Shown: positions 1 to 64,000 of the stretch, piece after piece | How positions within the stretch are numbered: position 1 is the first letter of the stretch | Layout: every line of letters starts with the position of its first letter | Virus record (IMG/VR): IMGVR_UViG_3300011113_000640 | Location: 1 to 64,000 of that record | Length of the DNA stretch: 64,000 bases | Direction: 5' to 3' (one strand) | The notes under the pieces: model-generated | The model's database searches: none | The model's input: the letters and a program-made list of their open reading frames with translations, nothing else | Told to the model about the DNA's origin: nothing | Program-made: the position numbers and the translations under genes

Positions 1-919
1 TTCCTAATCCACTTTTTTGAATGCTTTTCAACAAAGGCTTGTAGGTGGCGTGATACAGATATGTATTATCTGCAAGCTCTTGAATTTTCTTGGGCTTTTG
101 CTTGTGTGTTTTGCCATAGTCATACCAGCGATCCACAACATCAAATCCTGGCCGGAAAAATATGGCCATGGGCACACCTTGATCCTGTCTGATCATGCCC
201 ACACGAGTTTTGCCCTGCGGCGCATCTGTTTTTTCTTCTTGACCCACTCGTTGCAACCAAGCATCCGGACGCAGTCTGACCAACCAGGTGTATGGGTGTT
301 GGCTGGCAAAAAGATCGCCACCGCGTAGATAAGTTCGCAAAGGGTAGAACCACAGTGCCGGTCGTCCCGACGGTCTGGGCAGGGCCAAGGGATCATAGCC
401 AGGATCGTCAATGTCGGGTGTTCGACCAAAATGCTGGCGAGCACTGAATCCCAACTTGTCCTGATCTGTGAATCTCACAAAATATTCATCAGGCGAGCCC
501 GGCAAGATGGTTGCCATGTTTTCTATCTCAGTTCTGGCGTCTTGGGCTTCTGTGATCTGGGTTTCCCAAACATTTTGTCCTGGTCTATGTTTCTGCCAAA
601 ATGCCGCACCGGCATCGGTTTGTTGCCCACTGCGCCGGATGCGATAGCCTCGGCTTTTCACGTAGTCATACATGACAGCGGCAATGCCTTGACCTTGGAA
701 TCGTGGATCTACTTCCAGATCCTGTGGATTTAGTATCAGGCCTTGGCCGTCATAGCTCATGGTGAATAAGACATGACCTAGTTCTTTTCCGCCCCGACTG
801 GCTGTCACATATACAGTTTGATTATCAGCGTCATCATCGTCAACATAGTCATCGTCTTTTTGTATTTCAAAAGAGATATCTATGCCTTCAAAATCTCTAA
901 CAAACTCTTGGGCTCTCAT
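1..919 (-). CDS. Multi-domain (polyvalent) protein, truncated by window edge: GNAT acetyltransferase-like domain plus ADP-ribosyltransferase-like domain(s)
   Basis: Not in the ORF track because it runs off the window. Hand translation from ATG 919, which overlaps the TGA of the upstream gene: MRAQEF...LEVDPRFQGQGIAAVMYDY (GNAT motif A)...EYFVRFTDQDKLG...ALWFYPL...YLYHATYKPLLKSIQKSGLG (ART/Tpt1-like H-x-T start). Confidence 0.75.
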   Translation of the reverse strand, partial: MRAQEFVRDFEGIDISFEIQKDDDYVDDDDADNQTVYVTASRGGKELGHVLFTMSYDGQGLILNPQDLEVDPRFQGQGIAAVMYDYVKSRGYRIRRSGQQTDAGAAFWQKHRPGQNVWETQITEAQDARTEIENMATILPGSPDEYFVRFTDQDKLGFSARQHFGRTPDIDDPGYDPLALPRPSGRPALWFYPLRTYLRGGDLFASQHPYTWLVRLRPDAWLQRVGQEEKTDAPQGKTRVGMIRQDQGVPMAIFFRPGFDVVDRWYDYGKTHKQKPKKIQELADNTYLYHATYKPLLKSIQKSGLG

Positions 920-2043
920 AGGCTGTAGGGATCCACTATGACCAAGTGGCCGTTGTTTCTGCGGCCAAGATTTTCCACGGCTGTCAAATCCAAGGGAGCT
1001 TGTCCACCCAGCACCTGTATCATGTCTTCGGTGGCCTGTATGAGTCCAAATATTTCCGCCTCGCTCATTTCTGCGGGCACAGGATTCCGCTGAAGAAACT
1101 GTTCACCCTGTTCACGGTCCACAGCACTCATGAGCTTTTCTATGTAGTCCAGTGTGGCTTCTTCGTTGGCCACATAGTTCACACGTTCCATTTCATACAC
1201 AAAGTAAGTTTCACCGTCTACCGTGAAGTTGCCTGAGTTGTAGATTCTTGGGTAGAAAGGATTCCGTTGATTCTGTTCAAAGAACCGCACATAGCGTCGG
1301 ACTACCTGTTCACGCTCGTCTTCGCCAATACCCAGTACTTTCAATATGGTACCACGTGGACTTTCGAACGCCATTTGATCACGTCCTTCACCGGCCAGTT
1401 CATAGCCACGCTGGAAAAAGTATTGTTGTATTCTATCACTGACTGTGAGTTCGTCGGGATAGTTTACTTCCTTGATTTGTTGAGCTGGCACCCACGCTGA
1501 GATATAATCACGATTCAGCAGATTTTTAGCGGCCCAGGCTCGGTGATTGCCATCTATGATATATCTGTTGGCATCTATCACAATAGGACGTTTGTCAATG
1601 AGATTCAGGCTGACTTCGCCAGCATGGCCAGGGTCTACTGCCATGACACGACCGTAGGGATCACTTTCAGGCTCTTGTTCCACATCGTCATATTCTTCAT
1701 CGGGTATGTTGAGATTCAGCAAGGGTACTTGTTGTAATTGCCACTGAGGATGAGATAATACTGTTTTCTCTAACTTAGGAATCAAAGATTCGTGATGTGT
1801 TTGATTGATGTAGTCTAAAACTTGTTGTGCTGTGGCGGTTTTACTTTCTTTAAGACTGTCAAATCGTTTGACCCAGACAAATCTAGTAGTGTCTGGAATC
1901 CACTTGACTCCCATGTGGCTCTTTGTGTCTGGATTGGTATTGATCAAGAAATCGCCGTCTTGATGCTTCAATATCTGTACTATTTGGCCAGTCTTTTCGA
2001 TCTTGGCCATGACTCTAGTAGAGGTAAATTCTTCGGCTCTCAT
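916..2043 (-). CDS. Multi-domain protein: ParB/Srx-like domain plus protein-kinase-like domain
   Basis: Start reset to MRAEEF (ATG 2043, 6 nt after TAAATA). IIDGNHRAWAA is a ParB/Srx motif. GEGRDQMAF..ILKV..YEMERV..DL..EN..LVIVDP fits kinase-fold motifs. Confidence 0.7.
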   Translation of the reverse strand: MRAEEFTSTRVMAKIEKTGQIVQILKHQDGDFLINTNPDTKSHMGVKWIPDTTRFVWVKRFDSLKESKTATAQQVLDYINQTHHESLIPKLEKTVLSHPQWQLQQVPLLNLNIPDEEYDDVEQEPESDPYGRVMAVDPGHAGEVSLNLIDKRPIVIDANRYIIDGNHRAWAAKNLLNRDYISAWVPAQQIKEVNYPDELTVSDRIQQYFFQRGYELAGEGRDQMAFESPRGTILKVLGIGEDEREQVVRRYVRFFEQNQRNPFYPRIYNSGNFTVDGETYFVYEMERVNYVANEEATLDYIEKLMSAVDREQGEQFLQRNPVPAEMSEAEIFGLIQATEDMIQVLGGQAPLDLTAVENLGRRNNGHLVIVDPYSL

Positions 2044-2047
2044 AAAC

Positions 2048-2452
2048 TTATTTACGCGGCCTGCCGGCAGTAACTCTCTGTATGAGCTCGGCTGCATGCT
2101 CTAGGTTATTGTATTTTAATCTACAGAATGTGGCACTGACTATGCCTTTTGCGTAGGCAGTGCCCAATCCTTGTGCTATTTCGTTGAGTGCTCGAGCCGC
2201 TTTAAATCCATTTGCGTTTCTGGGAATGAATTCTGAATAGCGTTCAAATGTCATGGTCCTGCGTGTAATGTCTTGGGCATTGGCAGAACTGGCCTGGAAG
2301 TTGTCACACTGCTGACGATACTCGCCGGCCATGACTCGGATCTCAGTGATCTGCAGGTACTCGTTGGCGTCATAGGGTGCCATCAAGTAGGCATCCAACA
2401 AGGCACAACTGCTCAGCAACACACAGGTCAGGGCTAGAACAATACGTTTCAT
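2048..2452 (-). CDS. Hypothetical lipoprotein
   Basis: Signal peptide with lipobox LLSSC. Confidence 0.7.
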   Translation of the reverse strand: MKRIVLALTCVLLSSCALLDAYLMAPYDANEYLQITEIRVMAGEYRQQCDNFQASSANAQDITRRTMTFERYSEFIPRNANGFKAARALNEIAQGLGTAYAKGIVSATFCRLKYNNLEHAAELIQRVTAGRPRK

Positions 2453-2559
2453 GGTCGTTCCTTGTCAGGCCAGAATATCACGGCCGCGGCCACTGACACT
2501 GCTATCATCACCACAGTCCAGCCCAGCACTTCCAACGCATAGAACATAAAATCAAGCAT
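2449..2559 (-). CDS. 36-aa single-TM membrane peptide
   Basis: Hand translation [36 protein letters not shown]. Coupled by TGATG and ATGA overlaps to both neighbours. Confidence 0.6.
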   Translation of the reverse strand: MLDFMFYALEVLGWTVVMIAVSVAAAVIFWPDKERP

Positions 2560-3854
2560 CAGTGAAACTGTTCCTCTTCAGTGCTGCCCTTGAGTGCCTG
2601 TGTTGACGCTGTGGCTTCTATGGTGGTGGTCACACGGTCAAAATAGCTGGTTCCTACTTCTCTTTGGTGTTTGACTGCTTCAAAACCTCGCGCACCATCG
2701 GCAAATTCTTTTTGCTGTAGGTCCACAAATGCCGACATGCCATTCCTAGCATAGCCATGAGCCAGATCAAACATGCCGTGATTAAGAGCATGAAAGCCAG
2801 CGAGTGTAATGAATTGAAACTTGTAACCCATAGCTCCAAGTTCACGTTGGAAAACGCTGATTGTTGTATCATCTAAATTCTTCTTCCAGTTAAAAGATGG
2901 CGAGCAGTTGTAGGCCAACATCTTGTTAGGGAATTTGTCATGAATTGCATCGGCAAATTTCTTAGCAAAATCCAGATCTGGCGTGCCTGTCTCGCACCAG
3001 ATCAAATCTGCGTAAGGTGCATAGGCCAGGCCACGACTCACGGCCTGCTCAAAGCCGTTGCGTGTTTCATAGAAACCTTCCACTGTGCGCTCACCGGTCA
3101 GGAAAGGTCGGTCGTTTTCGTCCACGTCACTGGTGACCAATGCGGCTGCTTCGGCATCTGTGCGTGCCAATAATACTGTGGGCACACCCAGCACATCGGC
3201 AGCTAGTCGTGCAGCATTGAGTTTGTTGACAGCTTCGCGGGTGGGAATCAAGACCTTGCCGCCCATGTGACCGCACTTCTTGGCACTGGCCAACTGATCT
3301 TCAAAATGCACACCAGCTGCACCGGCTTCGATCATGGCCTTCATGAGTTCGTAGGCATTTAATACACCACCAAAGCCCGACTCGGCGTCGGCCACTATGG
3401 GCTGGAAAAAGTCCACATCTCCAGAACCTTCCATCCACTGGATCTGATCGGCACGTGCAAATGTGTTGTTGATTTTACGTACCATTTCAGGCACTGAATT
3501 CACGGCGTATAAACTTTGATCAGGATACATTTGTCCTGACGTGTTGGCATCAGCTGCCACTTGCCAACCACTTAGATAAATTCCTTTGAGTCCAGCCTTG
3601 ACCTGTTGCAATGCCTGCATGCCTGTTAGTGCGCCTAGGGTGTTAACATAATCTTCTTCCAACAAGCTCATCCATAGTTTGTTGGCACCACGTTCGGCCA
3701 AGCTGTATTCCACAGGATTGGATCCTTGCAAGTCCACTACCTGTTCGGCGGTGTAGTTGCGTTTGATGTGGTCCCAGCGTGGGTTGCTTTCCCATTCTTT
3801 TCTAATGTGTGTTGCTCGTGCTTTTTTGTTCAACGACATTTTGCTTCCTTTCAA
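2559..3854 (-). CDS. aceA: Isocitrate lyase
   Basis: Full-length 431 aa with [22 protein letters not shown], catalytic [25 protein letters not shown] and HQREVG. Confidence 0.97.
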
Positions 3855-3860
3855 CGGTTA

Positions 3861-4472
3861 TTATTTGCTGATGCTTTCGAATATCGTTTTCTGTTCACGA
3901 TACCATTCCTGCCAGGCCTTTAGTTTTTCTGCGTTTTCGTGGCAGGCTCCGTAGTTTTCGATGACTCGGTCGAGGAGACGACTGGCTTCAATGGCACTGG
4001 GGGTTCCATCAGTTGCGGTGGCACGCTGGGGAACTTGATTGAGACTGGCACTGTCGTGCAAGCTGACAGTGCTACGAGGCAAACTGCACTGAGCATCCAA
4101 CTGCCGACCCGCTGTGTCACGGACGATTTCTCTTGTGATGTATACATTTTCTTTGACCACCTTTACTTTTTCAATTATCTTGGTTTCAATCACAGTGTTG
4201 ACCTGCTGTGACTTCTCTTCTGCGATTCGGACTCGTTGTTTCATTTCTGCTATCTGTTCTCTGTAGCTGATGCCACCCGAGAAATAAGCGGCAATGACTA
4301 AAGCCAACACACCCATTAATTCTGCGGGCAAACGATACTGACCTATGAGTGGTATCCATGACACCAGCTTGCTGGCCACATACAGGATCACACCTGCCCC
4401 AAACAACAGATAGGTCAGCCAGACAAATATGCTGTCAGGTATCAGTTGCAGGAGCCATTGTATCTGCCACAT
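3861..4472 (-). CDS. Rz-like inner-membrane spanin
   Basis: N-terminal TM segments followed by a coiled coil. Lies directly after the endolysin and contains a nested lipoprotein ORF. Confidence 0.75.
   Translation of the reverse strand: MWQIQWLLQLIPDSIFVWLTYLLFGAGVILYVASKLVSWIPLIGQYRLPAELMGVLALVIAAYFSGGISYREQIAEMKQRVRIAEEKSQQVNTVIETKIIEKVKVVKENVYITREIVRDTAGRQLDAQCSLPRSTVSLHDSASLNQVPQRATATDGTPSAIEASRLLDRVIENYGACHENAEKLKAWQEWYREQKTIFESISK
3920..4096 (-). CDS. Rz1-like outer-membrane spanin lipoprotein, nested in Rz
   Basis: MLSAVCLVALSAC lipobox and Pro-rich mature part (KFPSVPPQLMEPPVPLKP), in an alternate frame inside Rz. Confidence 0.75.
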   Translation of the reverse strand: MLSAVCLVALSACTTVPVSIKFPSVPPQLMEPPVPLKPVVSSTESSKTTEPATKTQKN

Positions 4473-5098
4473 CAGTGACCGCCAAATACATGTAGGGCAT
4501 GAGCATAGTGTTTCATCCTATCCTCGAGTCCAATGGTGCCGCCGTTGATTCTTTTTGTCATGGTCAGGATGTCATTGTTGTCAGCATATTGATTCAAGTT
4601 GTTGGTCTCCCAGAACCAGCAGGCACTTTGTACTGCACCTTCAAAGGTTTCCAAGTAAGCACTGGTTTCTTCCACTGGTGTTTCTATTGAATCAGCAAAG
4701 TTTGAGTAGTTGCTCTTGCCTGTGAGCTGGATCAAGCCACGACCGCAGTAACGGAAACCATCGCCGCTCTCTTCAGGACCATTGCCCATTCTGTTGGCAT
4801 AGATCCTGTTGGCTATGGCTTCGGCCTTGTTGGGCAAACCAGCATACTGTTCAGCTAGGGCATCTGTGGGAAAATACTTGGGAAATATCTTTCTTAGACT
4901 TGCGGCACGATAATTGAGATTTTCTTTGAGGAACACAAATCCGCCTGACTCATGGGCGCATTGTGCCAAAAAAGCAGCCACACGCTGTGGAGTGTCAATG
5001 CTGTAGTCAGGCAATAATTTGTTTAGGGCACTGCACCACTGATCGATGTAGGGATTTTTAGGTATGATTTGTGCTAGTTGTTCTCTGGTGATTTCCAT
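4472..5098 (-). CDS. Glycoside hydrolase family 19 endolysin
   Basis: AAFLAQCAHESGGF, LKENLNY, YANRMGN, GRGLIQLTGKSNY, TKRINGG. Confidence 0.93.
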   Translation of the reverse strand: MEITREQLAQIIPKNPYIDQWCSALNKLLPDYSIDTPQRVAAFLAQCAHESGGFVFLKENLNYRAASLRKIFPKYFPTDALAEQYAGLPNKAEAIANRIYANRMGNGPEESGDGFRYCGRGLIQLTGKSNYSNFADSIETPVEETSAYLETFEGAVQSACWFWETNNLNQYADNNDILTMTKRINGGTIGLEDRMKHYAHALHVFGGH

Positions 5099-5205
5099 GG
5101 GTATTCCTTGATGATATCCATATTTAGTTTGCCGCAAGTTGATTTTTTATACATTTTACTCCGCAATGATGATTACAAGTATTTTATCCAGTATTGGTTG
5201 CAAAC

Positions 5206-5213
5206 TATAAATA
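5206..5213 (+). promoter_or_regulatory. T4-type late promoter TATAAATA
   Basis: Exact TATAAATA 5 nt before ATG 5219. The core TAAATA also precedes starts on the - strand at 2049-2054, 11791-11796, 14332-14337, 24826-24831, 32871-32876, 33791-33796, 41857-41862 and 44909-44914, and on the + strand at 11736-11741 and 60152-60157. Confidence 0.65.
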
Positions 5214-5218
5214 GCAAT

Positions 5219-6355
5219 ATGAACGTTCTTGTTTTAACTCCAGACCGTGTGGGCAGCAGCTTTTTACAACGATTGATAACCGTTTATATGACAGCGCACA
5301 AATATGATCGCCCAGTGATCAACATACACGAACTCACTGATCCTATGTTCATCAAATATCACAGCCCTGTATTCAATCAAGAAGTCATTGGGTGTTCCTT
5401 TAAACTAGGCAAACATAGATCATTGCCTGAAATTGTTGAACTATTAAAATCAACCGATCATTACAAAGTTTGTAGACTAACTCAGTTCTATTTGAAACAA
5501 CGCCAAGATTCAATAGCAGATCAGGTAGAGTTATATCACTATCTCAATGACAATTATTTTATTATCAGTGCTCGCAGAGATAACATGTTTGAGTACGGGC
5601 TGAGCTGGTGCATAGCCAAAGAATCTCATTTAATGAACGCTGCAAGTCATGAAGAAAAATTCAATTATTTTAAAAAATTATATCGTAATAAAATTACTGT
5701 AGATCCGCAAATGTTGTTGCATCACATTTATCAATATCAAGACTATATTAAATGGGTCGATGAATCATTTAAAGTTAATTCATATTTTCATTATGATCGA
5801 GACATGACTCGTATTGAGGATTACGTTCTAAACTTAAACATATTCAAAGATCAAGAAAAAAAGAAATCTTGGCAAGATATATTTGGTATCAATTTTACTG
5901 ACTGGAACAAATGTCATTATCTCATCAGCGATATGAGTGGCATTGGCCAACAGTTAGAAAAAAACTTTGATGTGCCAAAATTAACTTACGATAGTAATGA
6001 TACCGGTGTGCAATTACAGTGTGTTGAGCCCGATTATATACCACAGACTCTGACTCAGGAAGATCAACGCTTGTTGATTGAAAAAGGCCCGGCATACACT
6101 CAGGCCGCTGACGCTATACAAGAGCTGGTGGATCACAAAGTGCTGTATAAAGCTGTGCCAATTAAATTACAAACCATGATGGAAAAACGACTGTTGGTCA
6201 GTAACTTTGATGAGTGTCTTGAAGCTTATAATCGTGCTGTGGAAGATCCATTGTGTGGTCTGTATAATATGAGAAAAACTCTAGGCTTAGATGATATTTC
6301 TAAAATTTCAGAAGAAGAAATCAAACGCTGGCATAACTTGCCAAAATTAACCTAA
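5219..6355 (+). CDS. Sulfotransferase-like P-loop protein, paralog 1
   Basis: Start reset to MNVLVLTPDRVGSSFLQRL (5'-PSB-like loop). IISARRDNMFEYGLSW resembles the 3'-PB R...S motif. AT-rich. Confidence 0.6.
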   Translation: MNVLVLTPDRVGSSFLQRLITVYMTAHKYDRPVINIHELTDPMFIKYHSPVFNQEVIGCSFKLGKHRSLPEIVELLKSTDHYKVCRLTQFYLKQRQDSIADQVELYHYLNDNYFIISARRDNMFEYGLSWCIAKESHLMNAASHEEKFNYFKKLYRNKITVDPQMLLHHIYQYQDYIKWVDESFKVNSYFHYDRDMTRIEDYVLNLNIFKDQEKKKSWQDIFGINFTDWNKCHYLISDMSGIGQQLEKNFDVPKLTYDSNDTGVQLQCVEPDYIPQTLTQEDQRLLIEKGPAYTQAADAIQELVDHKVLYKAVPIKLQTMMEKRLLVSNFDECLEAYNRAVEDPLCGLYNMRKTLGLDDISKISEEEIKRWHNLPKLT

Positions 6356-6439
6356 CATCGTCTCCAGACATAGGCGTAACACCGGTAGATAAACAGCTTG
6401 ATTATATAACAGACATCTATTGCAAAAATAAGTAATGGC

Positions 6440-7729
6440 ATGAATGTTCTGATCCTGACTCCAGATGCGGTAGGCAGTACTCTTTTACAGCGGCTAATTA
6501 CCATTTACATGCAGTTCCATCACTATGATCGCCCCGTGATCAATCTGCACGAACTCACCAACGGCTTGGTCAAATATCATAATGAGCATTTTGGTCACGA
6601 AGTTTTGGGCAAGAAAACTGGCAAGTGGGGCTACTATCAAAGTTTGCAAGAAGTTGTTGAATTGCTGAGCAGTGTGGATCACTACAAGACCAGCAGGCTG
6701 GCACACTATCACATACGAAATCGTCAAGACAACCTGGCAGATCAGATACCATTTTATCAATACCTCAATGATAATTTTTACATTATTAGTTGTCGCCGAC
6801 ACAACATATTTGAACATGCACTGAGTTGGTGTCTCAGCAAGGTTACCAAAAAACTCAATGTGTATTCAGGCACAGAAAAAATCGACAATTTTTTTGACAT
6901 TTACCGCAACGGTATTGAACTGGACCCCAACAGCCTACTACAAACACTAAACGCCTACAAGGACTATGTGAAGTGGTGCAATGATCATTTTGATGTGGCC
7001 AATTATTTTTTCTACGAAGAACACTTGCCCAACATTGAAAAATACATTTTGAACCTACCAATTTTCGCACAACAACCTCAACAGTTGACCTGGCAGGACA
7101 ACTTTGGCATGCAATTTAACAAGTGGAACATGTGTCATTATGTCAGCAGCGATCTAGGAACCTTGGCCTTGGACAAACCAGAAACATTTGCACAGTTGGC
7201 TGATCAATCACGCACCTACAAATTAGGCGATGCAGATCACACACTAATCAAAGGATACAAGGATGTGCGTGATCCCAGCTGGCCAGAGGTCAATACTATG
7301 GAAGATTATGAAAGTTTACCTCAACATATCAAGGATGAAGTTGAACAAAAACATGGAATAAGTCTTGGCACCAACACCAGCCTGGTCAGCTACACAGCAT
7401 TACACAAACCTTTGATCGAACTATTGCCCAAGGAACATCAAGAATTCCTGCAGCAGAATCAAGAGACTTATGATCAAAGCATGAAAAATATTCATCAAAT
7501 GGTCACCAATGGAATCATAGTCAGTGATCCTCCAATCAAAAAACAAACCTTGGCAGAAAAAAAGCACATGATCAAAAACTATCAGCATCTGTTGACCGTT
7601 TACAATCAATGGATTGAACAAAATCCAGATCTAGGGCGTCCGTTAGACAATGACACCTTGGATCAGTTTGCTGATATGGAACGAGCTAGGTGGAATCCTG
7701 CTACTACAGCAATAACAGTATCTGATTGA
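6440..7729 (+). CDS. Sulfotransferase-like P-loop protein, paralog 2
   Basis: MNVLILTPDAVGSTLLQRL and IISCRRHNIFEHALSW. Clearly colinear with the upstream paralog. Confidence 0.6.
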   Translation: MNVLILTPDAVGSTLLQRLITIYMQFHHYDRPVINLHELTNGLVKYHNEHFGHEVLGKKTGKWGYYQSLQEVVELLSSVDHYKTSRLAHYHIRNRQDNLADQIPFYQYLNDNFYIISCRRHNIFEHALSWCLSKVTKKLNVYSGTEKIDNFFDIYRNGIELDPNSLLQTLNAYKDYVKWCNDHFDVANYFFYEEHLPNIEKYILNLPIFAQQPQQLTWQDNFGMQFNKWNMCHYVSSDLGTLALDKPETFAQLADQSRTYKLGDADHTLIKGYKDVRDPSWPEVNTMEDYESLPQHIKDEVEQKHGISLGTNTSLVSYTALHKPLIELLPKEHQEFLQQNQETYDQSMKNIHQMVTNGIIVSDPPIKKQTLAEKKHMIKNYQHLLTVYNQWIEQNPDLGRPLDNDTLDQFADMERARWNPATTAITVSD

Positions 7730-8561
7730 CCAGACTTTGACTAGTAAGGATGTCATAATGATGTCCATCACGGGCTAGATCTAACACTTTGATTTCTGGA
7801 ATCACTAGACCTTTCACTTTAGATTCCACAACACCTTTGAATGATTTAGGGACAAAATTTGGAATAAAAGTGTGTATGATTTTTGTATTGCAATCATTGG
7901 ACTCTAACACTTGATAGATATTGTGCAAGATGTTTTCGATGTCTTCTTCGTCAGTGCAGTTGCCTCCTCGCAACCTTCTCCATTCATCTTGCATACATGA
8001 ATCATTCCATCCGCCGTGTACAGAATCAATTTCATCTTGTATTTTTTGTGGTAATGTGTGGCGATTCTGTCTGGTGCAACTAGGCCAACTATCATCACGT
8101 ATGCTATTGTAAAAATTTTGCCAATGTTGATCCAATATCGTTTGCAGATTTTCTTCGCGACGATTCACATAACTCCACTGTATGATCATGAGCTTGGGTT
8201 GGATTTGTTTTAGGATATCTATAGATTTTCTGGATATCCAGTCGTTGCTGGCTCCATCCATGCTGACATTTACGGTTCTGGTGCCAATGGATTGTTGCAA
8301 AATATAGCTCCAGGTGTGTTCTCTAGGGCTTCCTAGACCCACAGTAAAACTGTCGCCTACACACCAAATGGCCTTGGATAGTTCTGACAGTGAGTCTGGC
8401 CAGCTTTGATCTCGATAGCCACGATTGTTGTAACGATATTCTACTTGATAGGGATAAGATCTATAGTGCTCACGATCCAGGCACTGATCTTCACAGTCAA
8501 TGCCAGTGGTAGACCAGCACTGGTCAACACGACTGGGTATTACAAAGTCAGGTAGGATCAT
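7704..8561 (-). CDS. SGNH/GDSL-like hydrolase or acyltransferase
   Basis: VGDSFTVG block I, NVSMDGASNDWI block II, and DGHH near the C-terminus. Confidence 0.65.
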   Translation of the reverse strand: MILPDFVIPSRVDQCWSTTGIDCEDQCLDREHYRSYPYQVEYRYNNRGYRDQSWPDSLSELSKAIWCVGDSFTVGLGSPREHTWSYILQQSIGTRTVNVSMDGASNDWISRKSIDILKQIQPKLMIIQWSYVNRREENLQTILDQHWQNFYNSIRDDSWPSCTRQNRHTLPQKIQDEIDSVHGGWNDSCMQDEWRRLRGGNCTDEEDIENILHNIYQVLESNDCNTKIIHTFIPNFVPKSFKGVVESKVKGLVIPEIKVLDLARDGHHYDILTSQSLVNQILLLL

Positions 8562-8608
8562 TTTTTATACGACTCAAGAAATCCACTTCATGTTCGTAGT
8601 TGTTGAGC

Positions 8609-9445
8609 CTATTCCAGGCCCATTTCGCGGCGGATTTTAGTTGCCGATATGCTGTGTGTAGCATCGTCAAAAGTTTCCTGTTCAATCTTATAACCCACAT
8701 CACGACCATAGGTGATATTAACTATGTTGGGCACTACCTGTATCTCATACTGTCCTTGAAACACAGGATCTAGATCTCTGCGAATATAGTTTTTAACTTG
8801 TTCTATGGCAAAGGGATTTGATCCTTGCCAACCCTGACAGTCGCGAATCATTATACAGACCTGTCCGGTCTTGGCTATGGCACGTTCAAACAAGGCCCTA
8901 TGGCCAGCATGCCAAGGTTGCCAACGTCCCAGCATCTGCACAGTTTCTTTCTGCCAATCAAATGTGGGTCTACGGCGCTTGTCAATGATGTGCGATCCCA
9001 CAAACTCAGCCCATTTTTCAGCATTTTGTTCTGTGATGCGGAAATCATACACTTCAGGTGGCACAAACATTTTGTTGGTGTCTTCAAAGCGACCGGCTTC
9101 GATGGTGTCCATCCATATGGTCCAGTCGGCCTTGAAGTTGTTGCGCATCTCTGGAATAGGCGCTACAAAATCGCAGATCACATAGTCCGTGCTGGTAGCC
9201 AAGGCAAACTCCAGCATCCTCAGACTTTGACGTATGCGTCCTTCTTTGCTGAAGTCCCAGTCGTTGTATTTTCTGCGCACATCATCGGCATTGAACCAGG
9301 TCACTGTGGCGTTGAGTCCACCAATGGGCATCATTTCAGGTATGTGTTGTGTGATGCCATGCTGTTCTAGATAGGTTTTTAATCTCTCTGCGAAGTAAGT
9401 CTTGCCCGAACCGGGCAAGCCCATGATCAATATTTTTTGTTTCAT
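8609..9445 (-). CDS. Adenylyl-sulfate (APS) kinase-like domain fused to HxGH nucleotidyltransferase
   Basis: GLPGSGKT, NADDVRRKYNDWDFSKEGRIRQ and ICDFVAP match CysC-like kinases. C-terminal LGRWQPWHAGH. Confidence 0.8.
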   Translation of the reverse strand: MKQKILIMGLPGSGKTYFAERLKTYLEQHGITQHIPEMMPIGGLNATVTWFNADDVRRKYNDWDFSKEGRIRQSLRMLEFALATSTDYVICDFVAPIPEMRNNFKADWTIWMDTIEAGRFEDTNKMFVPPEVYDFRITEQNAEKWAEFVGSHIIDKRRRPTFDWQKETVQMLGRWQPWHAGHRALFERAIAKTGQVCIMIRDCQGWQGSNPFAIEQVKNYIRRDLDPVFQGQYEIQVVPNIVNITYGRDVGYKIEQETFDDATHSISATKIRREMGLE

Positions 9446-10116
9446 AATAGTCCTTTTAGTTGGTAAGGTGATCGACTGCGTAACACACGCAAGAAATCTC
9501 TTGTGCGGTCTGTGGCCACTCCTGTGGCCTGTAGGGTAACTCGTGCGGTGTGTCCTGCGTTGGCTGTTGAGTGTGGCACATTGATCCAGTCAAAGGTCGT
9601 GACATCACCGGCCTGCCAGCCTTGATGAGTGTGATTGCCATAACTCCAGAAGTGGCCTGGTCGCCATTCTGTAAGCTGTATCATGTACCTATGTACCTGC
9701 GAAGGATCCTCAGGCATCCATTTTTCTAACTTGTCCAGGTGCAAGTTCCAAACCTGTCCTGGCAACTGCACATGTATGCGTGCCATGCTGTCGCTTAACC
9801 CAAATAGGTCGGCCAAGCGTTGTAAACCTACAGACAACTGCCAGTTGAGATTGGTTACTTCATAGTCTGCGCCATAGCCAAAGCGTTCCAGGTCATAGTC
9901 TTCTGCGACCAGTTCAGACTCAGGTCGTGCCTTGTTAGGGTTCCCACGAGTGCGCCAGGTGACACTTTTGCTGTTTTCTATGATTGTATCCAGCTGATCC
10001 GACCAAAATGGTCGTATATTACCACAGTAGGTCACTGTGTCAAAGAGCGGATCCATGCGTCTTGGATCAAAATGATATCTACTGCGTTTTCGTGTTTCGT
10101 CCCAACTGCTGTTCAT
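9442..10116 (-). CDS. Fe(II)/2-oxoglutarate dioxygenase-like (cupin) protein
   Basis: LHLD (HxD), PHSTANAG (distal His) and RVTLQATG (2OG-binding R). Confidence 0.65.
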   Translation of the reverse strand: MNSSWDETRKRSRYHFDPRRMDPLFDTVTYCGNIRPFWSDQLDTIIENSKSVTWRTRGNPNKARPESELVAEDYDLERFGYGADYEVTNLNWQLSVGLQRLADLFGLSDSMARIHVQLPGQVWNLHLDKLEKWMPEDPSQVHRYMIQLTEWRPGHFWSYGNHTHQGWQAGDVTTFDWINVPHSTANAGHTARVTLQATGVATDRTRDFLRVLRSRSPYQLKGLL

Positions 10117-10748
10117 AGTTTAATTCCCTGGAATACTCGCACATACACATCACTGTCTGGATAGTCTTGTTGATACTTAGCAGGCGGTGGCGCGATTCTT
10201 AGCGTGTCACATAGATGTCTGTTGTTTAGACACATGACTGTGGCTGACTTATTTAAGGCCTGGATCATGTCCCTATTTTGTTCTGTGATCCTGCGGTGCA
10301 TCCATGTTAAATCTCTATAGTATTCAGCATAGTCAGGATAGGTTATGCCAAAGTGGCCACATCTGACCCACCACCCCAAACAGGCATCCGTTGGGCGGTA
10401 AACGGTGACTACAGGGCAGTCGGGCCAGTGTGTTCTTAGGAAGTCTATGTGATGACAAAACACATGACTTTTTACAATGCGTATGCCAGTGCCCGAGAAT
10501 GGTCTATCAAATTCTGCTTCGCATTCTGATTTGGTTAGTTGGTCAAGACGATCAAAATCTTTGCCAAACTCCATGCCAGGATCATAATAAGCACCCAGGT
10601 GCATGAGTTCGCGGTGGCCCCAGGCCTCGTGATAATAGGTTCTGGCATCTGTGTAATCCGATCTATCGATATCAGAGCTATAGTACATGTTTTTGACCAC
10701 CGAGCTCCACTTGGAACCCGGGGCTCCGGCTACGAAAATATATTTCAA
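10113..10748 (-). CDS. Sulfotransferase-like P-loop protein
   Basis: IFVAGAPGSKWSSV N-terminal loop, IVKSH, and VYRP...W. Confidence 0.5.
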   Translation of the reverse strand: MKYIFVAGAPGSKWSSVVKNMYYSSDIDRSDYTDARTYYHEAWGHRELMHLGAYYDPGMEFGKDFDRLDQLTKSECEAEFDRPFSGTGIRIVKSHVFCHHIDFLRTHWPDCPVVTVYRPTDACLGWWVRCGHFGITYPDYAEYYRDLTWMHRRITEQNRDMIQALNKSATVMCLNNRHLCDTLRIAPPPAKYQQDYPDSDVYVRVFQGIKL

Positions 10749-11720
10749 TTATTTCTCTACTTTGATGTTTTTAGCTATGGGTGCAAAGGCTGTGCGTAGT
10801 TCTTCTGCATAGGCCATGACACCACGTGGGTTGAGTTCATCACGGTCTATGATTATATAGTTTTGTTCTGCCCAGTCTTGATATTCTTTGCTTAGTATTG
10901 CTTTAGAGAACTTGTCCACATACCAGTCCACAATGGTGTTTGGTGTCTGTGGTGGCAACACAACTACCCAGCCAGCATAAACTTTGAGTCCTGGAATAGT
11001 GTCACTGAGCAGGGGCACCGTAGGTAATGCTTTTAGTTTAGGTCCACCTGTGAGTCCTATAGTTTTGACTTTGCCTGATTCTATGAGAGGCCGGGCAATG
11101 GCTATGGGCATGATGCCAAATTCAGTGCCGGTTTTGCCGTCGTAGCTGGCCACTGATGTCACTGCCGGCAATGGCCCATTAAAAGCCACGTGTTGTATGA
11201 GCTTGGGATCAGCCTTGGTCTTGGCCATGATGTACTCATAGGCCATACGGTGTGCACCGCCACCCACAGCAATGTTCACAGTTTTACCATTGGTTATGTA
11301 TTTTACAAATTCTTGTGGTGTGTTTACTGCGCTTTTACTTGAGGCTACCAGGACCAGGGGACTCTTGCCCAGGGTTATCACAGGCTTGAAACTGTTGTAT
11401 TCAAACCGCTTGATGTCCTTCTGCCAGATATCGTTTGTGACAAACAGACTCATGTGGCTGGGCACCATTAAATGTAGTCCGTCGCTGGATGCGTTCATGA
11501 ATGCGTTTGATGCCACAGCAGCATCAGCACCAGGTCGTGTTTCAACAGTAAAGGCCACACCTGGGTTTTGATTGGCGACTATTTCGCTGGCTTTGCGAAA
11601 ACTGATTTCATTGCCACTGCCAGGAGCAAATCCAATGGTCGCGTTTACAGGTTTGTTAGGGGCCCATTGCGCCCAGGCCAAAGCAGGCACGACCAATAAG
11701 GTCAGTAATAATTTTTTCAT
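10749..11720 (-). CDS. tctC: Tripartite tricarboxylate transporter substrate-binding protein (TctC/Bug family)
   Basis: Signal peptide, IGFAPGSGNE, VETRPGA, VLASSKS..TPQEF, HVAFNGPLPA, LKALPTVP, GWVVVLPPQTP. Confidence 0.85.
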   Translation of the reverse strand: MKKLLLTLLVVPALAWAQWAPNKPVNATIGFAPGSGNEISFRKASEIVANQNPGVAFTVETRPGADAAVASNAFMNASSDGLHLMVPSHMSLFVTNDIWQKDIKRFEYNSFKPVITLGKSPLVLVASSKSAVNTPQEFVKYITNGKTVNIAVGGGAHRMAYEYIMAKTKADPKLIQHVAFNGPLPAVTSVASYDGKTGTEFGIMPIAIARPLIESGKVKTIGLTGGPKLKALPTVPLLSDTIPGLKVYAGWVVVLPPQTPNTIVDWYVDKFSKAILSKEYQDWAEQNYIIIDRDELNPRGVMAYAEELRTAFAPIAKNIKVEK

Positions 11721-11762
11721 AAAAGTTCCTTTGTGTAAATAGTTATAGAAAATTACAGACAC

Positions 11763-11778
11763 AGCAAAAATTTTTGCT
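11763..11778. promoter_or_regulatory. Perfect 16-bp palindrome AGCAAAAATTTTTGCT between divergent TAAATA motifs
   Basis: Seen directly, between + TAAATA 11736-11741 and - TAAATA 11791-11796. Confidence 0.5.
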
Positions 11779-11816
11779 TTCTTGTAAAATTATTTATCAC
11801 TTCTGGAAAAATCTTA

Positions 11817-12557
11817 ATGAATACTAAAATTTTTGCACTAATCAAGAAAAATTTGGACATGACTTTTGCCTTGCCCAAATACAGCTCTGTGCGCGATAGC
11901 ATTGGCGCCGATACTGTGGTAGAAGACCTGCCCTGGACTCCGGCACGCTATAGAAAGTTCAAAGATGCTGTGGAAGCCGAACTGGGCTTGCCCTGCGAAT
12001 ACCGTGGCACCCTGCGAGATATCATTGCTGATCTCAGTGAACGTTACACCAAGCGTTTTTTTGCTGAGATATGGAAGCCTAGGACTGGTGAATATGATCA
12101 CTCAGGCTGGGCCTTGGCCGAAGAAATCGCCAAACAAGATCCTCGAAATGTCTTAGATGTGGGGTGTGGATATCACCCATTCCGAGGTCGCATACCCAAT
12201 TTGACCGGCATTGATCCCTACAATAACTGCGCAGATTATGAAGTGGACATCTTGGACTATAAAGTCCGACCCGGCACACATGATCACATCATTGCCTTGG
12301 GATCAATCAATTTCAACAGCAAGGATGAGATTGAACAGCGTTTTGCTCACTGTGTAGAACTGTTGGCGCCCGGAGGCAAATTCTATCTGCGTGCCAACCC
12401 TGGACTGCCACATAAAACCGGACCTTATGTGGATATCTTTCCTTGGACCTTTGAAACGGTCAACGAGTTTGCTGAATGCTACAATCTAAAACTGCTGGAA
12501 TTCAAACGTGAACCGGCTGAGTTGGGTCGATTATTTTTTGTTTATCAAAAACTTTGA
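11817..12557 (+). CDS. Class I SAM-dependent methyltransferase with N-terminal ACP-like helical domain
   Basis: VLDVGCG, TGIDPY, IIALGSINF, LLAPGGKFYLR. Confidence 0.8.
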   Translation: MNTKIFALIKKNLDMTFALPKYSSVRDSIGADTVVEDLPWTPARYRKFKDAVEAELGLPCEYRGTLRDIIADLSERYTKRFFAEIWKPRTGEYDHSGWALAEEIAKQDPRNVLDVGCGYHPFRGRIPNLTGIDPYNNCADYEVDILDYKVRPGTHDHIIALGSINFNSKDEIEQRFAHCVELLAPGGKFYLRANPGLPHKTGPYVDIFPWTFETVNEFAECYNLKLLEFKREPAELGRLFFVYQKL

Positions 12558-13182
12558 TCATGTAGTCAGCGGCTGACTTGTGTGCTTCTTCCAATGGGTG
12601 CCAAGCTTCACTGATTGGGTAATTGTTTTTACGACTCCATGACAAAAAACCCAGACCTTCAAAAGTTGTCATATGCTTTGACACAGCATTTTGTAATTCT
12701 TTAACAGCCGAACTTGCATGCCAGCGTTGATCAAATATCAAATCATCCTCGTAGGTCATGATGAATTTTGTGCCTTTTTCCAACAAAATATCAATCACGG
12801 TTTTTACACTGATCAACGTGGTCAACTTGTCTCTGTATTCTGAGTGTAAGTTTTTGTAATATGACTCGGCGTATTTTTCAGTTGAGCTGGGTCGCAAGGT
12901 ACCCCAAGGTTGCCATATGTCCTTGGACTTGATAAAATCAAAACGATCTATCCAGGTCCAATCAATTATGTATACTGCTGAATCGTTTTTGTTGCATTCA
13001 TCGAGAACTCGTTCGGCTATTTGTAGATTTCCGCTTCCCGGTCTGGCATGGCATTCATAATCATACCCTAATCGGTTAGCCAACACAGCAGGCCAAGTCA
13101 ATTCACTGTATTTCCATATGTGTGGGTCGTCACTGAGCTCACTGCCATATATGAAACTGCAACCAAAACTTTTTATTTTCAT
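12502..13182 (-). CDS. SGNH/GDSL-like protein
   Basis: FGCSFIYG, ARPGSGNLQI, WHPLEEAH. Confidence 0.65.
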   Translation of the reverse strand: MKIKSFGCSFIYGSELSDDPHIWKYSELTWPAVLANRLGYDYECHARPGSGNLQIAERVLDECNKNDSAVYIIDWTWIDRFDFIKSKDIWQPWGTLRPSSTEKYAESYYKNLHSEYRDKLTTLISVKTVIDILLEKGTKFIMTYEDDLIFDQRWHASSAVKELQNAVSKHMTTFEGLGFLSWSRKNNYPISEAWHPLEEAHKSAADYMIKVFDKQKIIDPTQPVHV

Positions 13183-13212
13183 AGGTAATTATATACCTAC
13201 ATTTTGAATTTT

Positions 13213-13779
13213 CTAAATTATTCCTGCTGCTGACTGAATGGCTTGGAGTGTTCTATCCCGTTTGTCGTAGGTTGCGACCACAGGTAAGCCTGCCGCTAAA
13301 CGCACTTCGTTGAGATCCTTCTCGTAACGGTCGCGATAGGCTCGGGGACTCAAGGGCACTGTGCTATCAAAGGTGTCACGACTAAATGGAATCTCTTTGT
13401 CTCGGTAGTGCATGGTCCATGCCGACGAATCTTCCCATTCTGTGAGTGTGTTGAGATCATCCAGCAACTGTTCAACGTTGCCGCCGGCTGTACTTCTACG
13501 TCGTATTTCCACATATACCAAGTAGCGTCCAGGTTTGATTTCACCTGGACTGCGATCTGCATCCAGCACAAAGTCATAGCCCTTTTCAAACCAGCTCATA
13601 AGATCCTTGGCGGCCTGCGGATCTCTCACAAAAAAACTGATCACGATGATGTCATCATCGTCGCCCATTTTGCTAGAGAACTCGTCCACATGTATAGTGG
13701 GCTTCATCATGCCTTCGAGGTCTTTGAAGCCAAGACTTTCAGAAAGCTGGAGCGGCGGGTTGGAGTGTTTGTTGTGCAT
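13213..13779 (-). CDS. Hypothetical phage protein
   Basis: Long ORF in operon context. The start at MHNKH is uncertain. Confidence 0.65.
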   Translation of the reverse strand: MHNKHSNPPLQLSESLGFKDLEGMMKPTIHVDEFSSKMGDDDDIIVISFFVRDPQAAKDLMSWFEKGYDFVLDADRSPGEIKPGRYLVYVEIRRRSTAGGNVEQLLDDLNTLTEWEDSSAWTMHYRDKEIPFSRDTFDSTVPLSPRAYRDRYEKDLNEVRLAAGLPVVATYDKRDRTLQAIQSAAGII

Positions 13780-14326
13780 TTTGGGCTTGTTGTTCATTCT
13801 GATAACTTTCTTGATCAAGATCCTGCTCGTAGGCATCGTCTAGATCGGCTAAATCGATTTCCTCATCTTCCAGTTCCACTGAACCTGTGCGTATGTCTGT
13901 CATAAGAGCTTTGGGCATGGTGATCTGTACCAGCCAGATTTTCTTTTCTATGAGACGAGCTTTTTTGGTACCTGGACGATAATCCGATGGATCTTCGATT
14001 TTCATGGGCACCTTCATGGCAGTTTTTTTGTATTTGACTTCGCAGTCAAACGGCAACAGTCTACGGGCGCCACGTGGGTCGGGCATGAGCTTTTCGGGCC
14101 ACATGAATATGCAGGTCACACGATATTTGCCGATGTTGGGCCCACTTACAAGTTCGCCAATTTGCCAGTTTTTGAAAGCATATAGATCCAGCTCATCCAG
14201 CACACGCTCAAAGTCCAACAGCGTGAGCAAGCTGCCTTCGCTCATGTAGATGTCGCGGATGTTTTCTGCCACCTGCCAGTAGTCTTCACCGTCGCGGAAT
14301 ATGGCTTGATCAATGGTTTTGCTCAT
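13739..14326 (-). CDS. Hypothetical phage protein with acidic tail
   Basis: 195-aa ORF preceded by TAAATA. Confidence 0.7.
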   Translation of the reverse strand: MSKTIDQAIFRDGEDYWQVAENIRDIYMSEGSLLTLLDFERVLDELDLYAFKNWQIGELVSGPNIGKYRVTCIFMWPEKLMPDPRGARRLLPFDCEVKYKKTAMKVPMKIEDPSDYRPGTKKARLIEKKIWLVQITMPKALMTDIRTGSVELEDEEIDLADLDDAYEQDLDQESYQNEQQAQNAQQTLQPAAPAF

Positions 14327-14503
14327 GTTGTTATTTATGGAGGTTGGGTAGCTGGCCCAAGTTTGAAGATTTTACAGCGCAGTCTAATACTTAGCCCGCA
14401 CATATCAAATATCTACTACCATAAAACTTTGACAGAATATAGTCTAAATACCTGTGACAGCAATCGCTGTCGAAGTATAATTTAACCCAACGGAGAATCG
14501 CAC

Positions 14504-15241
14504 TTGAGTAGAAATCGCGCAAGCAAAGCACAAAAGCGTATGAAACAAGTCGAGAACACCATCCAGTTTAACCAAGCCACACCCAAGCAGTACCGTCCAC
14601 GCACTATTGATCTGGTTCCTAGAACCCGTAATCAAGAGCGCCTGGTTTTGGCCTTGCAGGATAGTTCTCAGCACATTGTTGTCACAGTTGGCCCCGCCGG
14701 CACAGGTAAAACTTACTTGGCCATGCAGGCTGCTGTACGAGCCCTACAAGAAGGAACCACAGAACGCATAGTAATGACACGACCTGCAGTGGGAGTAGAA
14801 GATGAACGGCACGGATTCCTGCCGGGCAATCTTGTGGCAAAAATGGAACCATGGACTCGCCCTTTACTGGACGTATTACGCGAGAGTTACCGCCCTCAAG
14901 ACATTAGTGCGATGATTGAGGATCAGGTCATAGAAATAGCCCCCTTGGCATTCATGCGGGGTCGAACGTTCAAGCGGTCGTGGATCATTGCAGATGAAAT
15001 GCAGAATGCCACACCGGCCCAGTGTAAAATGTTGATGACCCGCATAGGTGTGGACTCAAAAATCGTTATCACGGGTGACATTGAACAAGCCGATCGCAGT
15101 CACGGCGACAATGGTCTCATGGACCTGAGTCAACGACTGGGGAAAGGGGGTGTTGAAGGAATTGCTGTGTGCGAGTTACAAGCTCGCGATGTACAGCGAC
15201 ATGCCATTATTGGCAGTGTATTGAAACTTTATTCTGATTGA
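14504..15241 (+). CDS. phoH: PhoH family ATPase
   Basis: GPAGTGKT, TRPAV, GFLPG, FMRGRTF, IIADEMQN, TGDIEQAD, DVQRH. TTG start. Confidence 0.95.
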   Translation: MSRNRASKAQKRMKQVENTIQFNQATPKQYRPRTIDLVPRTRNQERLVLALQDSSQHIVVTVGPAGTGKTYLAMQAAVRALQEGTTERIVMTRPAVGVEDERHGFLPGNLVAKMEPWTRPLLDVLRESYRPQDISAMIEDQVIEIAPLAFMRGRTFKRSWIIADEMQNATPAQCKMLMTRIGVDSKIVITGDIEQADRSHGDNGLMDLSQRLGKGGVEGIAVCELQARDVQRHAIIGSVLKLYSD

Positions 15242-15981
15242 TTGGATATTGGCCCATCGAGCAGTTTTTCTACTTGCTGGGCCAAATTCCTATAGGTATC
15301 TACTCCAGGATGAGTCAAATCTCTTGCCTGTCCATACGGAAATGGTGGATGCGGCGGAATCATGGCTCGAGTCAGCACTATGGGTGTGATACCCAACTCA
15401 GAACATACACGTTCAAAGGCCATGGTATTTTTTAACAGATTTAGTTGTTGATTGCTGTCATTGGTGAACCAAGTCTTGATAAAATAATCATGGGCACAAG
15501 GATTGGCAGTGTCCCCAGCCAGGATATTGATGGTATATGATTCAGCATCATTGAGCAGTTCGATGCGGTGTCTGTCGGCCTGCAACCAAATGGCATATCG
15601 AGGCTGTAAAAATTTCAAATAATGTTGGGCAAATCTAAATGCAGTGTCATTGCTGCTGCCAGCATGACCAAGATTGGCTATGCTCAATCCGGTCAAGGTC
15701 TCCAGTTGTTGTGGCCAAGTGTCTTCAACATGCACACCTGTGCCCATGGTAAAACTGCATCCAAAACACGCTGCGTCAAAAGACCTATCAAATTCATAGG
15801 TCCTAAATCCATGACTGTTGAATCGGTATTCTATAGGCCGATCTATAAAACCAAGATCCTGCAATCTTTGTCGGGCCTCTGGATCGGCTAAATTTTTTTT
15901 GTAAAATTCTTTGTTGTCTGAAGTATCCCAGGCAGATATCCGTCCGGCCTTTTGACTGTAGTTGTGGATGAGTGGGGTCAT
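15229..15981 (-). CDS. SGNH/GDSL-like protein
   Basis: FGCSFTMG, NLGHAGSSND, RDLTHPG (DxxH). Confidence 0.65.
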   Translation of the reverse strand: MTPLIHNYSQKAGRISAWDTSDNKEFYKKNLADPEARQRLQDLGFIDRPIEYRFNSHGFRTYEFDRSFDAACFGCSFTMGTGVHVEDTWPQQLETLTGLSIANLGHAGSSNDTAFRFAQHYLKFLQPRYAIWLQADRHRIELLNDAESYTINILAGDTANPCAHDYFIKTWFTNDSNQQLNLLKNTMAFERVCSELGITPIVLTRAMIPPHPPFPYGQARDLTHPGVDTYRNLAQQVEKLLDGPISNQSE

Positions 15982-16574
15982 CCTGTAATTATTTCAAAAA
16001 TTTCTCGCCAGTTTTTTACCAGGGCAATATCAGGATGATAATGATGCATGTTGTGGCCATGTTCCAACAACAGACATTTCAACCCTGCCCGATAACCAGC
16101 TTCGGCATTTTCGGGCTTGTCCTCAATCCACCAACAACCAGTGCCTTCGTATTCTTCCAAGGCTTCATCCTTGTGGGCACCTGTGTCTAAACACACGATG
16201 CGTTCAAAGGCATCGCCGAACAGTTTATGTATGTTCATTTCTCGCAGTTTTTGGGCGTTGGGGTCCAAGCTGAGGCTGGTAATGGCATGAAAACGAAATC
16301 CGTATTCTTCGTGCAAGCGTTTGATATAATACATGGCATCACGCTGAGCTGGCAAGAAACCAATGGCCGCTGACTCGTTGAATACCTTGATCAGTTTACG
16401 GATTTGATCTTTGCTTACACCATAGCGCAGGCTCATGTCGTATTGCAATTTGCTACCAGGCACTTCTTCAAAGCCATGTTCCTGCATCCATACATTGAAT
16501 GCCCATTCCCAGTCCAGGCAAACGCCATCACAGTCTGTGAGGATCAAGCGATCTAGGTTTTTCCATTTCTTCAT
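15978..16574 (-). CDS. HAD-superfamily phosphatase (5'-nucleotidase-like)
   Basis: ILTDCDGVCLDW, K in HKDE, WIEDK. Confidence 0.85.
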   Translation of the reverse strand: MKKWKNLDRLILTDCDGVCLDWEWAFNVWMQEHGFEEVPGSKLQYDMSLRYGVSKDQIRKLIKVFNESAAIGFLPAQRDAMYYIKRLHEEYGFRFHAITSLSLDPNAQKLREMNIHKLFGDAFERIVCLDTGAHKDEALEEYEGTGCWWIEDKPENAEAGYRAGLKCLLLEHGHNMHHYHPDIALVKNWREIFEIITG

Positions 16575-16581
16575 TGTTTTA

Positions 16582-17499
16582 TTATATTATAGATTGATTT
16601 TTTGGACAATTATATTGGCAAGCTGACTGTAGATCCAAATTTTGATAAAATTCTACAACCAATTTATCAGCAAGCAACTGGCTGATAGTGGTTTTGGTTA
16701 TGTCGTAACTTTTTTTATTTTTTCCAAATTGATGCTTGTAATAAAATCTATGGTCGGCTACCCAACAACAAGGTGAATAATAGCCATCTGCGGTGATAAA
16801 ATGTTCTCTACCTGTGTTGCACTTGGGTTCGACCTGGGGTATGAGATTTTCTTTTTTCCATCTTTCCATGGAAACGAATCTTTCTCCAATTAACTCGTCA
16901 GATCTGGGCAACAGGTCCAAGGTTTGTTCGTCAAAACGATCACTGGGGTCCAGAAAAAAAGTATCTACCCCTAGTTCTTGAGACATTTTTTTGGCCTGTT
17001 CAACAGTTTCTTCATTGTAAGCAAAAGGAATGTATTTCCATACAGTTTGACAGTTGCTGGCCACACAGGTTTTAATGGCGGTTTGTATGCTGGGCCAGTC
17101 GGCATTTTTTCTATACTGCGTGAAATTATCTGGTGTGCCGTCTATGCTAAATTGCACTACGTCATCTTTATCAAGATACCCGGTCAATTGTTGCCACCAG
17201 CTTTGAGATTGATAACTGCCATTGGTAGTGATCGATATCATGGTTCCTGCTTGCTTGAGCTTGGCCACAAAATTGATCAGATCACTGTGATATATTGGGT
17301 CTCCATAGTTTCCGCAGAGAACCATGCGTTTGCCCGAAAGATCGATATCTAAAAATGACAGCAATAAGTCAATATCAAGATTGTGATTTTTCCAGTGCCC
17401 GGGCCATTGATTGATAAATCTGGTCCTGGCACATCCGGAACATTTGAGAGTGCAGATATTGGTAGGTTCTATGTGGAACCCAGTGATGGTATCAATCAT
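16582..17499 (-). CDS. Radical SAM enzyme with C-terminal SPASM/twitch-like domain
   Basis: Start reset to MIDTIT. CTLKCSGC, GNYGDP, ITTNGS, FSIDG, C..G...DG..SPCC...CQYNC. Confidence 0.9.
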   Translation of the reverse strand: MIDTITGFHIEPTNICTLKCSGCARTRFINQWPGHWKNHNLDIDLLLSFLDIDLSGKRMVLCGNYGDPIYHSDLINFVAKLKQAGTMISITTNGSYQSQSWWQQLTGYLDKDDVVQFSIDGTPDNFTQYRKNADWPSIQTAIKTCVASNCQTVWKYIPFAYNEETVEQAKKMSQELGVDTFFLDPSDRFDEQTLDLLPRSDELIGERFVSMERWKKENLIPQVEPKCNTGREHFITADGYYSPCCWVADHRFYYKHQFGKNKKSYDITKTTISQLLADKLVVEFYQNLDLQSACQYNCPKNQSII

Positions 17500-17500
17500 G

Positions 17501-17785
17501 CTAGGAAGTTTTGTTGATATCTTCTTTGGATAGTTCGTGTCCGTTTTCCTGGAACAAGCGTTCAATGGTGGTTGCATAGTGTTTGTAATAGTAGCTGACA
17601 ATGGTATCCCAATCTTTGGTGGCACTAAGTCCGGCCACGCTACACAACAACACCCGCTGTTCCTTAAAATCCAGGATAACATTGGTCATTTGCCAATCTT
17701 TGCGCCTGAGTCTTTTCGAGATAGTCATGACTTCATCAATCTTGCCCGAAGGTTTAGTGTAGTAGGTTAATAACAGATATCTCAT
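17501..17785 (-). CDS. Hypothetical protein
   Basis: 94-aa ORF packed between its neighbours. Confidence 0.65.
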   Translation of the reverse strand: MRYLLLTYYTKPSGKIDEVMTISKRLRRKDWQMTNVILDFKEQRVLLCSVAGLSATKDWDTIVSYYYKHYATTIERLFQENGHELSKEDINKTS

Positions 17786-18867
17786 ATTAAATTTATTCCT
17801 AAGTAATTGCGATGATCGATGTTGCGTCTTGAATCTAGATCTTTGATGTAGGAACTCAACAAAATTGAATCTCCTGGAGTTAGTATAAGATCAGTGATGT
17901 TATCAATTTTTGTTTTAAAAATTAAATCATTTTGATAAAATCTTGATTGACGAATATTTACAAAATTATCATGTACTGTTTGTTTTATTTCTGGTGGCAA
18001 ATTATTGACCAGTAATGCCCGAGGCTTTGTTAAAATTGACAGAGTCCATTGATGGCACAGGTGTTCTATTTCTTGTAGCCGGTGTAAATTTAAAATACTC
18101 ACAGCATCAACTACTGTGTTAAATTGTATGTTACAGTTGATACTATTTGCCCACTGGAGATTTTCTAAAAATTTTGACCATTTCATTGGCCATCTGTGAT
18201 ATTCATTTATTTTTTCTACACCATCTACGCTGACCGTTAGTGTTAATTTTTTTATTCTTTTTAAAAATTCTTTCAAATTGTCATTGGTCCGGGTTAAATT
18301 AGTGTTTATAACTAGTTCGGGCTGTTGATCCAAGGTTGAAATATATTCTATTAATTGAATGAACTGATCGATAATTAAGGGTTCTCCTCCGGCCAGGTAA
18401 ACTTTTTTCGCCAGTTTTATTTTTTCTAAATCAAGTTTTAATTTACGAGACTTGGAATTTATTCCTAATTCTTTGGCCCAAAGAGAACTTTCGGTTGGAT
18501 TACAGGTAATACATGCCAAGTTGCATTTGTTATCATATCTTATGTCGTAAAAAAATACCTGGCGTGGCGAATCCTCAGTCCACTTTTCTATGTAATCGCT
18601 TACTTCTGCATGTTTTAGCCATCGAGCTGATTCCAAAAGCCTTGGACTAATTACTTGCGATTTTTCAAGATCGTAACATGATTGACAATGGACAATTTTT
18701 TCTCCGTTTTTTATTTTTTTTCTTAGTTCATTTGAACTAACAGAATCTAAATGATCAATTGAAGTAGGACTATAACAGCAAAAACGTTGGGCGTCACCTA
18801 GCGGATAAAATTGTTCAATGAATGGCAAAACACAAAAGGCCGGATTACTCAACCATTTAGTTGACAT
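17782..18867 (-). CDS. Radical SAM enzyme with N-terminal Cys-rich (twitch-like) domain
   Basis: Start reset to MSTKWL. FCVLPF..CC..CQSC, CNLACITC, LAGGEP, NTNL, SVDG. Strongly AT-rich. Confidence 0.9.
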   Translation of the reverse strand: MSTKWLSNPAFCVLPFIEQFYPLGDAQRFCCYSPTSIDHLDSVSSNELRKKIKNGEKIVHCQSCYDLEKSQVISPRLLESARWLKHAEVSDYIEKWTEDSPRQVFFYDIRYDNKCNLACITCNPTESSLWAKELGINSKSRKLKLDLEKIKLAKKVYLAGGEPLIIDQFIQLIEYISTLDQQPELVINTNLTRTNDNLKEFLKRIKKLTLTVSVDGVEKINEYHRWPMKWSKFLENLQWANSINCNIQFNTVVDAVSILNLHRLQEIEHLCHQWTLSILTKPRALLVNNLPPEIKQTVHDNFVNIRQSRFYQNDLIFKTKIDNITDLILTPGDSILLSSYIKDLDSRRNIDHRNYLGINLI

Positions 18868-19775
18868 AGTTCTACCAAGGTTGCACTCAAGTTGATTTCC
18901 TGGTCGGCCACCAAGGGAACATTGACCAAGCCGTTGCGTATGATTATGATGGCCTGATCCTGCCGTTCTGGATCCTTGGCCCACAAGTCCAGGTTGTCAT
19001 ACATCCAGCGGAATATGTCATCGGCTTCTTCGGGAGTGCTTGATTGGCAAATCAATGTTCTGGCTTCTTTGATTTTTCCGTCTTTGAACAGTTGCACACA
19101 GTCCAGTTTCCAATCTCCTGCGGCCTTGTCGGCTGAGCTGGGTGGCACCAGATGACCTGTGGTGCTGTTCTGTTGAGTCAAGTTTAGGCATTTGCGTAGA
19201 TCTGGATAAGTGGCTCGCACGTAGCTGTCAAGAGTATCAATGTCAAATTCCACCTGTTCAGTGACCAGTACCGTGGCCACTCGAGCAGTGAATTCCACCT
19301 GATCAGTTTTGACTATGTGCAGTTGTTGACAACGACTGTGTATGGGTGGAATGATCTTGTTGGGATAGTTACAGGTCAAGATGAATCTCACATGATCACT
19401 GTAGTCTTCCATGAGATTGCGTAGTGCCGGTTGCACACTTTGTGGATTCATGTAGTCAGCTTCGTCGATCAGCACAACCTTGAACGCACCAAAAGGCATG
19501 GTCTGGCAAAATGAAATCAGTTTGTCCACCCACTCGATCTTTCTAGCTTCTTTAGATCCATTGGCCCACATCACATCATATTCGTCGATACCCAGCTCAT
19601 TGATCAGCATTTTGGCCAAGGTGGTCTTGCCTGTGCCAGGGCCACCTGAAAACAACAAGTGCGGAATACTTTTTTCTTTGATCCAACTTTCAACCAGGGT
19701 TCTTTGATTGTGATCCACAAACACATAACCGTCTGCAGTTTTGGGACGGTATTTTTCTACCCAAAGTTCTTTCAT
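18849..19775 (-). CDS. Sliding-clamp loader AAA+ subunit (RFC/T4 gp44-like)
   Basis: WVEKYRP, GPGTGKTT, IDEAD, FILTCN, PIHSRC, YPDLRK. Confidence 0.95.
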   Translation of the reverse strand: MKELWVEKYRPKTADGYVFVDHNQRTLVESWIKEKSIPHLLFSGGPGTGKTTLAKMLINELGIDEYDVMWANGSKEARKIEWVDKLISFCQTMPFGAFKVVLIDEADYMNPQSVQPALRNLMEDYSDHVRFILTCNYPNKIIPPIHSRCQQLHIVKTDQVEFTARVATVLVTEQVEFDIDTLDSYVRATYPDLRKCLNLTQQNSTTGHLVPPSSADKAAGDWKLDCVQLFKDGKIKEARTLICQSSTPEEADDIFRWMYDNLDLWAKDPERQDQAIIIIRNGLVNVPLVADQEINLSATLVELCQLNG

Positions 19776-19954
19776 GAGTTCTGTTCCGCAATGGCAATCA
19801 GTTCGGCCACGACTAGCAACACCGCGGCTGCTTGTATTTCGTAGTAGGCCAAAAATCCAAAGGCCACAATCCTGATGGCGTTTTTACTGAATGTGGCAAT
19901 TTTTCTTAATCGTGATTGTGGTAGTTGTGATTTAGTTGGTTTGGTTAATCCCAT
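19772..19954 (-). CDS. Small membrane protein
   Basis: Two hydrophobic segments and an ATGA overlap with the clamp loader. Confidence 0.6.
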   Translation of the reverse strand: MGLTKPTKSQLPQSRLRKIATFSKNAIRIVAFGFLAYYEIQAAAVLLVVAELIAIAEQNS

Positions 19955-19983
19955 GTGTTTCCTCTTTTGATTTTAGTCTTAAT

Positions 19984-20012
19984 ATTGTAACATACTCTCA
20001 GTTTCAAGTCAA
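19984..20012 (-). promoter_or_regulatory. sigma70-type promoter TTGACT-17-TACAAT
   Basis: Near-consensus hexamers with 17-bp spacing. Confidence 0.65.
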
Positions 20013-20017
20013 GACAT

Positions 20018-20377
20018 TTACTGTTGAAGTTTTTTGCAATTTGAATCTCGCGGATGATCACGGCACCAGCGTTCACGACCACGGCGGTCCTGTTCCTCTT
20101 GACGCAGGCGTTGCCGTTCCTGTTCGTAGTTGGTGCGCTGGGTATCTTTCCTGATTGTATTGTATTCTTGCTGACTTATCTGGCGTGCTGGATCTACCCC
20201 ACACACATCACAGTTTTTCAAAATATAGGCTGGTCGATTAGTACGCTCTCTGGGCTCATGTGTGATCCATACGGCCATGGCCACGATCCATACTACGCAA
20301 CTTAACACAGTCAACCATTGTTGCCATCTAGGCAGATGTTGATACCATTGATATGCTCGTTGTAGGTCTTGTATCAT
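20018..20377 (-). CDS. Membrane-anchored hypothetical protein
   Basis: TM segment, CxxC and a charged coiled coil. Confidence 0.6.
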   Translation of the reverse strand: MIQDLQRAYQWYQHLPRWQQWLTVLSCVVWIVAMAVWITHEPRERTNRPAYILKNCDVCGVDPARQISQQEYNTIRKDTQRTNYEQERQRLRQEEQDRRGRERWCRDHPRDSNCKKLQQ

Positions 20378-20425
20378 CTGCGTCGGAAAAAATTAAAAAA
20401 ATTACGGATTACTGTTTCAATTATT

Positions 20426-20509
20426 GCTGGCTCACGATGTGGACAACGTCCTTGATGCCAGTCACAATCAGGTTGGGGAATTTCTCTACAGAGCGAGCAT
20501 CGCGCCAGC
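20426..20509. ncRNA. Candidate structured RNA (multi-stem junction), intergenic
   Basis: GCTGGC/GCCAGC and CGATG/CATCG closing stems enclose GGAC/GTCC, CTTGAT/ATCAGG and CTC/GAG hairpins. No family recognised. Confidence 0.4.
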
Positions 20510-20510
20510 T

Positions 20511-20732
20511 TTACCGCTTTAATATTTCTACCACTCGTTCTTGTTCCCATGCCTCTTCTCCTACAAAAGTTGGCAATCTTTTATATTCATCTTCTAGCCA
20601 ACATTTTAACATATACAGATCTTTTTTGCAACTGCTACTGGTCCAACCGTCATTGTATGGACTGTGTATTTCAACCAAACTGCTTCGTATGACTGAATAG
20701 GTATCATCTAAATTAGGTTTACGGAATCCCAT
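20511..20732 (-). CDS. Hypothetical protein
   Basis: 73-aa ORF. Confidence 0.6.
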   Translation of the reverse strand: MGFRKPNLDDTYSVIRSSLVEIHSPYNDGWTSSSCKKDLYMLKCWLEDEYKRLPTFVGEEAWEQERVVEILKR

Positions 20733-20751
20733 CAGTGTATTTTCACTTAAA

Positions 20752-21291
20752 TTAAAATTTTAAATTCCAGACATTATTATCAATTACATAATCTAGTGCA
20801 TCAACTACTTGTTCAATTGGTTGTCCTTGATGATCGCTCATTTTTGATTGAAACTTTGAAGGTTCTAGCACACAGTAGGTTCCACAAAATTTACCTTGCA
20901 CCACTCCATATAAGAAACTACTGATTGCATGTTTGGATTCGTTATAAGTCAATCTGGACAAACTTATGTCTGGCCAGCTGGTCCAGTTTGCCGCATTACT
21001 AGATACTACGATTGTTTTTCCTTGGTATTTTTTTTCAATCAGTTGACCAACAAGGTATGCTGGTGCCACGTAATTTACCATCCACATGTTCCATAAATCA
21101 TTATCATAAACACCAGCTGTGATGATAACAACGTCTTTTTGCGACAATAAATTGGCTAGTTGATCGCATTGTTTTTTTTGAGTTAAATCAAATTGTTCAT
21201 GAGTAAACAATTCAATATCATAATTGTTCAAGTTTTTTCTTTGCCATGCCTGTGCCAACTCACCACCGCCTATCAATGCCACTGTTTTCAT
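20752..21291 (-). CDS. Short-chain dehydrogenase/Rossmann-fold NAD(P)-binding protein
   Basis: VALIGGGE, IITAG, VNYVAP, VVSSNAA and YNESK (YxxxK). AT-rich. Confidence 0.75.
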   Translation of the reverse strand: MKTVALIGGGELAQAWQRKNLNNYDIELFTHEQFDLTQKKQCDQLANLLSQKDVVIITAGVYDNDLWNMWMVNYVAPAYLVGQLIEKKYQGKTIVVSSNAANWTSWPDISLSRLTYNESKHAISSFLYGVVQGKFCGTYCVLEPSKFQSKMSDHQGQPIEQVVDALDYVIDNNVWNLKF

Positions 21292-21341
21292 ATGTGTTTC
21301 TCTATGTTATTGTAGGTTTCAAATTTGTTGTGCATCAAAGT

Positions 21342-21491
21342 TTAACTGGGCACTATGTGTGGAATGTAAGGAACGTTTCTAGGGCCGTGACGTTGTTCCA
21401 GCAACATTCTGGCTTCGACCAAATCTCGGGCCCACACACGATCTTTCCGTTCACCTTCGGGTGTGCGCACAGTGGTTTCATACATGGGCAT
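21342..21491 (-). CDS. 49-aa hypothetical protein
   Basis: Hand translation MPMYETTVRTPEGERKDRVWARDLVEARMLLEQRHGPRNVPYIPHIVPS. Confidence 0.6.
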   Translation of the reverse strand: MPMYETTVRTPEGERKDRVWARDLVEARMLLEQRHGPRNVPYIPHIVPS

Positions 21492-21493
21492 GA

Positions 21494-21892
21494 TTAATCT
21501 CTGCTTTGTTTGGGCACATGCACCGCGGTACTCATGGTATCGTCTTTGGGACGTTCCTCACCGTCGGCAATCAGCAGAATGTCATCGGGATCAATTTTTC
21601 GTATGGTTCGTTTGGTCTTTCCAGATCCATCGTCTATGTCTACGCCTCTAGTCCAACGACCGTGTGCTACCAAGATCCACTGTCCTACTTGCACATCCTT
21701 TTGATCCCGGCCCACTGCATACACACGACCCCATCTAGGACGTATGCCCAGGGTAGTACCATTGTCATTGGGCAGGATCAAGCCGCTTTGTGTGATACGG
21801 GTATCAAATTCCATGTCTGAAACTATGACATTGTCGTGCAGGGCTTTGATTTGGTCTTGAGTAATTTGATGTGGTGCAAATGCTGGTTTCAT
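21494..21892 (-). CDS. groES: GroES/Cpn10-like co-chaperonin
   Basis: LHDNVIV..TQSGLILP..WGRVYAVG..VQVGQWILV..DDILLI. Confidence 0.85.
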   Translation of the reverse strand: MKPAFAPHQITQDQIKALHDNVIVSDMEFDTRITQSGLILPNDNGTTLGIRPRWGRVYAVGRDQKDVQVGQWILVAHGRWTRGVDIDDGSGKTKRTIRKIDPDDILLIADGEERPKDDTMSTAVHVPKQSRD

Positions 21893-21900
21893 GGGTCCTC

Positions 21901-22521
21901 TTAGATTTTTCTAAGACCGCTGTCTTGTGCTTTTTGTCTGCGTGTGCGGTCTAATTCTTGTTTGATTTCTCGGCTACGAGCTATAGCCCCTGCTAGGCCA
22001 CCGCCAGATGTGGCAGGAGCAACGTTGCCGGTTGCAGGGCTCTTGACTGGTCTTGCAGGATTTTTTAAATCCACTTCAGGAGCACGAGCCTGTGCTGGCG
22101 TAGGTTGAGGGCTCAAAGGAGGCGTAGATGCCGGGGGTGTAGGTGCCTGGCGTTGTTGAACTGGAGGAGTTTCTACTTGTGGCACGGGAGATGGGGTTGC
22201 TTCAATCACCGGCTCGGGTTGCACATCGTCCACATGCCCGCGACTTTGTATTTGTGTCTCTGGTGTGACCTGAGTTTTGTTTGCACGGTTTTTTCTGCTA
22301 CTGGTTTGCGGTGGAGCAGAACTCACATTGGTACTAGTAGAATCATTGTGCCTTTGAATACGTTCTGTTCTTGTTTCAATGACCTGATTTAAACTGTCAA
22401 TCTTGTCTCCACGAGCATTTACTTTCATGTTACCCACGGCTCGAACATGTTCGTTCTGCAACATAATGGTTCCTAGATCAACCATTTTTCCCTGGGCACT
22501 ACGGTATACTTTGCTGGTCAT
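21901..22521 (-). CDS. Hypothetical protein with Pro-rich linker
   Basis: 206-aa ORF. Confidence 0.7.
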   Translation of the reverse strand: MTSKVYRSAQGKMVDLGTIMLQNEHVRAVGNMKVNARGDKIDSLNQVIETRTERIQRHNDSTSTNVSSAPPQTSSRKNRANKTQVTPETQIQSRGHVDDVQPEPVIEATPSPVPQVETPPVQQRQAPTPPASTPPLSPQPTPAQARAPEVDLKNPARPVKSPATGNVAPATSGGGLAGAIARSREIKQELDRTRRQKAQDSGLRKI

Positions 22522-22547
22522 AATAGATTCCTTGTCTTATTCTTTAT

Positions 22548-23060
22548 TTAACGCAGGAATTCCGTGATATCTAAATTATAGTATAAACTGTCAATCCTAT
22601 GCACACCCAGCTTGTACAGCACAAAACTGGACACGCTGCTACCACGTCCAACGCCCCAGATGATGTTGTTGTCACGCATGACGTCAACTAGATACTTTAG
22701 ATATCGCAATAAATCAAACAAGTCACGTTCTTGATACAGCAGTAGTTCTGCGCCACAGCGTTGCAGTTCGGCTTCGGATTTGCACAGGTTTAAAACATGT
22801 TGCGCTATATCCAGTTGCTGGTATTCATTGGGCATGTACCATTGCTGTTGATTTGCGGCATGCCATTCTGGCACACTTAAAGTGTGGAATCTTTGTTGTT
22901 GAAATCCTGGCACAGGAGTTGCAGTGTTGGGCCAGCGGGTGAGATCCACTGACTGGTCAACGATCATGCCATCAAACACAGAAAAATCTCGGCCTTTCAT
23001 GACTAGATCAACCACGTCGTTTTGGTCAAAGATCAATTCACCAAATTTATTCTGTTTCAT
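22548..23060 (-). CDS. DNA polymerase III alpha (DnaE) fragment containing the GRGS region
   Basis: R..ELLLY...Y..YLVD..WGVGRGSSVSSFVLYKLGVHRID. Ends before the catalytic DxD. Confidence 0.85.
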   Translation of the reverse strand: MKQNKFGELIFDQNDVVDLVMKGRDFSVFDGMIVDQSVDLTRWPNTATPVPGFQQQRFHTLSVPEWHAANQQQWYMPNEYQQLDIAQHVLNLCKSEAELQRCGAELLLYQERDLFDLLRYLKYLVDVMRDNNIIWGVGRGSSVSSFVLYKLGVHRIDSLYYNLDITEFLR

Positions 23061-23655
23061 TGGGTTGTTTGAAATTGGCAAATACAACTACGTTTCCTAC
23101 ATCGGTTTCACTGGGAGTGTCAGTCCAGGCCATGTCAAGATCACGCCAGGCTGTGTTCTGTGCCAGGCTCACAATCTTGTCAGACTCTTCGGACACAATA
23201 TCACTGTGTACCAGGTCGGACGTGGACCACCAAGCAGGCTGTTCAAATCCCATGCTGTCTTCGAAATCACTGTGCAGGTAGGTTATGTTTTCTCCTAGAG
23301 CACTGGCCAGTTCAGTTTCCACTATGTTCATGCGCCCTTCTGTGATGGCATTGAGTTTAAAGTATAGCATGATACCTATGATTTGATCAACTGGTTCGCT
23401 GGGCATTGTGGTCACATTGACACCTGCTGTGGCCAATTTTCTGCAAACTTCTAAATGCTGATGATTCACAAACACAGTGCTGTCTAACTGCGTGTAGATA
23501 AAATATTTGATGCGCTCAAATGCTGTGTTTTGGTCCTCGGCATTTTTGGTTGTGGTGGTCATCCACAGCCTGACACTGTAGTTGTTCATGCGCAACTGGT
23601 CATTGTAATAGATGCCAGCGGTGAAATGCATGTCGTGTTTGAGTCTCACGTTCAT
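23047..23655 (-). CDS. Hypothetical protein, possible degenerate QueD/T-fold
   Basis: FTAG..NNYSVRL..FERIK..LDSTVF parallels the QueD layout but lacks the Zn-binding His residues. Confidence 0.55.
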   Translation of the reverse strand: MNVRLKHDMHFTAGIYYNDQLRMNNYSVRLWMTTTTKNAEDQNTAFERIKYFIYTQLDSTVFVNHQHLEVCRKLATAGVNVTTMPSEPVDQIIGIMLYFKLNAITEGRMNIVETELASALGENITYLHSDFEDSMGFEQPAWWSTSDLVHSDIVSEESDKIVSLAQNTAWRDLDMAWTDTPSETDVGNVVVFANFKQPNETE

Positions 23656-23873
23656 GAAATGTCTATCACATCATTGAAATTGTTGTCAGGATTGGTGCGT
23701 ATTTTTTCTTGGTATTTGACCTGATGGCTTTCTATGGCCATCCTGATTTGATCACACAGATAAGCGTTGCCCATTCGCATGGCTATAGTTAGTTTTTTGT
23801 TCAATTCGGTGATACGATTCAGCAGTTCTTCAGCACTAAGCTCGTCTAGTTTACCGATCAAAGGATGTTCCAT
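23652..23873 (-). CDS. Small helical protein
   Basis: 73-aa ORF downstream of a sigma70 promoter. Confidence 0.65.
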   Translation of the reverse strand: MEHPLIGKLDELSAEELLNRITELNKKLTIAMRMGNAYLCDQIRMAIESHQVKYQEKIRTNPDNNFNDVIDIS

Positions 23874-23879
23874 ACTTAG

Positions 23880-23908
23880 ATTGTACGGAAAAATTTGGGT
23901 TATGTCAA
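23880..23908 (-). promoter_or_regulatory. sigma70-type promoter TTGACA-17-TACAAT
   Basis: Near-consensus. Confidence 0.7.
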
Positions 23909-23917
23909 GCAGTTAGG

Positions 23918-24802
23918 TCAGGCAAACACACAACCGTTGTTGCCAATACAGAACCATTTGCTGTTGATATACTGTAGCGTACAAGCATCTCCAATGGTAT
24001 CAAAGGTTATAGTTCCTGTGCCTGAAGTCTTCCAACCTGCATTGGTCACAGTGATCACCATGTCTCCACCGTCGGCAAACATGGCAAATGTTTTTATCTG
24101 GCCGTTTGCTCCGGCGGCCAAGGTTGCTGTGCTGGGTGCCACAGTGCTGAAATAACTGGTGGCCAATGCCAAATTAGCTGCTGCTGAGGCGGCTAAATTT
24201 TCACTGGAATTATTGAATGGTTGGATTTGTTTGTTGATTTCGTTGACAGTAATGGTGCTTCCACCGTTGCTGGTCACAAATGTAAAACTGTAAACGCCAG
24301 TGGCGGCAAAAGTTATTGTCCTGGTAGACGTGTTGTAACCCTGGATGCCTTGACCGTTGACTGTGACCGCAGCAGGTAACACCAGTGTGTGTATGATGTT
24401 GGCCACTGTGACCTGCACTGTGACCGAGGCAGCAGCGCCAGCGGCTGGAAAATTTGTAAATGCCAGGGTTACCGCACCATTGGTAGTCAAGGTCTGGTAG
24501 CTACCCAACGAATAATTTACAACGGTTGTACCGCTGACTGTGCCCAGACTGACCACGGATTCGCTCATGCCTTGCAACTGAGCATTGCTCAAAATACTAC
24601 CACCCATGTCGTTGTTGAGTGTGGTTCCTGTAAGCGCTGCTTTTAATACAGCTTTGTTTTGCAAATCTGTGATTTCGTTGGCAGCAAACTCAAAATTGGT
24701 TTGTGTGTTGGTAAAATTGTCGCGAAAGCCCTGACTGTTGTTGTCTTGCCCGGCTACCGGGTAATTGCCATCGATGTTATTGGGGTTTATATTACTTGTC
24801 AT
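23918..24802 (-). CDS. Virion structural protein (tail or baseplate associated)
   Basis: T/N/G/A-rich beta-type composition, N-terminal YPVAGQDNNSQGFRDNF, late TAAATA motif. Confidence 0.7.
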   Translation of the reverse strand: MTSNINPNNIDGNYPVAGQDNNSQGFRDNFTNTQTNFEFAANEITDLQNKAVLKAALTGTTLNNDMGGSILSNAQLQGMSESVVSLGTVSGTTVVNYSLGSYQTLTTNGAVTLAFTNFPAAGAAASVTVQVTVANIIHTLVLPAAVTVNGQGIQGYNTSTRTITFAATGVYSFTFVTSNGGSTITVNEINKQIQPFNNSSENLAASAAANLALATSYFSTVAPSTATLAAGANGQIKTFAMFADGGDMVITVTNAGWKTSGTGTITFDTIGDACTLQYINSKWFCIGNNGCVFA

Positions 24803-24845
24803 AAATTTTCCTGTTTTACCTTAGATATTTATCACAGCAAATGGG

Positions 24846-25292
24846 CTATGACCAATAAGTTATTGTTATAGAGCCTGAGCCGCCTGCACTGTTAGGACTT
24901 CCACCATTGGACCCAGAAGAAATCACCGCACCCGACGGTGCCAAACAGTTGCCGTTTTCTCCTGAATATGCACCATCGTCACCGCCATAGGTTAATCCTC
25001 CTGCACCACCAAGTTGGCCACCTCCACCACCTCCGCCACCAGCACCGTCACCACCGCCTTTGCCTTCACCGTAACCGCCATAGGTTGTGCCTGCGTTTCC
25101 GGGCGTGTTTTGATTGGGGCGTCCGGGCGAATACTGCCCACCACCTCCTCCACCTCCGCCGCCAGCGGCCACTGCTACCACGGTTCCATTGACAAAAATC
25201 ACACTAGCGCTGCCACCTCCACCTCCGCCACCGCTGTAACCGGATCCGCCAAAACTGCCTCCTAGTCCGCCTCGATAATCTATGCCTGGCAT
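24846..25292 (-). CDS. Glycine-rich protein, C-terminal half of a Gly-rich adhesin domain
   Basis: SGGGGGGGSASVIF..AVAAGGGGGGGGG..GGSGSITITYW. Own RBS (AGGA). Confidence 0.7.
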   Translation of the reverse strand: MPGIDYRGGLGGSFGGSGYSGGGGGGGSASVIFVNGTVVAVAAGGGGGGGGGQYSPGRPNQNTPGNAGTTYGGYGEGKGGGDGAGGGGGGGGQLGGAGGLTYGGDDGAYSGENGNCLAPSGAVISSGSNGGSPNSAGGSGSITITYWS

Positions 25293-25304
25293 ATTTGTTC
25301 CTGA

Positions 25305-25505
25305 TTAGTTTCTGATTTTCCAAGCAGAGTATGCTTGTATAATTTCATGCTCAGCAAAATTGGTTGTTCCACTGCGAATGTATTCTAGCAACGGCAAATT
25401 AGGTATAACTTTTGTTAAAATATCAGCATTGTCTCTTAGTAGTCTAAACAGGCGATCCTGATCTTGTTTACTTAAATTCATTACATTTTGATCTAGTGTG
25501 TTCAC
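25305..25505 (-). CDS. 66-aa hypothetical protein, part of insert
   Basis: ATGA overlap with the upstream gene. Confidence 0.6.
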   Translation of the reverse strand: MNTLDQNVMNLSKQDQDRLFRLLRDNADILTKVIPNLPLLEYIRSGTTNFAEHEIIQAYSAWKIRN

Positions 25506-26437
25506 AATTTATTACCTTCAATTATTTTTCCCAAGTTGGCTATTAATTTAAACAGCACAAAAACCGGAACCAACATTAGTCCTTTGCCAAACCCAGCTGG
25601 CTTGTTGCTCGGACCGATAACACGTTGCCATACTCCTACTGCTTTGCAAATAGGAACACCTGCGGCTGTGATCATGCGTCCAGTTAAATTATCTTTATCT
25701 TTTTTGCCCATCTTGTAGGCCATGTGTTCTGCCCACGGTGTAGCAATATCTTTTGCCCAGGCAACCGACCAACTCTGTGCTGATACACTGAATTCCGCAT
25801 CTGACATCCAAGGCATCATCTTAGGACCTGCACCGCTCATCCAGTCAACCACAATTTCTGCCCAGGCACGATATCCATTGTATATGTCTGGACGTGTCTT
25901 GAGCAATTCTGCTCCAAATGCTTGATCTGCTTCGTAGATTTCTTTGTCCATTAGGCCAAGTTCGTATAGCTTGGTGCAAATAATCTTGCCGCCACCACCG
26001 CCACCACCGCCACTGCCACCTGCGCCTCCACCGGCGCCCACATATAAATTAATTAGGTCTCCTGGGTTGGCTGCAAAAGTTCCACCAGTTACCGTCAAAC
26101 CCGGATAGCCAGAAATACCAGGATAACTGTCCGGTCCGCCACCGCCACCACCTCCGCCAGTCATGCTGGTTATTGTAACATTACCAATCACTGTCAAAGG
26201 CAACACAATGATATTGTCACCGGTGTTGGTCACTGTCAAAGTGGTCTGGATTCCTTTTCTTGCTCCATAAAAATCGCTGATAGAAATTTGTCCGGATGCC
26301 GGCACATTAGGGGCGTAATCAGTGTCCAGCACATAAGCACCACCTTTGTAATACATACTCAGGCTAAGTGGACTAGATCCACCAAATTCTGTCTGTATAT
26401 CAGTGAGCGAAAGTGGTCCAGAGCTGGGCAAGGCCAT
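25502..26437 (-). CDS. Tail-tip adhesin-like protein: attachment-type N-terminus, Gly-rich region, then a helical KIICT domain
   Basis: MALPSSGPLSLTDIQTEFGG..SLSMYY..ISISDFYG; GGGGGGGG-KIICTKLYELG. Confidence 0.7.
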   Translation of the reverse strand: MALPSSGPLSLTDIQTEFGGSSPLSLSMYYKGGAYVLDTDYAPNVPASGQISISDFYGARKGIQTTLTVTNTGDNIIVLPLTVIGNVTITSMTGGGGGGGGPDSYPGISGYPGLTVTGGTFAANPGDLINLYVGAGGGAGGSGGGGGGGGKIICTKLYELGLMDKEIYEADQAFGAELLKTRPDIYNGYRAWAEIVVDWMSGAGPKMMPWMSDAEFSVSAQSWSVAWAKDIATPWAEHMAYKMGKKDKDNLTGRMITAAGVPICKAVGVWQRVIGPSNKPAGFGKGLMLVPVFVLFKLIANLGKIIEGNKL

Positions 26438-27609
26438 TATAAAGTTCCAAAACCAGTGACGTTTCCGATAGTGGTAAAATTACCAGATGAATCTAGTTTG
26501 GCTATGTTTACACCGCTTCTTTGGAAATACAGAGCACCACTTATTTCTCTAAATGTCCATGTTGGTAGATTCAGAAGAGCGCCAGACACGTTTCCTGCTG
26601 TGCTCATTGATGCGCTGGCATTCAACGATGTCACGGCAATTGTTCCGCCAGTTATGGCCACATTATTGGCATATTGATTTATTTGATTGTTCACAAACGC
26701 AGTGGTAGCCACTTGATTGTTTGCAGTTCCTGTTACTGGATTGGGTGCGGTTACCAATCCTGACAGTGCAGTGGTTCCTGTTACTGCAAGGTTTCCACCA
26801 ATGGAGGTGTTTCCACCAATGGAGGTGTTTCCACCAATGGTAGCATTTCTTGTTACGGATATATTGCCAGTGGAAATAATATTACCTTGTGCAGTTATCA
26901 CTCCTAGCACTGTGAGTACATTAGAACCTTTGTTGTAGGTCAACCCGCCAACTGCATCAACGTTACCACTGGTATTGAATAAAACCTGCGTGTTAGAACC
27001 AGGAGCTCCTACGATGTTGCCTACAATGCTGCCTTGGAATGCACCAATGAAAAATGCATCGGTAATGATATTTCCCACAGCTGAAACCGCGGTCTGTGCC
27101 AACACACTGCCTGTGGTGCTGATATCAGCTGCTGCATTTATACTACCAATTGCGGTTATATTTGCACCCGAAATATTGCCACTTGCTGACATTATGCCAG
27201 CGGTGATAAGATTGCCAGCTGTCAAAGAACCTGTGGCAGAAATTGCACCGGTACTGGTTATTGCGCCAGAGGCTGTTACCGCCGCCACTGTTAAATTTCC
27301 TCCCACATTGGCATTCAATGCCACAGTCAAGGATGCTCCGGCAGTGACATTTCCAACTGCTGAAACGAACCCAGTGCTGAAAATGTTTCCAGTGGTCAAA
27401 CTTTCTGTGCTGACAATGTTTTCAGTGAAAATACTTCCGGACACAGATAAATTACTCAAGATTCCTACCGCAGTGATATTGGCCTGCACAGGATTGATCA
27501 CGGTGCCAGCGGTATTTGCGAAACCTGGAGTTACTGCAAAATTAGCATCCAGCTGGCTCAGTGGAATTGGGCTGGATTCGGTGCCAAAAGTGTATGGAAC
27601 TTGGGTCAT
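26437..27609 (-). CDS. Tail fibre-like protein with G-N-I/V repeats
   Basis: Repetitive GN[IV]xT/S motifs. Confidence 0.75.
   Translation of the reverse strand: MTQVPYTFGTESSPIPLSQLDANFAVTPGFANTAGTVINPVQANITAVGILSNLSVSGSIFTENIVSTESLTTGNIFSTGFVSAVGNVTAGASLTVALNANVGGNLTVAAVTASGAITSTGAISATGSLTAGNLITAGIMSASGNISGANITAIGSINAAADISTTGSVLAQTAVSAVGNIITDAFFIGAFQGSIVGNIVGAPGSNTQVLFNTSGNVDAVGGLTYNKGSNVLTVLGVITAQGNIISTGNISVTRNATIGGNTSIGGNTSIGGNLAVTGTTALSGLVTAPNPVTGTANNQVATTAFVNNQINQYANNVAITGGTIAVTSLNASASMSTAGNVSGALLNLPTWTFREISGALYFQRSGVNIAKLDSSGNFTTIGNVTGFGTL
26791..26840. repeat. 18-bp tandem repeat (about 2.8 copies) encoding IGGNTS
   Basis: GTTTCCACCAATGGAGGT twice plus 14 bp. Confidence 0.9.
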
Positions 27610-27619
27610 AATTATTGAT

Positions 27620-30370
27620 CTATTCTAAAATGTTACGTCTAGGAAACACAAGATATTTATCGAAATCCGTGGTGCTTGAACTTGAATACATATCAACTGG
27701 TGCTGTAAACAACAGACTGTTGCCATCAAATGTGGTTCCTTGACCTACATTGTTGCCATAGCCACGTGTGGCATAAGACCAGTCGGCCAAGGTCTGCAGA
27801 TTATCTTCCCAGGTGGTAATGACATTGGCATTGTTTTCCCAGGTGGCCAGACTTTGTCCTCGATCGTTCCAGTAAGTGGTATTGGTGGGCAGAATACCTG
27901 GAGTTGTAGGTAAAATACACTCATATAATTTGCTGATTCTATAAGCTGGTTCTAGACCCTGGAATACCACAGTTTGATAGATTACAGTATCACCAACTTG
28001 ATAGAAGGATCCTGTGGGCGCAGGCATGGCCCCAGTCACAGCAGTCCAGGTAATAAGGTCAGTTGAAATATAAGAATCTTGTGTGGCTAAAAATTGTTTC
28101 ACTTTCCAAGTGTTTCCAAAATCAACACTGTACATGATCCACTTAGAATCAACATCTCCAGCATACCTATAGGGACCAATTCGCTTGTAGGTTTGATTTG
28201 CTGCCAGGGTGCCTGCACCTGTGAGTGTGGTTTGATAAGGATCAAATGCTGGCACACCAAATATGTCGAACGTGGTAAGACTGGGCGGATAGGGGATCTG
28301 AGCGATGTTGTAATAACCCCAGTTCTGGCCCTCACGATTCCAGTTCTTGGTCAAGAAACCATCCAGTTCATATCTATCAACTTCATAGTCAATTTCATTG
28401 AGATTGCCTGCAAATAAGGTCTGTATGTTGTAAACGATTCTGTCAGCCTGTCCGGGTTTGGTATAGGCAATGACCCAGGCTGGCACATACCCTAGCACAG
28501 TGCCATCCGGTTGGCGGCTTAGTTGCCATCTAGGCAAGACGTTGCTGACCTGTCCCACAGTGTCTACAACCTGGTCTCGCATGTTTTGCAGGCTGTTGGG
28601 GTAGACCACGCTGATTTCGGTACTATCATCGGTGTAGACAGGAAATGGTAAGACCACTTGTTTGCCTACACTGACATCTTGGTTGTTGACCAAGTCGTCG
28701 ATTATTTTGCAGTAGACAACTTCATAGATCACTTCCCCATTGTCGTCTAATGCTCGAGCAGTTTCAATAGGGCCCAGCACTAGATTCTTCCAATAATGGT
28801 TGATATTCAAGCTGGCAACATAATCATCAATGGTGGCAGCTGTGAGTCCATAGGCATGATTGTAGACCACACGAGTAGCTACACCAAAGTTGGGATCATC
28901 GCCACGATAAATCAAGGCCGGAGTAAAGATATCAGGATTTTGCAACAGTGAATCCAAAGTGTTTCTATCATTGTTGGGCGGCATGGCCTGAATGTACAAA
29001 TTATCATAGGGCTGGTCGTAACGCCGTACCACTCGTATGGTAAATGTTTTGTTGGCGCTGACCAAGCCATTGAGGCTGTAGGCATTGACTGTGAACGTGC
29101 AAGTCATGTCAAATGTAGTGGGTTGATCCACGGTGTTTAATCCCACATCAAAGGTTGTGGTTCCACCATCTACGGCAAAAGTGTCAAAGCTCACACGACC
29201 AGCTATGTTGCCACTGGGCAACAGTTCTAGTCCCTGAGGCAGGCGGCTGTCACTGCCTGACAGCAGTTGATATTGCAGTGGAACATCAGCCACGTTACGA
29301 GCCGCTATATTAAATGTACTGGTGGCACCATTGTCAATCAGGCCAAGATCCGTAGGCGATAACCATACTACGTCGGTGTTGATGGTTCCCAGCACAGTGA
29401 GACTGTAGCTGTAAGGGTCACTGGCGTTGGAAGGATCGTTGATTTCTCTAACCACAAGCCGGAAGTCATAGGTTGTGTTACTTTGATTCAACAACGGTAC
29501 ATAACCATACAACCATCCTGAAATAGGATCTAGATTTAGCCCAGGTGGCAAGGCATCCAAGGCCACAAATTCAAATGGGTTGCCACTGTAGTTGGCACCA
29601 ACAAATTGAAATGCAAAAAAGTTATCACTGCGTGTGCTTCCTATGTTGCCCGGAGGCGTGATTATTACCGGAGGCGTGATGGTATTGGTATCTGCTGTGA
29701 TGTAGGTGTTGTCAGCTGTTATATAAGTAGTGTCTGCTGTGAGCAAAGATCGCGCATACACAAGGATGCTGAATGTTCTCACGTCACTACTGGTACCATT
29801 GCTGACTCTGAGAGTGAATGAATAGTCGGTTTGTGGCTGTGTGGCATTGGAATCTGGCGTGATATATCCTGATATAATGCCTGAATCAGAAACACTGAGA
29901 CCCGGAGGCAGTGTGCCGGCAATCAAGGTCACAACATCCACCCCAAAGACATTGGTATCATTGTATCGTACTTGCAGATCGACAACATCAACCCCATCGA
30001 TGTAATTGCCTATGTTGCCCGCGGGTGTGATCCAGGTTACGGTATTTTGATTGGTTATGGTAAGGCTAAAGGTTCTATCTGCCAAGCCTGTGATTGTGGT
30101 TCCATTTTCAGTATAGGCACGTACCACAAATGTGCTGGTGGTAGTTCTGGTAACGTCCAGTGCCGCGCCCTGAACAGTGGTGTCAGCATTGGGATTGCCA
30201 CTCAGCACACCGGTTTCATTGACCCAGATACCCGGAGGCAATCTACCAGCTATGACCTTGTAAAAAACTGTTTGTGGTGCAGTGGCTTCTAATATGATGT
30301 TACCATAAAACACACCTTCGGGTATGGTGCCCAAGGTGCCTGCTGCGGTTACCCATGTTGGTGTGGACAT
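27620..30370 (-). CDS. Large virion protein with Ig-like (He_PIG-type) repeats
   Basis: Repeated G.LPPGL....G.ISG motifs. Confidence 0.8.
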   Translation of the reverse strand: MSTPTWVTAAGTLGTIPEGVFYGNIILEATAPQTVFYKVIAGRLPPGIWVNETGVLSGNPNADTTVQGAALDVTRTTTSTFVVRAYTENGTTITGLADRTFSLTITNQNTVTWITPAGNIGNYIDGVDVVDLQVRYNDTNVFGVDVVTLIAGTLPPGLSVSDSGIISGYITPDSNATQPQTDYSFTLRVSNGTSSDVRTFSILVYARSLLTADTTYITADNTYITADTNTITPPVIITPPGNIGSTRSDNFFAFQFVGANYSGNPFEFVALDALPPGLNLDPISGWLYGYVPLLNQSNTTYDFRLVVREINDPSNASDPYSYSLTVLGTINTDVVWLSPTDLGLIDNGATSTFNIAARNVADVPLQYQLLSGSDSRLPQGLELLPSGNIAGRVSFDTFAVDGGTTTFDVGLNTVDQPTTFDMTCTFTVNAYSLNGLVSANKTFTIRVVRRYDQPYDNLYIQAMPPNNDRNTLDSLLQNPDIFTPALIYRGDDPNFGVATRVVYNHAYGLTAATIDDYVASLNINHYWKNLVLGPIETARALDDNGEVIYEVVYCKIIDDLVNNQDVSVGKQVVLPFPVYTDDSTEISVVYPNSLQNMRDQVVDTVGQVSNVLPRWQLSRQPDGTVLGYVPAWVIAYTKPGQADRIVYNIQTLFAGNLNEIDYEVDRYELDGFLTKNWNREGQNWGYYNIAQIPYPPSLTTFDIFGVPAFDPYQTTLTGAGTLAANQTYKRIGPYRYAGDVDSKWIMYSVDFGNTWKVKQFLATQDSYISTDLITWTAVTGAMPAPTGSFYQVGDTVIYQTVVFQGLEPAYRISKLYECILPTTPGILPTNTTYWNDRGQSLATWENNANVITTWEDNLQTLADWSYATRGYGNNVGQGTTFDGNSLLFTAPVDMYSSSSTTDFDKYLVFPRRNILE

Positions 30371-30371
30371 T

Positions 30372-32849
30372 TCACAGTATTACCGCGGTTATGATTTTGA
30401 CACCATCATCAAGATTGGTTTCAATGCTCTTGGCAAACACTGCCTGACCATAAGAACGATCTCGACCTATGCTGACAGCAACACCCGGGGTGTTGCCGGA
30501 AACCAAGCTGTCGCCTTTGATCACAGGTCCAGAGACTTTGACATCTACTCGGCCTCGCAAAGCTATAGGCAAACCATCACTGGCGGCGTTCATTAAATGT
30601 GCAGGATTGCGGCTGACCACTCCGGCCACACGTTCGTCGGCAAATTCTGTACATATGGTTACTTCGGTGTCACCACCAAAAATAACCACTGTGCCAGGAT
30701 CATATTGTGTGTCAGCCACATAATTTTCTGCCAGGTCGGCATATTGAGCACTGGTTGCCTTGGCAAATATGGTGTTAAAATAACCAGTGGAGCTGCCGAT
30801 GTTGCCCACAGCATTGGCATTGGCATTGACAATACTGCCTGCAGTAATGGTGCCTGTGCTGACCGAAAGATTTCCCCCGGTTATGTTGCCACTCACACTC
30901 AAGCTGGTCAAGGTTCCGACGGCTGTAATTGATGTTTGGCTGGCTGTGGCTACGGCACCCACTAGACTGGCACCAGTCACATTTCCCGAGACACTCAGTG
31001 AAGAAGCACTTATATTGGTGGCAATGACATTGCTGCCGTTGATATTTCCAGTGACACTGAGTGATGAGAGTGTGCCCACATCGGTGATTTCTGGTTGGCT
31101 GGCCGTGGCGAGTTGACCTAGCAAACTGGATCCGGTCACGTTGCCACTGACACTTACACTGATACCGGTGATAAATCCGCCAACTACCGAAGCGGCTGTT
31201 ACGTTGCCCAGGGTTGATATGCTGTTTGTGCCCAAGTTGCTCAATAAAGTGATCACATTTGAATCACTATAAATGCCGATACCAGTGAGTTGGCTACCGT
31301 TACCAAGAACATAGTTACCGGTGATGTTGCCTGTGGCACTGATCGCACCGGCAGATAAGATATTGCCACCGGTGACGTTACCTGCGACGCTGATTGATAA
31401 TCCTGTAAACAATGAGGCACTGATGTTGCCTCCAGTGGCCACATCTGTGACCACAGTCAAATTTCCGCCGCGAATGTTTCCTGCCGCTGTTATATTACCA
31501 GTGGCACTGACCACACCGGCTGTGCGCAGATTGCCACCCTGCACAGAACCGCTGACGCTGAGTGAGGTTAGTGTGCCTACTGCGGTGATGTTGGGTTGTG
31601 AAGCTGTGGCTATAGTTCCAAAATAATTGGCCGCTGTGACATTACCGGCTGTGGAAATATTGTTATTGATCACGGTGTTGGCCGTGACCAGGTTGTTGGA
31701 CGTGACATTGCCGGTGGCACTGACCGCTCCAGCAGAAACTAGGCCAGTTGTGATTATGTTGCCTCCGGTCACGTTGCCACTTGCGCTGAGTGAAGTCAAT
31801 GTTCCCACACTGGTCACATTGGGTTGTGCAGCTGTGATCAAAGTGCCAGCTATGAAATTGGCAGTGACCACGTTGGCTACCACGTTGGCTGTGGCGCTGT
31901 AACTGCCCAGCACAGTGAGTATATTAGGACCTGAGCTGTCAAATATTAGACCAGCTGTGGCTGCCACATTTCCTGAACCATCGTTGAACACCACGGCTCC
32001 GCCTGGTCCAGGTATGTTGGTAATGTTGGCCACTATGTTGCCAATGATATCACCAATGATGTAACCAGCGGTAATTATGTTGCCAGAGGCACTGACCACG
32101 CCAGTTGTGGTGACGTTGCCACCAGTGACGTTGCCCGACACCGATACTGATGTCAAAGTTCCTACACTGGTTATGTTGGGTTGTGCGGCCGTGGTTACTG
32201 TGCCTGCTGTGCCAGACGAAGTAGCATAGGTAGCATTGGCCACGGTTCCAGTGACATTGGCCGCTGTGATCGTGGTCAGCAAACTGCCATTGCCAATGAC
32301 ATAGGCGGCACTGACATTGCCTGTGGTTGATATAGAATTGTTGCCAAAACTGCCGAGCAGTGTGACCACGTTGGCATCAGTGTAGGTAGCAGGTAGTCCT
32401 GTGAGCTGGCTACCGTTGCCCAGAACGTATGATCCAATAATATTGCCTGTGGCACTGACCACTCCTAGAACACCCACTCCGTTGCCGGTAAACACTGCTA
32501 TGTTGCCGATTCCGCCCACACCGACCGTGATATCACTGTTGGGTGCTGCTATGTCAACGTTGCTGGTGCCATTGATTATTTTGGCCACAGAAACATTGCC
32601 TACCTGGGTGACCTGTGCCCAGATGGTGCTGGAACCATCGTAGTCGGCAAAACAGTAATAGAAATAACTAGAATCTACAGCATACATGCCGGCCACATCG
32701 CCTGTTTGTCCGACCAAGGACACAGGAACTGCGGTCTGGAATCTGGCGAAAAGTTGGCTAAAATTGCTATTGGTGTAGTTGAATGCTGTGGCTAAAGGGG
32801 TGCCAAGCCCGGAATTCTGCGGTGTAGTAACAATAAACAGTTGGCTCAT
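30372..32849 (-). CDS. Tail fibre protein with C-terminal intramolecular chaperone/autocleavage domain
   Basis: Repeated ATASQPNITxVGTLTSL. C-terminal YADLAENY..GVVS.NPA.LMN..IALRGRV.VKV..GDSLV. Confidence 0.8.
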   Translation of the reverse strand: MSQLFIVTTPQNSGLGTPLATAFNYTNSNFSQLFARFQTAVPVSLVGQTGDVAGMYAVDSSYFYYCFADYDGSSTIWAQVTQVGNVSVAKIINGTSNVDIAAPNSDITVGVGGIGNIAVFTGNGVGVLGVVSATGNIIGSYVLGNGSQLTGLPATYTDANVVTLLGSFGNNSISTTGNVSAAYVIGNGSLLTTITAANVTGTVANATYATSSGTAGTVTTAAQPNITSVGTLTSVSVSGNVTGGNVTTTGVVSASGNIITAGYIIGDIIGNIVANITNIPGPGGAVVFNDGSGNVAATAGLIFDSSGPNILTVLGSYSATANVVANVVTANFIAGTLITAAQPNVTSVGTLTSLSASGNVTGGNIITTGLVSAGAVSATGNVTSNNLVTANTVINNNISTAGNVTAANYFGTIATASQPNITAVGTLTSLSVSGSVQGGNLRTAGVVSATGNITAAGNIRGGNLTVVTDVATGGNISASLFTGLSISVAGNVTGGNILSAGAISATGNITGNYVLGNGSQLTGIGIYSDSNVITLLSNLGTNSISTLGNVTAASVVGGFITGISVSVSGNVTGSSLLGQLATASQPEITDVGTLSSLSVTGNINGSNVIATNISASSLSVSGNVTGASLVGAVATASQTSITAVGTLTSLSVSGNITGGNLSVSTGTITAGSIVNANANAVGNIGSSTGYFNTIFAKATSAQYADLAENYVADTQYDPGTVVIFGGDTEVTICTEFADERVAGVVSRNPAHLMNAASDGLPIALRGRVDVKVSGPVIKGDSLVSGNTPGVAVSIGRDRSYGQAVFAKSIETNLDDGVKIITAVIL

Positions 32850-32907
32850 AGATCTGCGTCCTCTGGCTTGTATTTACCAGAAGGCAGAGTTTGGTCGATT
32901 AGGTTGT

Positions 32908-33234
32908 TTAGTAGGGGCTAAAACTACTGCCGCACCCGCAGGTGGTCTGGGCCTGAGGGTTGTTGATGGTAAAACTGGCACCCATGACATCGTCCTTGTA
33001 GTCAATTTCGGCACCTTGCAAGTAGCCACCACTCATTGAATCAACTAGGACTTTTACACCAGAAATCTCCAGGTCCCAATCGTCTTCGTTTTGTGTTTCG
33101 TCCAAGGTAAATCCGTAGCTCATTCCGCTACATCCGCCACCCTGTACAAACACTCTGAGTTTGAGGTTGGCATTGTTTTCTTCAGCCAAGATATCTTTGA
33201 TTTTGGTTACTGCGGATTCGGTCACCGTGATCAT
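32908..33234 (-). CDS. erpA: A-type Fe-S cluster carrier (ErpA/IscA family)
   Basis: [35 protein letters not shown]. Confidence 0.95.
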
Positions 33235-33785
33235 AAGCGTTCGTTGCAGACATCCCAGTCAATGATCTTCCAGATGTTGTCCAGGTATTTTTCTTTGTCC
33301 CATTGGTAATCTGTGGCCCAAACATGTTCCCACCAGTCCACCAGCACACAAATATCTGTACGAACTTGATGGTTGGGTATGGTTTTGATGGTGCCTGCGG
33401 TGCTCAAATACACCCAGCCGCTGCCTTGTATTTTCATGGCTGTTTCTTTAAAAGCCTGTTTGAAATCTTCGTAGGTTTTGAAGTTTGCTTCTATGAGCTC
33501 TAGTACAGCACCTCTAGGGCGGTTGGCACCTTTGACAGGTCTGAGTTGTGGAAAGAACTTGTTGTGCAAGAAACTGCCAGCACGGTTAAAGTCAGCGTTG
33601 CCTTCACCGGCATTGTATCTTTTTGCATAGCCCTTGGCCAAGTGTTCGTAGTGATAGTTGATGCTGTCTTTACTTAGAACCGGATCAAGATCGCCTTCGC
33701 CATAGGGCAGAGGAGTGGTTTCCAGCTTGGCTGGACGAGTCGATGCTTCTAGCAGATCTAGATCTTGTCTTATTGTATGATGCAT
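33231..33785 (-). CDS. Fe/Mn superoxide dismutase with N-terminal extension
   Basis: LPY..LDP..HY, FLHNKFF, GSGWVYL, DWWEH. The metal ligands appear intact. Confidence 0.9.
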
Positions 33786-33793
33786 GTGGATAT

Positions 33794-34486
33794 TTATGCG
33801 TTTAGTGCCTGTGCGTATCTGTCTTGCCACAAATCACAAGCAGCAGCGTGTGCTTCTTCCAGTGGATGTAACCCAGGCTCTGTTACTGTGAATCCGTGTT
33901 TGTAACTCCAATCTAAAAAAGTCAATCCTTCAAAGGTCTGCAACGGATCTCGAGTCAGATCTTGTAAGGTTTTAATATAGTCTGGTGCATGCCAGGTTGT
34001 GTCCCACATCTCAGAGTCCATGTAGGTTTGTATACTAGGAACATCGATATTTTTTAAAAATTGTTGCGCGGAGTATATGGTTTGTAAGGTTCTGAATTTA
34101 TCCCACAAGGTGCTGTGTCCTGGATACTTGTTATAGAACTCTAGTACTTTTTTTGCTTCTTCAAGTCCTACCAATGGTGCTAATTTAGGTGGTACACAAC
34201 TTAATCCTAGAGTTGTCCAAGTTTCCTTTCCGGGTACATAAAAATCCCAACGGGCTCCCCAAGTCCAGTTGATCACGGCCAACACATTATCATTGGAATT
34301 ATTGGAAAAATAAGTCAGAATCTGACGACTGATATTTTCATTTCCGCATCCAGGCACAGCCAAGGTTTGGTATTCGACTCCTAGTTTTGTTGCCGCCAGA
34401 CCAATCCAGGACCGACTACCGTTGTCGTTATTTTGCAGTTCTGAACCGAACACGAAACTGTCACCAAAACTTACAATCTTTTTCAT
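33794..34486 (-). CDS. SGNH/GDSL-like protein
   Basis: FGDSFVFG, AVPGCGNENI, LHPLEEAH. Confidence 0.65.
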   Translation of the reverse strand: MKKIVSFGDSFVFGSELQNNDNGSRSWIGLAATKLGVEYQTLAVPGCGNENISRQILTYFSNNSNDNVLAVINWTWGARWDFYVPGKETWTTLGLSCVPPKLAPLVGLEEAKKVLEFYNKYPGHSTLWDKFRTLQTIYSAQQFLKNIDVPSIQTYMDSEMWDTTWHAPDYIKTLQDLTRDPLQTFEGLTFLDWSYKHGFTVTEPGLHPLEEAHAAACDLWQDRYAQALNA

Positions 34487-34489
34487 GGG

Positions 34490-34708
34490 TTATCTCCGTC
34501 GAATAATACGGCCTCGAGTGAGATCATACGGGCTGAATTCTAGCTCAACCACATCACCGCCCAAGACCTTGATGTTGTTCATACGCATACGACCATTGAG
34601 GCTGGCCAAGACGGGCTTGTCAAAGTTTTCGATTCGTACTCGATACATGGTGTTGGGTAGCACTTCTTCTATAACACCTTCCATTTTGATGACGTCTTCT
34701 TTGGCCAA
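34490..34708 (-). CDS. infA: Translation initiation factor IF-1
   Basis: MAKEDVIKMEGVIEEVLPN..GRMRMNNIKVLGGDVVELEFSPYDLTRGRII.R. Confidence 0.97.
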   Translation of the reverse strand: MAKEDVIKMEGVIEEVLPNTMYRVRIENFDKPVLASLNGRMRMNNIKVLGGDVVELEFSPYDLTRGRIIRRR

Positions 34709-34717
34709 AGTTGCTGA

Positions 34718-35116
34718 TTATCTCCTCATCTTACTTATGTCCACAGCTTCCTCGTCGCTGAATATTGGCACGGCATTTGACTTGTGCATGGTGCCTATGC
34801 CCTTGACCTTGGTGCCAGTGTATTCGGTATCTTGATGTTTGACACAGGGCACCCATCCAGTGTCACGGCTCTCAATTCTAGGAGTTTCACGTCCGGGTGG
34901 TACTCGCATAGTGGCTTGTAAAGTGCCTGCGGGTTTTAGGGGAGGTGCAGAAGTTCGGCTGAATCGGGGAGCCATTCGCTTGAAGTTTCCAAGACGTTGT
35001 TCCCATTCTTCCTGCAATAATTCGGCCCGTCGTTTGGCTTCGGCGCTGGCCCAGCGTCGCGGACCTTTTTTCTTACCAGTGGTTGTGAGCCATGGACCTT
35101 CCAAATGAAATGCCAT
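34718..35116 (-). CDS. Hypothetical T4-like phage protein
   Basis: C-terminal KGIGTMHKSNAVP, recalled from other T4-like phages (unverified). Confidence 0.7.
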   Translation of the reverse strand: MAFHLEGPWLTTTGKKKGPRRWASAEAKRRAELLQEEWEQRLGNFKRMAPRFSRTSAPPLKPAGTLQATMRVPPGRETPRIESRDTGWVPCVKHQDTEYTGTKVKGIGTMHKSNAVPIFSDEEAVDISKMRR

Positions 35117-35148
35117 TATATGCCTCCAGATCTTTTATTCATACTACT

Positions 35149-35177
35149 ATTATAACAGATCTGGAGTTTCGGGTCAA
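35149..35177 (-). promoter_or_regulatory. sigma70-type promoter TTGACC-17-TATAAT
   Basis: Near-consensus. Confidence 0.75.
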
Positions 35178-35181
35178 CCGT

Positions 35182-35496
35182 TTACTTGAACAGGATCATG
35201 GCCATGATCACGGCCTGCAACATAAAGCCCATGCCAATTGTGACAATGTTCAGCATGTCTTTGAGTACCACGGCCCGGGCAAACAACAACACCAAGCCAG
35301 TCCACATGAACAGCACTATGTCTAGATTGGGCACAGTGTCAGACAGTCCTGTGAGCAAGGCCAACAGCGTGGGTATGGTGGCACAGTGTATGACTACTAC
35401 TGCCAACCAACCCAGGGTTTCAGCACTTACTTTGGGCCAGTGTTGATCTAACCAGGTTCTTAAAGAATTGAGTAAAACGTCTAATTTGATTATCAT
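35182..35496 (-). CDS. Three-TM membrane protein
   Basis: Hydrophobic helices. Confidence 0.7.
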   Translation of the reverse strand: MIIKLDVLLNSLRTWLDQHWPKVSAETLGWLAVVVIHCATIPTLLALLTGLSDTVPNLDIVLFMWTGLVLLFARAVVLKDMLNIVTIGMGFMLQAVIMAMILFK

Positions 35497-36053
35497 ATTT
35501 TGTCCGCATAAAAGATGTGTCTCCCAAATTTAGCTACCTGTGGTTTGCCCCACTGGGGTTTGACATAGTCTGCGTGAAAATACAAGGCGTTCTTCACGCT
35601 GGGCAAACGGAATCCTTCTAAGAGGACTTTTTTGGCCACTTCTTCTGACTCTTTCCAGTGCGCCGGATAGATGGGTCGTACCTTGCTGGATCCATCACAG
35701 AACCACGAGAACTGACAAATTACCTTGTCGTAGACCACGTTCTTTTGATAAACCACTCCGCAGATGTCTGAAGCAAACCGGCCGGATTCCACACGGTTGA
35801 TGGTGACCTGTGCCACGGCTACCTTGCCTTCAAAAGGTTCAGTAGCACTTTCCCAGTAGATGTTTCTTGTGAGACAATCCAATTGTTTGGCACGATCTGC
35901 AGCACTGATAAAACCTTGACGTGCTACTTCGTTGGATGCTCTAAGGGCATCAAGTTTGGAATCGGTAACTGAAATCACTGCCAGGGCCACGGCCACAAAA
36001 CTAGCGAATTTTACTGCGGTACTACCCAAGTTAAACTTTGAAGATGTCTTCAA
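35493..36053 (-). CDS. Cell wall hydrolase, SleB/Hydrolase_2 family
   Basis: CLTRNIYWES..GKVAVAQVTINRV..CQFSW..ALYFHADYVKPQW..FGRHIFY. TTG start after AAAGGAG. Confidence 0.92.
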   Translation of the reverse strand: MKTSSKFNLGSTAVKFASFVAVALAVISVTDSKLDALRASNEVARQGFISAADRAKQLDCLTRNIYWESATEPFEGKVAVAQVTINRVESGRFASDICGVVYQKNVVYDKVICQFSWFCDGSSKVRPIYPAHWKESEEVAKKVLLEGFRLPSVKNALYFHADYVKPQWGKPQVAKFGRHIFYADKI

Positions 36054-36070
36054 TGTCTTCTCCTTTCGGT

Positions 36071-36375
36071 CTTAGTGAACCGTTCACCGGAGTGCCCAGG
36101 ACGGGCGCATAGACAAAGTCGCAGGACAGATGTAGACCTCGGGCCTCAGTGCCATACTCTCAGATCTGATCTTTGTTTCCGACCAAATCATACCATTTGT
36201 CAATGAAGAGGATTTCCGAAGTCCTCTTGTAAAAAGACCAGCTTTTCGGCACTGGTCGATCCGTTGTGGAGTAGAAGCGATTTGTAATCCTCCGCTGAGC
36301 GTGTTAGTGCCAGCCTGGGTGTGTTTTCTACTCTCTAAAATACTTAGTTCCTGACTCAAATCAGGGCCAAATAAC
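36071..36375 (-). ncRNA. Candidate structured leader or sRNA upstream of the sleB-like gene
   Basis: Stems GAGTAGAA/TTCTACTC, GACCAG/CTGGTC followed by a U5 tract, AAGAGGA/TCCTCTT, long-range CCCAGG/CCTGGG, and GTGAAC/GTTCAC. Confidence 0.4.
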
Positions 36376-36412
36376 CACAAATTTTCATACATTTTTACCA
36401 TAATATACAGCT

Positions 36413-36441
36413 ATTATAGCATGTGAATCGGTTGCTGTCAA
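36413..36441 (-). promoter_or_regulatory. sigma70-type promoter TTGACA-17-TATAAT
   Basis: Perfect consensus. Confidence 0.8.
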
Positions 36442-36896
36442 TCTATGTCAGGTGCAGGCATGGCCTTTAAGCGATCAAAGGTGGCCTGCTTGTCCAGGAT
36501 GTGTTGTTCCAGCTTTCTATACTGCTCACCCAGCTCACGCAGTTCCTTCCACTCCACTTCTAATTCTGGATTGGTCTGCATGATGTTGAGTCGGTTGGCT
36601 ATTTCCTGCATGGTTTTCCACAGGCTGACTCCGTTGATTTCGATGTCAGCGTCCTTACCATCCAGCGTGAGCTTGGAGCTGTCGATGTTAGGACTATAGG
36701 TAGCCCAGGGCGAAGATGTGGTACCAGTTGTGGTATAAACCGCATTGGGCAAGTTTATACCTGAGCTTATTGTGTAAGGACTGGTAATGCTCACGTTGCT
36801 GTATACACCGCTGAAATCTACTGAGTAGGTATCCACATCTTTGTCCAGGTTCCATTCGGCTAGAATTTCTTCTAGCCGTTGTTCATGGTCACCCAT
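36438..36896 (-). CDS. Hypothetical phage protein
   Basis: 152-aa ORF with a C-terminal coiled coil. Confidence 0.7.
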   Translation of the reverse strand: MGDHEQRLEEILAEWNLDKDVDTYSVDFSGVYSNVSITSPYTISSGINLPNAVYTTTGTTSSPWATYSPNIDSSKLTLDGKDADIEINGVSLWKTMQEIANRLNIMQTNPELEVEWKELRELGEQYRKLEQHILDKQATFDRLKAMPAPDID

Positions 36897-36897
36897 G

Positions 36898-37083
36898 TTA
36901 CTTGGCCGCTAAGGCTTCTTTTTCTGCTGTGATTTCTTTGCGCCGTTCTTTGATGGCCTTGGACATTTCTTGCAGAGCTTTTCTAGCTCTCGCAGCAGAT
37001 GCTTTAACGCCTTTGCCTGAGAACTTGTCATTTTCGGCGATGTATGTTTCGAATGCTGTTTTGATTGCTTCATGATTGCTCAT
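36898..37083 (-). CDS. Histone H1-like (Hc1-type) small basic protein
   Basis: KGVKASAARARKALQEMSKAIKERRKEI. Confidence 0.7.
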   Translation of the reverse strand: MSNHEAIKTAFETYIAENDKFSGKGVKASAARARKALQEMSKAIKERRKEITAEKEALAAK

Positions 37084-37121
37084 TTTGATTCCTTAGGTTA
37101 GTGTGCTGACTGCACCAGTTA

Positions 37122-37149
37122 ATTATACTACAGACATCGTGATTGTCAA
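37122..37149 (-). promoter_or_regulatory. sigma70-type promoter TTGACA-16-TATAAT
   Basis: Consensus hexamers. Confidence 0.7.
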
Positions 37150-37158
37150 GAATTTTGG

Positions 37159-37740
37159 CTATTTGAATCGTATGTGCAAGGTTCTTTTTTTGTTAGAAGT
37201 TTCTAACACTTTGATCACTTCGTATTCGGAACTGAGTTGATCTGCTTGCTGGTGTGCCGTTAAATTGCCGCGAAAATCCATGATTATTACTGCATCTTCA
37301 GAGGCATGATCTTGAATAAATTTCTTGTAGGTGGTCACTGGATAGTGGAATCCACAACTGAGCCAGCTGTAAATCACATCAAATTTCACATCCGCAGGTA
37401 CGTCTAAAGTGGCACCATCCACGTGAGTGTAAGTCATACCCTGTGAATCCCACGCTTGGCGGAGTCGTTTGATGGGTAGATACCATTGAAAGCTGTCTAC
37501 TGTGCCCCATTTGCCTATTCTTTTACCAGGACTGTTGCTCAGGTCACTTTCTAGTAGATATAATTCACATGCATATTTTTTTTGAAACAGTTCGCTGGTC
37601 TTGGCAAATCCGCAACCAATGTCCAGGATACGCCGTGGTGGTCGTGCTATATAGGCATCCATGCGTTCAAAAAGCTGACGCTTGCCTTCGATATATTGTG
37701 GTTTGCACCATACATCTTGATAATTCAAACTGTTGTCCAT
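37159..37740 (-). CDS. Class I SAM-dependent methyltransferase
   Basis: ILDIGCG, FDVIYSWLSCGFHYP. Confidence 0.85.
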   Translation of the reverse strand: MDNSLNYQDVWCKPQYIEGKRQLFERMDAYIARPPRRILDIGCGFAKTSELFQKKYACELYLLESDLSNSPGKRIGKWGTVDSFQWYLPIKRLRQAWDSQGMTYTHVDGATLDVPADVKFDVIYSWLSCGFHYPVTTYKKFIQDHASEDAVIIMDFRGNLTAHQQADQLSSEYEVIKVLETSNKKRTLHIRFK

Positions 37741-37748
37741 GTTGTTTC

Positions 37749-37991
37749 CTAAATGTTAATGTGCCGTTTTGACCACGGATCCCAGATTACCAAGTTGTCC
37801 CAACCATGGGTCCAAGTTACCAAAAAAAGGCTCAAAGTATTGTGATCGAATATGTGCATGCGGTTGTCCTCCACTCGCGCGGCTATGCTCTTAGAAGAAG
37901 TCGTCCAGCGTGTGAGCAGATTTCGGGCATCTGCATCACGCAGGATTACTGTGAACAAGGGTTCACCAGAACGATAAACAGATGTGGTCAT
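37749..37991 (-). CDS. Hypothetical protein
   Basis: 80-aa ORF. Confidence 0.6.
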   Translation of the reverse strand: MTTSVYRSGEPLFTVILRDADARNLLTRWTTSSKSIAARVEDNRMHIFDHNTLSLFLVTWTHGWDNLVIWDPWSKRHINI

Positions 37992-38228
37992 CTAATGTAG
38001 AGGTTGATCAACAGGTCTTGGTGTGTTGACCTGGTCTACATATTTAACAAAATCTTCATCTAAGATCACTCGCTCAAGATCATGTGCGGCTGCTTTGTCA
38101 TCGGGCACGCCCAGCACACGCATGATGCCACCCACATGCACTTCGGTGATGCCACAGTCGTAGAGTACTGCCATGAGATTGAGTATGGCCATGCGTATGG
38201 CCTGATCTACGTCAAGATTTTCCAGCAT
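37992..38228 (-). CDS. Hypothetical protein
   Basis: Start reset to MLENLD to avoid overlapping the upstream lipoprotein. Confidence 0.55.
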   Translation of the reverse strand: MLENLDVDQAIRMAILNLMAVLYDCGITEVHVGGIMRVLGVPDDKAAAHDLERVILDEDFVKYVDQVNTPRPVDQPLH

Positions 38229-38241
38229 AAAAATACTTATG

Positions 38242-38535
38242 CTATCGGTATCTGCTTTCGATTTCTTGTACGCTAGAAGGTTGGACGCCGGTGGTGGTAA
38301 TTTGTAACTTGATCGTACCATCGGCTTGACAGATTTCTTCTTGCTGTAGTGCGCGACCCAGTCTACAGTCTTGCTGGGCCACGGCACTGACAGCATGATC
38401 TGTGGCTGTTCGTCCTGTGGTTTCTGTGATGGCCACACTGGTTATACCAATGCCCGTGACCACCAAAGGAGCCGCCGCACACCCAGACAGCAGTGCGGCA
38501 GTGATTAGTATGGTTGGAAAAATAGATCTTGACAT
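38242..38535 (-). CDS. Hypothetical lipoprotein
   Basis: Lipobox LLSGC. Confidence 0.7.
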   Translation of the reverse strand: MSRSIFPTILITAALLSGCAAAPLVVTGIGITSVAITETTGRTATDHAVSAVAQQDCRLGRALQQEEICQADGTIKLQITTTGVQPSSVQEIESRYR

Positions 38536-38568
38536 TGTCTAGCACACTAAGATAATGTGCTAGACAAT
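38534..38568. repeat. 13-bp inverted repeat with 9-nt loop overlapping a start codon
   Basis: ATTGTCTAGCACA-CTAAGATAA-TGTGCTAGACAAT. Confidence 0.8.
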
Positions 38569-38593
38569 ATCAGGGGCACAGGGCCCCCGAAGA

Positions 38594-38923
38594 TTAGGCT
38601 GTTACTTTGTCTGCGCTTTTTGCAGAAGCACTTGCCTTGGTTGCTTTGACCCGTACTTCGCCTTTCTTGGCGATCTTGGTCTTTTCTGCCAGCTTGTTGG
38701 CTACTGCATAGCCAGCGTCACCGGTCTGACCCAAGCTCTGTAAATGCTGGAGAGCTTCTAACTTGGTCATTGCCTTGGGCAATTCGATCAAGTTGATGTC
38801 AGTACAACCTGCCTTGTTGAGGATCTTGATACGTGCTACCAAGTCGTTGGCGAAACGAGCCTTGACTGTGCCATCGGCATTGGTTGCTGTACCTGCTACT
38901 GTGAATAATTTTTCTGCTGCCAT
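38594..38923 (-). CDS. Basic protein with K/A-rich tail (possible DNA-binding)
   Basis: KTKIAKKGEVRVKATKASASAKSADK. Confidence 0.7.
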   Translation of the reverse strand: MAAEKLFTVAGTATNADGTVKARFANDLVARIKILNKAGCTDINLIELPKAMTKLEALQHLQSLGQTGDAGYAVANKLAEKTKIAKKGEVRVKATKASASAKSADKVTA

Positions 38924-38985
38924 TTTGTGTTGCCTTTCTAAGTTGCCTTACTAAGTTGATAAATTTACTACTCGCTACAATAACC

Positions 38986-39014
38986 ATTATACTTGATATT
39001 GGCGTCAATGTCAA
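38986..39014 (-). promoter_or_regulatory. sigma70-type promoter TTGACA-17-TATAAT
   Basis: Perfect consensus. Confidence 0.8.
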
Positions 39015-39043
39015 CCATAATAGCTATATTTGGTGGACCAAAA

Positions 39044-39205
39044 TTACTGCTTTTGATCCGGAATCGCAATTGGCCATGGATCCTTTTCCAAAACACCAGT
39101 GACCACACCATTGGTAACGTCTACAGCTTTGGCCAAAAGATTCTTGGTCACAGTGGGATACAAAACTGCTAAGGTAACTAGGATGCCCAAAATGAATCCT
39201 TTCAT
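39044..39205 (-). CDS. Small membrane protein
   Basis: Start reset to MKGFILG; one TM segment. Confidence 0.6.
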   Translation of the reverse strand: MKGFILGILVTLAVLYPTVTKNLLAKAVDVTNGVVTGVLEKDPWPIAIPDQKQ

Positions 39206-39378
39206 TTTTTGTCTCCGCTCATTTTGTCCTTGGTCCATTCGGCTGCGCTTGTCACGTCCTTGCCCAAACCAGCCACAGTGCCGCAACCAGACAGCATGAT
39301 CAACATTACTACAATCAAGGTCGCTATGCCCAAGGTGGGACCATTCAATGCCATCCAGGCCATTAATCTATCTTTCAT
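39202..39378 (-). CDS. Entericidin EcnA/B-like lipoprotein (58 aa)
   Basis: Not in the ORF track. Hand translation ...MLIMLSGCGTVAGLGKDVTSAAEWTKDKMSGDKK fits the lipobox-C-x-T-x-x-G-x-G-x-D pattern. Confidence 0.7.
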   Translation of the reverse strand: MKDRLMAWMALNGPTLGIATLIVVMLIMLSGCGTVAGLGKDVTSAAEWTKDKMSGDKK

Positions 39379-40037
39379 ACTGCCTCCTGCTTTTGAATTT
39401 TGACACGACTCAGTTGCGTGGCACGGTCAGCGTGTCTTTTGACACGGCCACAAATTCGAATATTGGCACCGGGCTCGATGCGTTCGCGATAGGCAAAGAA
39501 CGCCTGACGATTAGTATCGGTGATCACGGTCACATAGTGGGTGTTGTATTGGCTGCTGTAGTTGCTACGCACCACTTCGCCGGTGATTTCTACACGTTCA
39601 TCTACTCGGCCCACAGGATCCGAATCACAGTAAGCCAATCTACCATCCACGGTTTCACGTGTCAAATTCTGGGCATGACTCTTGGGCATGGCTGTGATCA
39701 CACTCAGTTGGTAATCGGTAGTAATTGTGTCTAGACCGGCCATTTCAGCTGTGAGCAGATCCCATTCAGTGGCACGATTCCGCAAGGCGCTCATGGTGGC
39801 CTGTTTCAAAAGATCTTGGCGACATTTGCGTCCTTGTTCTAGATCGTCGGCGGTAACAGAGTCAGGCTCGGCCAAGTAAAGTCGTACCAGTTCACGATTG
39901 GTAGGGCGTACGATCTTGCCTTCCGCAGTGACTTGTGGTTGCTTGAAGTAGCCACCGTTGACCCGGTATGCGGCCGAGGCCGCGGCCCAGACCCGATCTG
40001 CTGTGAGATCCAGAGTGGGTCGTTGACGTTTAGCCAT
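39375..40037 (-). CDS. Hypothetical protein with C-terminal OB-fold-like domain
   Basis: VEITGEVV..ICGRVKRH..TQLSRVK. Confidence 0.65.
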   Translation of the reverse strand: MAKRQRPTLDLTADRVWAAASAAYRVNGGYFKQPQVTAEGKIVRPTNRELVRLYLAEPDSVTADDLEQGRKCRQDLLKQATMSALRNRATEWDLLTAEMAGLDTITTDYQLSVITAMPKSHAQNLTRETVDGRLAYCDSDPVGRVDERVEITGEVVRSNYSSQYNTHYVTVITDTNRQAFFAYRERIEPGANIRICGRVKRHADRATQLSRVKIQKQEAV

Positions 40038-40191
40038 TGCGAGTCTCGGTCATGAATGTGTCCAAGGCCTGACCTTGTTCTGGAGTCAGCAGACGCATGT
40101 TGCGGACCATGTGCTCCACTGAACTCAAATCGTCCAGGTCTTGGTCCACGGCATACAGTCTCATGATTTCTACAGCTTGATCCAATGTCAT
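40030..40191 (-). CDS. 53-aa hypothetical protein
   Basis: Hand translation MTLDQAVEIMRLYAVDQ..., with RBS AGGA. Confidence 0.55.
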   Translation of the reverse strand: MTLDQAVEIMRLYAVDQDLDDLSSVEHMVRNMRLLTPEQGQALDTFMTETRNG

Positions 40192-40306
40192 TTTAGTCCT
40201 TGTTCAAAAAGTACTGGTTTTTCTTTAGAGTCTATAACCAGTAAAAATAGACTGCAAGTTTCTGGGGTATCAAGGCTCCCCAAGGACCGCACGGCCCCAT
40301 TACAGC

Positions 40307-40654
40307 CTAATCCAACCTCGAGCCAGCATAGGCACGAAAACCATATTTCTCAAAAACCTTAGCAGCCGCTTCGGCACCGGCTTCAAGGGTGTCGATATTT
40401 TGCACACCCATTTCCGACGGATTCCAGATTTGGTATGAACCGGTGTAGGATTTACGAATTCCTGCGGCCTTGAATGCTTTACCAAGACGGGTATTGCCTT
40501 TGACACCGTAGATGTCAACCCAGGCAAACCCACAACTGAATTGATCTTTGCCACCCAGCTTCTCCTGGAAGAATTTTTCAGCGGCTTCGCGGGCGGCCTG
40601 TTTGGCTTCGTTCACGATGGTGTTTACTTGAATAATGTTATTGATTTCTGTCAT
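40307..40654 (-). CDS. Early hypothetical protein
   Basis: AAGGAG RBS and its own promoter. Confidence 0.75.
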   Translation of the reverse strand: MTEINNIIQVNTIVNEAKQAAREAAEKFFQEKLGGKDQFSCGFAWVDIYGVKGNTRLGKAFKAAGIRKSYTGSYQIWNPSEMGVQNIDTLEAGAEAAAKVFEKYGFRAYAGSRLD

Positions 40655-40686
40655 CTCTTGCTCCTTTTTATTAACTATACAACTAT

Positions 40687-40715
40687 TATAGCAAATCGGT
40701 AAATTCTGGTCAACC
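40687..40715 (-). promoter_or_regulatory. sigma70 promoter TTGACC-17-TATAAT, copy 1 of a 29-bp direct repeat
   Basis: TATAGCAAATCGGTAAATTCTGGTCAACC, identical to 41043-41071. Confidence 0.85.
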
Positions 40716-40721
40716 GGGCAG

Positions 40722-40737
40722 GTTAGTGCCCACTAAC
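40722..40737. promoter_or_regulatory. Palindrome GTTAGTG-CC-CACTAAC upstream of the -35 box
   Basis: Same half-sites and same offset from the -35 box as 51280-51295. Confidence 0.6.
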
Positions 40738-41010
40738 TTACATGCTCCAGTAACTTTCACTGGCCGGACTGCAAAAATGTGGAGTATCATACCGCTCAGT
40801 GAACTCTCGACCACCCATTAGATTTTGCTTGGTTACAAAGGTCTCGTGAACTTCTGCAATAAAGCCTCGAAACTTCAAAACTTCAACCACGCTGTTGATA
40901 TAGTCTTGGGTCACAGGCTCAAAATCACGTTTTTCTACCAGTCTACGACCAGCTTTGATCCTGCGATCGGCTTTGTAAACTTCTACGGTGTATGCTGTAA
41001 GTTTGCTCAT
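40738..41010 (-). CDS. Early hypothetical protein
   Basis: AAGGAG RBS and its own promoter. Confidence 0.75.
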   Translation of the reverse strand: MSKLTAYTVEVYKADRRIKAGRRLVEKRDFEPVTQDYINSVVEVLKFRGFIAEVHETFVTKQNLMGGREFTERYDTPHFCSPASESYWSM

Positions 41011-41042
41011 CTTTTGCTCCTTATTGTTTACTATAATACTAG

Positions 41043-41071
41043 TATAGCAAATCGGTAAATTCTGGTCAACC
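41043..41071 (-). promoter_or_regulatory. sigma70 promoter TTGACC-17-TATACT, copy 2 of the 29-bp direct repeat
   Basis: Identical to 40687-40715. Confidence 0.85.
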
Positions 41072-41086
41072 TTTTGGTAAACCCGT

Positions 41087-41114
41087 AAAAAAGCCCTATT
41101 TTACTAGGGCTTTT
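41087..41114. terminator. Rho-independent terminator (bidirectional shape)
   Basis: AAAAAAGCCCTA-TTTTAC-TAGGGCTTTT. Confidence 0.8.
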
Positions 41115-41125
41115 GAGTGTTGTTT

Positions 41126-41851
41126 TTAGACAACAGAACCAGCCCAGGGCGTGGTCGACAACCATTTCTTATAGATACTGTCAGCTGTGGTCTGATGCTG
41201 TGCCAAATGATACGGTAAACCTGCCAGCATGGAGATTTTGTCCTGTACGGTTTCATACAGCGATCTTGATTCAGCCCATTTGGCATCATCTTCTGCCACC
41301 CAGCTCTGCATTTTGGTTTCCGTGATTTCAATGTGGAACTGCATGGCCAGATGTGGACCCATGGCCCAGGCCTGATTGGGGCATACTGGGCTGGTAGCCA
41401 CTCGCACTGCACCTGCAGGTATGCCAAACGATTCATAGTGCCAATGCGCCACGGTGTTGGTGGGGGTGTCTCCAAACCACTCTCGAGCCACGTCTAGATT
41501 TTCATATTGGATGGGTTGCCATCCTATCTCTGGTTGAGCACTAGGACCTATAGTTGCACCCAGGGCACGGCTCATAAGTTGTCCACCTAGACAATGTCCA
41601 ACCACCGGACGATCCAAGCGCATGGCCTGCAGGATAAGGATTTCTGCTTGACGATTACTGAGCAAAGGATCATTGGCACTCATGCCACCGCCCATGACAG
41701 CCAGGGCCGAGTAAGGTTCTATACTAGCAGGAAACTCTTCATCGGCGCCAGCATTGAATATGACATAGTCAACACGATGCCGCTCCAACCATGTGGTTAG
41801 ATAAGCGGCATTTTCGGGTAGTTGATGTTGTAAGATTGCTACTGGTCGCAT
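41126..41851 (-). CDS. Class I glutamine amidotransferase (GMP-synthase-like GATase1)
   Basis: MGGGMSAND, GHCLGGQLM, HWHYE, QFHIE (Cys-His-Glu triad). Confidence 0.9.
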   Translation of the reverse strand: MRPVAILQHQLPENAAYLTTWLERHRVDYVIFNAGADEEFPASIEPYSALAVMGGGMSANDPLLSNRQAEILILQAMRLDRPVVGHCLGGQLMSRALGATIGPSAQPEIGWQPIQYENLDVAREWFGDTPTNTVAHWHYESFGIPAGAVRVATSPVCPNQAWAMGPHLAMQFHIEITETKMQSWVAEDDAKWAESRSLYETVQDKISMLAGLPYHLAQHQTTADSIYKKWLSTTPWAGSVV

Positions 41852-41878
41852 CTGGGTATTTAACCCAGATTGGCACCA

Positions 41879-42886
41879 TTATTTTTTGATCAAAGCCCAC
41901 TGCTCGCTACGGATGCGATCTGTGACTGCCTTGGGCAGGGGAACATAGTCTAGATCAAGAGCACTTTTACCACCCTTGTCCCAAGCATAAGCAAAGAACT
42001 TGAGTACTTCTTGTGTGGCTTTGACGTCTTTGGGTTCACGATATACCAACACAAACGTGGCACCAGTGATGGGCCAAGCATCAGCACCCTTTTGATTCAC
42101 CAGGCTGATACCCATGCCCGGTGTTTTAAACCAGTCAGCGTCCTTGGCAGCTGCGGCAAAAGTCGTGTCATCGGGTTGCACGTATCGTCCATCACGATTC
42201 TGCATCTTCACGTGAGGAATGTTGTTTTTCTTGGCATAGGCATATTCCACATAGCCAATCGAACCTTTCACACGGTTGACCACAGCGGACACACCTTCAT
42301 TGCCCTTGCCACCCACGGCTGTGGCTGGAATCCATTTTACAGCGGCACCTTTGCCCATGCGTTCAGCCCAGGACTTGGATACTTCGTTCAAATAGTCTGT
42401 GAAGATAAATGTTGTGCCGGATCCATCAGCACGATGCACCACAGTGATTGGCAAGTCGGGCAAGGTCTTGCCAGGATTCAAGGCCGCAATCCGAGCATCG
42501 TTCCACTTGGATATAGTTCCAAGATAGATGTCTGCCAAGACTGCGCCTGTGATCTGTAGTTCACCAGGTTTGAAACCATCAAGGTTTATGATAGGAACCA
42601 CACCGCCCAACACAGTGGGGAACTGGATCAAGCCGGCCTGGGCTAGATCTGCTACATTCATGGGTGCATCAGTGGCACCAAAGTGAACTGTGCCAGCACG
42701 GATCTGCTTGATACCGCCCGAGCTACCAATGCTCTGATAGTTGAGCTTGACACCGGTGATTTTTTGATAATCCACTGACCATTGCGAGTAGATGGGAAAT
42801 GGGAATGTGGCACCTGCTCCTGTGATTTCCACAGCAGACACCGAAGTCGCTAATACAGTCAATACAGCGGCTAAAAACTTTTTCAT
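41879..42886 (-). CDS. pstS: Phosphate ABC transporter substrate-binding protein
   Basis: GAGATFPFP, YQSIGSSGG, FGATDAP, HRADGSGTT, GGKGNEGV, IGYVEYAYA, WPITGATF. Confidence 0.97.
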   Translation of the reverse strand: MKKFLAAVLTVLATSVSAVEITGAGATFPFPIYSQWSVDYQKITGVKLNYQSIGSSGGIKQIRAGTVHFGATDAPMNVADLAQAGLIQFPTVLGGVVPIINLDGFKPGELQITGAVLADIYLGTISKWNDARIAALNPGKTLPDLPITVVHRADGSGTTFIFTDYLNEVSKSWAERMGKGAAVKWIPATAVGGKGNEGVSAVVNRVKGSIGYVEYAYAKKNNIPHVKMQNRDGRYVQPDDTTFAAAAKDADWFKTPGMGISLVNQKGADAWPITGATFVLVYREPKDVKATQEVLKFFAYAWDKGGKSALDLDYVPLPKAVTDRIRSEQWALIKK

Positions 42887-42930
42887 TGGATCTCCTTGAT
42901 AGTTGTTGTGCGAAGGCACACGTTTACTTA

Positions 42931-42959
42931 ATTACAATTTTGTTACAGTTTTATGACAT
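42931..42959 (-). promoter_or_regulatory. Pho box (PhoB site), three 11-bp-spaced repeats
   Basis: Minus strand ATGTCAT-AAAA-CTGTAAC-AAAA-TTGTAAT versus the E. coli consensus CTGTCAT-A(A/T)A(T/A)-CTGTCA(C/T), directly upstream of pstS. Confidence 0.85.
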
Positions 42960-42987
42960 GTCCGGTTACGGCTCCGGCGACACCTGA

Positions 42988-43995
42988 TCATTGTGCCCGA
43001 TTCACTTCTACTAAATTGTCACGGAATATGCGCCAACATGCGTCCCAGGTCCAACGCAGGCTGGCCTGTTCTACCTGGTCACGATCCAAGGTCAAGCAAC
43101 GTTCCACGGCATGTGCCAGGTTCCAGTCTAGATATCCCGTCACACCCGACTCCACTATGTCTATGGGCCCGGGCACAGGATATGCTGCCACCGGAGTGCC
43201 GCAGGCCAGGGCTTCGATGTTGACCACACCAAAGGTATCAGCTCGGCTGGCGAACACAAACACATCGGCCTGTGCATAGTAGCCGGCCAACTCCAGACCA
43301 CGCTGTGCGCCCACAAATTCCACTGTGGGATATCTGCGTTCCAATTCGGCTCGATAAGGACCATCTCCCACTATGATTTTGCGACACCAAGGCATGTCCA
43401 GCCGACAAAAATCTTCCAGACCTTTTTCACGACTCACACGACCTACGCTGAGCAGTACAGGTCGTACGTTTGAGCCAGATCGTAAACTACTGCTAAAGTA
43501 GGTGCGGTCCACACCGCGAGTCCAGACTTGAAGATTCTCAAAGCCACGAGCTGTTAACTCTTGCTCGATGCTGGCGGTTGTGACCAACACACGTTGACTA
43601 TTTTTGTGGAACCACTGCAGATACCACCAAGTCCACGACTCTGGAACATGATACATGCGTTTCAAAAACTTGGCAAAGTCTGTGTGGTAACTTGTATTGT
43701 AAGGAACACAGTTACGTTCGCACCACCAGCGGGCAAAGAAACCTACCGGACCTTCTGTAGCGATGTGTATAAAGTCTGGACGTAGCGTCTTAATTTTTTT
43801 GCTGATACCGTGCGGCCAGCACAGACGAACTTCAGGATAACCAGGGCAAGCAAAATTAGGGAACTGAGAGGGATCAACATAAACAACACGATAGCCGTCA
43901 CGGTCAGCATGATCTTCCAAGTTCCGGAAAGTTGTGACCACACCGTTGATTTGACCGGGCACATTGTCAGTTATGATCAGGATCGTTTTTGACAT
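42988..43995 (-). CDS. GT4 glycosyltransferase, Agt-like glycolipid (MGDG/GADG) synthase
   Basis: QINGVVTT, YPEVRL, HIATEGPVG, TSYHTDF, WTRGVD, VGRVSREKG, VGDGP, DTFGVVNIEALACGTPVAA. Confidence 0.85.
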   Translation of the reverse strand: MSKTILIITDNVPGQINGVVTTFRNLEDHADRDGYRVVYVDPSQFPNFACPGYPEVRLCWPHGISKKIKTLRPDFIHIATEGPVGFFARWWCERNCVPYNTSYHTDFAKFLKRMYHVPESWTWWYLQWFHKNSQRVLVTTASIEQELTARGFENLQVWTRGVDRTYFSSSLRSGSNVRPVLLSVGRVSREKGLEDFCRLDMPWCRKIIVGDGPYRAELERRYPTVEFVGAQRGLELAGYYAQADVFVFASRADTFGVVNIEALACGTPVAAYPVPGPIDIVESGVTGYLDWNLAHAVERCLTLDRDQVEQASLRWTWDACWRIFRDNLVEVNRAQ

Positions 43996-44150
43996 GACGT
44001 GACTACCTTGAAACTGTCAAACTTGAGCCAATAGGCCACCGTGGCCTGTGCTCGCACGCATTCTGCTTCGGTGGCAAACTCAATGCTTGCTCTTCCGGGC
44101 ACGTCTTGAGGATTGTTCACGTGAACTGCTATCAACATCAGCAACCACAT
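43977..44150 (-). CDS. 57-aa hypothetical protein between plcP and agt
   Basis: Hand translation MWLLMLIAVHVNNPQDVPGRASIEFATEAECVRAQATVAYWLKFDSFKVVTSCQKRS. Overlaps both neighbours. Confidence 0.5.
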   Translation of the reverse strand: MWLLMLIAVHVNNPQDVPGRASIEFATEAECVRAQATVAYWLKFDSFKVVTSCQKRS

Positions 44151-44904
44151 CATCTGTCTCCTTGGTCCATGTAACTATTTCCCACTGTCCTGAATGATGT
44201 TCAACTAGGGCTGTCATTGACTCAACCCAGTCTCCATCGTTCATGTAGACTACACCATCTATTTCTTTGATTTCTGCGTGGTGGATGTGTCCGCATATAA
44301 CACCATCGAATCCACGCTTCTTGCAGTACGCGGCAAGATTACGTTCGAACTGAAACAAAAAGTCACTAGCTTTCTTGACTTTGTATTTGAGATATTTGCT
44401 TAGACTCCAGTAGCCCAAGCGTAGTCGACGACGCACAGCATTAAATTGTGAATTTAGATTCAATACAAAATCATACAGTTTATCACCTAAAAATGCCAGC
44501 CATGGTGCCAATCTGGTGATGCCGTCAAACAAGTCACCGTGTGTGACTAGATAGTGTCGACCGTCTACGCCAATGTGTTCTGCTTGATTTACAACTTCGA
44601 TTAGGCCAAATCCAATGCCCAATGGTATAAGTGGTCTTAGAAATTCATCATGATTGCCAGCCACATAGATTACTCTGGTACCACGTTTGGCATGCCCCAT
44701 TACTCTACGGATCACATTGGTATGGCTCTGTTTCCAACGCCATCGGTTCTGTTGTATTTTCCAGGCGTCAATGATATCACCTACAAGATAAAGTGTTTCG
44801 CAGGTGTGGTGTTTGAGAAAGTTGTTGAGTTGTTCAGCCTTGCAGTCCTTGGTACCAAGGTGTACATCTGAAATGAATATTGATCTGTAAGTGCGGCCCG
44901 TCAT
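44080..44904 (-). CDS. plcP: Calcineurin-like metallophosphoesterase, PlcP-type phospholipase C (often mis-annotated as UDP-2,3-diacylglucosamine hydrolase)
   Basis: YRSIFISDVHLG, LVGDIID, GNHDE, HGDLFD, WLAFLGD..Y, GYWSLS.YLK.KVK.A..F..FE, DGVICGHIH, YMNDGDWVES.TALVE. Confidence 0.85.
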   Translation of the reverse strand: MTGRTYRSIFISDVHLGTKDCKAEQLNNFLKHHTCETLYLVGDIIDAWKIQQNRWRWKQSHTNVIRRVMGHAKRGTRVIYVAGNHDEFLRPLIPLGIGFGLIEVVNQAEHIGVDGRHYLVTHGDLFDGITRLAPWLAFLGDKLYDFVLNLNSQFNAVRRRLRLGYWSLSKYLKYKVKKASDFLFQFERNLAAYCKKRGFDGVICGHIHHAEIKEIDGVVYMNDGDWVESMTALVEHHSGQWEIVTWTKETDDVVADVDSSSREQSSRRARKSKH

Positions 44905-44925
44905 GCATTATTTACAGGCCCGTGT

Positions 44926-44943
44926 GTTACAGTTGTGTTACGA
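44926..44943 (-). promoter_or_regulatory. Pho-box-like tandem repeat upstream of plcP
   Basis: Minus strand TCGTAAC-ACAA-CTGTAAC with an 11-bp period, followed by TAAATA and ATG 44904. Confidence 0.6.
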
Positions 44944-45243
44944 CAGTCGCATCACTGCCATGAGTGCTTCGTTGGCATCCCAGAACACCCAATACCAGCG
45001 TTGATGTGTGTCGTTGTCTAGAAACACGGGTTCGGCTCTGTAGCGTAGGGCTCGGATGTCCGCATCCATGGCTTCCCATGTTGACCAGGCAAAACCACGC
45101 AAGCCCACACGTCGGTTGCGGTCCACGGGATCAACTACCAGCACTGACGCTGGTGGATTGTCGTAGTAACGATCTACCTGTTTTTGTTTTTCGTAATAGG
45201 GAATATGGCGTTCAAGCCATGTGGGCCAGTCTACAACTTGCAT
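44938..45243 (-). CDS. Hypothetical protein
   Basis: 101-aa ORF. Confidence 0.6.
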   Translation of the reverse strand: MQVVDWPTWLERHIPYYEKQKQVDRYYDNPPASVLVVDPVDRNRRVGLRGFAWSTWEAMDADIRALRYRAEPVFLDNDTHQRWYWVFWDANEALMAVMRLS

Positions 45244-45444
45244 TCACTTGCGACCCCAGGCAATATGTGCCCAAAGACGATCATACAGGTAGTAGGATGT
45301 CATCCAAACACAGTTGATGATGATGGTGGGAATAAGAGCCTCTGTCATGCTTTGACCTGTGACCAACAACATCACATAGGTGCTGAGGATCACCCAGCAC
45401 CTGTAGATCAAAGTTTTGACAAGAGTCCTTGTTCGTGTTTCCAA
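45244..45444 (-). CDS. Small membrane protein, DUF2061-like
   Basis: ETRTRTLVKTLIYR..YYLYDRLWAHIAWG. Confidence 0.7.
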   Translation of the reverse strand: METRTRTLVKTLIYRCWVILSTYVMLLVTGQSMTEALIPTIIINCVWMTSYYLYDRLWAHIAWGRK

Positions 45445-45446
45445 GA

Positions 45447-45884
45447 TTACTGATCGGCCTTGTGAGCTGCCAAAGTCTTGGTGAACTTGTTGGCGTGTGA
45501 GCGTTCTGCCTTGGCCAGGGTCTCAAACCAGTCAGCGATTTCGTCAAAGCCTTCGTCACGTGCTTCCTTGGCCATGCCAGGATACATGTCACTGTATTCA
45601 TGGGTCTCGCCATGGATAGCAGCTTCAAGAGCTTCTGCAACGGTCTTGGCGCTCATGCCTGTACCTGGCTCGCCAGCACCACCAGTGATCAAATACTCCA
45701 TGTGACCATGGGCATGACCTGTTTCACCTTCAGCAGTTGAGCGGAATACACTTGCTACATCTGGTGCACCTGCTACGTCGGCCATGTTTGCGAAATACAA
45801 ATAACGACGATTTGCCTGGCTCTCGCCCGAAAATGCCGCTTTCAAGTTTTCTTCTGTGCGTGTTCCTTTTACGCTTTTTGCCAT
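45447..45884 (-). CDS. Rubrerythrin (short form without rubredoxin domain)
   Basis: [39 protein letters not shown] di-iron motifs. Confidence 0.93.
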
Positions 45885-46050
45885 TTGTTTTCTCCTTTGA
45901 AATTAGTGATACTACTGATTAATAGTATAACATTATTTAAACTATAAGTCGAGTGGATTTAATTAAATTTTTCTATTCTGTCCTGAATATATTTTTATAG
46001 GTATATTTGAATCGGTAAGTATTCGAGCAAGGCAACTCAGTAAGGCAACC

Positions 46051-47724
46051 ATGAACAGCAGATACGACGAACTAGAAATCCTAATCTCAAAATTTACACG
46101 ACCACTCCCCGATCTTCCAGCATACGCCCAGCGTCTTGAAGAAGAATTAGAAATCATAGCCAATCTTAACTTCGCAAAACATTTTTTGCGTGTGAGAGAA
46201 ATCCTGGATCTCACCCGCGACATACCACACATCACCCGAGGATCAGCCGGAAGCAGTCTGCTATGCTGGCTCATGGGCATTTCAGATGTGGATCCCATAG
46301 CTGAACGCATACCCTTGTCAAGGTTCATGAATCCCAAGCGAGATGACCTTCCCGACATTGATCTAGACTTTCCACACTGGCAACAGGAAACTGTGATGAA
46401 CAGAATATTCCGGCGGTGGCCTGGGCAGAGTGCCAGAGTATCAAACTATGTGATGTATAAAGAAAAATCAGCCCGGCGTGAAGCTGCCAAACGCATGGGG
46501 GCCAAAGGCAAATTAAAACGTAATTTTAAATTTGAAGAAGTAGTTCCGGACTATGTGGAAGATGCTGAACGACTCACACAAAAACTCCTGGGCAAGAAAC
46601 GTTGCATATCCAAACACTGTGGTGGCATCTTGATCTTTGACCGTGCAGTGCCTAAAAGTTTAATCAATGGCACCAACCAAATACTCTTGGACAAGTATGA
46701 GATAGAAGATCTCGAACATTTTAAAATAGACATCCTAGCCAATCGCGGACTCAGCCAGCTGTGGGAAATAGAGGAGCGAGACCTGCTGGACTATCCTGAA
46801 TACGATGAGGCTACAGCAGAACTTTTGTGTCGCGGCGATGTGTTGGGTGTAACACAAGCAGAAAGCCCAGCCATGAAAAGACTAGTAAAAGCCATCAAGC
46901 CTAAAAGTCGTAGTGACTGTGTGCTGGCCACGGCACTCATACGTCCTGTGGCTACCATGGGTCGCAGACGTGCTAGTGCTTTCCAAGACTGGTCAACGGA
47001 TCAGCTACAGGATACCATAGTGTTTGAGGATGATGCCATAGAGCTGATCTCGGAAATCCTGGGTTGTGATCAATACACCGCGGACATGTGGCGCAGAGCC
47101 TTTGCCAAGAAAGATGAAGAAAAGATCTTTGAGTTTATGGTGCTTGTGGGTGACCATCCCAAGAAAGAAGAAATATTCCTAGCTCTGCGTGAACTCAGTC
47201 ACTTTGGCCTGTGTAGGGCACATGCCATAAATCTTGGTAGACTGATCTGGGCCTTGGCCTACCAAAAAGCACACAATCCTGAAGCGTTCTGGCGTGCGGC
47301 CCTGAAACACTGCCAAGGATCGTATGCTCGCTGGGTCTACTGGCAAGAAGCCAAGCTGGCCGGTGCTGTGCCTGCTATCATCGAGGGCGGCGAAGTGGCC
47401 GAACTGAGAACCAATGGTCGTTGGAGCAGTCGAAGGTTTATTCCGGCCTGCCAAGAACGTCGTGGCCCGGGCACGGTGGAGTTCTGTGGACTCGTGGCCA
47501 ACTATAGGGTGTTTAAGGCCGACAAAAAGAAATACATAACATTTGTTACACTGGGCACCGGCAATGGTCGATATTTGGATGTGATTGTGCCGCATGCGAT
47601 TTCGTTCCATGATCAACCAATCTTGTGGGGTCAGGGCAAATTGGGGTATAAAAATAATTCGGAATATGTTACAGTGTATAAACACAAGCGTCTAGACTTA
47701 AAGGACATAGAACACTATCAATGA
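46051..47724 (+). CDS. Compact DnaE-like (Pol III alpha family) DNA polymerase lacking the PHP domain
   Basis: TRGSAGSS, RFMNPKRDDLPDIDLDF, KHCGG, FKIDIL, QAESP, ALIRP, CRAHA; OB-like C-terminus. Confidence 0.85.
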   Translation: MNSRYDELEILISKFTRPLPDLPAYAQRLEEELEIIANLNFAKHFLRVREILDLTRDIPHITRGSAGSSLLCWLMGISDVDPIAERIPLSRFMNPKRDDLPDIDLDFPHWQQETVMNRIFRRWPGQSARVSNYVMYKEKSARREAAKRMGAKGKLKRNFKFEEVVPDYVEDAERLTQKLLGKKRCISKHCGGILIFDRAVPKSLINGTNQILLDKYEIEDLEHFKIDILANRGLSQLWEIEERDLLDYPEYDEATAELLCRGDVLGVTQAESPAMKRLVKAIKPKSRSDCVLATALIRPVATMGRRRASAFQDWSTDQLQDTIVFEDDAIELISEILGCDQYTADMWRRAFAKKDEEKIFEFMVLVGDHPKKEEIFLALRELSHFGLCRAHAINLGRLIWALAYQKAHNPEAFWRAALKHCQGSYARWVYWQEAKLAGAVPAIIEGGEVAELRTNGRWSSRRFIPACQERRGPGTVEFCGLVANYRVFKADKKKYITFVTLGTGNGRYLDVIVPHAISFHDQPILWGQGKLGYKNNSEYVTVYKHKRLDLKDIEHYQ

Positions 47725-48029
47725 AACCCACAGGAAGATTACACATTTATCCACCCACCGGTCCCAGAGGCACCGGTTACATAGTAGCAGACAAGACGGC
47801 CTTACGGGGTTTGGCACAAGCGGCGCAGACAGCAAGTGCAGGTAATTTTGGATTTGAAACTATAAAATTATACAGTGCCGACGGTCATGAATATGAGCTG
47901 GTGGTTACATCAGCTGTGGGCGAAGAAGAATGGCAGACCATGGAAAGCCATTATGCCAAGGATGTGGTGCCTACCGTTGTCACCATCCAAGACTATCAGG
48001 ATCTAAAGCAAGAGCTCAAGGTTTCTTGA
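47721..48029 (+). CDS. Hypothetical protein coupled to the dnaE-like gene
   Basis: ATGA overlap. Confidence 0.65.
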   Translation: MKPTGRLHIYPPTGPRGTGYIVADKTALRGLAQAAQTASAGNFGFETIKLYSADGHEYELVVTSAVGEEEWQTMESHYAKDVVPTVVTIQDYQDLKQELKVS

Positions 48030-49077
48030 CGCCGATGTATTCGTGCGAATAGCACACACGATCAGCATCTCTACGGGCGATTTCAGCATTACCACCATAG
48101 CCAGGCATGGCTCTAATGCTGCCATCCTTGAGTAGATAACTGCTTTTTCGACTTTTCCGATTGGTTGATGTTGCACGCCATAGCGGACTCTTTTCTCTAT
48201 GTTCACCAAAGCTGGGATGAGCAGTTTTTGAAAAATATCTGTAGCCGCGATCCACATACATCTGTGCTATGGCATCACTGAAAGCTGTGCCTATGCCCAG
48301 GCCCTGGAACTCGGGCAACACCACGGTCCTGTGTCCACGCCAATAACTATGTATGTCACGGTTGGTACTGTGTATGGCCGCATGGAATGCCACGGGTTTG
48401 TCACCAATCAAGCCCACATAGCAGTGGACGCTACGGCTCATTCTAGTGTCTAGATAGTGATACTTAGAAAAACTTCGCCACATTTCTGGACCTGTGCCGC
48501 GGATGGTGAGGGTAATCGGTGGTCGTCGCCCCAGTCGATGAAGTAGCCTCCGATTATCTAATACCTGTAGGTCGGTATCGTACACCCAGTCTGGATCCAA
48601 CCAGTCTATTATGTCTCTGTGGCAACTAGCAATATACAACACGCCAGGATTCTTATTGAACCATTGTCGCACACTGTAGGCCAAGCTCTTGGCTGTGTCG
48701 CGATCCACCACACTTGTAAATTCATCTATGCAAGTAATGCCTTGATCCAAGGCCATGGCCATTTCAAATCTGTGATATTCACCATTGCTGAGTGTGCCCG
48801 GAGTGCGGAACCAAGCAGGTATGCTTCGCAAGCCCGAGGCTAGGAGCAATTCTTCACCACGTTCTGGTGTAGAGAAGTTTTCAATCACAGTAGAGCACGG
48901 ACTTGTGGTCACAGCCTGATTGTGATCCAGGTTGCGTAGGATCGTGCTCTTGCCTGATCCTGACGTGCCCACGATCAGCACTAGGCCTTCTTCGGGCAGG
49001 TCAGGTATGGTCACAGGCGTTTCCACATAGTCCTTGATGTCGTATCGGGTGCGTATGGTTTCTAAGTAGTTGCTCAT
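48016..49077 (-). CDS. ABC-type ATPase fused to GNAT acetyltransferase
   Basis: GTSGSGKS, LSNGE, IDEF, ASCH; C-terminal RTVVLPEFQGLGIG. Confidence 0.85.
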   Translation of the reverse strand: MSNYLETIRTRYDIKDYVETPVTIPDLPEEGLVLIVGTSGSGKSTILRNLDHNQAVTTSPCSTVIENFSTPERGEELLLASGLRSIPAWFRTPGTLSNGEYHRFEMAMALDQGITCIDEFTSVVDRDTAKSLAYSVRQWFNKNPGVLYIASCHRDIIDWLDPDWVYDTDLQVLDNRRLLHRLGRRPPITLTIRGTGPEMWRSFSKYHYLDTRMSRSVHCYVGLIGDKPVAFHAAIHSTNRDIHSYWRGHRTVVLPEFQGLGIGTAFSDAIAQMYVDRGYRYFSKTAHPSFGEHREKSPLWRATSTNRKSRKSSYLLKDGSIRAMPGYGGNAEIARRDADRVCYSHEYIGVKKP

Positions 49078-49637
49078 AATACAAGATGTTCAAAGTAATT
49101 GTAATGCTTTTCTAGAGTCCATGTCAATGGATCAACAGCCGTTCCGTCATGTGTTTGATATGTTGCTTGAAACACATTGGTATAGCGCAGAAACGGCAAC
49201 CACATGTTGGGAGTTTTGGCTGCCCAACCAGCATCTTTGAGTGCCATGTGTTTGGCACGGCTCAATCTCACTGTGGGCGCATTGAGAGCTTGATCAACTG
49301 TGATACAATCGGCCAGCAATAAGTCACGAATCCTAGCCGCCGGAATCAAGTGTTCAAAATCGCACTCGTCGTCGGCCCCAATTTCGTGATAGTGTGCTTT
49401 CATGCCATCACGCTGCTGGATACAGTATTCGTGATATCTGCGCAGGCTGTCATCGATGTCGTTGCGAATTTCGCGCAGGAGTTGTTGATCATTTTCCACG
49501 GCATGATATTCGTTGACAAATTGACCTAGCTTGCCACGACAACGATTGGCCACGGTTCGATAAGTTTCGGGACTGCGTTGGGTCTTGCCGTAGACCGGAG
49601 CTACAAATTTTTCAAGCGATTCTTTTAACTGGTTCAT
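49074..49637 (-). CDS. Hypothetical protein with EHxxP (possible HNH/DUF1524-like) motif
   Basis: CDFEHLIPA...NAPTVRLS...H. Confidence 0.55.
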   Translation of the reverse strand: MNQLKESLEKFVAPVYGKTQRSPETYRTVANRCRGKLGQFVNEYHAVENDQQLLREIRNDIDDSLRRYHEYCIQQRDGMKAHYHEIGADDECDFEHLIPAARIRDLLLADCITVDQALNAPTVRLSRAKHMALKDAGWAAKTPNMWLPFLRYTNVFQATYQTHDGTAVDPLTWTLEKHYNYFEHLVL

Positions 49638-50097
49638 GGTATTCTTCCTCGTCGTTGTCGGATTCTAGAAAATTAAACATTCGATGAAACGCTTCAGTCT
49701 TTTGAATCTGATTGTTTAGTGATTTTTTAATTCTTTGACCATTTATCTTGTGCTTTTGATTGTTGTAATCTCCAGATCTGCGTCCTTTGTGTTTGTGACA
49801 CATTGGGCATAATTCATCTAAGTTATCAGGATTGTTGTTTTCTCGGTCACCGTCTTTGTGATCAACTTCGGTCATTCCTACAGCCCAAGGAGATTTTTCA
49901 TAGTCAATGCAACATGGAAATCCCAAATGACCATCATGGTTGCTACATTTACCTTGTTTCCAAGGTGTTACTCCAGGTGCATGTGCATGCTTGCCGTAAC
50001 TGGCCCCTTGACAATGTCCGCAATGAACTCTCCAACGTTTTCCATCATGTGCTTGCGGCTTTCCACAACCAGGATTAATACATATTCCTCTGGACAC
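49612..50097 (-). CDS. HNH endonuclease
   Basis: EVDHKDGDRENNNPDNLDELCPMCH and CxxC pairs. Confidence 0.85.
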   Translation of the reverse strand: MSRGICINPGCGKPQAHDGKRWRVHCGHCQGASYGKHAHAPGVTPWKQGKCSNHDGHLGFPCCIDYEKSPWAVGMTEVDHKDGDRENNNPDNLDELCPMCHKHKGRRSGDYNNQKHKINGQRIKKSLNNQIQKTEAFHRMFNFLESDNDEEEYHEPVKRIA

Positions 50098-50098
50098 A

Positions 50099-51157
50099 TT
50101 ATTCTCCTTGTGGAAACAGACCAGGAGCTACATTGCCATCAACAATACCAACCTTGGCACCTTCACCATGATACGGAAGATTCAATTGGCCACCGTTGCG
50201 TAGGTGCATCTCACGCAGGAAGTTGCTCATGGCAGTAGGAGCTACCCACCCTGCACCTGGATGACTGTGTTCCCATTGAATTTTTGCTTTGGCATGAATT
50301 AAGTGACTGCTTTTAAAAGTAGTCTTCGCAGATTCCAATAAAGTTTTCATCCAACCATCAGGCAATTTGCCACGAGAATTTGTGTTGTTTAATCGTTGCA
50401 ATTCACACAGGCCAATAAACACACCTTGATCAATTTCTTCTTGTAAGGGAAACACTGTTTTTATAGCATCCAGTATGGCATACAAAATCTTGCCGGATTC
50501 GTCAATTTCAATACCTTTGTATGCGTACTTGAAATGACTAAAGAAGTAATCATGATCGCCGCGTAAATTATCGCTGGACCGGGAACCTTTGTCTTGCAGG
50601 TCGATTTGTAAATTATCAAATTGATCTTGCAAGGTGCGAGCACACACATTACGACTTTCTCGACTGCCATTTTTGTAACGAACCAAAGCGTTACGATGCA
50701 AATCTCCTGGACCCAAACGCTTTACACCAGTGTCATTGAGCATTTCAAATGCCAGGCTAGCAAAGTTGGGATCATCGGTATGAACCACTGCTCCGGGAAT
50801 TTCTGTATAGCCTAAAATGGTGGCCGAAATGGTTCTGTGCTGACCATCGTAGGTATCGTTACGATCGCGATCTTTCAAACGACAAGCCGACACAGGACTA
50901 CAAATTCTAGGATCCCAGTTCTTCATGATACTGATAATGTGTTTGTGCAAGACATCTCGTTGGACTTCATAGTCAATCCAAAGATCGTCGATAGGAACCA
51001 TTTTTGATTCGGGAAAGTTGTATCCCAGAGTGTGTTTGGCTTGAGCTTGTACACGGAAAGAATCAAGTTCTCGTTGCGTGATGTTGTAGTGGGCCTTGAT
51101 TTGCTTTTCAACTTCCGCGGCCACGTCGGTGAGTTTTCTTGTGAGGCGTTGTGCCAT
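50099..51157 (-). CDS. ParB/Srx-fold DGQHR-motif protein
   Basis: YEVQR, YDGQHRT, FEMLND. Confidence 0.7.
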   Translation of the reverse strand: MAQRLTRKLTDVAAEVEKQIKAHYNITQRELDSFRVQAQAKHTLGYNFPESKMVPIDDLWIDYEVQRDVLHKHIISIMKNWDPRICSPVSACRLKDRDRNDTYDGQHRTISATILGYTEIPGAVVHTDDPNFASLAFEMLNDTGVKRLGPGDLHRNALVRYKNGSRESRNVCARTLQDQFDNLQIDLQDKGSRSSDNLRGDHDYFFSHFKYAYKGIEIDESGKILYAILDAIKTVFPLQEEIDQGVFIGLCELQRLNNTNSRGKLPDGWMKTLLESAKTTFKSSHLIHAKAKIQWEHSHPGAGWVAPTAMSNFLREMHLRNGGQLNLPYHGEGAKVGIVDGNVAPGLFPQGE

Positions 51158-51242
51158 TTTACATCCTTTCATAGCAGTCCTAGGACTGTCGGTTAATAAA
51201 CAGCCGCCAATTTCCTAATTTTAAATTGGCTAGCTAATAGTA

Positions 51243-51271
51243 ATTATACTATAAATACCAGACTTTGTCAA
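51243..51271 (-). promoter_or_regulatory. sigma70-type promoter TTGACA-17-TATAAT
   Basis: Perfect consensus. Confidence 0.8.
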
Positions 51272-51277
51272 TCACTT

Positions 51278-51297
51278 ATGTTAGTGCGCACTAACAT
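51278..51297. promoter_or_regulatory. Perfect 20-bp palindrome ATGTTAGTGCGCACTAACAT upstream of the -35 box
   Basis: Seen directly; same offset as 40722-40737. Confidence 0.65.
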
Positions 51298-51528
51298 AAT
51301 GCTCTGCGTCCCCCGGTGGTTACTATAGTAGAAATCCGTGCTGTAATCCAATGACAGCACATCTTGGTTGCCCGATAGGGCTCAGCAAGACTGCAATCTC
51401 TACCTCACCATCCACTCCACGACAGGGACCGTTCACGCATTGCCAGCGGCCTTTGGGTCGGAAGACTACCACCCGTGGTAGCTACTCCACTTCAATCGTC
51501 CGGGTCAGACTAGTTCCTGCTACAGAAC
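51298..51528 (-). ncRNA. Candidate ~230-nt multi-stem structured RNA
   Basis: Nested stems GTCCCT/GGGGAC, GTAGAGAT/ATTTCTAC, TCTTG/CAAGA, CCC/GGG, GTGCTGT/ACAGCAC and CTACCA/TGGTAG. G-U pairs favour the minus strand. Confidence 0.5.
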
Positions 51529-51537
51529 ACGTTACTG

Positions 51538-51855
51538 TCAAACTATGACCGAGTCAGTGACTCGATCACTGTAAATCTTTGTGCCATGAGCTCTGACGAA
51601 ATCCACCATGGCCTGTGGTGTGGTTTCAAACATTCCACGCACCTGTGTGAGTCCATGATCGCCTGAGTCAAAAGTGTAGATCTCATAGTGCCTTTGGCTG
51701 TTGAACTGTGCTCGTAGCTTCAGCATGTCAACACTGAATCCTGGCGTGTATTTCTTGCCATTGAGTTCGGCCCACATGCACTTTTTTTCTTCCTCAGTGA
51801 TGTCGATCACGCACTCTAGACCTTCGCTACACCACATGGCTAGTATCCGGCTCAA
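51538..51855 (-). CDS. Hypothetical protein
   Basis: ORF in a tightly packed run. Confidence 0.65.
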   Translation of the reverse strand: MSRILAMWCSEGLECVIDITEEEKKCMWAELNGKKYTPGFSVDMLKLRAQFNSQRHYEIYTFDSGDHGLTQVRGMFETTPQAMVDFVRAHGTKIYSDRVTDSVIV

Positions 51856-52046
51856 TGTACGGTATCTCCACCATCCACCCCCCAGAATACACTGTCACCA
51901 CGATCCCAGCGTTCCTGCATGGTCTTTTCCATCACAGCTTGTTGAACTAAGACCAGGACTTCATCCACTTCGCTTTTGGTCAGCATGCTTTCAGGCAGTT
52001 TGCCCTCCAGCACAGCCATCACAATCATTTCACGTTCTGGAGTCAT
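51852..52046 (-). CDS. Hypothetical protein
   Basis: ORF in a tightly packed run. Confidence 0.6.
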   Translation of the reverse strand: MTPEREMIVMAVLEGKLPESMLTKSEVDEVLVLVQQAVMEKTMQERWDRGDSVFWGVDGGDTVH

Positions 52047-52218
52047 TTTCCGTCCTTGAGAATCTAAATGTAAAAGCTTCGGCCAAGCAACGATAGTAAG
52101 TGTTACTTCCTACACGCCAGTATTCCACCCAGGTTTCAGCACCATTGGTGGTCACAGCGTCAATCTCAAACTCTTGTCCTTGATGGTCTCGCCAACGACT
52201 ACCTACTGACAGTTGCAT
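52030..52218 (-). CDS. Hypothetical protein
   Basis: ORF in a tightly packed run. Confidence 0.6.
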   Translation of the reverse strand: MQLSVGSRWRDHQGQEFEIDAVTTNGAETWVEYWRVGSNTYYRCLAEAFTFRFSRTENDSRT

Positions 52219-52610
52219 TTCATCAACCTTTCATTTCGTATCCGGTTCCATGATTCGTCCAGGTCGGCTCTGAATATCTTGTCAAACAATTTGTCGCTGA
52301 TGTCCCATCCGCCGATTTCCGAGGTGCCATCCCACCAATAGTAGTCCACTGTCCAGCGTGGCAAGCGTGTCATGGTGGCATCACCATCGTGCAAGGCCGG
52401 CATGCCACGCCACTGCAACATCAACCTATCCACCACTTCGGTCCAGTACCAACGTGCCCAGTCTGTCTTGGCCGAAGCCAGGGCCGCACGGGCCGCATCC
52501 AGTCTAGTGCCCAGGGCTTCCATTTCCATGCCCAGGAATCGCCAGTTGCGTAGATCTGTGCGATTGGGTTGGAACTCTATGGGTTGGGTCGTAGTAAAAA
52601 TATTGTTCAT
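52203..52610 (-). CDS. Hypothetical protein
   Basis: First gene after a sigma70 promoter. Confidence 0.65.
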   Translation of the reverse strand: MNNIFTTTQPIEFQPNRTDLRNWRFLGMEMEALGTRLDAARAALASAKTDWARWYWTEVVDRLMLQWRGMPALHDGDATMTRLPRWTVDYYWWDGTSEIGGWDISDKLFDKIFRADLDESWNRIRNERLMKCNCQ

Positions 52611-52615
52611 AATGT

Positions 52616-52644
52616 ATTATACCATAAAAGTCGTTAATGGTCAA
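52616..52644 (-). promoter_or_regulatory. sigma70-type promoter TTGACC-17-TATAAT
   Basis: Near-consensus. Confidence 0.75.
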
Positions 52645-53394
52645 TCACGCCTTTTGTAATCCAGACACATTGACCCGATTGGCCTGTTCTCGGGGCATGC
52701 ACAGCATGTTTTGGTAATCTACAATGTAATAATCATAATCTGAAACCGAGCACAGAGCTTGTTTGATTGGTTCCGCTCCGGTAATAAAATATTCCACCCA
52801 GATCCAAGGTCGGTGTTTCTTGATAGTGGCAATAGCACCGGTTAGTGCCGGAACTTCATAACCTTCTACGTCTAGCTTGAAAAAATCTAGTCTAGGTAGA
52901 TCCATGGCATCGATACTGGTAACATCAACCACACGATCATTCATCCACCCATGTTCGTTAACAGTGGTTTCATCACTCAGTGACACAGTACCAAAATCTT
53001 GCGCCATGCTGTAGTCCACTGCGGGTAGTTGTGCAATGCCAGGTTCTGTACCAAGTCCACAGTTGTGTAGATAAACATGCCGATATCCGTTGATGGCTAA
53101 ACTGCCACCAAGTGCTTGAAATAGTTGACGTTGTGGTTCAAATGAGATAATTCTTGTACCACGACCTTGTGTCCTATGGGCAACCGGCACAGTAAAAAAT
53201 CCAATGTTGGCACCGCCATCAACAACAACAGCGTCATTGGGCAAGGTATCAACAATAGCAAAAATATTGTTTAATTCCGGTTCGATATGAGTACGACCCG
53301 TTTTGACCAAGGCCTCGGCCTGGAACAAACAAGTTCTGGCTACGATAAATTTTCCATAAACACTGTCTAGGACCACAAAATTGTCTATGTTCAT
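52645..53394 (-). CDS. FkbM family methyltransferase
   Basis: VVDGGANIG, SFEPQ, FFKLDVEGYE, WVE. Confidence 0.9.
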   Translation of the reverse strand: MNIDNFVVLDSVYGKFIVARTCLFQAEALVKTGRTHIEPELNNIFAIVDTLPNDAVVVDGGANIGFFTVPVAHRTQGRGTRIISFEPQRQLFQALGGSLAINGYRHVYLHNCGLGTEPGIAQLPAVDYSMAQDFGTVSLSDETTVNEHGWMNDRVVDVTSIDAMDLPRLDFFKLDVEGYEVPALTGAIATIKKHRPWIWVEYFITGAEPIKQALCSVSDYDYYIVDYQNMLCMPREQANRVNVSGLQKA

Positions 53395-53395
53395 A

Positions 53396-53662
53396 CTAAG
53401 ACCATTTCATCAGGAACGCCAAGTAATCACGCTCGTCGTCAAAATAAAATATGTAACGTCCGGGTTTGATATCATTACTCATCTCCAAGAGTTGCCAGCG
53501 CCATTCACCACGCAATTCGACCTTGCACCAGTTCAGTACATGCTCAATTACTCCAAAGGGTTTGACGATCTCGTGAGCATGGTCAAAACTATCTTTGTCA
53601 CGCATCCAGTCCATGGGTGGTAACTGTTTACAAGATACTGCTTTGCGTCTAAGCTGGGTCAT
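53396..53662 (-). CDS. Hypothetical protein
   Basis: C-terminal YIFYFDDERDYLAFLMKW, similar to the C-termini of 54050-54271 and 44938-45243. Confidence 0.65.
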   Translation of the reverse strand: MTQLRRKAVSCKQLPPMDWMRDKDSFDHAHEIVKPFGVIEHVLNWCKVELRGEWRWQLLEMSNDIKPGRYIFYFDDERDYLAFLMKWS

Positions 53663-54053
53663 AGATCAAGCGATTCAAACGCTGTCGAGGTATGTTCCAA
53701 AAGTCATAACTTTCCACTATGTCACGCACATAACCCGAACCCGGTGTGCCGGTCTTGGGGTCATTCATTTCGTAGAAGAAAAACTGCACACCATCCTGTA
53801 TCCAGGTGCGCTTGGTGTAATAATATGGAAATCCTTCAAATCTATCCAGGGCCTGTTCACACTCGGCGGTGAGACTCCACAACACTCCAGCACACTCACT
53901 ACCTGGACGAGGTTCGATGGTGGCATGGCAATAGAATTTCAGTTCCCAGTCACGCAATATAAATGCTCCTTGGGCCTGTGCCTGCGGACAACGCCAGTGC
54001 ATCTGTCCCGGGTGCATGTTGGCACCATAAGCAAAATACAAATTTTCCATCAT
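53649..54053 (-). CDS. Gamma-glutamylcyclotransferase-like protein
   Basis: YFAYGANM, GVLW, LDRFEG..YY, P...Y. Confidence 0.85.
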   Translation of the reverse strand: MMENLYFAYGANMHPGQMHWRCPQAQAQGAFILRDWELKFYCHATIEPRPGSECAGVLWSLTAECEQALDRFEGFPYYYTKRTWIQDGVQFFFYEMNDPKTGTPGSGYVRDIVESYDFWNIPRQRLNRLIYDPA

Positions 54054-54271
54054 ACTAGAGCCTCAGCAAACTTTAATCTAAATAATACTGCATCTTGATC
54101 GCTACGAAAACTCCAGGTCATTGACTTTTCACTGATGTCAGTGATGTATCTATCGCCAGGCAAGCCAAACAGTTCTACCGCTGATGCACACAGGTTGTCC
54201 CAGTAGAACATGGGATTCTTTCTGTCTGTCCAAGGCACAGTGCAATGATGTGTGTATTCAGGTTCGCGCAA
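54050..54271 (-). CDS. Hypothetical protein
   Basis: Trp-rich; WSFRSDQDAVLFRLKF. Confidence 0.65.
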   Translation of the reverse strand: MREPEYTHHCTVPWTDRKNPMFYWDNLCASAVELFGLPGDRYITDISEKSMTWSFRSDQDAVLFRLKFAEALV

Positions 54272-54512
54272 GATAGGTCTTCCTGATGTAGTTGTCTGAC
54301 CACTCTAGGCTATTGGTGCCATAGTAGAGATGGTTGTCGGTGATGCCAAAATGATTGCAAAAACTTTGACCGTATCTGATGCCATGCAAGGCTTCCCAGA
54401 TGTAGTCATGTCGCCACTGTTCGTAATCTTCATGGGCGATAATAGCTCGGTTGATTCGACTCGACTGATCTGCAAATGCCACTAACTGTTCAAACACTTG
54501 AGTTCCTGTCAT
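54258..54512 (-). CDS. Hypothetical protein
   Basis: ORF in a tightly packed run. Confidence 0.6.
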   Translation of the reverse strand: MTGTQVFEQLVAFADQSSRINRAIIAHEDYEQWRHDYIWEALHGIRYGQSFCNHFGITDNHLYYGTNSLEWSDNYIRKTYLART

Positions 54513-54739
54513 TATATGACCTTGGTTAACCCATAAACATACACCAACAACAGGCTAGCATTGACTACAATCAAGCTCCACTCACGCCACATTATGCTGG
54601 TGATCAACCAGGCCAGGCTACCTAAGTTCAGCAGGTATATGCTGGTAGGGTGTAGACCTTCTACTATGGCCAGGGCCGCCAGCAACATGATACCAGTGCT
54701 GAGCCATTTCATGTATTCCACTGCGTTCAGTTTATTCAT
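54512..54739 (-). CDS. Three-TM membrane protein
   Basis: Hydrophobic helices, downstream of a promoter. Confidence 0.7.
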   Translation of the reverse strand: MNKLNAVEYMKWLSTGIMLLAALAIVEGLHPTSIYLLNLGSLAWLITSIMWREWSLIVVNASLLLVYVYGLTKVI

Positions 54740-54744
54740 ATGTT

Positions 54745-54774
54745 ATTATACTACATGATTGCCATTTGTGTCAA
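54745..54774 (-). promoter_or_regulatory. sigma70-type promoter TTGACA-18-TATAAT
   Basis: Consensus hexamers. Confidence 0.65.
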
Positions 54775-55237
54775 CTTCTACCCAGGTATAATCTCCCAAC
54801 CATTTTACCCGGCAAATATATTCCCAATCCAGGGGCTGGCCCGTGGTCCAGTCCTCAGGTCCGGTTTGGATCAAGATGGTACCACCGTGTAACCGATCAT
54901 GTGCCAACCAATAGCACTGTCCGTGATAGATCTGGAAACCGTACTTGGCCGCATGCACCCAATCCGTTATTTCTAACCTGCGTTTTACTGATTCGGCCTG
55001 CTGTTGCAACACAGCCACCAAGGCCATGATTCGGTCATATTCCTGTTGACCGTGCATCCGGGCCACATTGACCATGATGTCTTTTTGCTTTTCCACAGGA
55101 ATAAGATCAAAAGCAGGACCACCAACTTCGGTGGGATATGGTGTGACATTGCGATTGATGAATGCTACTAGGTCGCCGCCGACCTCCAGATCTGCACTGG
55201 TACGACCATCTGCGACGTTGCTTTTCTTTTTAGTCAC
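54746..55237 (-). CDS. DUF2452-like phage protein
   Basis: Start reset to the GTG overlapping the thyX stop. PYPTEVGGPAF..HGQQEYDRI..CYWL. Confidence 0.6.
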   Translation of the reverse strand: MTKKKSNVADGRTSADLEVGGDLVAFINRNVTPYPTEVGGPAFDLIPVEKQKDIMVNVARMHGQQEYDRIMALVAVLQQQAESVKRRLEITDWVHAAKYGFQIYHGQCYWLAHDRLHGGTILIQTGPEDWTTGQPLDWEYICRVKWLGDYTWVEVDTNGNHVV

Positions 55238-55898
55238 CAATGAACTCTGTGACCAATGGAAATACTTTGGCAATGACCTCGGCACAGGCTCTGGCCACTT
55301 GTTGGTGTTCAAGTTGTGTGCCATTTGCTGAACGTAATTCAATAAAGTGTATCCAGCTGCGCAGGGTGCCATTCATGTATAATCGGCTTTCGGTAAGTCC
55401 TTCGGGCAAAACAGCCCGAGCTTGTTCTTTGGCTATGCCTCGGGCAATAGCCCAATTGTAGGCACTTTTTGCATAGGCAATGACCTGGTGTTGATGTTGT
55501 TCCCAATCTCTTTGCAATCGTTGGTCATCGGTGGATATGCTATTCTGTCTATTTTTTGTGTCTTGGAGTCGGGCTTCTCTGGTGACAAAATTGAGATCTT
55601 TGGTTGGGTCAGCGTAGCGTTGACTGAACTCTTGGAAGCTGAAACTCCTGTGTCTAAGGATCTGTCGGGCGATATCTCTTGTTGTGGTGATTTCAATGCA
55701 GGCCGAGACCATTTCAAGTGGGCTCCAGTGTTGATGTTTGACCAAGTATCTGATCAGCTTTTCTGATGTGTCTGTGTTGAGTTGGTTGTCAGGATTGCTG
55801 ACACGAGCACAATAAGCAATAAGTTCCTGGGCATCTGTGATACCCATGTTTTCAAATTTCTCTGTGGGTTGACTGTAACTTAGTAATTGAACTTTCAT
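55230..55898 (-). CDS. thyX: Flavin-dependent thymidylate synthase
   Basis: ARVSNP, HWSPLEM, ARQILRHRSFSFQEFSQRY, ARAVLPEG, NGTLRSW.HFIELR, QLEH. Confidence 0.97.
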   Translation of the reverse strand: MKVQLLSYSQPTEKFENMGITDAQELIAYCARVSNPDNQLNTDTSEKLIRYLVKHQHWSPLEMVSACIEITTTRDIARQILRHRSFSFQEFSQRYADPTKDLNFVTREARLQDTKNRQNSISTDDQRLQRDWEQHQHQVIAYAKSAYNWAIARGIAKEQARAVLPEGLTESRLYMNGTLRSWIHFIELRSANGTQLEHQQVARACAEVIAKVFPLVTEFIGD

Positions 55899-55901
55899 AT
55901 T

Positions 55902-56582
55902 TTAATCCCAGAGTGCTTCGTAGTATTTGCCAAACAAGCGGAAACCATTGGCCTTGCGGTCCAACCACACCCGGTGCCCTGCTTCGTCGTATTTGACTTT
56001 ACTAGCACCTTCACTCATGTCTTTGAACCACTCATCGTGATTGGTCTTGCCTTTGAGATGTTCATAGGCGCTGTGATCAAAGAACTGGCCTTCAGCATCG
56101 TCTGCGACCTTTTGCTCAAAGGCCCAGATCATTTCGGTCAGGACCCAGTCCCAACGCATGTGCCAAAGGCTGTCAGTGTCCCATTCGTGCTCTTTGGGCT
56201 GGGCCATGTGGCTGCGTAGATATTCGGGCACATCCGCATCGTCTACATGTGGAGCACCATGTTTGGTAGCATTGAGTTGCTTCAGCATGGGCAGAATGAT
56301 GTCAGCCAAGGTATGATCCATACTCCAGGTATCATAGCGATCAATCCGGATGTAGTTGATCTGTGGATGCACAAGATCCAGCACCCACTTGATGGCTTGG
56401 CATGCAGGTTTTATATAATCTGTGGCACGCTCTACCCAGGCCGGATGGTCCACATAGTCTTTATCCTCAATCACGCCCTTGTTGCGGCCACATTTTGACC
56501 ATGCAGTCCAAAAGAACATATACTCCAACACTGTGTAAGGTGAAATCCAATGATCTCTGTAGTTGCTTTTGTAAATTTTCAT
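55902..56582 (-). CDS. Hypothetical phage protein
   Basis: 226-aa Trp-rich ORF. Confidence 0.75.
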   Translation of the reverse strand: MKIYKSNYRDHWISPYTVLEYMFFWTAWSKCGRNKGVIEDKDYVDHPAWVERATDYIKPACQAIKWVLDLVHPQINYIRIDRYDTWSMDHTLADIILPMLKQLNATKHGAPHVDDADVPEYLRSHMAQPKEHEWDTDSLWHMRWDWVLTEMIWAFEQKVADDAEGQFFDHSAYEHLKGKTNHDEWFKDMSEGASKVKYDEAGHRVWLDRKANGFRLFGKYYEALWD

Positions 56583-56962
56583 TTCAATCTCTTTTCTTCA
56601 ATGCCTTGTGCATACCACTCTAAAAATTTGTCACCTTCTAACATTTTTAAATCTATCATGAGTCCGCACTTGAACTCAGCTTCCCATTCAATCCAGGCGT
56701 TGTTTTTGTAGCCACCGAAGTCTGTATCTTCGCGATAAAATCTTATCTTGCCCGAAAATTCCACGCACTCACGCCAACGCTTGTTGTTTTGTTCTATATA
56801 TACACCAAATATGTGGTTGGGGTCTTTTACCAATTCGGCGTCATATTCTTCCACCATCAAACGACCCAATTGATCTATACAGTACTCGTCACACATCTGA
56901 TTGGGAGTATCCTTGCTTTGATACCGATTGCCTTCCCACTCCACCCAATCAAACATGCCCAT
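56579..56962 (-). CDS. Hypothetical protein
   Basis: Starts MGMFD..YQSKDTP. Confidence 0.7.
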   Translation of the reverse strand: MGMFDWVEWEGNRYQSKDTPNQMCDEYCIDQLGRLMVEEYDAELVKDPNHIFGVYIEQNNKRWRECVEFSGKIRFYREDTDFGGYKNNAWIEWEAEFKCGLMIDLKMLEGDKFLEWYAQGIEEKRLK

Positions 56963-57190
56963 CTATTTGATTCCCAAAGTAGCTGGACTGTGATCCAAGG
57001 TCAGTTCACCATTGTGATCATAAAAATGTGCATCAGCGTCTATGATCTTGACTCGCATGTCACAGTGACGTATGTCATAGTCCGTGAAATTGTGGTCTTG
57101 ATCATAGACTCTAAACATGTAGTTTTTGGTAGCTTGGCAGTAGATTAGATCTCCTACCACCCCATTTGCAGTTTTACTTGTCATCACCAA
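56963..57190 (-). CDS. Hypothetical protein
   Basis: ORF in a tightly packed run. Confidence 0.6.
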   Translation of the reverse strand: MVMTSKTANGVVGDLIYCQATKNYMFRVYDQDHNFTDYDIRHCDMRVKIIDADAHFYDHNGELTLDHSPATLGIK

Positions 57191-57366
57191 CTCCCATCAT
57201 CCTTCCATAGTCTTACGGTCAAGAATAGCCAACCCATGCTCACTGTGCGCTCCCTGGGTCCAGCCCACTCGTCTTGAAAACGATTGGCCCAGGGAACCCA
57301 ACGCCAGTGGGCAGGATTCACCGTTATTATAACACAGGCTCCGCTGTACCGCAACCATTTAAACAT
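57184..57366 (-). CDS. Hypothetical protein
   Basis: ORF in a tightly packed run. Confidence 0.55.
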   Translation of the reverse strand: MFKWLRYSGACVIITVNPAHWRWVPWANRFQDEWAGPRERTVSMGWLFLTVRLWKDDGSW

Positions 57367-57730
57367 CTCTTACCCCACTTTCTATCCATTGTGCCAAGGG
57401 CTCATATTCCAATCGACCCCAATCAGTTTCGCCGCCAAGCACATCAATCTGCGTGCCTTGCTTTTCGGCATTGTTGATCAAGTTGCTCAAGACCGTGCCG
57501 CCATAGCCGTTGGTTCCATAACTGTCTCGATGGCAACGATACACCGATCCAGACGACCCATCAAATTCCCAATAAGGGTCTGCAAAGTGAGCACGAACAA
57601 TGCCCGAGTTCAACTTCCAGCTGTCCGACCCAGCATAGCCTGCCGACCAAGAGGCAAATACCTTGTATACGACCTCGCCTGGTGCGTGTATGCGTATGAC
57701 AGTCCAACGGTCTGGTGTGTAATCACTCAT
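57359..57730 (-). CDS. Hypothetical protein
   Basis: YTPDRW..GSDSWKLNSGI..GSSGSVYRC. Confidence 0.7.
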   Translation of the reverse strand: MSDYTPDRWTVIRIHAPGEVVYKVFASWSAGYAGSDSWKLNSGIVRAHFADPYWEFDGSSGSVYRCHRDSYGTNGYGGTVLSNLINNAEKQGTQIDVLGGETDWGRLEYEPLAQWIESGVRDV

Positions 57731-58545
57731 TAAACCTCCAGGTATTTTAGTTCAAACAATTCAGCACGACGCTCGTGACCCACATAGCCTCGAGGATTGC
57801 AGACCACTCTAGTGGTGCCAATTAGATAATCTGATACATTGTGCATGTGACCATGACAAATCAATCTGATCTGCGGCCTATCCAACACAAACTCACTGAG
57901 ATCTGTGTAAAAGTTTCCGTTCATCAAGAGATCGCCTTTGTAGCATTCTGCTACACTGGCACTGCTGGGCGCATGATGCACTGCTACCACAAACTTTTTG
58001 TCGCCTTGTCCTTCAGTAACCAAACGGATGTAATCCAACATGGCCCGATGATCAGCCAGAGTGTCTTCAGGTTGCAAGCGACTGGCATATCCACCACCTG
58101 AAATGCCACGACCACTGTTTTTGCACACACGGTAGTCGTTCATTCTTTGGCCAGCGTTCCACATGCATAGGCTGTCTTCCCGGTTGAAATCGGTCCATAA
58201 GGTGCCACCCACAAAGGTCACATCCTCTATGGTCACTGTGTCTTTTTCCAACAAGTGGACATTGTCACTGCCAAGATCCGCCAGCATGGCCTCCAGGCGC
58301 TCACGGCTACGGGCATAGTCACCCTGGTAGTGCTCGTGATTGCCCATGATGTAGATCACTCGCGGAAAACGATCGCTGACCTGCTGGAAAAATGTGCGGC
58401 AAGTCCTGCCCATGTTAGTTTCATTGTTGACATCCACGGCCTGGCAGATATCGCCAGCAAGAATCAGCACATCAGCTGATTGGGTATTTTCAAGTTCAAT
58501 GGCACCAAACTCAAGGTGGATGTCAGACGCTAATGCTACCCTCAT
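57730..58545 (-). CDS. Calcineurin-like metallophosphoesterase
   Basis: SDIHLE, LAGDI, GNHEHY, GGTLWTD, HHAP, HGHMH, NPRGY. Confidence 0.9.
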   Translation of the reverse strand: MRVALASDIHLEFGAIELENTQSADVLILAGDICQAVDVNNETNMGRTCRTFFQQVSDRFPRVIYIMGNHEHYQGDYARSRERLEAMLADLGSDNVHLLEKDTVTIEDVTFVGGTLWTDFNREDSLCMWNAGQRMNDYRVCKNSGRGISGGGYASRLQPEDTLADHRAMLDYIRLVTEGQGDKKFVVAVHHAPSSASVAECYKGDLLMNGNFYTDLSEFVLDRPQIRLICHGHMHNVSDYLIGTTRVVCNPRGYVGHERRAELFELKYLEV

Positions 58546-58915
58546 TCTTTTCCTGTTCTTTTATGGTTTTCAGTTCGTTTCTCAATCGCTCAATCAGGGC
58601 CGGATCACCATCGGCCAAGAAAGCAATCTTTTCTGGATACATGTCGTTGAACCGTTTTCTTATTTCCATTAGGGTAGAGCCCTGGCACAAGAACTGGCGA
58701 TCGGTTTCACGGTAAAAATACAGTTGTCCGCCTTCTTCTTCCACCACTATGCCCACCATGTCAGCTTCAACTTCGCGAATGGTTTCACGCACTATGCCAC
58801 GCACATCGTCTTCAAATCTGCGAACAGTGCGCCAGATCCAAAATACCACCAGTCCAATGCCCAGGCCCAGGCCGATCAGGATGTTTGCTACTATATTTGT
58901 AATATCATATTCCAT
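58523..58915 (-). CDS. Membrane-anchored hypothetical protein
   Basis: Start reset to MEYDIT; N-terminal TM segment. Confidence 0.65.
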   Translation of the reverse strand: MEYDITNIVANILIGLGLGIGLVVFWIWRTVRRFEDDVRGIVRETIREVEADMVGIVVEEEGGQLYFYRETDRQFLCQGSTLMEIRKRFNDMYPEKIAFLADGDPALIERLRNELKTIKEQEKNEGSISV

Positions 58916-59136
58916 TATTTGGTTCCTTTTATATGTGCTACACCATCTACAACAGTCATAAATCCTTCGCAACAAACATTCCATTTTTGAATGTCATTTT
59001 CTACAGTTGCTTCTCCATGCATGGGCGTTTCGATCCTAAAATTACGAACCAAATGCTCTTGGCCATTTTCAAACACACGCCAAACCAAATTGCTTTCTCC
59101 GTGTCGTGTGTTGTATCTAATATGATACTTGTTCAC
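58915..59136 (-). CDS. Hypothetical protein
   Basis: Start reset to the GTG overlapping the upstream stop. Confidence 0.6.
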   Translation of the reverse strand: MNKYHIRYNTRHGESNLVWRVFENGQEHLVRNFRIETPMHGEATVENDIQKWNVCCEGFMTVVDGVAHIKGTK

Positions 59137-59654
59137 TATTTCAGTCCTTTGTCTTCTACACCTTGCGTGTACCACTCTGTGAGTGGTTCTGGTTCTTCAT
59201 CTTCCACATAGCCAAACACTTCTTCGGCCAACTCCAAGTACCCTGCACGATCCGAACTCATATCTCGGTGATCGTCGTCCAAGTATTCACCATCATAACT
59301 TACACGTCCTGCAAAGGCCATGCCAGGTTCCCAGTATTCCAGGGTGAACTGCACACGCCCATCCTCTTGGGCCCAACGACTGAATGCTTCTACCGGAGGA
59401 CCCCAGGCCGTGCTAAAACTGAACTGTATTTGATCTTCGTCGGCTTGATGTTCAAAATATACATCGGCGATGTCCCATTTGGTTCCCCAGTTGTTCACAT
59501 TCCACATGTACCAATCAGAATCACCTTCGAATTTGGGTTGTGGAACCATCCAGGCCAACAACGGACTGTCTTCCTGATTCAAGACGTCTGTGATTTCACG
59601 GATAACCGGAGCCGGACCTGAAATAGTTGCACGATTCGAACACCAATTGGGCAT
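59136..59654 (-). CDS. DUF1281-like phage protein
   Basis: MPNWCSN..WYMWNVNNWGTKWD..FSTAWGPP..YWEPGM.F.G. Confidence 0.75.
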   Translation of the reverse strand: MPNWCSNRATISGPAPVIREITDVLNQEDSPLLAWMVPQPKFEGDSDWYMWNVNNWGTKWDIADVYFEHQADEDQIQFSFSTAWGPPVEAFSRWAQEDGRVQFTLEYWEPGMAFAGRVSYDGEYLDDDHRDMSSDRAGYLELAEEVFGYVEDEEPEPLTEWYTQGVEDKGLK

Positions 59655-59683
59655 GATATACCTCTATTTAACTGTAAAACTAT

Positions 59684-59712
59684 ATTATACAGAGAGTTGC
59701 ATTTATGGTCAA
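59684..59712 (-). promoter_or_regulatory. sigma70-type promoter TTGACC-17-TATAAT
   Basis: Near-consensus. Confidence 0.75.
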
Positions 59713-59718
59713 GTCAAG

Positions 59719-59744
59719 AAAAAGCCCCGCTTTGCACGGGGCTT
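59719..59744 (-). terminator. Rho-independent terminator
   Basis: AAGCCCCG/CGGGGCTT stem followed by a U tract on the minus strand. Confidence 0.75.
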
Positions 59745-59785
59745 GGGTGCTCAGTGTCCGGTCTGAATCGGACAGCGGATGGGTA

Positions 59786-60049
59786 TTAGATACCTAAAGC
59801 AAGAGCACGATAGCCTGCGGCTACCAATTTACGACTTGGTTTACCGATTACGTATTCGGTAACATTTACACCATTGCCGGCTTTGCGTGAGTTTGTATAC
59901 ACAGCAAAACCATGGCTGCGAATACGGCTAACTTCAGCTGACAAATTCTTAACACCCATCTTTGATGCTTGGCTGGCTGTTAAGGCTTTACCACTTTGCA
60001 GTGCTTGAAATACACGAAACGTTTTTGTTTCTGGATTGATAAACTTCAT
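59786..60049 (-). CDS. Small winged-helix-like DNA-binding protein
   Basis: ALQSGKALT..NLSAEVSRIRSHG..VY. Confidence 0.65.
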   Translation of the reverse strand: MKFINPETKTFRVFQALQSGKALTASQASKMGVKNLSAEVSRIRSHGFAVYTNSRKAGNGVNVTEYVIGKPSRKLVAAGYRALALGI

Positions 60050-60097
60050 TTGTGTTACCTTTCTAAATAGTTCACTGCTTTTACACAGCGTAGGACT

Positions 60098-60126
60098 AGT
60101 ATAGCACGGAGTTGCACAATGCGCAA
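60098..60126 (-). promoter_or_regulatory. sigma70-type promoter TTGCGC-17-TATACT
   Basis: Near-consensus and divergent from the late TAAATA at 60152. Confidence 0.6.
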
Positions 60127-60181
60127 CAAATTTAGGTTACGCACTTAGCCATAAATACTGGAAAAGGCTATCTACGACCGC

Positions 60182-63100
60182 ATGACCACTTACACAACCA
60201 CCGCTATTGCCACAAGTTCCGCAGACAACACTGTCACAGTTGCCAGCATTGCCAACATGTTTCCGGGCCTGCCCATCGCCTTTTCGGGTACGACTTTTGG
60301 TGGTATCACAGTAGGTAGCACCTATTACATAGGAACCATAACCTACGGTTATCCTACCAGCAAAATAACTTTGAGTAGTTTACCAGGCGGTGCTACATTT
60401 GTGCTGACCACGGCGTCGGGCTCAATGACAGCTACCTGGACTTCGGGCGGCCAGCTCATTATTGATACCGATCCCCCGGGTGAAAGCCTAAATTCGGCCT
60501 TTACCAAGATCAATGTAAACTTTGATCAAATCTGGGCCGCTGGTCCGGTCAACTCAAACGTCAAAATTGCGGACAACACCATTTCGACCTTGGACTCCAA
60601 TGGTGACTTGATCCTGAATCCCAACGGTATTGGCAACGTGGTGGCCAATGCTCATGTCATACCCGACCAAACCCTGATACGCAATCTGGGTGCGCCCACA
60701 CGCTATTGGAATGAACTGTATGTGGGCTATGCCGAAGTGGCCAACATAGACATTGGTCAGATAACCATACCAGTGGGCAATCTTCATATCCTGGGCGGGC
60801 TCAACGGTCAATATCTGGAAACCGACGGCAATGGCAATATATCCTGGCAGTATGTGACAGCACAGGCCGGCGGCAACAACACTCAAATACAATACAACAA
60901 TGACGGTATTTTGGATGGTTCGGCTTCATTCACATTCAATGCCAATAGCAATACTATAAGCCTGAAAAACATCACCACTTCCGGCGTGGCCAATCTCAAC
61001 AGCGTGGGCAACGTATTCATATCAGGCGGTACCGCAGGATATGTGTTGCAGACCGATGGCGAAGGCAATCTCAGCTGGACAGCACCCACTGGCAATGTGA
61101 CCAGCATCCTTGATCAACAACTGTATGGCGATGGCAACACCGTGACCTTCGCATTGGTCACGCCCAGTGTGACCAATGCTGTGATTGTCAGCATCAATGG
61201 TGTGCTACAGATACCCAATGCGGCCTATACCGTGACGTCTGGTAACATTACCTTCAACGAAGCTCCCCTAAGCACAGATCTAGTAGACATAAGATTCCTG
61301 GTGTTTGGAAGCAGCTCCAACAACACACCAGGTGGTGCCAATGGATTCATACAGTTCAACTCTGGAGGTGGATTTGGTGGTTCAGGCAATCTGCGCTATG
61401 ATGCTGCCACCGGCAACTTGTTCAGTTCCAATGTCAGTGTGTCAGGCAATGTCACTGCAAGTTATTATTTTGGTGATGGCAGTGGGTTGACAGGCATTAC
61501 CGCCAATGCTGACACCGGCACCATAACCTTTGCCAACAATGTGATCGGTACTAGCAATGCCAATGCGGCCATCAACATCATAGCACCACAATCAACTTCG
61601 GTCAGTCAGGCCACAGGTGGCAATGCGGCTGTGAGCCAATTGTTGTGGGCTACCAACATATCAGCCTTGAGTCCAGCACAAATACCCAATGGTGTGGTAG
61701 GTGGTAATACCTGGGGCACACAAATCAGTCTAGGTAACACTGGAGCGGTGATTGCATCAAACAGTGCAGTGGGTTTACGAACCTGGACGTTTCAAACCAA
61801 TGGAATTCTTAGTTCCACAGGTGGCGTCAACGCAGGCAACATAAACGCCACAGGCACAGTCAGTGCCACCGGCACCATAACAGCCAATGTCAATGTCAGT
61901 GCTGTGGGCAATGTCGCGGGCACATATATCTTGGGCAACGGCGCATTGTTGACTGGTCTGCCTGCGTCTTATGGCAACAGTGATGTGGCCAACTATCTCA
62001 ATGGCAGCATAGGCAATGTCATACCTGTGGCTTCAAACGCATATAGTCTAGGAAACGCCACCAATCAGTGGTTGGACTTATGGGTTTCAAATGCAACCAT
62101 CTACATGAATTCAGTGCCCATCACCGTGGGTGCTGGCAATGTGTTATCTGTTGCTGGCAACGCAGTTGCAACCGCTAACTCGCTGGGTAATATTGGATTT
62201 GTTGGTGATACAATCTATGACCTCAACGGAATCAGCATACAAAATTCAGATTTAACACACGGTGCCACAGCGATTATAACTATCCCAGTCAATGGTGATG
62301 CCAATGCTATCCTATTAAACAACACCTACGGCAACGTTATATTACAAGCAGGTGCCAATTCAGATCCAACTGCCGCCTGGACCTTCAGGAACAATGGCAA
62401 CCTATCACTGCCTGGTGGTGGCCTACTGGGAAATACCTACGGTGACAATCCCAACGCTGTGGGATTACAAGCTGGCCCGGGTGGCTATGCTGGCCTTAAT
62501 AGTCACGACCAAGGTCAATTTGTCCAGGCCGATGGCAATGGTGTTTACATAGGCACCGACTATACTGGAAACAGTTATATTTGGACATTCAATGCCAGTG
62601 GAAACCTTGTCTTGCCTGGCAATACATCCAGTATCAATTACGCCAACGGAGCTCCTTATGGCGGCACAGGCACCACCACGACCCCGGGTGGCAACACCAC
62701 TGAACTACAGTTCAACAATGCCAATGTCTTTGCTGGCAGTGGCAATCTCACATTCAATTCTGCCAATGCACTCCTGTCTGTGGGCGGACCTGTCAGTGCT
62801 GTGGGCAACGTCACTGGCAACTACTTTATAGGCAATGGTAGGCAACTCACAGGCATCACAGTCACGGCCAACACCGGCAACATTACATTCAACAATTCAA
62901 CCATAGTTGGACCCAGCTTTGGTGTGGCACCCAGTGCCAACAGCAGTGTGTATATCCAACCCACAGTGGATTCAGCCACTGCATATCAATTCAGCGGTTC
63001 TGCCATGTCTGCTCCTGGCAACGTCACAGTCAATGGCAATCTAACTGTTGGTGGTACATTGGTAAACAGAGTCTATTTTCTTGAAGCCTATGCAAATGTA

Positions 63101-63472
63101 ACTTACACCTTACCAGGTAGCTTTACTGAAGATCCTTGTAGATATAGTGTTGTAAGCAGTAATGTCAATGTATCAAGCAGTTGGTTCAATACTTCAACTT
63201 ATACATTTACACCACAAAAGGCCGGTTATTGGGAAATCACCGCCGCTTATGATGTTTATAGAAATGCTGAGGCAAGTATGGTAATTAAGAAAAATACCAG
63301 CATTGTAGCTTCGGCAGGATCTTTTAATGCAGTGGCTCAACAGATAACAAAAATTGTCTACCTAAATGGTTCAACTGATTATATAAACATTTACAATTAT
63401 GGTGGAGCAGCACTTTCAAGAAGTCAATACGCAGAAAGGTCTTGGTTCCAGGCAAGATGGGTAGGCGAATAA
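60182..63472 (+). CDS. Long tail fibre/baseplate-associated virion protein
   Basis: 1096 aa, G/N/T-rich, repeated GG.N..IQ[YF]N..G and L.TDG.GN.SW motifs; late promoter. Confidence 0.8.
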   Translation: MTTYTTTAIATSSADNTVTVASIANMFPGLPIAFSGTTFGGITVGSTYYIGTITYGYPTSKITLSSLPGGATFVLTTASGSMTATWTSGGQLIIDTDPPGESLNSAFTKINVNFDQIWAAGPVNSNVKIADNTISTLDSNGDLILNPNGIGNVVANAHVIPDQTLIRNLGAPTRYWNELYVGYAEVANIDIGQITIPVGNLHILGGLNGQYLETDGNGNISWQYVTAQAGGNNTQIQYNNDGILDGSASFTFNANSNTISLKNITTSGVANLNSVGNVFISGGTAGYVLQTDGEGNLSWTAPTGNVTSILDQQLYGDGNTVTFALVTPSVTNAVIVSINGVLQIPNAAYTVTSGNITFNEAPLSTDLVDIRFLVFGSSSNNTPGGANGFIQFNSGGGFGGSGNLRYDAATGNLFSSNVSVSGNVTASYYFGDGSGLTGITANADTGTITFANNVIGTSNANAAINIIAPQSTSVSQATGGNAAVSQLLWATNISALSPAQIPNGVVGGNTWGTQISLGNTGAVIASNSAVGLRTWTFQTNGILSSTGGVNAGNINATGTVSATGTITANVNVSAVGNVAGTYILGNGALLTGLPASYGNSDVANYLNGSIGNVIPVASNAYSLGNATNQWLDLWVSNATIYMNSVPITVGAGNVLSVAGNAVATANSLGNIGFVGDTIYDLNGISIQNSDLTHGATAIITIPVNGDANAILLNNTYGNVILQAGANSDPTAAWTFRNNGNLSLPGGGLLGNTYGDNPNAVGLQAGPGGYAGLNSHDQGQFVQADGNGVYIGTDYTGNSYIWTFNASGNLVLPGNTSSINYANGAPYGGTGTTTTPGGNTTELQFNNANVFAGSGNLTFNSANALLSVGGPVSAVGNVTGNYFIGNGRQLTGITVTANTGNITFNNSTIVGPSFGVAPSANSSVYIQPTVDSATAYQFSGSAMSAPGNVTVNGNLTVGGTLVNRVYFLEAYANVTYTLPGSFTEDPCRYSVVSSNVNVSSSWFNTSTYTFTPQKAGYWEITAAYDVYRNAEASMVIKKNTSIVASAGSFNAVAQQITKIVYLNGSTDYINIYNYGGAALSRSQYAERSWFQARWVGE

Positions 63473-63498
63473 GTATTAGATAATCAAGGATTGCTGTC

Positions 63499-64000
63499 AT
63501 GCCAAACATAGGAAACGTTACGCCGGATGGTCAATACATCATTGACACAACCCCTCCTGGGCAGAGCTTAAACAGTGCTTTTGTAGATGTCAACTTGAAT
63601 TTTGACCAAGTCTGGGCCACTGGACTGGTCAACAGCAACATCCAGATAGCCAACAACACTATCTATACCACCAATACCAATGGTAACTTGATCTTGAATC
63701 CCAATGGCATAGGTGCTGTAGTTGCCAATGCGCATGTTGTACCAGATTCCACCCGTGTGCGCAATCTAGGAAGTCCCAGTCTTTATTGGGATAGCCTGTA
63801 TGTTTGGTATGGCAACATACAAAGTGCCTCAATAGCCACGGCTAACATTGGCAATGCCACAATTGATAATATCAATATTGAAAACATTGGCAACCTGACG
63901 ATTCCTGTGGGCAACCTACATATCTTAGGTGGCACCAATGGCTATGTGTTGCAGACTGATGGCACTGGAAACTTGACTTGGACTGCACAGACCGGCAGCG
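63499..64000 (+). CDS. Paralogous tail fibre-type protein, truncated by window edge
   Basis: Hand translation MPNIGNVTPDGQYIIDTTPPGQSLNSAF..NFDQVW..LILNPNGIG..TIPVGNLHILGG..LQTDG.GNL.W matches aa ~90-225 of the upstream gene. Confidence 0.8.
   Translation, partial: MPNIGNVTPDGQYIIDTTPPGQSLNSAFVDVNLNFDQVWATGLVNSNIQIANNTIYTTNTNGNLILNPNGIGAVVANAHVVPDSTRVRNLGSPSLYWDSLYVWYGNIQSASIATANIGNATIDNINIENIGNLTIPVGNLHILGGTNGYVLQTDGTGNLTWTAQTGS

Follow-up and report, generated by a model that had tools for sequence, protein, structure and literature searches.

The internal proteins IPI, IPII and IPIII of phage T4 all carry at their N-terminus a short tag whose core is E-F-[I]-x-E and which ends in a site for the prohead protease gp21 (Mullaney and Black, 1996; PMC9026906); ipII and ipIII both start with MKTYQEFIAE, as read from NC_000866. 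The first 10 residues of this capsid-targeting sequence (CTS) are enough for packaging, its isoleucine and final glutamate direct processing, and an aspartate at the last position blocks processing while targeting is kept (PMC9026906). T4 also packs into its head, and injects, the R-S-E ADP-ribosyltransferase (ART) Alt, a single catalytic domain with a 6-residue propeptide that is cleaved at ITE-6 and LTE-619 (PMC5694885). Multi-effector chains are known as polyvalent proteins, which show extensive domain shuffling, have stand-alone cassettes nearby and are predicted to be delivered with the DNA (Iyer, Burroughs, Anand, de Souza and Aravind, 2017; PMC5512222). In phiKZ-like giants such as SPN3US, many head-internal proteins are cut after Glu by a gp21-related protease, and their propeptides are thought to target the prohead (PMC5694885).

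The two adjacent genes analysed here, geneA and geneB of an uncultured, freshwater, T4-like jumbo phage (a virus record of 320,541 bp), represent a variant on both the T4 internal proteins and the polyvalent proteins. With the former, their family shares the short tag and its terminal gp21 site, a very diverse cargo behind a conserved tag, few tagged genes per genome, the presence of gp21- and gp23-type genes and the proximity of tagged genes to an endolysin gene. The tag, however, has 9 residues and an M-R-A start instead of 10 residues starting M-K-T-Y, and the targeting Tyr4 of T4 has no counterpart; past the tag there is no sequence similarity, and enzymes of 100-900 aa, often multi-module and with internal protease-type sites, take the place of T4's small basic inhibitor proteins. 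Like Alt, which is trimmed at [IL]-T-E at both ends, the products are predicted to be head-packed, injected enzymes, but the ART-like part of geneB carries an H-Y-E motif and forms just one of several cassettes. From the polyvalent proteins the locus differs in the absence of an MPTase, MuF, SNF2, helicase or other hallmark domain in geneA and geneB, in the proposed processing by a prohead protease at a fixed junction grammar, and in the likewise proposed targeting through a T4-like tag; from SPN3US it differs in that the propeptides there are long (often >100 residues), have the motif A/S/G-x-E and form neither a common short tag nor cassettes.

The locus and its genomic setting

The window, a stretch of 64,000 nucleotides at the start of the record, opens with the two genes (Table 1). 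Two coupled genes starting MRAEEF and MRAQEF had been proposed in the original prediction, and both were confirmed on the minus strand: geneA runs from its ATG at 2043 to a stop at 916-918, and geneB begins with the ATG at 919 and is cut off by the contig edge at base 2. The ATGA common to the geneA stop and the geneB start, which also occurs in relatives, fits translational coupling; no Shine-Dalgarno sequence is visible. Extension of the truncated geneB frame had been recommended as well. The missing end was sought at the other contig end and not found there, nor was a terminal repeat, but a full-length version is available through the homologue P0003 (382 aa, 80% identical). Homologues of geneA were found in 30 IMG/VR loci, while tblastn searches with both proteins against 50,697 phage records returned no match among cultured phages; the sole hit of an RNA search was one marine metatranscriptome holding 7% of the sampled words.

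Table 1. Positions of the geneA/geneB features in the window.
Feature	Position	Strand	Remarks
TAAATA	2049..2054	-	5 nt upstream of geneA ATG; overlaps stop of upstream gene
geneA coding sequence	916..2043	-	ORF and translation; 375 aa plus stop; starts MRAEEF
geneA leader MRAEEFTST	2017..2043	-	MRAxEF head; no [ILV]-x-E at positions 7-9
N1 module, residues 10-66	1846..2016	-	small five-stranded beta domain; ends at junction L-K-E
Junction SLKE, residues 63-66	1846..1854 (LKE)	-	
ParB/Srx-like module, residues 67-192	1468..1845	-	D-G-x-H-R invariant; ends at I-K-E
Junction QIKE, residues 189-192	1468..1476 (IKE)	-	
Protein-kinase-like module, residues 193-375	919..1467	-	stops a few residues past the DFG-equivalent Asp
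ATGA overlap	916..919	-	geneA stop/geneB start; read from sequence; also in relatives
geneB coding sequence	2..919	-	306 aa so far; starts MRAQEF; 3' end cut by contig end
geneB leader MRAQEFVRD	893..919	-	Asp in place of the family's cleavage Glu
GNAT acetyltransferase module, residues 10-124	548..892	-	ends in V-W-E and I-T-E
Junction QITE, residues 121-124	548..556 (ITE)	-	
Middle beta-rich module, residues 125-281	77..547	-	conserved YFVR..GFSA..WFYP; ends at I-Q-E
Junction KIQE, residues 278-281	77..85 (IQE)	-	
Module 3, putative H-Y-E ART-like, first 25 residues	2..76	-	LYHAT motif; rest past contig end

A lipoprotein gene (2048-2452) precedes geneA at a distance of 4 nt, and the hexamer TAAATA that had been taken for a late motif is indeed present in front of the geneA ATG. 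Its reading as a 'late' promoter, however, is unproven: its letters belong to the lipoprotein gene, where they make up the final base of an Arg codon, a whole Lys codon and a piece of the TAA stop, and it is absent at the equivalent position in the relatives L002, L007 and L018. Genome-wide, counting ORFs of 60 aa or more, TAAATA-N3-8-ATG stands before 33, and permuted hexamers reach a median of about 7. The full T4 late promoter TATAAATA is absent upstream of geneA and upstream of the head genes.

The genome encodes a gp21-type prohead protease (Peptidase_S77, PF03420, 92.2 bits, G000 191567-192022, within a minus-strand coding region at G000 191429-192067) and a gp23-type capsid protein (PF07068, 325.7 bits, G000 189123-190133); across the clade, the N-termini of the capsid proteins retain L-x-E ahead of a conserved mature start. 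geneA and geneB lie about 190 kb away from this head module, next to metabolic and lysis-type genes. Such a neighbourhood would suit cytoplasmic enzymes that are never packaged and whose common N-terminus serves in translation initiation, as a degron, as a tag for some other partner or compartment, or as a handle by which cassettes are exchanged through recombination. We regard this explanation as rather unlikely, and the argument from position is offset by T4 itself, whose ipII and ipIII likewise adjoin the endolysin gene, far from the head genes.

A nine-residue leader resembling a capsid-targeting sequence

The leader has the consensus M-R-A-x-E-F-[ILV]-x-E and is found at the start of hundreds of cargo proteins, unrelated to one another, from uncultured phages of fresh water; the MRAEEF and MRAQEF starts resemble the T4-type tag of about 10 residues (like MKTYQEFIAE). 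The cassettes that such tags are proposed to load comprise kinase, ParB-like, GNAT, ART-like, HAD, NUDIX and nucleotidyltransferase domains as well as many uncharacterised modules. The leader starts 93 of the 120 homologues of the geneB product and 98 of the 148 homologues of the geneA product, to which 22 variants can be added. Strict matches number 2-5 per genome; the genome-wide count called for in the original prediction returned just four MRxxEF ORFs, forming two adjacent pairs. Four of five leader-bearing jumbo contigs also encode the protease, and the remaining one is 76% complete. Within proteins, the whole leader has no copy in 21,755 residues, and when the cultured relatives PA5oct, Vibrio phage 2.275.O, Phosso and GAP32 were scanned for the pattern, hits stayed at chance level.

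Among 80 unique gene starts, the positions left free by the search pattern proved to be conserved (A3 78%, [ILV]7 86%, E9 75%), and conservation ceases past residue 9; a further 120 IMG/VR loci gave similar values ([ILV]7 88%, E9 83%). A chance or annotation artefact, in which MRAxEF starts and junction motifs merely coincide, has in its favour the shortness of the motifs and the occurrence of [ILV]-x-E at 1.45% of positions in these proteins; we consider it extremely improbable. It is refuted by the controls: the related loci contain 94 leader starts on the gene strand, none on the opposite strand and none in reversed sequence, and the 120 further loci contain 283 leader ORFs versus 2 in reversed sequence. 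Moreover, the exact 27-nt degenerate pattern occurs in >120 IMG/VR contigs where <1 is expected, and the junction counts given below lie far over their background.

The codons bear on the cytoplasmic explanation. Many of the starts have no Shine-Dalgarno sequence and share bases with the preceding stop, which could make initiation dependent on the first codons; Arg2 is encoded by AGA in 62 of the 80 starts. The leader, however, is conserved as amino acids: synonymous codons vary, and synonymous change is free at Ala3, Glu5, Phe6, position 7 and Glu9. Further features argue against a purely cytoplasmic role, as the tag ends in a protease site, is similar to the T4 CTS at E-F-I-x-E, and co-occurs with a gp21-type protease.

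The gp21 triplet terminates 75-83% of the family's leaders, yet the leaders of geneA (T-S-T) and geneB (V-R-D) lack it. Since neither has a terminal [ILV]-x-E, the tag may be retained in both products, and the two leaders would probably target without being cut at that point; the first canonical sites are L-K-E at residues 64-66 in geneA and V-W-E (117-119) or I-T-E (122-124) in geneB. The lack of a cleavage triplet in both leaders would also agree with polyvalent proteins that are targeted to the head and injected whole, the [ILV]-x-E motifs reflecting a preference in linkers or recombination. This we deem unlikely in light of the junctions described below.

Modules and the motif at their borders

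The geneA product consists of the leader, the small beta domain N1, a ParB-like module and a kinase-like module, and the geneB product of the leader, a GNAT module, the middle beta-rich module and the start of an ART-like module; each chain thus holds at least two domains of the kind typical of polyvalent effectors (ParB-like and kinase-like in geneA; GNAT, the middle module and ART-like in geneB). The GNAT and ParB-like domains of the original prediction stand. Pfam and fold agree on a GNAT acetyltransferase at geneB residues 10-124, which has the GNAT fold and the acetyl-CoA-binding motif region and filled the match list when the whole model of a geneB homologue was used for structure searches. 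The ParB/Srx-like identity of geneA residues 67-192 is supported at the level of sequence profiles, as 53 of 71 family members match the PHROG ParB family phrog_620 and 32 of 71 match phrog_1033 (best E 8e-7); stand-alone copies of this module sit right behind a leader. In the kinase-like module, most of the C-lobe is missing, but the bilobal kinase fold, Gly-rich loop, beta-3 Lys, catalytic Asp/Asn and Mg-binding Asp are all present, and the kinase domain filled the match list of the whole geneA model (mean AlphaFold pLDDT 87.9). N1, with AlphaFold strands at residues 11-58 and a pLDDT that falls at 61-70, has 13 homologues, and is N-terminal in all of them; in L006, L007 and L034 no other module lies between it and the kinase.

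An ART-like domain had also been proposed, and here the outcome was mixed. The signal resides in module 3, of which the window holds 25 residues, and not in geneB residues ~125-281, the part probably meant in the proposal, which have no assignable fold. The motifs LYHAT, GVVYLA and TLEYH of module 3 are conserved in 26 homologues, a language model places it next to Arr, PARP and Tox-ART-HYD1 (at 0.94), its Pfam matches to Tpt1/KptA and RES are weak (E 0.02-0.2) and its AlphaFold model in a geneB homologue is poor (pLDDT 35-53), which together hint at a truncated H-Y-E ADP-ribosyltransferase-like domain. The middle module of geneB gave a confident AlphaFold model on a homologue (pLDDT 80-96), and its stand-alone copies follow a leader; it matched nothing in Pfam or PHROG when all members were scanned, and nothing in the PDB. 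An R-S-E ART was considered for this module and rejected: conserved Arg and Ser motifs occur, but there is no invariant Glu, and the language-model lead was only 0.90.

Pfam searches with E up to 5 found no family for the kinase, ParB or middle geneB modules of the window, and PDB profile searches with the ParB, kinase, middle geneB and ART-like modules gave nothing meaningful. The Pfam models Kinase-PolyVal and ART-PolyVal have no match in the window proteins, the ART-PolyVal cut-off being reached by one relative only (P0031, 31.7 bits, in another region). The repertoire (a kinase minus its C-terminal subdomain, GNAT, a ParB-like domain and an ART of the H-Y-E type) nevertheless matches that of the polyvalent proteins. 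As some polyvalent proteins reach the host without processing (Iyer et al., 2017), this likeness speaks for injection of the uncut chains.

The four junctions SLKE, QIKE, QITE and KIQE are all located as originally described, and the claim that such sites separate domains is borne out by boundaries that are conserved in many module contexts. All three [ILVMF]-x-E sites of the geneB product lie at or beside module junctions, and relatives carry modules of both genes singly or in new combinations. An [ILVMF]-x-E stands just upstream of the kinase-like module in 41 of 41 internal contexts, and upstream of the other modules in 15/15, 25/25 and 36/49, against a background of 20%; these counts are drawn from related sequences and do not represent independent events. 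Leaders and internal junctions alike can supply the [ILV]-x-E in front of a module. The low-confidence linkers of the AlphaFold models coincide with these junctions: confidence is lowest at residues 1-10, 61-70 and 191-200 of the geneA product and, in the geneB homologue, at 103-115 and 266-291. Judged from sequence comparisons, the I/L-x-E motifs are true module boundaries that are kept across many contexts.

For whole, uncut chains, the 13 of 49 internal ParB contexts that lack a canonical site are a favourable observation. Set against it are the agreement of the junction motif with the known specificity of the protease type encoded here, its persistence although junction tripeptides and upstream partners are many and varied, its position in predicted disordered linkers, and its avoidance within the ParB module, where 5 internal [ILV]-x-E were observed versus 117 expected. 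By this sequence measure, depletion is strong in the ParB module only, the observed/expected ratio being 0.78 in the kinase, 0.49 in the middle geneB module and 1.0 in module 3.

Whole modules come and go in natural populations. In lake metagenome contigs (Logan; short, with assembly chimeras possible), the ParB module is skipped (1470 to 1870/1871), N1 and ParB are together replaced (1470 to 2036), the GNAT module is passed over (542-564 to 899/900) or module 3 is missing (loose ends at 102), with breaks that fall at the junctions. A syntenic 337-kb relative misses the ParB module and module 3. The leader family with its resemblance to the T4 CTS, the protease and capsid genes, boundaries with a conserved motif, three module folds and module insertions and deletions at the population level are direct observations.

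Predicted route of the two products into the host

As the leader matches the T4 capsid-targeting sequence, the argument for packaging is stronger than it was in the original prediction. A T4-like tag together with prohead-protease sites between modules indicates that the products are probably packed in the head, cut apart and injected, and we favour, with reasonable though by no means full confidence, head-packaged effector proteins of a T4-like jumbo phage that follow the logic of the T4 internal proteins with enzymes as cargo. The tag would act as a capsid-targeting sequence that carries the protein to the prohead scaffolding core. A gp21-type protease, cutting after Glu in [ILV]-x-E, would remove those tags that end in such a site and sever the exposed [ILV]-x-E linkers between modules. 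From geneA, this should yield the tag plus the small beta domain (residues 1-66), an NTPase or nuclease of ParB/Srx-like type (67-192) and a protein-kinase-like enzyme devoid of a C-lobe (193-375); from geneB, a GNAT acetyltransferase with its tag kept (1-119 or 1-124), the beta-rich module (125-281) and, from residue 282 on, the ADP-ribosyltransferase-like module with its H-Y-E motif. That the proteins are targeted, cleaved and injected, and what they act on, is what we infer from this arrangement: carried into the host along with the DNA, the separate products would modify its proteins or nucleic acids in the service of takeover or anti-defence.

Because all modules are bounded by the same short grammar, they may readily be gained, lost and swapped between phages. 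Somewhat more tentatively, at slightly less than even chances, we extend this to a portable grammar used throughout the clade, in which a 9-residue targeting tag and the [ILV]-x-E junction load combinatorially shuffled enzyme cassettes into the head as polyproteins, to be freed as separate injected effectors. If true, phages would have an analogue of the polymorphic toxin cassette systems in which maturation of the capsid does the processing, and a naturally occurring polyprotein strategy would be suggested for a tailed phage. The T4 internal-protein principle would become a sequence-readable rule that reaches beyond a few small inhibitors and Alt, and tag plus junction motif would be a simple predictor of virion cargo. 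The tag itself could serve as a second, orthogonal capsid-targeting sequence to bring foreign proteins into T4-like heads. Hundreds of uncharacterised environmental jumbo-phage proteins would then be marked as injected first-strike effectors, offering a candidate catalogue of anti-defence and host-takeover enzymes that includes a minimal protein kinase.

Genomic setting of the tagged gene pair

The window is the leading 64 kb of a linear IMG/VR record of 320,541 bp (93% complete according to CheckV). The two overlapping tagged genes, here called geneA and geneB, lie on its minus strand and share an ATGA. The original sequence observation is confirmed: the four motifs that it named were located at residues 63-66 (SLKE) and 189-192 (QIKE) of the geneA product and 121-124 (QITE) and 278-281 (KIQE) of the geneB product. 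The missing remainder of geneB was looked for at the opposite contig end and not found there. Metagenomes of lakes and other fresh waters, from 11 studies in all, contain DNA nearly identical to this locus.

Features of the tagged loci (positions of the whole record, G000) and joints in metagenomic contigs aligned to the window
Feature	Position	Strand	Remarks
geneA	ATG 2043 to stop 916-918	-	375 aa
geneB	start 919, leaves contig at base 2	-	306 aa up to the contig end
ATGA	916-919	-	common to geneA stop and geneB start
TAAATA	2049-2054		5 nt ahead of geneA ATG
Lipoprotein gene	2048-2452	-	
Isocitrate lyase gene	2559-3854	-	full-length; Pfam ICL, E 6e-106
Membrane/coiled-coil protein gene	3861-4472	-	
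GH19 endolysin-type gene	4472-5137	-	
Second tagged pair, outside window	150914-151306; 151303-151701	-	paralogous; 130 and 132 aa
ORF in head module, outside window	193044-193265	-	73 aa
Joint	1470 to 1870/1871		ParB module skipped; the Glu192 codon has its edge at 1470
Joint	1470 to 2036		N1 and ParB replaced by 340 other bases; first leader codons retained
Joint	542-564 to 899/900		GNAT module skipped; leader joined to next module
Loose ends	102		third module absent

A head module in the phage genome comprises the genes for a prohead protease of T4 type (Pfam Peptidase_S77, 92 bits), a major capsid protein of gp23 type (Pfam, 326 bits), a portal and a coiled-coil scaffold protein. The nearest capsid proteins (62-66% identity) belong to the Rak2/PA5oct/GAP32/CBB jumbo phage group, and the capsid N-termini in this group keep L-x-E immediately before the conserved mature start, as expected from a specificity like that of the T4 prohead protease gp21. 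A 73-aa ORF flanked by the gene for the portal and by an acidic head-module gene starts M-I-L-N-E-I-Y-E and resembles the variant leaders M-K-I-N-E-I-I-V-E of distant homologues.

Upstream of geneA, on the same strand (2048-5137), lie a GH19 endolysin-type gene and genes for a membrane/coiled-coil protein and a lipoprotein, both of spanin-like appearance; the T4 endolysin gene e likewise directly adjoins ipIII and ipII. The isocitrate lyase gene, which probably serves the glyoxylate shunt as an auxiliary metabolic gene, sits between the lysis-type genes and the tagged genes, in the same place as in a 337-kb relative (L034).

The TAAATA regarded in the original prediction as a late motif is present before geneA. 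The full T4 late consensus was found upstream neither of geneA nor of the head genes. The hexamer is built here from the final codons and stop of the lipoprotein gene and is absent from the equivalent position in three relatives. Genome-wide, 33 ORFs of 60 aa or more have TAAATA ahead of their ATG at a spacing of 3-8 nt, whereas permuted hexamers give a median of about 7; it is thus a real start-associated signal. Among these ORFs are the portal gene, a fibre-like gene and two further genes of the head region (window instances: 2043, 5219, 14326, 33785, 41851 and 44904); TAAATA is perhaps a promoter giving leaderless or very short-leader mRNAs.

The leader family

A genome-wide count of MRAxEF leaders had been named as a check on the original prediction; ORFs starting with MRxxEF number only four in the whole genome, in two adjacent pairs (919/2043 and 151306/151701). 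The second pair has canonical leaders (MRAREFIRE and MRAREFVAE), is adjoined by fibre-like genes and looks closer to classical internal proteins. Starts of the form M-[RK]-x-x-[ED]-F were found in 94 ORFs, often in tandem arrays, of 33 related IMG/VR loci (372 kb), all on the gene strand, with none on the opposite strand or in reversed sequence. At positions unfixed by the search pattern, the 80 unique starts conserve Ala3 (78%), [ILV]7 (86%) and Glu9 (75%); past residue 9 conservation ends and synonymous codons are free to vary, so that selection acts on the leader peptide.

A degenerate 27-nt pattern encoding MRAQEF[ILVFM]xE, searched for exact matches in IMG/VR, hit at least 120 contigs where less than one was expected, and among the matches listed the resulting loci hold 283 leader ORFs versus 2 in reversed controls. 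Among the matches listed, the tag starts 93 of 120 geneB-type and 98 of 148 geneA-type homologues; 22 more of the geneA type have a variant in its place, for instance M-K-I-N-E-I-I-V-E. A gp21-type protease is encoded by four of five leader-bearing jumbo contigs, the fifth being only 76% complete. The tag is absent from the cultured relatives PA5oct, Vibrio phage 2.275.O, Phosso and GAP32; the tagged system occurs widely among uncultured jumbo phages of fresh water.

Related loci also encode tagged proteins of 60-69 aa (L009:11213, L010:10216, L013:9228 and similar), in which the stretch behind the leader, T-T-V-S-G-G-I-A-T-V, mimics the mature capsid start of this genome, S-T-V-S-G-N-I-A-T-L, and has a basic tail behind it. 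A possible role for them is that of a core or capsid-binding peptide.

Module identities and borders

Within the geneA product, a small beta domain (N1, 10-66) precedes a module (67-192) in which D-G-x-H-R is invariant and for which the predicted ParB relationship is supported by PHROG ParB families matching 53/71 and 32/71 members; its sequence thus suggests a ParB/Srx-like module. The GNAT claim likewise held, for residues 10-124 of the geneB product, with a Pfam score barely above threshold and clear fold matches. The third module has conserved H-Y-E motifs, weak Pfam matches to two ART-clan families and Arr, PARP and Tox-ART-HYD1 as language-model neighbours; its AlphaFold model is poor and the window contains only 25 of its residues, and we call it ART-like with moderate confidence. 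For the middle module (125-281), a confident fold was obtained, yet Pfam, PHROG and PDB searches returned no identity.

The pieces 1-66, 67-192 and 193-375 of the geneA product, and approximately 10-124, 125-281 and 282 onward of the geneB product, occur separately in relatives. When a module stands alone, the leader is always immediately upstream; when it is fused, the preceding three residues are again [ILV]-x-E, despite varying upstream partners and tripeptides. Such a site lies just upstream in 41/41 internal contexts of the kinase-like, 15/15 of the middle, 36/49 of the ParB-like and 25/25 unique LYHAT contexts of the ART-like module, against 20% of random 16-residue windows, these counts representing related sequences and not independent events. 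AlphaFold confidence is lowest at residues 1-10, 61-70 and 191-200 of the geneA product (mean pLDDT 87.9) and at 103-115 and 266-291 of a geneB homologue; all three [ILVMF]-x-E sites of the geneB product lie at or beside junctions. The complete leader does not recur internally in 21,755 residues, so these junctions are not mere scars of fusion. The [ILV]-x-E junction motifs are true module borders.

Gain and loss of modules follow these borders. The syntenic 337-kb relative has, between the same neighbours, a geneA without the ParB module and a geneB without the third module, and contigs of four freshwater runs show the joints listed in the Table. The contigs are short and come from related phages, so that individual joints might be errors of assembly; the architectures themselves, however, recur in long IMG/VR contigs and among database proteins. 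Many tagged proteins in related loci (L010:6959, L014:1495, L009:7478, L020:6004) end in a very basic, possibly DNA-binding module of some 55 aa that begins N-F-A-D-G (with G-K-S-R-P-G-R-V-K-R... and ...H-W-C-A-N-M-K) and also stands alone behind the leader (L013:6576); V-x-E always precedes it.

Proposed head packaging and cleavage

T4 ipII and ipIII, read directly from the genome, begin MKTYQEFIAE. The new consensus, one residue shorter, likewise combines Met and a basic residue with E-F-[I]-x-E. The initial 10 residues of IPIII suffice for packaging, and in this capsid-targeting sequence targeting depends on residues 4 and 7 and processing on 8 and 10 (PMC9026906). The hypothetical T4 gene 61.1 (NC_000866 18966-19130, minus strand, locus L043) starts MKTFKEFIKE, a near-perfect targeting sequence. 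By analogy with T4's internal proteins and with Alt, we consider it fairly probable that the tag would carry the proteins to the prohead core, that a gp21-type protease would cleave after Glu of exposed [ILV]-x-E sites, and that the separated enzymes would exit with the DNA. The distance of geneA and geneB from the head genes was counted against this proposal; a non-capsid role of the tag appears rather improbable to us.

In 71 homologues of the ParB module (alignment A3, window 1468-1845), [ILV]-x-E occurs 5 times versus 117 expected from composition, and [ILV]-x-D is enriched 1.7-fold. Depletion in the other modules is weaker or nil, and this unevenness, as well as the imperfect junction rule of the ParB module, was counted against the same proposal; packaging of the proteins with no internal cleavage is, in our estimate, unlikely. 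Under the cleavage proposal, the geneA tag, which lacks a cleavage triplet, probably remains on the N1 domain, and the geneB tag ends in Asp, which at position 10 of the T4 sequence blocks processing but not targeting (PMC9026906) and by analogy would allow targeting without cutting. Given these atypical tags, cuts are predicted after E66 and E192 in the geneA product and after E119/E124 and E281 in that of geneB.

Four known systems come closest. The tag logic is that of the T4 internal proteins, whose cargo, however, is small and non-enzymatic. Alt, cut at ITE-6 and LTE-619 (PMC5694885), is likewise a packaged and trimmed enzyme but single-domain. Polyvalent proteins share the domain repertoire and its shuffling but have no tag and differ in their proposed processing, whereas the ejection proteins of phiKZ-like phages have long propeptides and a different motif. 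Our literature search found no work linking a capsid-targeting sequence to polyvalent or modular enzyme cargo. The proposal of head packaging and cleavage is directly testable.

What the first reader, a model, noticed from the sequence alone, without database searches (positions are those of the whole stretch)
2559..3854. Intact isocitrate lyase placed inside the late lysis operon
Seen: full-length AceA with the KKCGH catalytic loop starts 6 nt after the Rz stop and is coupled to a TM peptide and a lipoprotein downstream. No malate synthase is present in the window. Established: AceA opens the glyoxylate shunt, which spares carbon and lowers respiratory NADH and Fe demand. Inference: the phage reroutes host TCA flux late in infection. 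This is an uncommon auxiliary metabolic gene, and its position among lysis genes is odd.
Basis: partly seen in the sequence, partly recalled or inferred. Interest (0 to 1): 0.65.

Follow-up and report, generated by a model that had tools for sequence, protein, structure and literature searches.

The report
Phage isocitrate lyase in lysis cassette
A 320-kb freshwater T4-like jumbo phage carries an intact, strongly conserved isocitrate lyase in a variable cargo slot of its lysis gene cluster; such phage genes have been reported before, so this is a well-documented new example, not a new kind of thing.

Summary
It lies between an Rz/Rz1 spanin pair and a phage lipoprotein, downstream of a GH19 endolysin. 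The likely start is the ATG at 3839, 21 nt after the Rz stop, not the TTG at 3854.

It is not an assembly chimera. Six other viral contigs share the arrangement, and contigs from three or four other studies bridge the junctions.

The 320-kb record is a gp23-capsid jumbo phage with no malate synthase, AceK, ICDH or aconitase.

ICL is under strong purifying selection (dN/dS 0.04-0.08). It belongs to a 35-member phage-only ICL clade that is sister to Burkholderiales enzymes.

The spanin-lipoprotein gap is a cargo slot: empty in one relative, holding a glycosyltransferase in another, and holding an ICL of a different phage subclade in a third.

A T4-late-type motif, the one found before tail and head genes, precedes the endolysin. 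This supports late expression, but no RNA data exist.

Phage ICL is already published (2013, 2017, 2025). The metabolic role is inferred, not shown.

The parts
5121..5127 (-). CTAAATA, a T4-late-promoter-like motif 22 nt upstream of the endolysin ATG
   Evidence: [AC]TAAATA lies 8-60 nt upstream of 25 gene starts where 2.4 are expected. It precedes the tail tube, tail sheath, head-tail adaptor and tail genes. The motif is conserved before the endolysin in seven relatives that have different upstream genes; L158 has GATAAATA.
4472..5098 (-). GH19-type endolysin. The likely start is the ATG at 5098 with an AAGGAA ribosome-binding site; the ORF is open from the TTG at 5137.
   Evidence: phrog_181 endolysin 2.1e-75; Pfam Glyco_hydro_19 at 26.1 bits.
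3861..4472 (-). Rz-like i-spanin, 203 aa, with two N-terminal hydrophobic segments. Its start overlaps the endolysin stop.
   Evidence: phrog_4952 2.6e-26; phrog_1403 Rz-like spanin; hydropathy.
3920..4147 (-). Embedded Rz1-like lipoprotein (o-spanin) in another frame of Rz, with lipobox LSAC
   Evidence: phrog_31473 and phrog_456 Rz-like spanin. 62% identical over 39 residues to the separate Rz1 of relative L155.
2559..3839 (-). Isocitrate lyase (aceA), 426 aa from the ATG at 3839. The longest ORF runs from the TTG at 3854 and gives 431 aa.
   Evidence: NF011645 773 bits against a cut-off of 562. PDB 3i4e 717 bits, with KKCGH and all other motifs kept. dN/dS 0.04-0.08. 65 of 65 nucleotide differences to L003 are synonymous.
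2449..2559 (-). 36-aa single-TM peptide, translationally coupled on both sides
   Evidence: Overlaps of TGATG and ATGA; one hydrophobic segment at residues 11-29. Found only in the window and L003. No family match.
2048..2452 (-). 134-aa lipoprotein (lipobox LSSC), a conserved member of the lysis module in this phage group; function unknown
   Evidence: Present next to the spanins in L003-L007, L155, L158, L159 and in L032, L033, L038. Only virus-only atlas clusters match.
916..2097 (-). Conserved downstream gene (likely start MRAEEF at 2043), the first of a run of genes that begin MRA-x-EF
   Evidence: 76-96% identical in the relatives' tblastn segments. Only a weak ParB-like PHROG match.
10749..11720 (-). 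TctC/Bug-type periplasmic tricarboxylate-binding protein with a signal peptide, co-directional with the operon. It is tentatively linked to ICL and not shown to be part of the same unit.
   Evidence: Pfam TctC 57.6 bits against a cut-off of 27. In L003, L004 and L155 it lies one gene upstream of the endolysin. ATAAATA lies 70 nt upstream. There is no TctA in the genome.

Best explanation
The gene is a catalytically competent isocitrate lyase that a lineage of T4-like freshwater jumbo phages has kept as an auxiliary metabolic gene. The probable host is a Gram-negative bacterium, probably of the Burkholderiales.

In this phage the gene occupies a hypervariable cargo slot between the spanin genes and a conserved lipoprotein gene of the lysis cassette. 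There it is most likely transcribed from the late-type promoter in front of the endolysin, as part of one tightly packed operon: endolysin, Rz/Rz1, ICL, TM peptide, lipoprotein.

Once made in the infected cell, the enzyme competes with host isocitrate dehydrogenase and cleaves isocitrate to succinate and glyoxylate. The phage has no malate synthase, so the host enzyme must complete the bypass.

The expected effects are that carbon is kept as C4 units for biosynthesis, and that less NAD(P)H, less respiratory load and less iron demand arise while virions are being built.

Shown: enzyme identity, intactness, selection, real junctions, the slot's variability, and the promoter-like motif.

Inferred: late timing, use of host malate synthase, the physiological benefit, and the host.
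For: - **Identity:**
- **Viral genome:** a Gp23 capsid protein at 189 kb, plus tail sheath, tail tube and adaptor genes.
- **Junctions:** L003 is a 337-kb contig with the locus in its interior. Its ICL is 100% identical at the amino-acid level, while the aligned endolysin-to-lipoprotein stretch is 92.5% identical at the DNA level. L004-L007 and L159 share the order. Logan contigs bridge Rz|ICL (X1 exact, X2, X5) and ICL|TM36|lipoprotein (X1 exact, X3, X2).
- **Selection:** dN/dS is 0.04-0.08 at dS 0.6-1.4. Between the window and L003, 65 nucleotide differences give no amino-acid change.
- **Long residence in phages:**
  - The careful tree puts the window in a 36-row clade (35 viral) with support 99/97.
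  - That clade is sister to the Burkholderiales (89/83).
  - Gene G+C is 0.49, against 0.55-0.69 for most of the cellular relatives (four of them are lower, 0.48-0.50).
- **Slot variability:** empty in L158, GT25-like gene only in L155, ICL plus varying partners elsewhere. The whole 317-kb record of L158 has no ICL.
- **Late motif:**
- **No other shunt or TCA genes:**
- **Host malate synthase is plausible:** aceB lies beside aceA in about 24 of the 80 sister-group loci.
- **Link between the shunt and iron limitation in bacteria:** PMC11069385.
Against: - No transcript data exist, so both timing and expression are unproven.
- The exact T4 octamer TATAAATA is not enriched in this genome. The endolysin motif is the weaker CTAAATA variant. 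No gp55/gp33 late-factor search was made.
- The host is unknown, so the presence of a host malate synthase is assumed.
- A close relative lives without ICL, so the gene is dispensable in some settings.
- The tree sampled only the 80 best of at least 591 cellular hits, so the donor lineage is provisional.
Confidence: 0.7

Rival explanations
1. The enzyme is not used to run the full glyoxylate shunt. It is used for one of its products or for a side activity. Candidates are succinate to feed respiration through complex II under iron limitation, glyoxylate for glycine and purine synthesis, lowering 2-oxoglutarate, or 2-methylisocitrate cleavage.
For: - No malate synthase is present in this phage, and a preprint reports it only in huge phages from marine, soil and plant-related habitats, not freshwater.
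- In other phages ICL sits beside a di-iron ribonucleotide reductase, a fatty-acid desaturase and the Fe-S scaffold NifU. In 14 loci it sits beside a class II aldolase.
- AceA has secondary 2-methylisocitrate lyase activity in Pseudomonas (abstract of PMC11982470).
- aceA but not glcB is needed for growth in Acinetobacter (abstract of PMC6779741).
Against: - The protein scores as an ICL equivalog, far above the methylisocitrate lyase models (773 against 101 bits).
- Malate synthase is common beside aceA in the sister bacterial group, so the full shunt is the simplest outcome.
- Some marine phage contigs carry aceB-aceA together.
Confidence: 0.2
2. ICL works together with the phage TctC binding protein. 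The phage boosts uptake of external tricarboxylates (citrate or isocitrate) through the host's TctAB membrane parts and cleaves them with its own ICL.
For: - A TctC with a signal peptide lies on the same strand. In L003, L004 and L155 it is only one gene upstream of the endolysin-ICL array.
- A late-type ATAAATA motif lies upstream of it.
- The phage also carries a PstS-like binding protein, so it does invest in uptake proteins.
Against: - L155 has TctC but no ICL, and most ICL-bearing contigs have no TctC nearby.
- Bug/TctC proteins bind many different carboxylates, so the ligand is unknown.
- There is no TctA in the phage.
- No test of binding or co-expression was made.
Confidence: 0.1
3. 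The placement among lysis genes is functional. ICL tunes the energy state of the cell and thereby the timing of holin-triggered lysis.
For: The position between the spanins and the lysis-module lipoprotein is kept in seven contigs. Two deep ICL subclades occupy the same slot.
Against: - In most phages ICL is nowhere near lysis genes.
- The same slot holds a GT25-like glycosyltransferase or an aldolase, or is empty.
- No holin was identified here.
Confidence: 0.04
4. The locus is an artefact: a chimeric assembly, host DNA at a contig end, or a decaying passenger gene.
For: The gene lies 2.5 kb from the left end of a linear contig. Gene G+C is slightly above that of its flanks.
Against: - The same arrangement lies in the interior of a 337-kb contig and in five more contigs from other metagenomes.
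- The junctions are bridged in runs from other studies.
- Phage genes lie on both sides.
- There are no stops or frameshifts, and dN/dS is about 0.05.
Confidence: 0.02

Closest known systems
Isocitrate lyase genes of huge phages (bioRxiv 10.1101/2025.02.27.640493; 98 ICL genes in 98 huge phages)
   Same: A jumbo phage from freshwater, with ICL present and no malate synthase, read as an auxiliary metabolic gene of the glyoxylate cycle.
   Different: In the text read here (searched only for ICL and glyoxylate), that report gives counts, habitats and malate-synthase adjacency. Added here are the lysis-cassette slot, the empty-site relative, the exchange of ICL subclades at one site, the selection measures and the late-promoter motif. 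Whether this exact contig is in that collection was not checked.
Marine viral aceA / aceBA (Hurwitz 2013, PMC4053976; Nishimura 2017, PMC5332604: aceBA operon in a 179-kb T4-like environmental genome)
   Same: T4-like viruses carry ICL. The marine contigs L047, L053, L056, L066 and L070 found here also have aceB directly upstream of aceA.
   Different: The window's ICL belongs to a separate clade close to betaproteobacterial enzymes, lacks aceB, and sits in a lysis cassette.
Bacterial AceA of Burkholderiales (solved structure 3i4e) and the enterobacterial aceBAK operon
   Same: Same fold, length and catalytic motifs. 77-80% identity to Sphaerotilaceae-type enzymes and 66% to Salmonella AceA.
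   Different: No aceB, aceK or iclR neighbours. G+C and context match the phage. It forms a phage-only clade.
Cargo genes (morons) carried in or next to phage lysis cassettes and driven by the late promoter, such as lambda bor or stx next to the lysis genes of lambdoid phages (own knowledge, not tested here)
   Same: A non-lysis cargo gene is inserted among late lysis genes, so that it inherits late transcription. The slot content varies between close relatives.
   Different: The cargo here is a central-metabolism enzyme in a lytic-type T4-like jumbo phage, not a lysogenic-conversion gene of a temperate phage.

Membership tests
Isocitrate lyase (EC 4.1.3.1; NCBIfam NF011645 / TIGR01346; Pfam PF00463) | Whole-protein score above the curated equivalog cut-off | tested here: met
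   NF011645 773 bits (cut-off 562); TIGR01346 610 bits (cut-off 276); PF00463 355 bits (cut-off 26).
Isocitrate lyase (EC 4.1.3.1; NCBIfam NF011645 / TIGR01346; Pfam PF00463) | Catalytic loop KKCGH with the active cysteine | tested here: met
   The motif is present and aligned to the same motif of 3i4e and 7cmx.
Isocitrate lyase (EC 4.1.3.1; NCBIfam NF011645 / TIGR01346; Pfam PF00463) | Metal- and substrate-binding motifs ([37 protein letters not shown]). The residue roles are recalled from published ICL structures. | tested here: met
   All are identical to the solved Burkholderia enzyme in the printed alignment.
Isocitrate lyase (EC 4.1.3.1; NCBIfam NF011645 / TIGR01346; Pfam PF00463) | Full length with the C-terminal segment, no truncation or frameshift | tested here: met
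   Residues 7-430 align to 4-432 of the 439-residue chain 3i4e_A. The frame is open, with no internal stop.
Isocitrate lyase (EC 4.1.3.1; NCBIfam NF011645 / TIGR01346; Pfam PF00463) | Cleaves isocitrate to succinate and glyoxylate | not testable with these tools
   Needs an enzyme assay or complementation.
Phage auxiliary metabolic gene | Encoded in a genuine viral genome with viral genes on both sides | tested here: met
   Gp23 capsid, tail sheath, tail tube and adaptor genes in the same 320-kb record. Endolysin and spanins lie upstream, and conserved phage genes lie downstream.
Phage auxiliary metabolic gene | Maintained by purifying selection within phages | tested here: met
   dN/dS 0.04-0.08; 65 synonymous and 0 non-synonymous differences to L003; a phage-only clade of 35 sequences.
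Phage auxiliary metabolic gene | Expressed during infection | not testable with these tools
   No RNA run holds the sequence. Only promoter-motif evidence is available.
Complete glyoxylate shunt module (aceB/glcB + aceA, with or without aceK) | Malate synthase encoded with ICL | tested here: not met
   PF01274 finds nothing in the 320-kb record. tblastn with Salmonella AceB finds nothing.
Complete glyoxylate shunt module (aceB/glcB + aceA, with or without aceK) | AceK kinase/phosphatase | tested here: not met
   PF06315 and tblastn with Salmonella AceK find nothing.
Gram-negative phage lysis cassette (endolysin, holin, i-/o-spanin) | Endolysin and a two-component spanin with an embedded lipoprotein gene | tested here: met
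   phrog_181; phrog_4952/1403; phrog_31473/456; lipobox LSAC.
Gram-negative phage lysis cassette (endolysin, holin, i-/o-spanin) | Holin | tested here: inconclusive
   No family match. The candidates are the 36-aa TM peptide and the extra N-terminal hydrophobic segment of Rz.
T4-type late transcription unit | Late promoter motif (TATAAATA-like) upstream, shared with virion genes | tested here: inconclusive
   CTAAATA lies 22 nt before the endolysin ATG and is conserved in seven relatives. [AC]TAAATA is enriched tenfold before gene starts, including tail and head genes. The exact octamer is not enriched.
T4-type late transcription unit | Phage late factors (gp55/gp33-like) present; transcript start mapped | not tested
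   No search for the late factors was made. No RNA data exist.

The most novel reading that the evidence does not exclude
The gap between the spanins and the lipoprotein is a dedicated late-expressed cargo slot, through which phages of this group exchange ICL alleles. Two deep phage ICL subclades sit at the same site in backbones whose endolysins are 95% identical. In addition, ICL acts together with the phage's own periplasmic TctC protein as a virus-directed route to take up and cleave tricarboxylates during virion production.
Probability: 0.12. Interest if true: 0.6.

Novelty: new member of a known kind. Interest (0 to 1): 0.4.

Why it matters
It gives a clean, well-supported case of a central-carbon enzyme kept by jumbo phages. 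The junctions are real, the active site is intact, purifying selection is very strong, and the enzyme belongs to a phage-only clade.

Three concrete handles are added:
- A natural presence/absence series at one genomic slot.
- Evidence that ICL alleles move between phages rather than being re-captured from hosts.
- A late-type promoter motif in front of the ICL operon here, and directly in front of the ICL gene in many related phages.

Together these make one idea directly testable: that late-infection cells are pushed into the glyoxylate bypass, possibly under carbon or iron scarcity in lakes and rivers.

It does not change what is known in kind, because phage ICL has been reported since 2013.

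Tried and rejected
- **Megablast of window 1-9000 against 50,697 phage records:** no match.
- **PHROGs:** no family for ICL.
- **tblastn against the phage records:** only one genuine phage genome, C48C1, carries ICL. The other hits are bacterial contigs or short host-like fragments filed as phage.
- **The exact T4 octamer TATAAATA:** 16 copies against about 16 expected, so it is not enriched. I dropped it in favour of the shorter [AC]TAAATA core, which is enriched.
- **The generic sigma-70 and terminator scan:** gave nothing usable for this operon. This genome's own TTGACC-N17/18-TATAAT sites lie before 12 other genes, not this one.
- **Search for RNA runs:** none holds the stretch, so expression could not be tested. 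The Logan contigs are short. Run X1 may be the source sample and is not counted as independent.
- **Pfam, NCBIfam and PHROGs on the neighbours:** nothing for the 36-aa peptide or the 134-aa lipoprotein, and only a weak ParB-like hit for the 393-aa gene. The atlas search on the lipoprotein returned only virus-only unnamed clusters.
- **Other pathway genes in the phage:** ICDH, aconitase and TctA were sought and not found.

Full report
**What is there**

On the minus strand of window 1-5200 lies a tightly packed gene array. In order it contains:
- A GH19-type endolysin at 4472-5098 (phrog_181, 2e-75).
- An Rz-like i-spanin at 3861-4472 (phrog_4952, phrog_1403).
- An embedded lipobox ORF at 3920-4147 (phrog_31473, phrog_456).
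- The isocitrate lyase ORF at 2559-3854.
- A 36-aa single-TM peptide at 2449-2559.
- A 134-aa lipobox protein at 2048-2452.
- A 393-aa conserved phage gene at 916-2097.

The ICL call is unambiguous:
- It scores 773 bits against the NCBIfam equivalog NF011645 (cut-off 562) and 610 bits against TIGR01346. The methylisocitrate lyase models reach only about 100 bits.
- It aligns over residues 7-430 with the solved Burkholderia enzyme 3i4e at 717 bits.
- KKCGH and the other conserved active-site motifs are identical.
- It is 77-80% identical to its nearest cellular relatives and 66% identical to Salmonella AceA.

**Fine structure**

But an AAGGAAG ribosome-binding site lies within that extension, 6 nt before the ATG at 3839, and the relatives are 425-426 aa long. 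The likely start is therefore 3839, 21 nt after the Rz stop.
- The ICL stop overlaps the TM-peptide start (TGATG), and the peptide stop overlaps the lipoprotein start (ATGA).
- The endolysin most likely starts at the ATG at 5098, which has its own ribosome-binding site.
- No terminator-like site lies in the short gaps between these genes; the only minus-strand candidates in the array fall inside the ICL and endolysin coding regions.

**The genome**

- The window is bases 1-64000 of a 320,541-base IMG/VR virus record, rated 93% complete.
- The record encodes a T4-type Gp23 major capsid protein (326 bits), a tail sheath, a tail tube and a head-tail adaptor. It is therefore a T4-like jumbo phage.
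- Rz/Rz1 spanins imply a Gram-negative host.
- The record holds no malate synthase, AceK, isocitrate dehydrogenase, aconitase or TctA.

**Is it an artefact? No**

- The same order (endolysin, spanins, ICL, lipoprotein, downstream gene) occurs in the interior of a 337-kb contig, L003. There the ICL is 100% identical in protein, while the DNA of the aligned endolysin-to-lipoprotein stretch is 92.5% identical.
- The order also occurs in L004, L005, L006, L007 (236 kb) and L159 (112 kb), which come from other metagenomes.
- The stretch occurs in lake, river and freshwater viral metagenomes from 11 studies.
- Contigs bridge Rz|ICL in runs X1 (exact), X2 and X5. Contigs bridge ICL|TM peptide|lipoprotein in X1 (exact), X3 and X2. 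X1 may be the source sample.

**Selection and origin**

- Within the window's clade, dN/dS is 0.04-0.08 at dS 0.6-1.4.
- Between the window and L003, all 65 nucleotide differences in ICL are synonymous.
- Gene G+C is 0.49 against 0.46 in the flanks. Most of the nearest cellular ICL genes have 0.55-0.69; four have 0.48-0.50.
- I built a careful tree of 82 rows (IQ-TREE, LG+G4, Salmonella outgroup; three very long viral branches left out):
  - The window falls in a 5-row clade (100/100).
  - That clade sits inside subclade A of 26 rows (100/99).
  - Subclade A sits inside a 36-row clade of 35 viral sequences (99/97).
  - The 36-row clade is sister to the Burkholderiales enzymes (89/83).
  - The single 'bacterial' row inside the phage clade is a 2.5-kb low-G+C contig of a MAG and is probably phage DNA.
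- A second, deep viral clade holds marine-type contigs. Several of these carry aceB directly upstream of aceA.
- One viral sequence, L044, nests among the bacteria.
- Caveat: the cellular sample is the best 80 of at least 591 hits, so the donor assignment is provisional.

**Why among lysis genes?**

The gap between the spanins and the lipoprotein is a variable slot:

| Contig | Content of the slot |
|---|---|
| L158 (317 kb, 89% complete) | Empty; the Rz stop abuts the lipoprotein start. The whole record has no ICL. |
| L155 | Only a GT25-like glycosyltransferase |
| Window, L003 | ICL + TM peptide |
| L004, L006 | ICL + GT25-like gene |
| L005 | ICL + 84-aa ORF + class II aldolase + GT25-like gene |
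| L007 | 126-aa TM protein + ICL |
| L159 | 112-aa TM protein + an ICL of subclade B |

- The L159 ICL is only 76% identical to the window's and is nearest to L028 and L030, although the L159 endolysin is 95% identical to the window's. ICL alleles are therefore exchanged among phages at this site.
- Elsewhere, viral ICL lies beside other genes:
  - ribonucleotide reductase (23 loci)
  - a fatty-acid desaturase (25 loci)
  - a class II aldolase (14 loci)
  - NifU (12 loci)
  - SNase
  - ClpP
  - SegE-type homing endonucleases
- The window's genome has the desaturase/ClpP neighbourhood at 73-77 kb, without ICL.

**Timing**

- The core [AC]TAAATA lies 8-60 nt upstream of 25 gene starts where 2.4 are expected, mostly 17-27 nt from the ATG. 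It precedes the tail tube, tail sheath, adaptor and tail genes.
- The endolysin has CTAAATA at 5121-5127, 22 nt before its ATG. The motif, with the following TGG-TAT, is kept in seven relatives whose upstream genes differ; L158 has GATAAATA.
- In 11 of 28 other non-redundant viral ICL loci, ATAAATA lies 21-31 nt before the ICL start itself (a twelfth has TTAAATA).
- Regular TTGACC-N17/18-TATAAT sites precede 12 other genes, but not this operon.
- This supports late transcription. It remains motif evidence only: the full T4 octamer is not enriched, and no RNA run exists.

**Mechanism**

The most likely reading has four parts:
- A late-made ICL diverts isocitrate from host ICDH into succinate and glyoxylate.
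- The host malate synthase completes the bypass. aceB lies beside aceA in about 24 of the 80 sister-group loci.
- The cell saves carbon and produces less NAD(P)H.

A TctC-type tricarboxylate-binding protein with a signal peptide (10749-11720) lies co-directionally. In L003, L004 and L155 it is one gene upstream of the endolysin. A joint uptake-and-cleavage role is possible but weakly supported, because L155 has TctC without ICL.

**Novelty**

Viral ICL is already known:
- aceAB in Pacific viromes (PMC4053976).
- An aceBA operon in a 179-kb T4-like marine genome (PMC5332604).
- 98 ICL genes in 98 huge phages, with malate synthase found only in those from marine, soil and plant-related habitats (bioRxiv 10.1101/2025.02.27.640493).

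The present case is a new member of that kind. The new detail concerns its site, its allele exchange, the selection on it and its likely timing.

Noticed in passing
window 10749-11720 (-); L003:5136-6107; L004; L155: The phage encodes a TctC/Bug-family periplasmic tricarboxylate-binding protein with a signal peptide (Pfam TctC 57.6 bits). There is no TctA in the genome. A late-type ATAAATA motif lies 70 nt upstream.
   Followed up: partly
window 3861-4472 and 3920-4147 (-); L155:5092-5394: The spanin frames are re-partitioned. The relatives' 100-aa Rz1 aligns with the window's Rz1 over residues 15-53. Over residues 54-100 it aligns with the C-terminus of the window's Rz (residues 157-203). The o-spanin C-terminal domain is therefore read in the i-spanin frame in the window, L003 and L158. 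This could be a stable rearrangement or a frameshift-dependent product.
   Followed up: partly
window 3861-4472 (-), residues 1-70; window 2449-2559 (-): Rz has two N-terminal hydrophobic segments instead of the usual one, and no holin gene was identified in the cassette. The 36-aa TM peptide differs from L003 by 1 of 111 nt, while its neighbours differ by 5-11%.
   Followed up: partly
window 5138-8000: A low-G+C island (0.34-0.41) holds two paralogous plus-strand genes (about 5219-6355 and 6440-7729, with no family match). It splits the minus-strand array and is absent from L003.
   Followed up: partly
window 2-2097 (-) and relatives' downstream ORFs: A run of different genes all begin with the same N-terminal motif, MRA-[EQS]-[ED]-F (the 393-aa and 306-aa genes, plus extra ORFs in L004-L007 and L159). 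The 306-aa one has a weak GNAT match.
   Followed up: no
window 41879-42919 (-); 16582-18984 (-); 46051-47724 (+): Other cargo: a PstS-like phosphate-binding protein (phrog_5385, 1e-64), two radical-SAM proteins, and a DnaE-like DNA polymerase in a phage with a T4-type capsid. The nearest polymerase match is a 484-kb uncultured phage at 36% identity.
   Followed up: no
G000 genome-wide, e.g. upstream of gene starts 35116, 40654, 59654 (-): Very regular sigma-70-type sites, TTGACC-N17/18-(G)TATAAT, lie upstream of 12 genes. They are probably the phage's early promoters.
   Followed up: partly
L005:2969-3634 and 13 other viral loci; L027-L048 group: A class II aldolase gene lies directly downstream of ICL in 14 viral loci, and SegE-type GIY-YIG homing endonucleases lie beside ICL in 11. 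These hint at a metabolic partner and at a vehicle for ICL mobility.
   Followed up: no
L047, L053, L056, L066, L070: Viral contigs of the deep (marine-type) ICL clade carry malate synthase (about 50% identical to Salmonella AceB) immediately upstream of aceA. That makes a full phage-borne shunt.
   Followed up: partly
L095 (CAZHOJ010000032.1, 2,496 b): A contig binned into an Ignavibacteriaceae MAG carries an ICL that nests inside the phage clade and has phage-like G+C (0.49 gene, 0.44 flanks). It is probably mis-binned phage DNA.
   Followed up: no
phage collection hits H2, H4, H6-H9: Records filed as phage are host-like ICL fragments or bacterial contigs, not phage-borne ICL: Salmonella phage S.Kent 1-2-1 (4.4 kb), Escherichia phage ECO95 1-6-1 (1.8 kb), and the Acinetobacter phage MD-2021a contigs.
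   Followed up: no

What the first reader, a model, noticed from the sequence alone, without database searches (positions are those of the whole stretch)
5219..13182. Putative sulfation/tailoring gene cluster: three sulfotransferase-like genes, PAPS-supply fusion, dioxygenase, methyltransferase, two SGNH genes and TctC
Seen: nine consecutive genes under TAAATA late motifs whose motifs point to sulfo-transfer, APS phosphorylation, hydroxylation, methylation, acyl transfer and solute binding. Established: sulfotransferases need PAPS made by ATP sulfurylase plus APS kinase. Inference: this is a self-contained pathway that sulfates and tailors a virion glycan, host surface or small molecule. It could serve receptor masking, superinfection exclusion or virion shielding. 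I cannot name a described equivalent.
Basis: partly seen in the sequence, partly recalled or inferred. Interest (0 to 1): 0.72.

Follow-up and report, generated by a model that had tools for sequence, protein, structure and literature searches.

The report
Phage sulfation-type tailoring gene module
An uncultured freshwater jumbo phage carries a conserved set of enzymes (three sulfotransferase-shaped proteins, an APS-kinase fusion, a hydroxylase, a methyltransferase, two esterase-like proteins and a secreted solute-binding protein) that looks like a kit for chemically decorating a still-unknown target; no phage system of this make-up has been tested in the laboratory.

Summary
The nine genes are real. 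They sit between the lysis genes and virion genes of a 320 kb freshwater jumbo phage, whose host is probably a Burkholderiales bacterium.

**Confirmed**
- ST1/ST2 and ST3 belong to two unrelated protein families. In unbiased fold searches both match sulfotransferases best, ahead of P-loop kinases.
- The N-terminal half of the fusion protein is a true APS-kinase homologue.
- The other genes are a 2OG/Fe hydroxylase (Asp/Asn-hydroxylase-like), a class I methyltransferase, two SGNH-type proteins and a signal-peptide TctC.
- The genes co-occur in relatives as two sub-modules: TctC-ST3-(hydroxylase)-methyltransferase with the kinase fusion usually nearby, and ST1/2-SGNH1.

**Not confirmed**
- Only two TAAATA motifs lie upstream of cluster genes, not nine.
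- The second half of the "PAPS-supply fusion" is a roughly 110-residue NMNAT-like nucleotidyltransferase, not a recognisable ATP sulfurylase. The genome has no ATP sulfurylase of either known type.
- No sulfotransferase-like protein reaches a curated family threshold.
- The substrate is unknown.

**Closest description**
Iyer et al. 2010 predicted bacterial operons combining hydroxylase, sulfotransferase, methyltransferase and PAPS synthetase that would modify proteins. The cluster is therefore not without a described analogue.

**Verdict:** partly supported; a new variant of a known kind; moderate interest.

The parts
5206..5213 (+). TATAAATA motif ending 5 nt before the ST1 start codon
   Evidence: It is one of only two TAAATA sites upstream of cluster genes.
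5219..6355 (+). ST1, a 378-aa sulfotransferase-fold paralogue of ST2. Its P-loop has the motif R-V-G-S-S, and it lacks the 35-aa insert module.
   Evidence: 51% identical to ST2 over residues 1-244. P-loop and R..S motifs. No Pfam or NCBIfam hit.
6440..7729 (+). ST2, a 429-aa protein of sulfotransferase fold, best matching the Stf0/NodH type, with C-terminal helices.
   Evidence: AlphaFold2 model, pLDDT 88.7. Foldseek top hits are Stf0 and NodH. In the unbiased VIA search the top ten of 48,161 chains are all sulfotransferases, Z 8.3-9.5, with 186-215 residues aligned. At least 1734 metagenomic homologues, none with a Pfam domain.
7247..7357 (+). Insert module of about 37 aa in ST2 (pattern Y..V.D.SWP.I....Y..LP..I..EVE..H), shared with SGNH1.
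   Evidence: An HMM of the module finds SGNH1 at E 3.9e-8 among 1650 ORFs of the genome. The module is present or absent among ST2 homologues.
7704..8561 (-). SGNH1, a 285-aa SGNH/GDSL-type hydrolase or acyltransferase with conserved GDS, G-x-S-N and D-x-x-H blocks. It converges on ST2 with a 26-nt overlap.
   Evidence: Lipase_GDSL_2, E 1.6e-4, below the curated cut-off. Catalytic blocks conserved in 52 sequences. Found within the fetched flank, usually adjacent to the ST1/2-like gene, in 69 of 81 loci.
8013..8111 (-). Copy of the shared insert module inside SGNH1 (residues about 151-183).
8981..9445 (-). N-terminal APS-kinase-family domain of the fusion protein (residues about 1-155). It has a Walker A motif G-L-P-G-S-G-K-T and an APS-kinase-type D..V-R...N-D-W-D-F-S-x-E-G-R and F-V-A-P motif.
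   Evidence: Pfam APS_kinase 27.1 bits against a cut-off of 21.1. In the family profile search against the PDB, the top 19 hits are all APS kinases, E 1.3e-13 to 7e-7.
8612..8953 (-). C-terminal mini nucleotidyltransferase domain (residues about 165-278) with G-R-W-Q-P-W-H-A-G-H and I-S-A-T-K-I-R motifs. It is NMNAT-like, not ATP-sulfurylase-like.
   Evidence: NCBIfam NMNAT models, E 5e-6 to 5e-5. PDB hits NadM 9e-7 and MJ0541 1.2e-5. PF01747 is absent from the genome. The two domains are separate genes in some relatives.
9442..10116 (-). Oxygenase, 224 aa, 2OG/Fe(II) type, Asp/Asn beta-hydroxylase-like. Its stop overlaps the kinase-fusion start by 4 nt.
   Evidence: H126, D128, H182 and R192 are invariant in 19 sequences. 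4 of 19 members hit Asp_Arg_Hydrox and others hit 2OG-FeII_Oxy_3 or PhyH. Atlas score 0.96 to clusters carrying Asp_Arg_Hydrox.
10113..10748 (-). ST3, 211 aa, a divergent Sulfotransfer_3-like protein of sulfotransferase fold, unrelated in sequence to ST1/ST2. Its stop overlaps the oxygenase start by 4 nt.
   Evidence: Model pLDDT 78.8. In the unbiased VIA search the top six are all sulfotransferases: TPST1 Z 10.8, tick TPST 10.5, TPST2 10.2, Stf1 9.3, Stf9 9.1, OLS-ST 9.1. 18 of 22 family members hit PF13469, best E 3.9e-5. Atlas result.
10749..11720 (-). TctC-family periplasmic solute-binding protein with an N-terminal signal peptide (MKKLLLTLLVVPALAWA). It abuts ST3. The ORF stays open up to a GTG at 11762.
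   Evidence: Pfam TctC 57.6 bits, E 1.8e-15. Signal peptide read from the sequence. No TctA in the phage.
11791..11796 (-). TAAATA motif upstream of the TctC-ST3-oxygenase-kinase fusion-SGNH1 minus-strand unit.
11817..12557 (+). MT, 246 aa, class I SAM-dependent methyltransferase (motif I V-L-D-V-G-C-G), divergent from the TctC operon and very conserved.
   Evidence: Weak Methyltransf_23 and _25 hits. Motifs invariant in 20 sequences. 51-89% identity across relatives.
12502..13182 (-). SGNH2, 226 aa, a DUF6071/GDSL-like protein (G-C-S block I, G-x-G-N, H-P-L-E-x-A-H). It has a paralogue at 33794-34486.
13739..14326 (-). Adjacent virion structural protein. Its acidic C-terminal tail carries a tyrosine in the motif D-L-D-x-A-Y-E-x-D that is kept in every relative examined. 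This is a speculative candidate substrate, not shown to belong to the module.
   Evidence: phrog_12928. Homologue of a PA5oct/Atu_ph07 virion protein. Tail motif conserved in all 23 distinct relatives' tails.

Best explanation
This is a conserved accessory 'tailoring' module of a clade of uncultured freshwater jumbo myoviruses; the host is probably a Burkholderiales bacterium. It has two sub-modules.

**Sub-module A.** A tightly packed minus-strand operon (secreted TctC binding protein, ST3, 2OG/Fe hydroxylase, APS-kinase/nucleotidyltransferase fusion, then SGNH1), a divergent methyltransferase and SGNH2.

**Sub-module B.** The ST1/ST2 sulfotransferase-fold paralogues with SGNH1. ST2 and SGNH1 share a 35-residue insert.

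**Most likely mechanism.**
- The kinase domain turns APS into PAPS. The APS comes either from the host's CysDN or, possibly, from the fused mini nucleotidyltransferase.
- The three sulfotransferase-fold proteins use PAPS to O-sulfate a common target.
- The hydroxylase makes some of the acceptor hydroxyl groups.
- The methyltransferase and the SGNH enzymes add or remove methyl and acyl groups.
- The target is unknown. A phage or host-envelope protein or peptide, or a glycan, fits best.

**Shown.** Gene order, the folds of ST2 and ST3, APS-kinase homology, conserved catalytic residues and co-occurrence in relatives.

**Inferred.** PAPS synthesis, sulfate transfer, the order of steps, the target and the role of TctC.
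For: **Folds and families**
- In unbiased fold searches the top ten matches for ST2 are all sulfotransferases.
- The top six matches for ST3 are all sulfotransferases.
- 18 of 22 ST3-family members hit Sulfotransfer_3.
- The R-x-N-x-F-E-x-A-x-S motif, which resembles the 3'-phosphate-binding motif, is conserved across the ST1/2 family.
- The kinase domain matches only APS kinases at the top of the PDB list, 1.3e-13, and passes the Pfam cut-off.
- The hydroxylase triad and the 2OG-binding arginine are invariant.
- The SGNH and methyltransferase catalytic motifs are conserved.

**Operon and co-occurrence**
- The TctC, ST3, oxygenase and kinase-fusion genes abut or overlap by 4 nt.
- The whole cluster is syntenic in about 27-38 of 81 related loci, and an SGNH1 homologue accompanies the ST1/2-like gene in 69 of 81.
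- In genomes where the pair has moved 80-270 kb away, TctC, ST3 and MT still sit together. The kinase fusion is beside them in two of three and is still present in the third.
- The kinase, alone or fused, lies directly beside the ST2-like and SGNH1 genes in divergent loci.

**Host context**
- Canonical APS kinase was found in only 125 of 301 sampled Burkholderiales genomes, so many candidate hosts may not make PAPS.

**Literature**
- Operons combining beta-hydroxylase, sulfotransferase, methyltransferase and PAPS synthetase have been predicted to hydroxylate and then sulfate proteins (PMC2938197).
Against: - No ST protein of the window reaches any curated sulfotransferase threshold.
- The fold margin over P-loop kinases is small (Z about 9.5-10.8 against 8.2-8.8).
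- The basic residue of the 5'-phosphosulfate loop is not conserved in the ST1/2 family: it is R, A or G, and ST2 has A. ST3 lacks the serine of the 3'-phosphate motif.
- The phage has no recognisable ATP sulfurylase, and the fused second domain is NMNAT-like.
- The same fusion occurs in Sanovirus siphophages, next to NADAR, MazG and DNA-methylase genes, where no ST1/2- or ST3-like gene was detected.
- The synteny comes largely from one phage clade, so the co-occurrence is not phylogenetically independent.
- TctC, the oxygenase and SGNH2 show mosaic identities, and TctC or the oxygenase went undetected in the fetched flank of some relatives.
- No substrate gene is identified.
Confidence: 0.5

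Rival explanations
1. The region is a mosaic island of independent auxiliary genes lodged between the lysis and structural modules, not one pathway. On this reading TctC, like the nearby isocitrate lyase, boosts carboxylate uptake and metabolism. The kinase fusion serves nucleotide or cofactor metabolism, as it may in Sanoviruses. The ST-like, SGNH, oxygenase and MT genes each act on different targets.
For: - An isocitrate lyase and PhoH flank the cluster.
- The ST1/2-SGNH1 pair and the TctC-ST3-MT set separate by 80-270 kb in G006, G007 and G008.
- Identity is mosaic. TctC is 85% identical in a phage whose ST2-like protein is 41% identical, and 41% identical in the closest relative.
- The kinase fusion occurs in Sanoviruses where no ST1/2- or ST3-like gene was detected.
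- In a distant relative the pair sits among unrelated tailoring enzymes.
Against: - The 4-nt overlaps and abutting genes of TctC, ST3, oxygenase and kinase fusion argue for co-expression.
- TctC, ST3 and MT stay together in every relocated copy examined.
- An APS-kinase homologue next to sulfotransferase-fold genes is the one pairing with an obvious biochemical logic.
- ST2 and SGNH1 share a specific insert module.
Confidence: 0.25
2. The module is an NAD-type or other cofactor salvage route rather than sulfation. TctC brings in a nicotinate-, nicotinamide- or riboside-like compound. The NMNAT-like domain adenylylates it. The P-loop proteins (the kinase domain, and ST3 as a nicotinamide-riboside-kinase-like enzyme) phosphorylate intermediates. 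The purpose could be to counter NAD-depleting host defences.
For: - The C-terminal domain carries the archaeal NMNAT signature G-R-x-Q-P-x-H-x-G-H and I-S-x-T-x-I-R, and its best matches are NMNAT.
- Foldseek hits 2-4 for ST3 are human nicotinamide riboside kinase.
- Sanovirus homologues sit beside a NADAR-domain gene.
- From general knowledge, not tested here: some TctC-family proteins bind nicotinate or nicotinamide.
Against: - The kinase domain matches APS kinases specifically, with PSTK next and no NadR or NRK kinases.
- ST3's best structural and profile matches are sulfotransferases, and its P-loop is not a canonical Walker A.
- The genome has no Nampt/NAPRTase.
- The NT domain has only about 110 residues, so it lacks much of an NMNAT.
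- This reading gives no role to ST1/2, the SGNH proteins, the hydroxylase or the methyltransferase.
Confidence: 0.1
3. The fusion makes a non-sulfate 3'-phospho-adenylyl donor. The mini nucleotidyltransferase adenylylates a small anion or metabolite, and the APS-kinase-like domain adds the 3'-phosphate, as in CoA and PAPS synthesis. The sulfotransferase-fold proteins transfer that other group.
For: - The domain logic, adenylyl transfer followed by 3'-phosphorylation, matches both PAPS and CoA synthesis (inference).
- The ST1/2 family keeps the 3'-phosphate-type R..S motif but not the basic residue that contacts the sulfate.
- The NT domain is not an ATP sulfurylase.
- The ST1/2 family is closed, with no bridge to cellular sulfotransferases: only 166 representatives among 1.84 billion.
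Against: There is no precedent for sulfotransferase-fold enzymes using another PAP-linked donor. The motifs of APS kinases that align here are kept, which favours APS itself. This reading is pure inference.
Confidence: 0.1

Closest known systems
Predicted bacterial operons of beta-hydroxylase, sulfotransferase, methyltransferase, PAPS synthetase and acetyltransferase for hydroxylating and then sulfating collagen-like or tail-collar proteins (Iyer, Abhiman, de Souza, Aravind 2010, PMC2938197)
   Same: An Asp/Asn-hydroxylase-family 2OG oxygenase lies next to a sulfotransferase, together with a methyltransferase, a PAPS-synthesis-type gene and acyl-handling enzymes. There is a link to phage tail or virion proteins and to Burkholderiales (the paper's example is Acidovorax).
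   Different: - That system is itself only predicted.
- Here the methyltransferase is not fused to a PhyH oxygenase.
- The acyl enzymes are SGNH-type, not GNAT-type.
- The PAPS gene is an APS-kinase/NMNAT-like fusion.
- A secreted TctC protein is part of the set.
- No collagen-like or tail-collar gene lies in the cluster. Glycine-rich proteins lie about 12 kb away.
Rhizobial Nod-factor decoration genes (NodH sulfotransferase with NodPQ for PAPS, NodS methyltransferase, NodL acetyltransferase, NodU carbamoyltransferase); from general knowledge
   Same: A dedicated PAPS supply accompanies a NodH/Stf0-type sulfotransferase. NodH is the top AlphaFold-DB match of ST2. Methyl and acyl tailoring enzymes are also present. 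A distant relative also has a carbamoyltransferase nearby.
   Different: There is no glycosyltransferase or chitin-oligomer synthase in the cluster. NodPQ is a CysD/CysN-CysC type, absent here. The setting here is a phage, and the substrate is unknown.
Metazoan PAPS synthase (PAPSS1/2) and bacterial Sat-CysC fusions
   Same: The N-terminal APS-kinase domain is fused to a C-terminal nucleotidyltransferase-superfamily domain, in the same order as PAPSS. The PAPSS kinase domains are among the best PDB matches.
   Different: The C-terminal domain has about 110 residues, is NMNAT-like and does not match the ATP-sulfurylase family. The kinase region after the aligned core looks shorter than in canonical APS kinases. 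That comparison is from memory and was not tested.
Tyrosylprotein sulfotransferases (TPST1/2; bacterial RaxST with RaxPQ)
   Same: ST3's best structural matches are TPSTs, Z 10.2-10.8. From general knowledge, RaxST also works with dedicated PAPS-synthesis genes.
   Different: There is no detectable sequence similarity to TPST or RaxST. The P-loop reads G-A-P-G-S-K-W-S-S rather than P-R-S-G-T-T. No substrate peptide is identified.
PHROG 10255 'kinase' of Sanovirus phages (Xylella phages Sano and Salvo, Stenotrophomonas phage Bhz60)
   Same: The same two-domain architecture, 34-40% identity over the full length.
   Different: There it sits among NADAR, MazG and DNA-methylase genes, and no ST1/2- or ST3-like gene was detected in those phages. 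Its function is untested.

Membership tests
PAPS-dependent sulfotransferase (ST1/ST2 family) | Sulfotransferase fold (P-loop alpha/beta core plus C-terminal helices) | tested here: met
   The top ten of 48,161 chains are all sulfotransferases, Z 8.3-9.5, with 186-215 residues aligned across model residues 1 to about 400. Kinases align over only about 130-157 residues. Stf0 and NodH are the top Foldseek hits.
PAPS-dependent sulfotransferase (ST1/ST2 family) | 5'-phosphosulfate-binding loop with a basic residue (P-K/R-x-G-S/T-T) | tested here: inconclusive
   The G-S-T part is conserved. The basic residue is present in ST1 and about half of the close family (R-V-G-S-S/T), but it is A in ST2 and G in remote members.
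PAPS-dependent sulfotransferase (ST1/ST2 family) | 3'-phosphate-binding motif (strand, then R ... S) | tested here: met
   R-x-N-x-F-E-x-A-x-S is conserved family-wide, and R120 and S129 are invariant. The correspondence to the structural motif is inferred from position, not from a residue-level superposition.
PAPS-dependent sulfotransferase (ST1/ST2 family) | Significant match to a curated sulfotransferase profile | tested here: not met
   No hit for the window proteins. 2 of 29 remote members hit PF13469 at E 0.0015. The profile search against the PDB was negative.
PAPS-dependent sulfotransferase (ST3 family) | Sulfotransferase fold | tested here: met
   In the unbiased search the top six are all sulfotransferases, Z 9.1-10.8. 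The next matches are P-loop transferases and kinases at Z 8.8 or below.
PAPS-dependent sulfotransferase (ST3 family) | Match to a curated sulfotransferase profile | tested here: inconclusive
   The window protein has no hit. 18 of 22 homologues hit PF13469, best E 3.9e-5, and this is the only recurrent family. The Atlas neighbours carry Sulfotransfer_3 and Sulfotransfer_1.
PAPS-dependent sulfotransferase (ST3 family) | PAPS-binding loops (basic residue in the 5' loop; R and S in the 3' motif) | tested here: inconclusive
   G-A-P-G-S-K-W-S-S, with an invariant lysine shifted by two positions. R118-P-x-D121 is conserved, but glycine stands where the serine is expected.
Any sulfotransferase (all three proteins) | PAPS binding and sulfate transfer | not testable with these tools
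APS kinase (CysC/PAPSS kinase domain) | Homology to characterised APS kinases, including the Walker A and the substrate-region motifs | tested here: met
   Pfam 27.1 bits against a cut-off of 21.1. In the profile search against the PDB, the first 19 hits are APS kinases at 1.3e-13 to 7e-7. The alignment covers G-L-P-G-S-G-K-T, D..V-R..N.D..F-S.E.R and F-V-(A/S)-P...R.
APS kinase (CysC/PAPSS kinase domain) | Full-length kinase domain including the lid region, and APS phosphorylation activity | not testable with these tools
   Only profile positions 5-88 align to solved APS kinases. Activity is untested.
ATP sulfurylase (Sat or CysD type) | Match to PF01747 or PF01507, and the Q-x-R-N-P-x-H-x-x-H sulfate/ATP motif | tested here: not met
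   The genome has no PF01747 or PF01507 match. The C-terminal domain has G-R-W-Q-P-W-H-A-G-H, the NMNAT form. Only a -1.7 bit alignment to the H-x-x-H region of 2gks was found.
NMNAT / cytidylyltransferase-like nucleotidyltransferase | H-x-G-H and I-S-x-T-x-x-R motifs; profile match | tested here: inconclusive
   Both motifs are present and conserved. PDB NMNAT hits at 9e-7 to 4e-3. Pfam CTP_transf_like scores 18.2 bits, below the cut-off of 21. The domain has only about 110 residues, against 168-181 for the solved archaeal NMNAT chains matched.
TctC (tripartite tricarboxylate transporter binding protein) | Family profile above the curated cut-off; export signal; partner TctA/TctB | tested here: met
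   PF03401 scores 57.6 bits against a cut-off of 27. The signal peptide was read from the sequence. The phage encodes no TctA, so it would be an orphan binding protein that depends on the host's membrane parts. The ligand is unknown.
2OG/Fe(II) oxygenase, Asp/Asn beta-hydroxylase-like | H-x-D...H iron triad and a basic 2OG-binding residue; family profile | tested here: inconclusive
   H126, D128, H182 and R192 are invariant. Profile hits are only weak and only in relatives: Asp_Arg_Hydrox in 4 of 19 members at 0.0022, also 2OG-FeII_Oxy_3 and PhyH. Atlas score 0.96. The protein was not folded.
SGNH/GDSL hydrolase | Blocks I (G-D-S), III (G-x-N-D) and V (D-x-x-H); family profile | tested here: inconclusive
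   SGNH1 has all three blocks conserved in 52 sequences, but Pfam scores 22.6 bits against a cut-off of 32.9. SGNH2 has G-C-S, G-x-G-N and H-P-L-E-x-A-H, with DUF6071/GDSL neighbours.
Hydroxylase-sulfotransferase protein-modification operons of Iyer et al. 2010 | A co-encoded collagen-like, glycine-rich or tail-collar substrate protein | tested here: not met
   There is no such gene inside 5219-13182 and no Collar domain in the genome. Glycine-rich proteins lie at 24846-26437, beside the tail-fibre genes.

The most novel reading that the evidence does not exclude
The APS-kinase/mini-nucleotidyltransferase fusion is a minimal, phage-type PAPS synthase. Its roughly 110-residue NMNAT-like domain would be a new kind of sulfate adenylyltransferase, unrelated to Sat and CysD.

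It would feed two previously unrecognised sulfotransferase families. These would sulfate hydroxylated or tyrosine residues of the phage's own virion proteins. One candidate site is the tyrosine, kept in every relative examined, in the acidic D-L-D-x-A-Y-E-x-D tail of the neighbouring structural protein.

If so, this would be the first sulfated phage particle that I know of.
Probability: 0.1. Interest if true: 0.8.

Novelty: new variant of a known kind. Interest (0 to 1): 0.55.

Why it matters
If the module really sulfates a target, it would be a phage-borne sulfation pathway. I know of no such pathway that has been tested experimentally.

- **Abundance.** The protein families involved are very common in lake and river metagenomes. 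Searches found at least 1734 ST2-like, 3897 ST3-like and 8000 kinase-fusion proteins. All were unannotated or auto-named.
- **New family definitions.** The work would define two new sulfotransferase families. It might also define a minimal PAPS synthase.
- **Older prediction.** It would give an experimental handle on the 2010 prediction that bacteria and phages hydroxylate and then sulfate structural proteins.
- **Orphan binding protein.** A phage-encoded secreted TctC protein that always travels with these enzymes is unusual in itself. It suggests that phages can plug their own binding proteins into host transporters.

If the genes turn out to be unrelated auxiliaries, the practical value is limited to better annotation of a large group of jumbo phages.

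Tried and rejected
**Searches that found nothing**
- Nucleotide and protein searches of cultured-phage records. There was no DNA match for the region, no ST2 homologue, only two marine single-cell virus records for ST3 and one cyanophage 2OG oxygenase for the hydroxylase.
- Profile-profile comparison of the ST3 family with the ST1/2 family showed no relationship. They are treated as two independent families.
- Profile searches of the ST1/2, ST3 and oxygenase families against PDB sequences found no meaningful hit. The methyltransferase gave only a weak generic hit.
- Exhaustive representative search with the ST1/2 N-terminal domain, hoping to bridge to cellular sulfotransferases. It returned only 166 proteins, all of the same closed family.

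**Ideas checked and dropped**
- The Sanovirus 'cysteine dioxygenase' is not related to the cluster's oxygenase.
- A third protein, at genome position 164147-165442, that fitted the insert-module pattern by regular expression was not significant with the HMM, E 1.3.
- The idea that Burkholderiales hosts generally lack APS kinase is only partly true: 125 of 301 sampled genomes have one, as do 3 of 5 isolates.

**No verdict or weak evidence**
- Complex prediction of ST3 with the acidic tail of the neighbouring virion protein gave no verdict, so it counts neither for nor against binding.
- Metatranscriptome runs contain only fragments of relatives (mostly under 90% identity), mainly on the kinase fusion and the methyltransferase. 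DNA carry-over cannot be excluded, so this is not counted as proof of transcription.

**Not done**
- The kinase fusion, oxygenase, methyltransferase, SGNH proteins and TctC were not folded, because only two structure jobs were allowed.

**Note on unpublished data**
- The tally includes one unpublished genome (G304). No claim here depends on it.

Full report
**Setting.** The window is the first 64 kb of a 320.5 kb virus record rated 93% complete.
- No cultured phage shares the region's DNA.
- The DnaE-type polymerase is closest to an uncultured 484 kb phage.
- A neighbouring virion protein is homologous to structural proteins of PA5oct, Atu_ph07 and Rak2-type jumbo myoviruses.
- Near-identical DNA occurs in lake, river and freshwater viral metagenomes.
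- A phage isocitrate lyase at 2559-3854 is 73-80% identical to the isocitrate lyases of Rubrivivax, Aquabacterium and Burkholderiaceae genomes. The host is therefore probably a freshwater member of the Burkholderiales (inference).

**The observation.** Nine long ORFs fill 5219-13182, but they are not one co-directional run.
- ST1 (5219-6355) and ST2 (6440-7729) are on the plus strand and converge on SGNH1.
- On the minus strand, TctC (10749-11720), ST3 (10113-10748), the oxygenase (9442-10116) and the kinase fusion (8609-9445) abut or overlap by 4 nt. SGNH1 (7704-8561) follows after 47 nt.
- The methyltransferase (11817-12557, plus strand) diverges from TctC, and SGNH2 (12502-13182, minus strand) converges on it.
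- The flanks are a GH19 endolysin and a membrane protein on one side and two virion structural proteins on the other.

**TAAATA motif.** TAAATA is not over-represented in the window: 23 sites against 28 expected. Only two sites precede cluster genes, at 5208 before ST1 and at 11791 before the TctC operon. Nine sites lie within 45 nt upstream of a same-strand start against about 0.6 expected, several at 22-29 nt. Two more, at 5208 and 14332, also sit just before a start codon. The motif may be a genuine upstream element, but 'nine genes under late motifs' is not correct.

**The sulfotransferase-like proteins.** ST1 and ST2 are paralogues, 51% identical over the first 244 residues. ST3 is unrelated to them in sequence. 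None has a significant Pfam, NCBIfam or PHROG annotation.

*ST2.*
- The model is confident, pLDDT 88.7.
- Foldseek puts Stf0 trehalose sulfotransferase and NodH first.
- In a search that aligns the model to 48,161 representative chains without Foldseek, the first ten are all sulfotransferases. They score Z 8.3-9.5 with 186-215 aligned residues that reach into the C-terminal helices.
- P-loop kinases align over only about 130-157 residues, at Z 8.2 or below.

*The ST1/2 family.*
- It keeps an R-x-N-x-F-E-x-A-x-S motif at the position where sulfotransferases bind the 3'-phosphate of PAPS.
- It also keeps a G-S-T P-loop. The basic residue before that loop varies: R in ST1 and many members, A in ST2, G in remote members.
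- The family is large but closed. There are at least 1734 members at 90% clustering but only 166 representatives among 1.84 billion. Two remote members weakly hit Sulfotransfer_3.

*ST3.*
- The model has pLDDT 78.8.
- Its first six matches are sulfotransferases: tyrosylprotein sulfotransferases at Z 10.2-10.8, then Stf1, Stf9 and the olefin-synthase sulfotransferase domain.
- 18 of 22 homologues hit Sulfotransfer_3, best E 3.9e-5, and no other family recurs.
- The language-model neighbours are viral clusters carrying sulfotransferase families.

Both families therefore have the sulfotransferase fold, and ST3 also has weak profile support. Cofactor binding and activity remain untested.

**The 'PAPS-supply fusion'.**
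- *Kinase domain.* A profile was built from the window protein, jumbo-phage relatives, a Sanovirus homologue and the stand-alone kinase of Ralstonia phage RsoM2USA. Against all solved structures it finds APS kinases in its first 19 places, 1.3e-13 to 7e-7. These include the kinase domains of human PAPS synthases and bacterial Sat-CysC and CysNC fusions. The alignments cover the Walker A loop and the D..V-R..N.D..F-S.E.R and F-V-(A/S)-P...R segments. Pfam APS_kinase is above its cut-off.
- *Nucleotidyltransferase domain.* The C-terminal domain of about 110 residues carries G-R-W-Q-P-W-H-A-G-H and I-S-A-T-K-I-R. It matches NMN adenylyltransferases such as NadM and MJ0541, not ATP sulfurylase. 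The whole genome has no PF01747 or PF01507 match.
- *Domain separation.* The two domains are separate genes in some relatives.
- *Distribution.* No sampled Burkholderiales genome has the fused architecture, 0 of 301 (that tally contains one unpublished genome, G304, which is not needed for this statement). The protein is very conserved and abundant: at least 8000 hits, and the 120 best are 85-95% identical.
- *Counter-observation.* The fusion also occurs in Sanovirus siphophages next to NADAR, MazG and DNA-methylase genes, where no ST1/2- or ST3-like gene was detected.

'APS kinase' is therefore well supported. 'ATP sulfurylase plus APS kinase' is not. Whether the mini domain adenylylates sulfate is an open and interesting possibility.

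**The other genes.**
- *Oxygenase.* It has invariant H126, D128, H182 and R192. Relatives weakly hit Asp/Asn beta-hydroxylase, 2OG-FeII_Oxy_3 and PhyH, and the Atlas search agrees.
- *SGNH1.* It keeps the G-D-S, G-x-S-N and D-x-x-H blocks in 52 sequences.
- *SGNH2.* It is a DUF6071/GDSL-like protein with a paralogue at 33794-34486 next to the tail-fibre genes.
- *Methyltransferase.* It has a classical V-L-D-V-G-C-G motif and is highly conserved.
- *TctC.* It is a clear family member with a signal peptide. The phage has no TctA, so it would have to work with host membrane components.

**Co-occurrence.**
- Eighty viral contigs and one metagenome contig encode an ST1/2-like protein. An SGNH1 homologue accompanies it in 69 of these 81 loci. 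The rest of the cluster is present in about 27-38 of them.
- ST2 and SGNH1 share an insert of about 35 residues (Y..V.D.SWP.I....Y..LP..I..EVE..H). The module's HMM finds SGNH1 at E 3.9e-8 among the genome's 1650 ORFs. The insert is present or absent among ST2 homologues. This suggests a common partner or substrate (inference).
- In three nearly complete or large relatives the ST1/2-SGNH1 pair has moved 80-270 kb away, but the other genes persist. TctC, ST3 and the methyltransferase are together in all three, the kinase fusion is beside them in two, and the oxygenase in two.
- In divergent loci the kinase, alone or fused, sits directly beside the ST2-like and SGNH1 genes.
- Identities are mosaic. 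TctC is 85% identical in a phage whose ST2-like protein is 41% identical, and 41% identical in the closest relative. Cassettes are therefore exchanged.
- All this supports functional coupling. The genomes belong to one broad clade, however, so the evidence is not phylogenetically independent.
- In one distant relative the pair lies among seven 2OG oxygenases, a tryptophan halogenase, a luciferase-like monooxygenase and a carbamoyltransferase. This is the kind of phage tailoring cluster discussed by Iyer et al..

**Mechanism.** The best reading is a sulfation-centred tailoring module.
- The kinase domain makes PAPS from APS.
- The three sulfotransferase-fold proteins transfer sulfate.
- The hydroxylase creates acceptor hydroxyl groups.
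- The methyltransferase and the SGNH enzymes add or trim other groups.
- A rationale for carrying the kinase is that canonical APS kinase was found in only 125 of 301 sampled Burkholderiales genomes, so many possible hosts may not make PAPS.
- The target is unknown. All the enzymes lack signal peptides, so they act in the cytoplasm, and only TctC is exported.
- One candidate is the adjacent virion protein. Its acidic tail carries a tyrosine in D-L-D-x-A-Y-E-x-D that is kept in all 23 distinct relatives' tails. Other candidates are the glycine-rich proteins near the tail fibres. These are leads only. A complex prediction gave no verdict.
- I put about 0.5 on this reading, 0.25 on a mosaic of unrelated auxiliary genes, and about 0.1 each on an NAD-type salvage reading and on a non-sulfate PAP-linked donor.

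**Comparison and novelty.**
- The closest described system is the operon type predicted by Iyer et al. 2010 (PMC2938197). It combines beta-hydroxylase, sulfotransferase, methyltransferase and PAPS synthetase, and acts on collagen-like or tail-collar proteins.
- Nod-factor decoration (NodH with NodPQ), the domain order of PAPSS, and TPST/RaxST are further partial analogues.
- The differences here are two unannotated sulfotransferase-fold families, the APS-kinase/NMNAT-like fusion, an integral secreted TctC, SGNH rather than GNAT acyl enzymes, and a jumbo-phage setting without an identified substrate gene.
- I class it as a new variant of a known kind, with moderate interest.

Noticed in passing
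window 2559-3854 (-): Phage-encoded isocitrate lyase (Pfam ICL, E 5.7e-106), 73-80% identical to the isocitrate lyases of Rubrivivax, Aquabacterium and Burkholderiaceae genomes. It is an auxiliary glyoxylate-shunt gene and the best clue to the host.
   Followed up: partly
window 7247-7357 (+) and 8013-8111 (-): ST2 and the adjacent SGNH1 share an insert module of about 35 residues (SWP...LP..I..E...H) that is otherwise absent from the genome. Some ST2 homologues, and ST1, lack it.
   Followed up: yes
window 13739-14326 (-), C-terminal 50 residues: A virion structural protein has an acidic tail. One tyrosine in D-L-D-x-A-Y-E-x-D is kept in all 23 distinct relatives' tails and resembles a tyrosine-sulfation context. 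A second tyrosine is variable.
   Followed up: partly
window 24846-25292 (-) and 25502-26437 (-): Two glycine-rich proteins, one of them 41% glycine with scattered tyrosines, lie just upstream of the tail-fibre-like genes at 26437-32849. They have no Pfam match.
   Followed up: no
window 33794-34486 (-): A paralogue of SGNH2 (36% identity, E 3e-39) with a canonical G-D-S block, about 1 kb from the tail-fibre genes at 30372-32849.
   Followed up: partly
window 16582-17682 (-) and 17782-18984 (-): Two radical SAM proteins, one with a SPASM domain, lie beside a clamp-loader gene. Their role is unknown and no link to the cluster was established.
   Followed up: no
window-wide, e.g. 22545, 24826, 32871, 60152: TAAATA, often preceded by G or T, lies 22-29 nt upstream of several start codons. 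Nine sites are within 45 nt of a same-strand start against about 0.6 expected. It is possibly a phage promoter element.
   Followed up: partly
L173, L005/L006 and other related loci: TctC, the oxygenase and SGNH2 have mosaic identities that do not follow phage relatedness: TctC falls into groups at 85%, about 52% and about 38% identity. This suggests cassette exchange and possibly different ligands.
   Followed up: partly
L007/L012 (NT only); L066, L077, L051, L047/L048 and L089 (kinase only): The kinase and nucleotidyltransferase halves of the fusion occur as separate genes in some relatives, and the kinase half alone in Ralstonia phage RsoM2USA.
   Followed up: partly
own genome 138415-139242 (-) and 260070-260543 (-), outside the window: Two further cytidylyltransferase-like genes. 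One is fused to a mannose-6-phosphate-isomerase/cupin domain. The other is a 157-aa protein whose homologue sits directly upstream of the kinase fusion in relative G006.
   Followed up: no
L086 (280 kb relative), about 6.9-20.3 kb of the locus: The ST1/2-like and SGNH1-like pair is embedded among seven 2OG oxygenases, a tryptophan halogenase, a luciferase-like monooxygenase and a carbamoyltransferase.
   Followed up: no
window 14504-15241 (+): A PhoH-like ATPase (Pfam E 5.2e-68), a common phage auxiliary gene.
   Followed up: no
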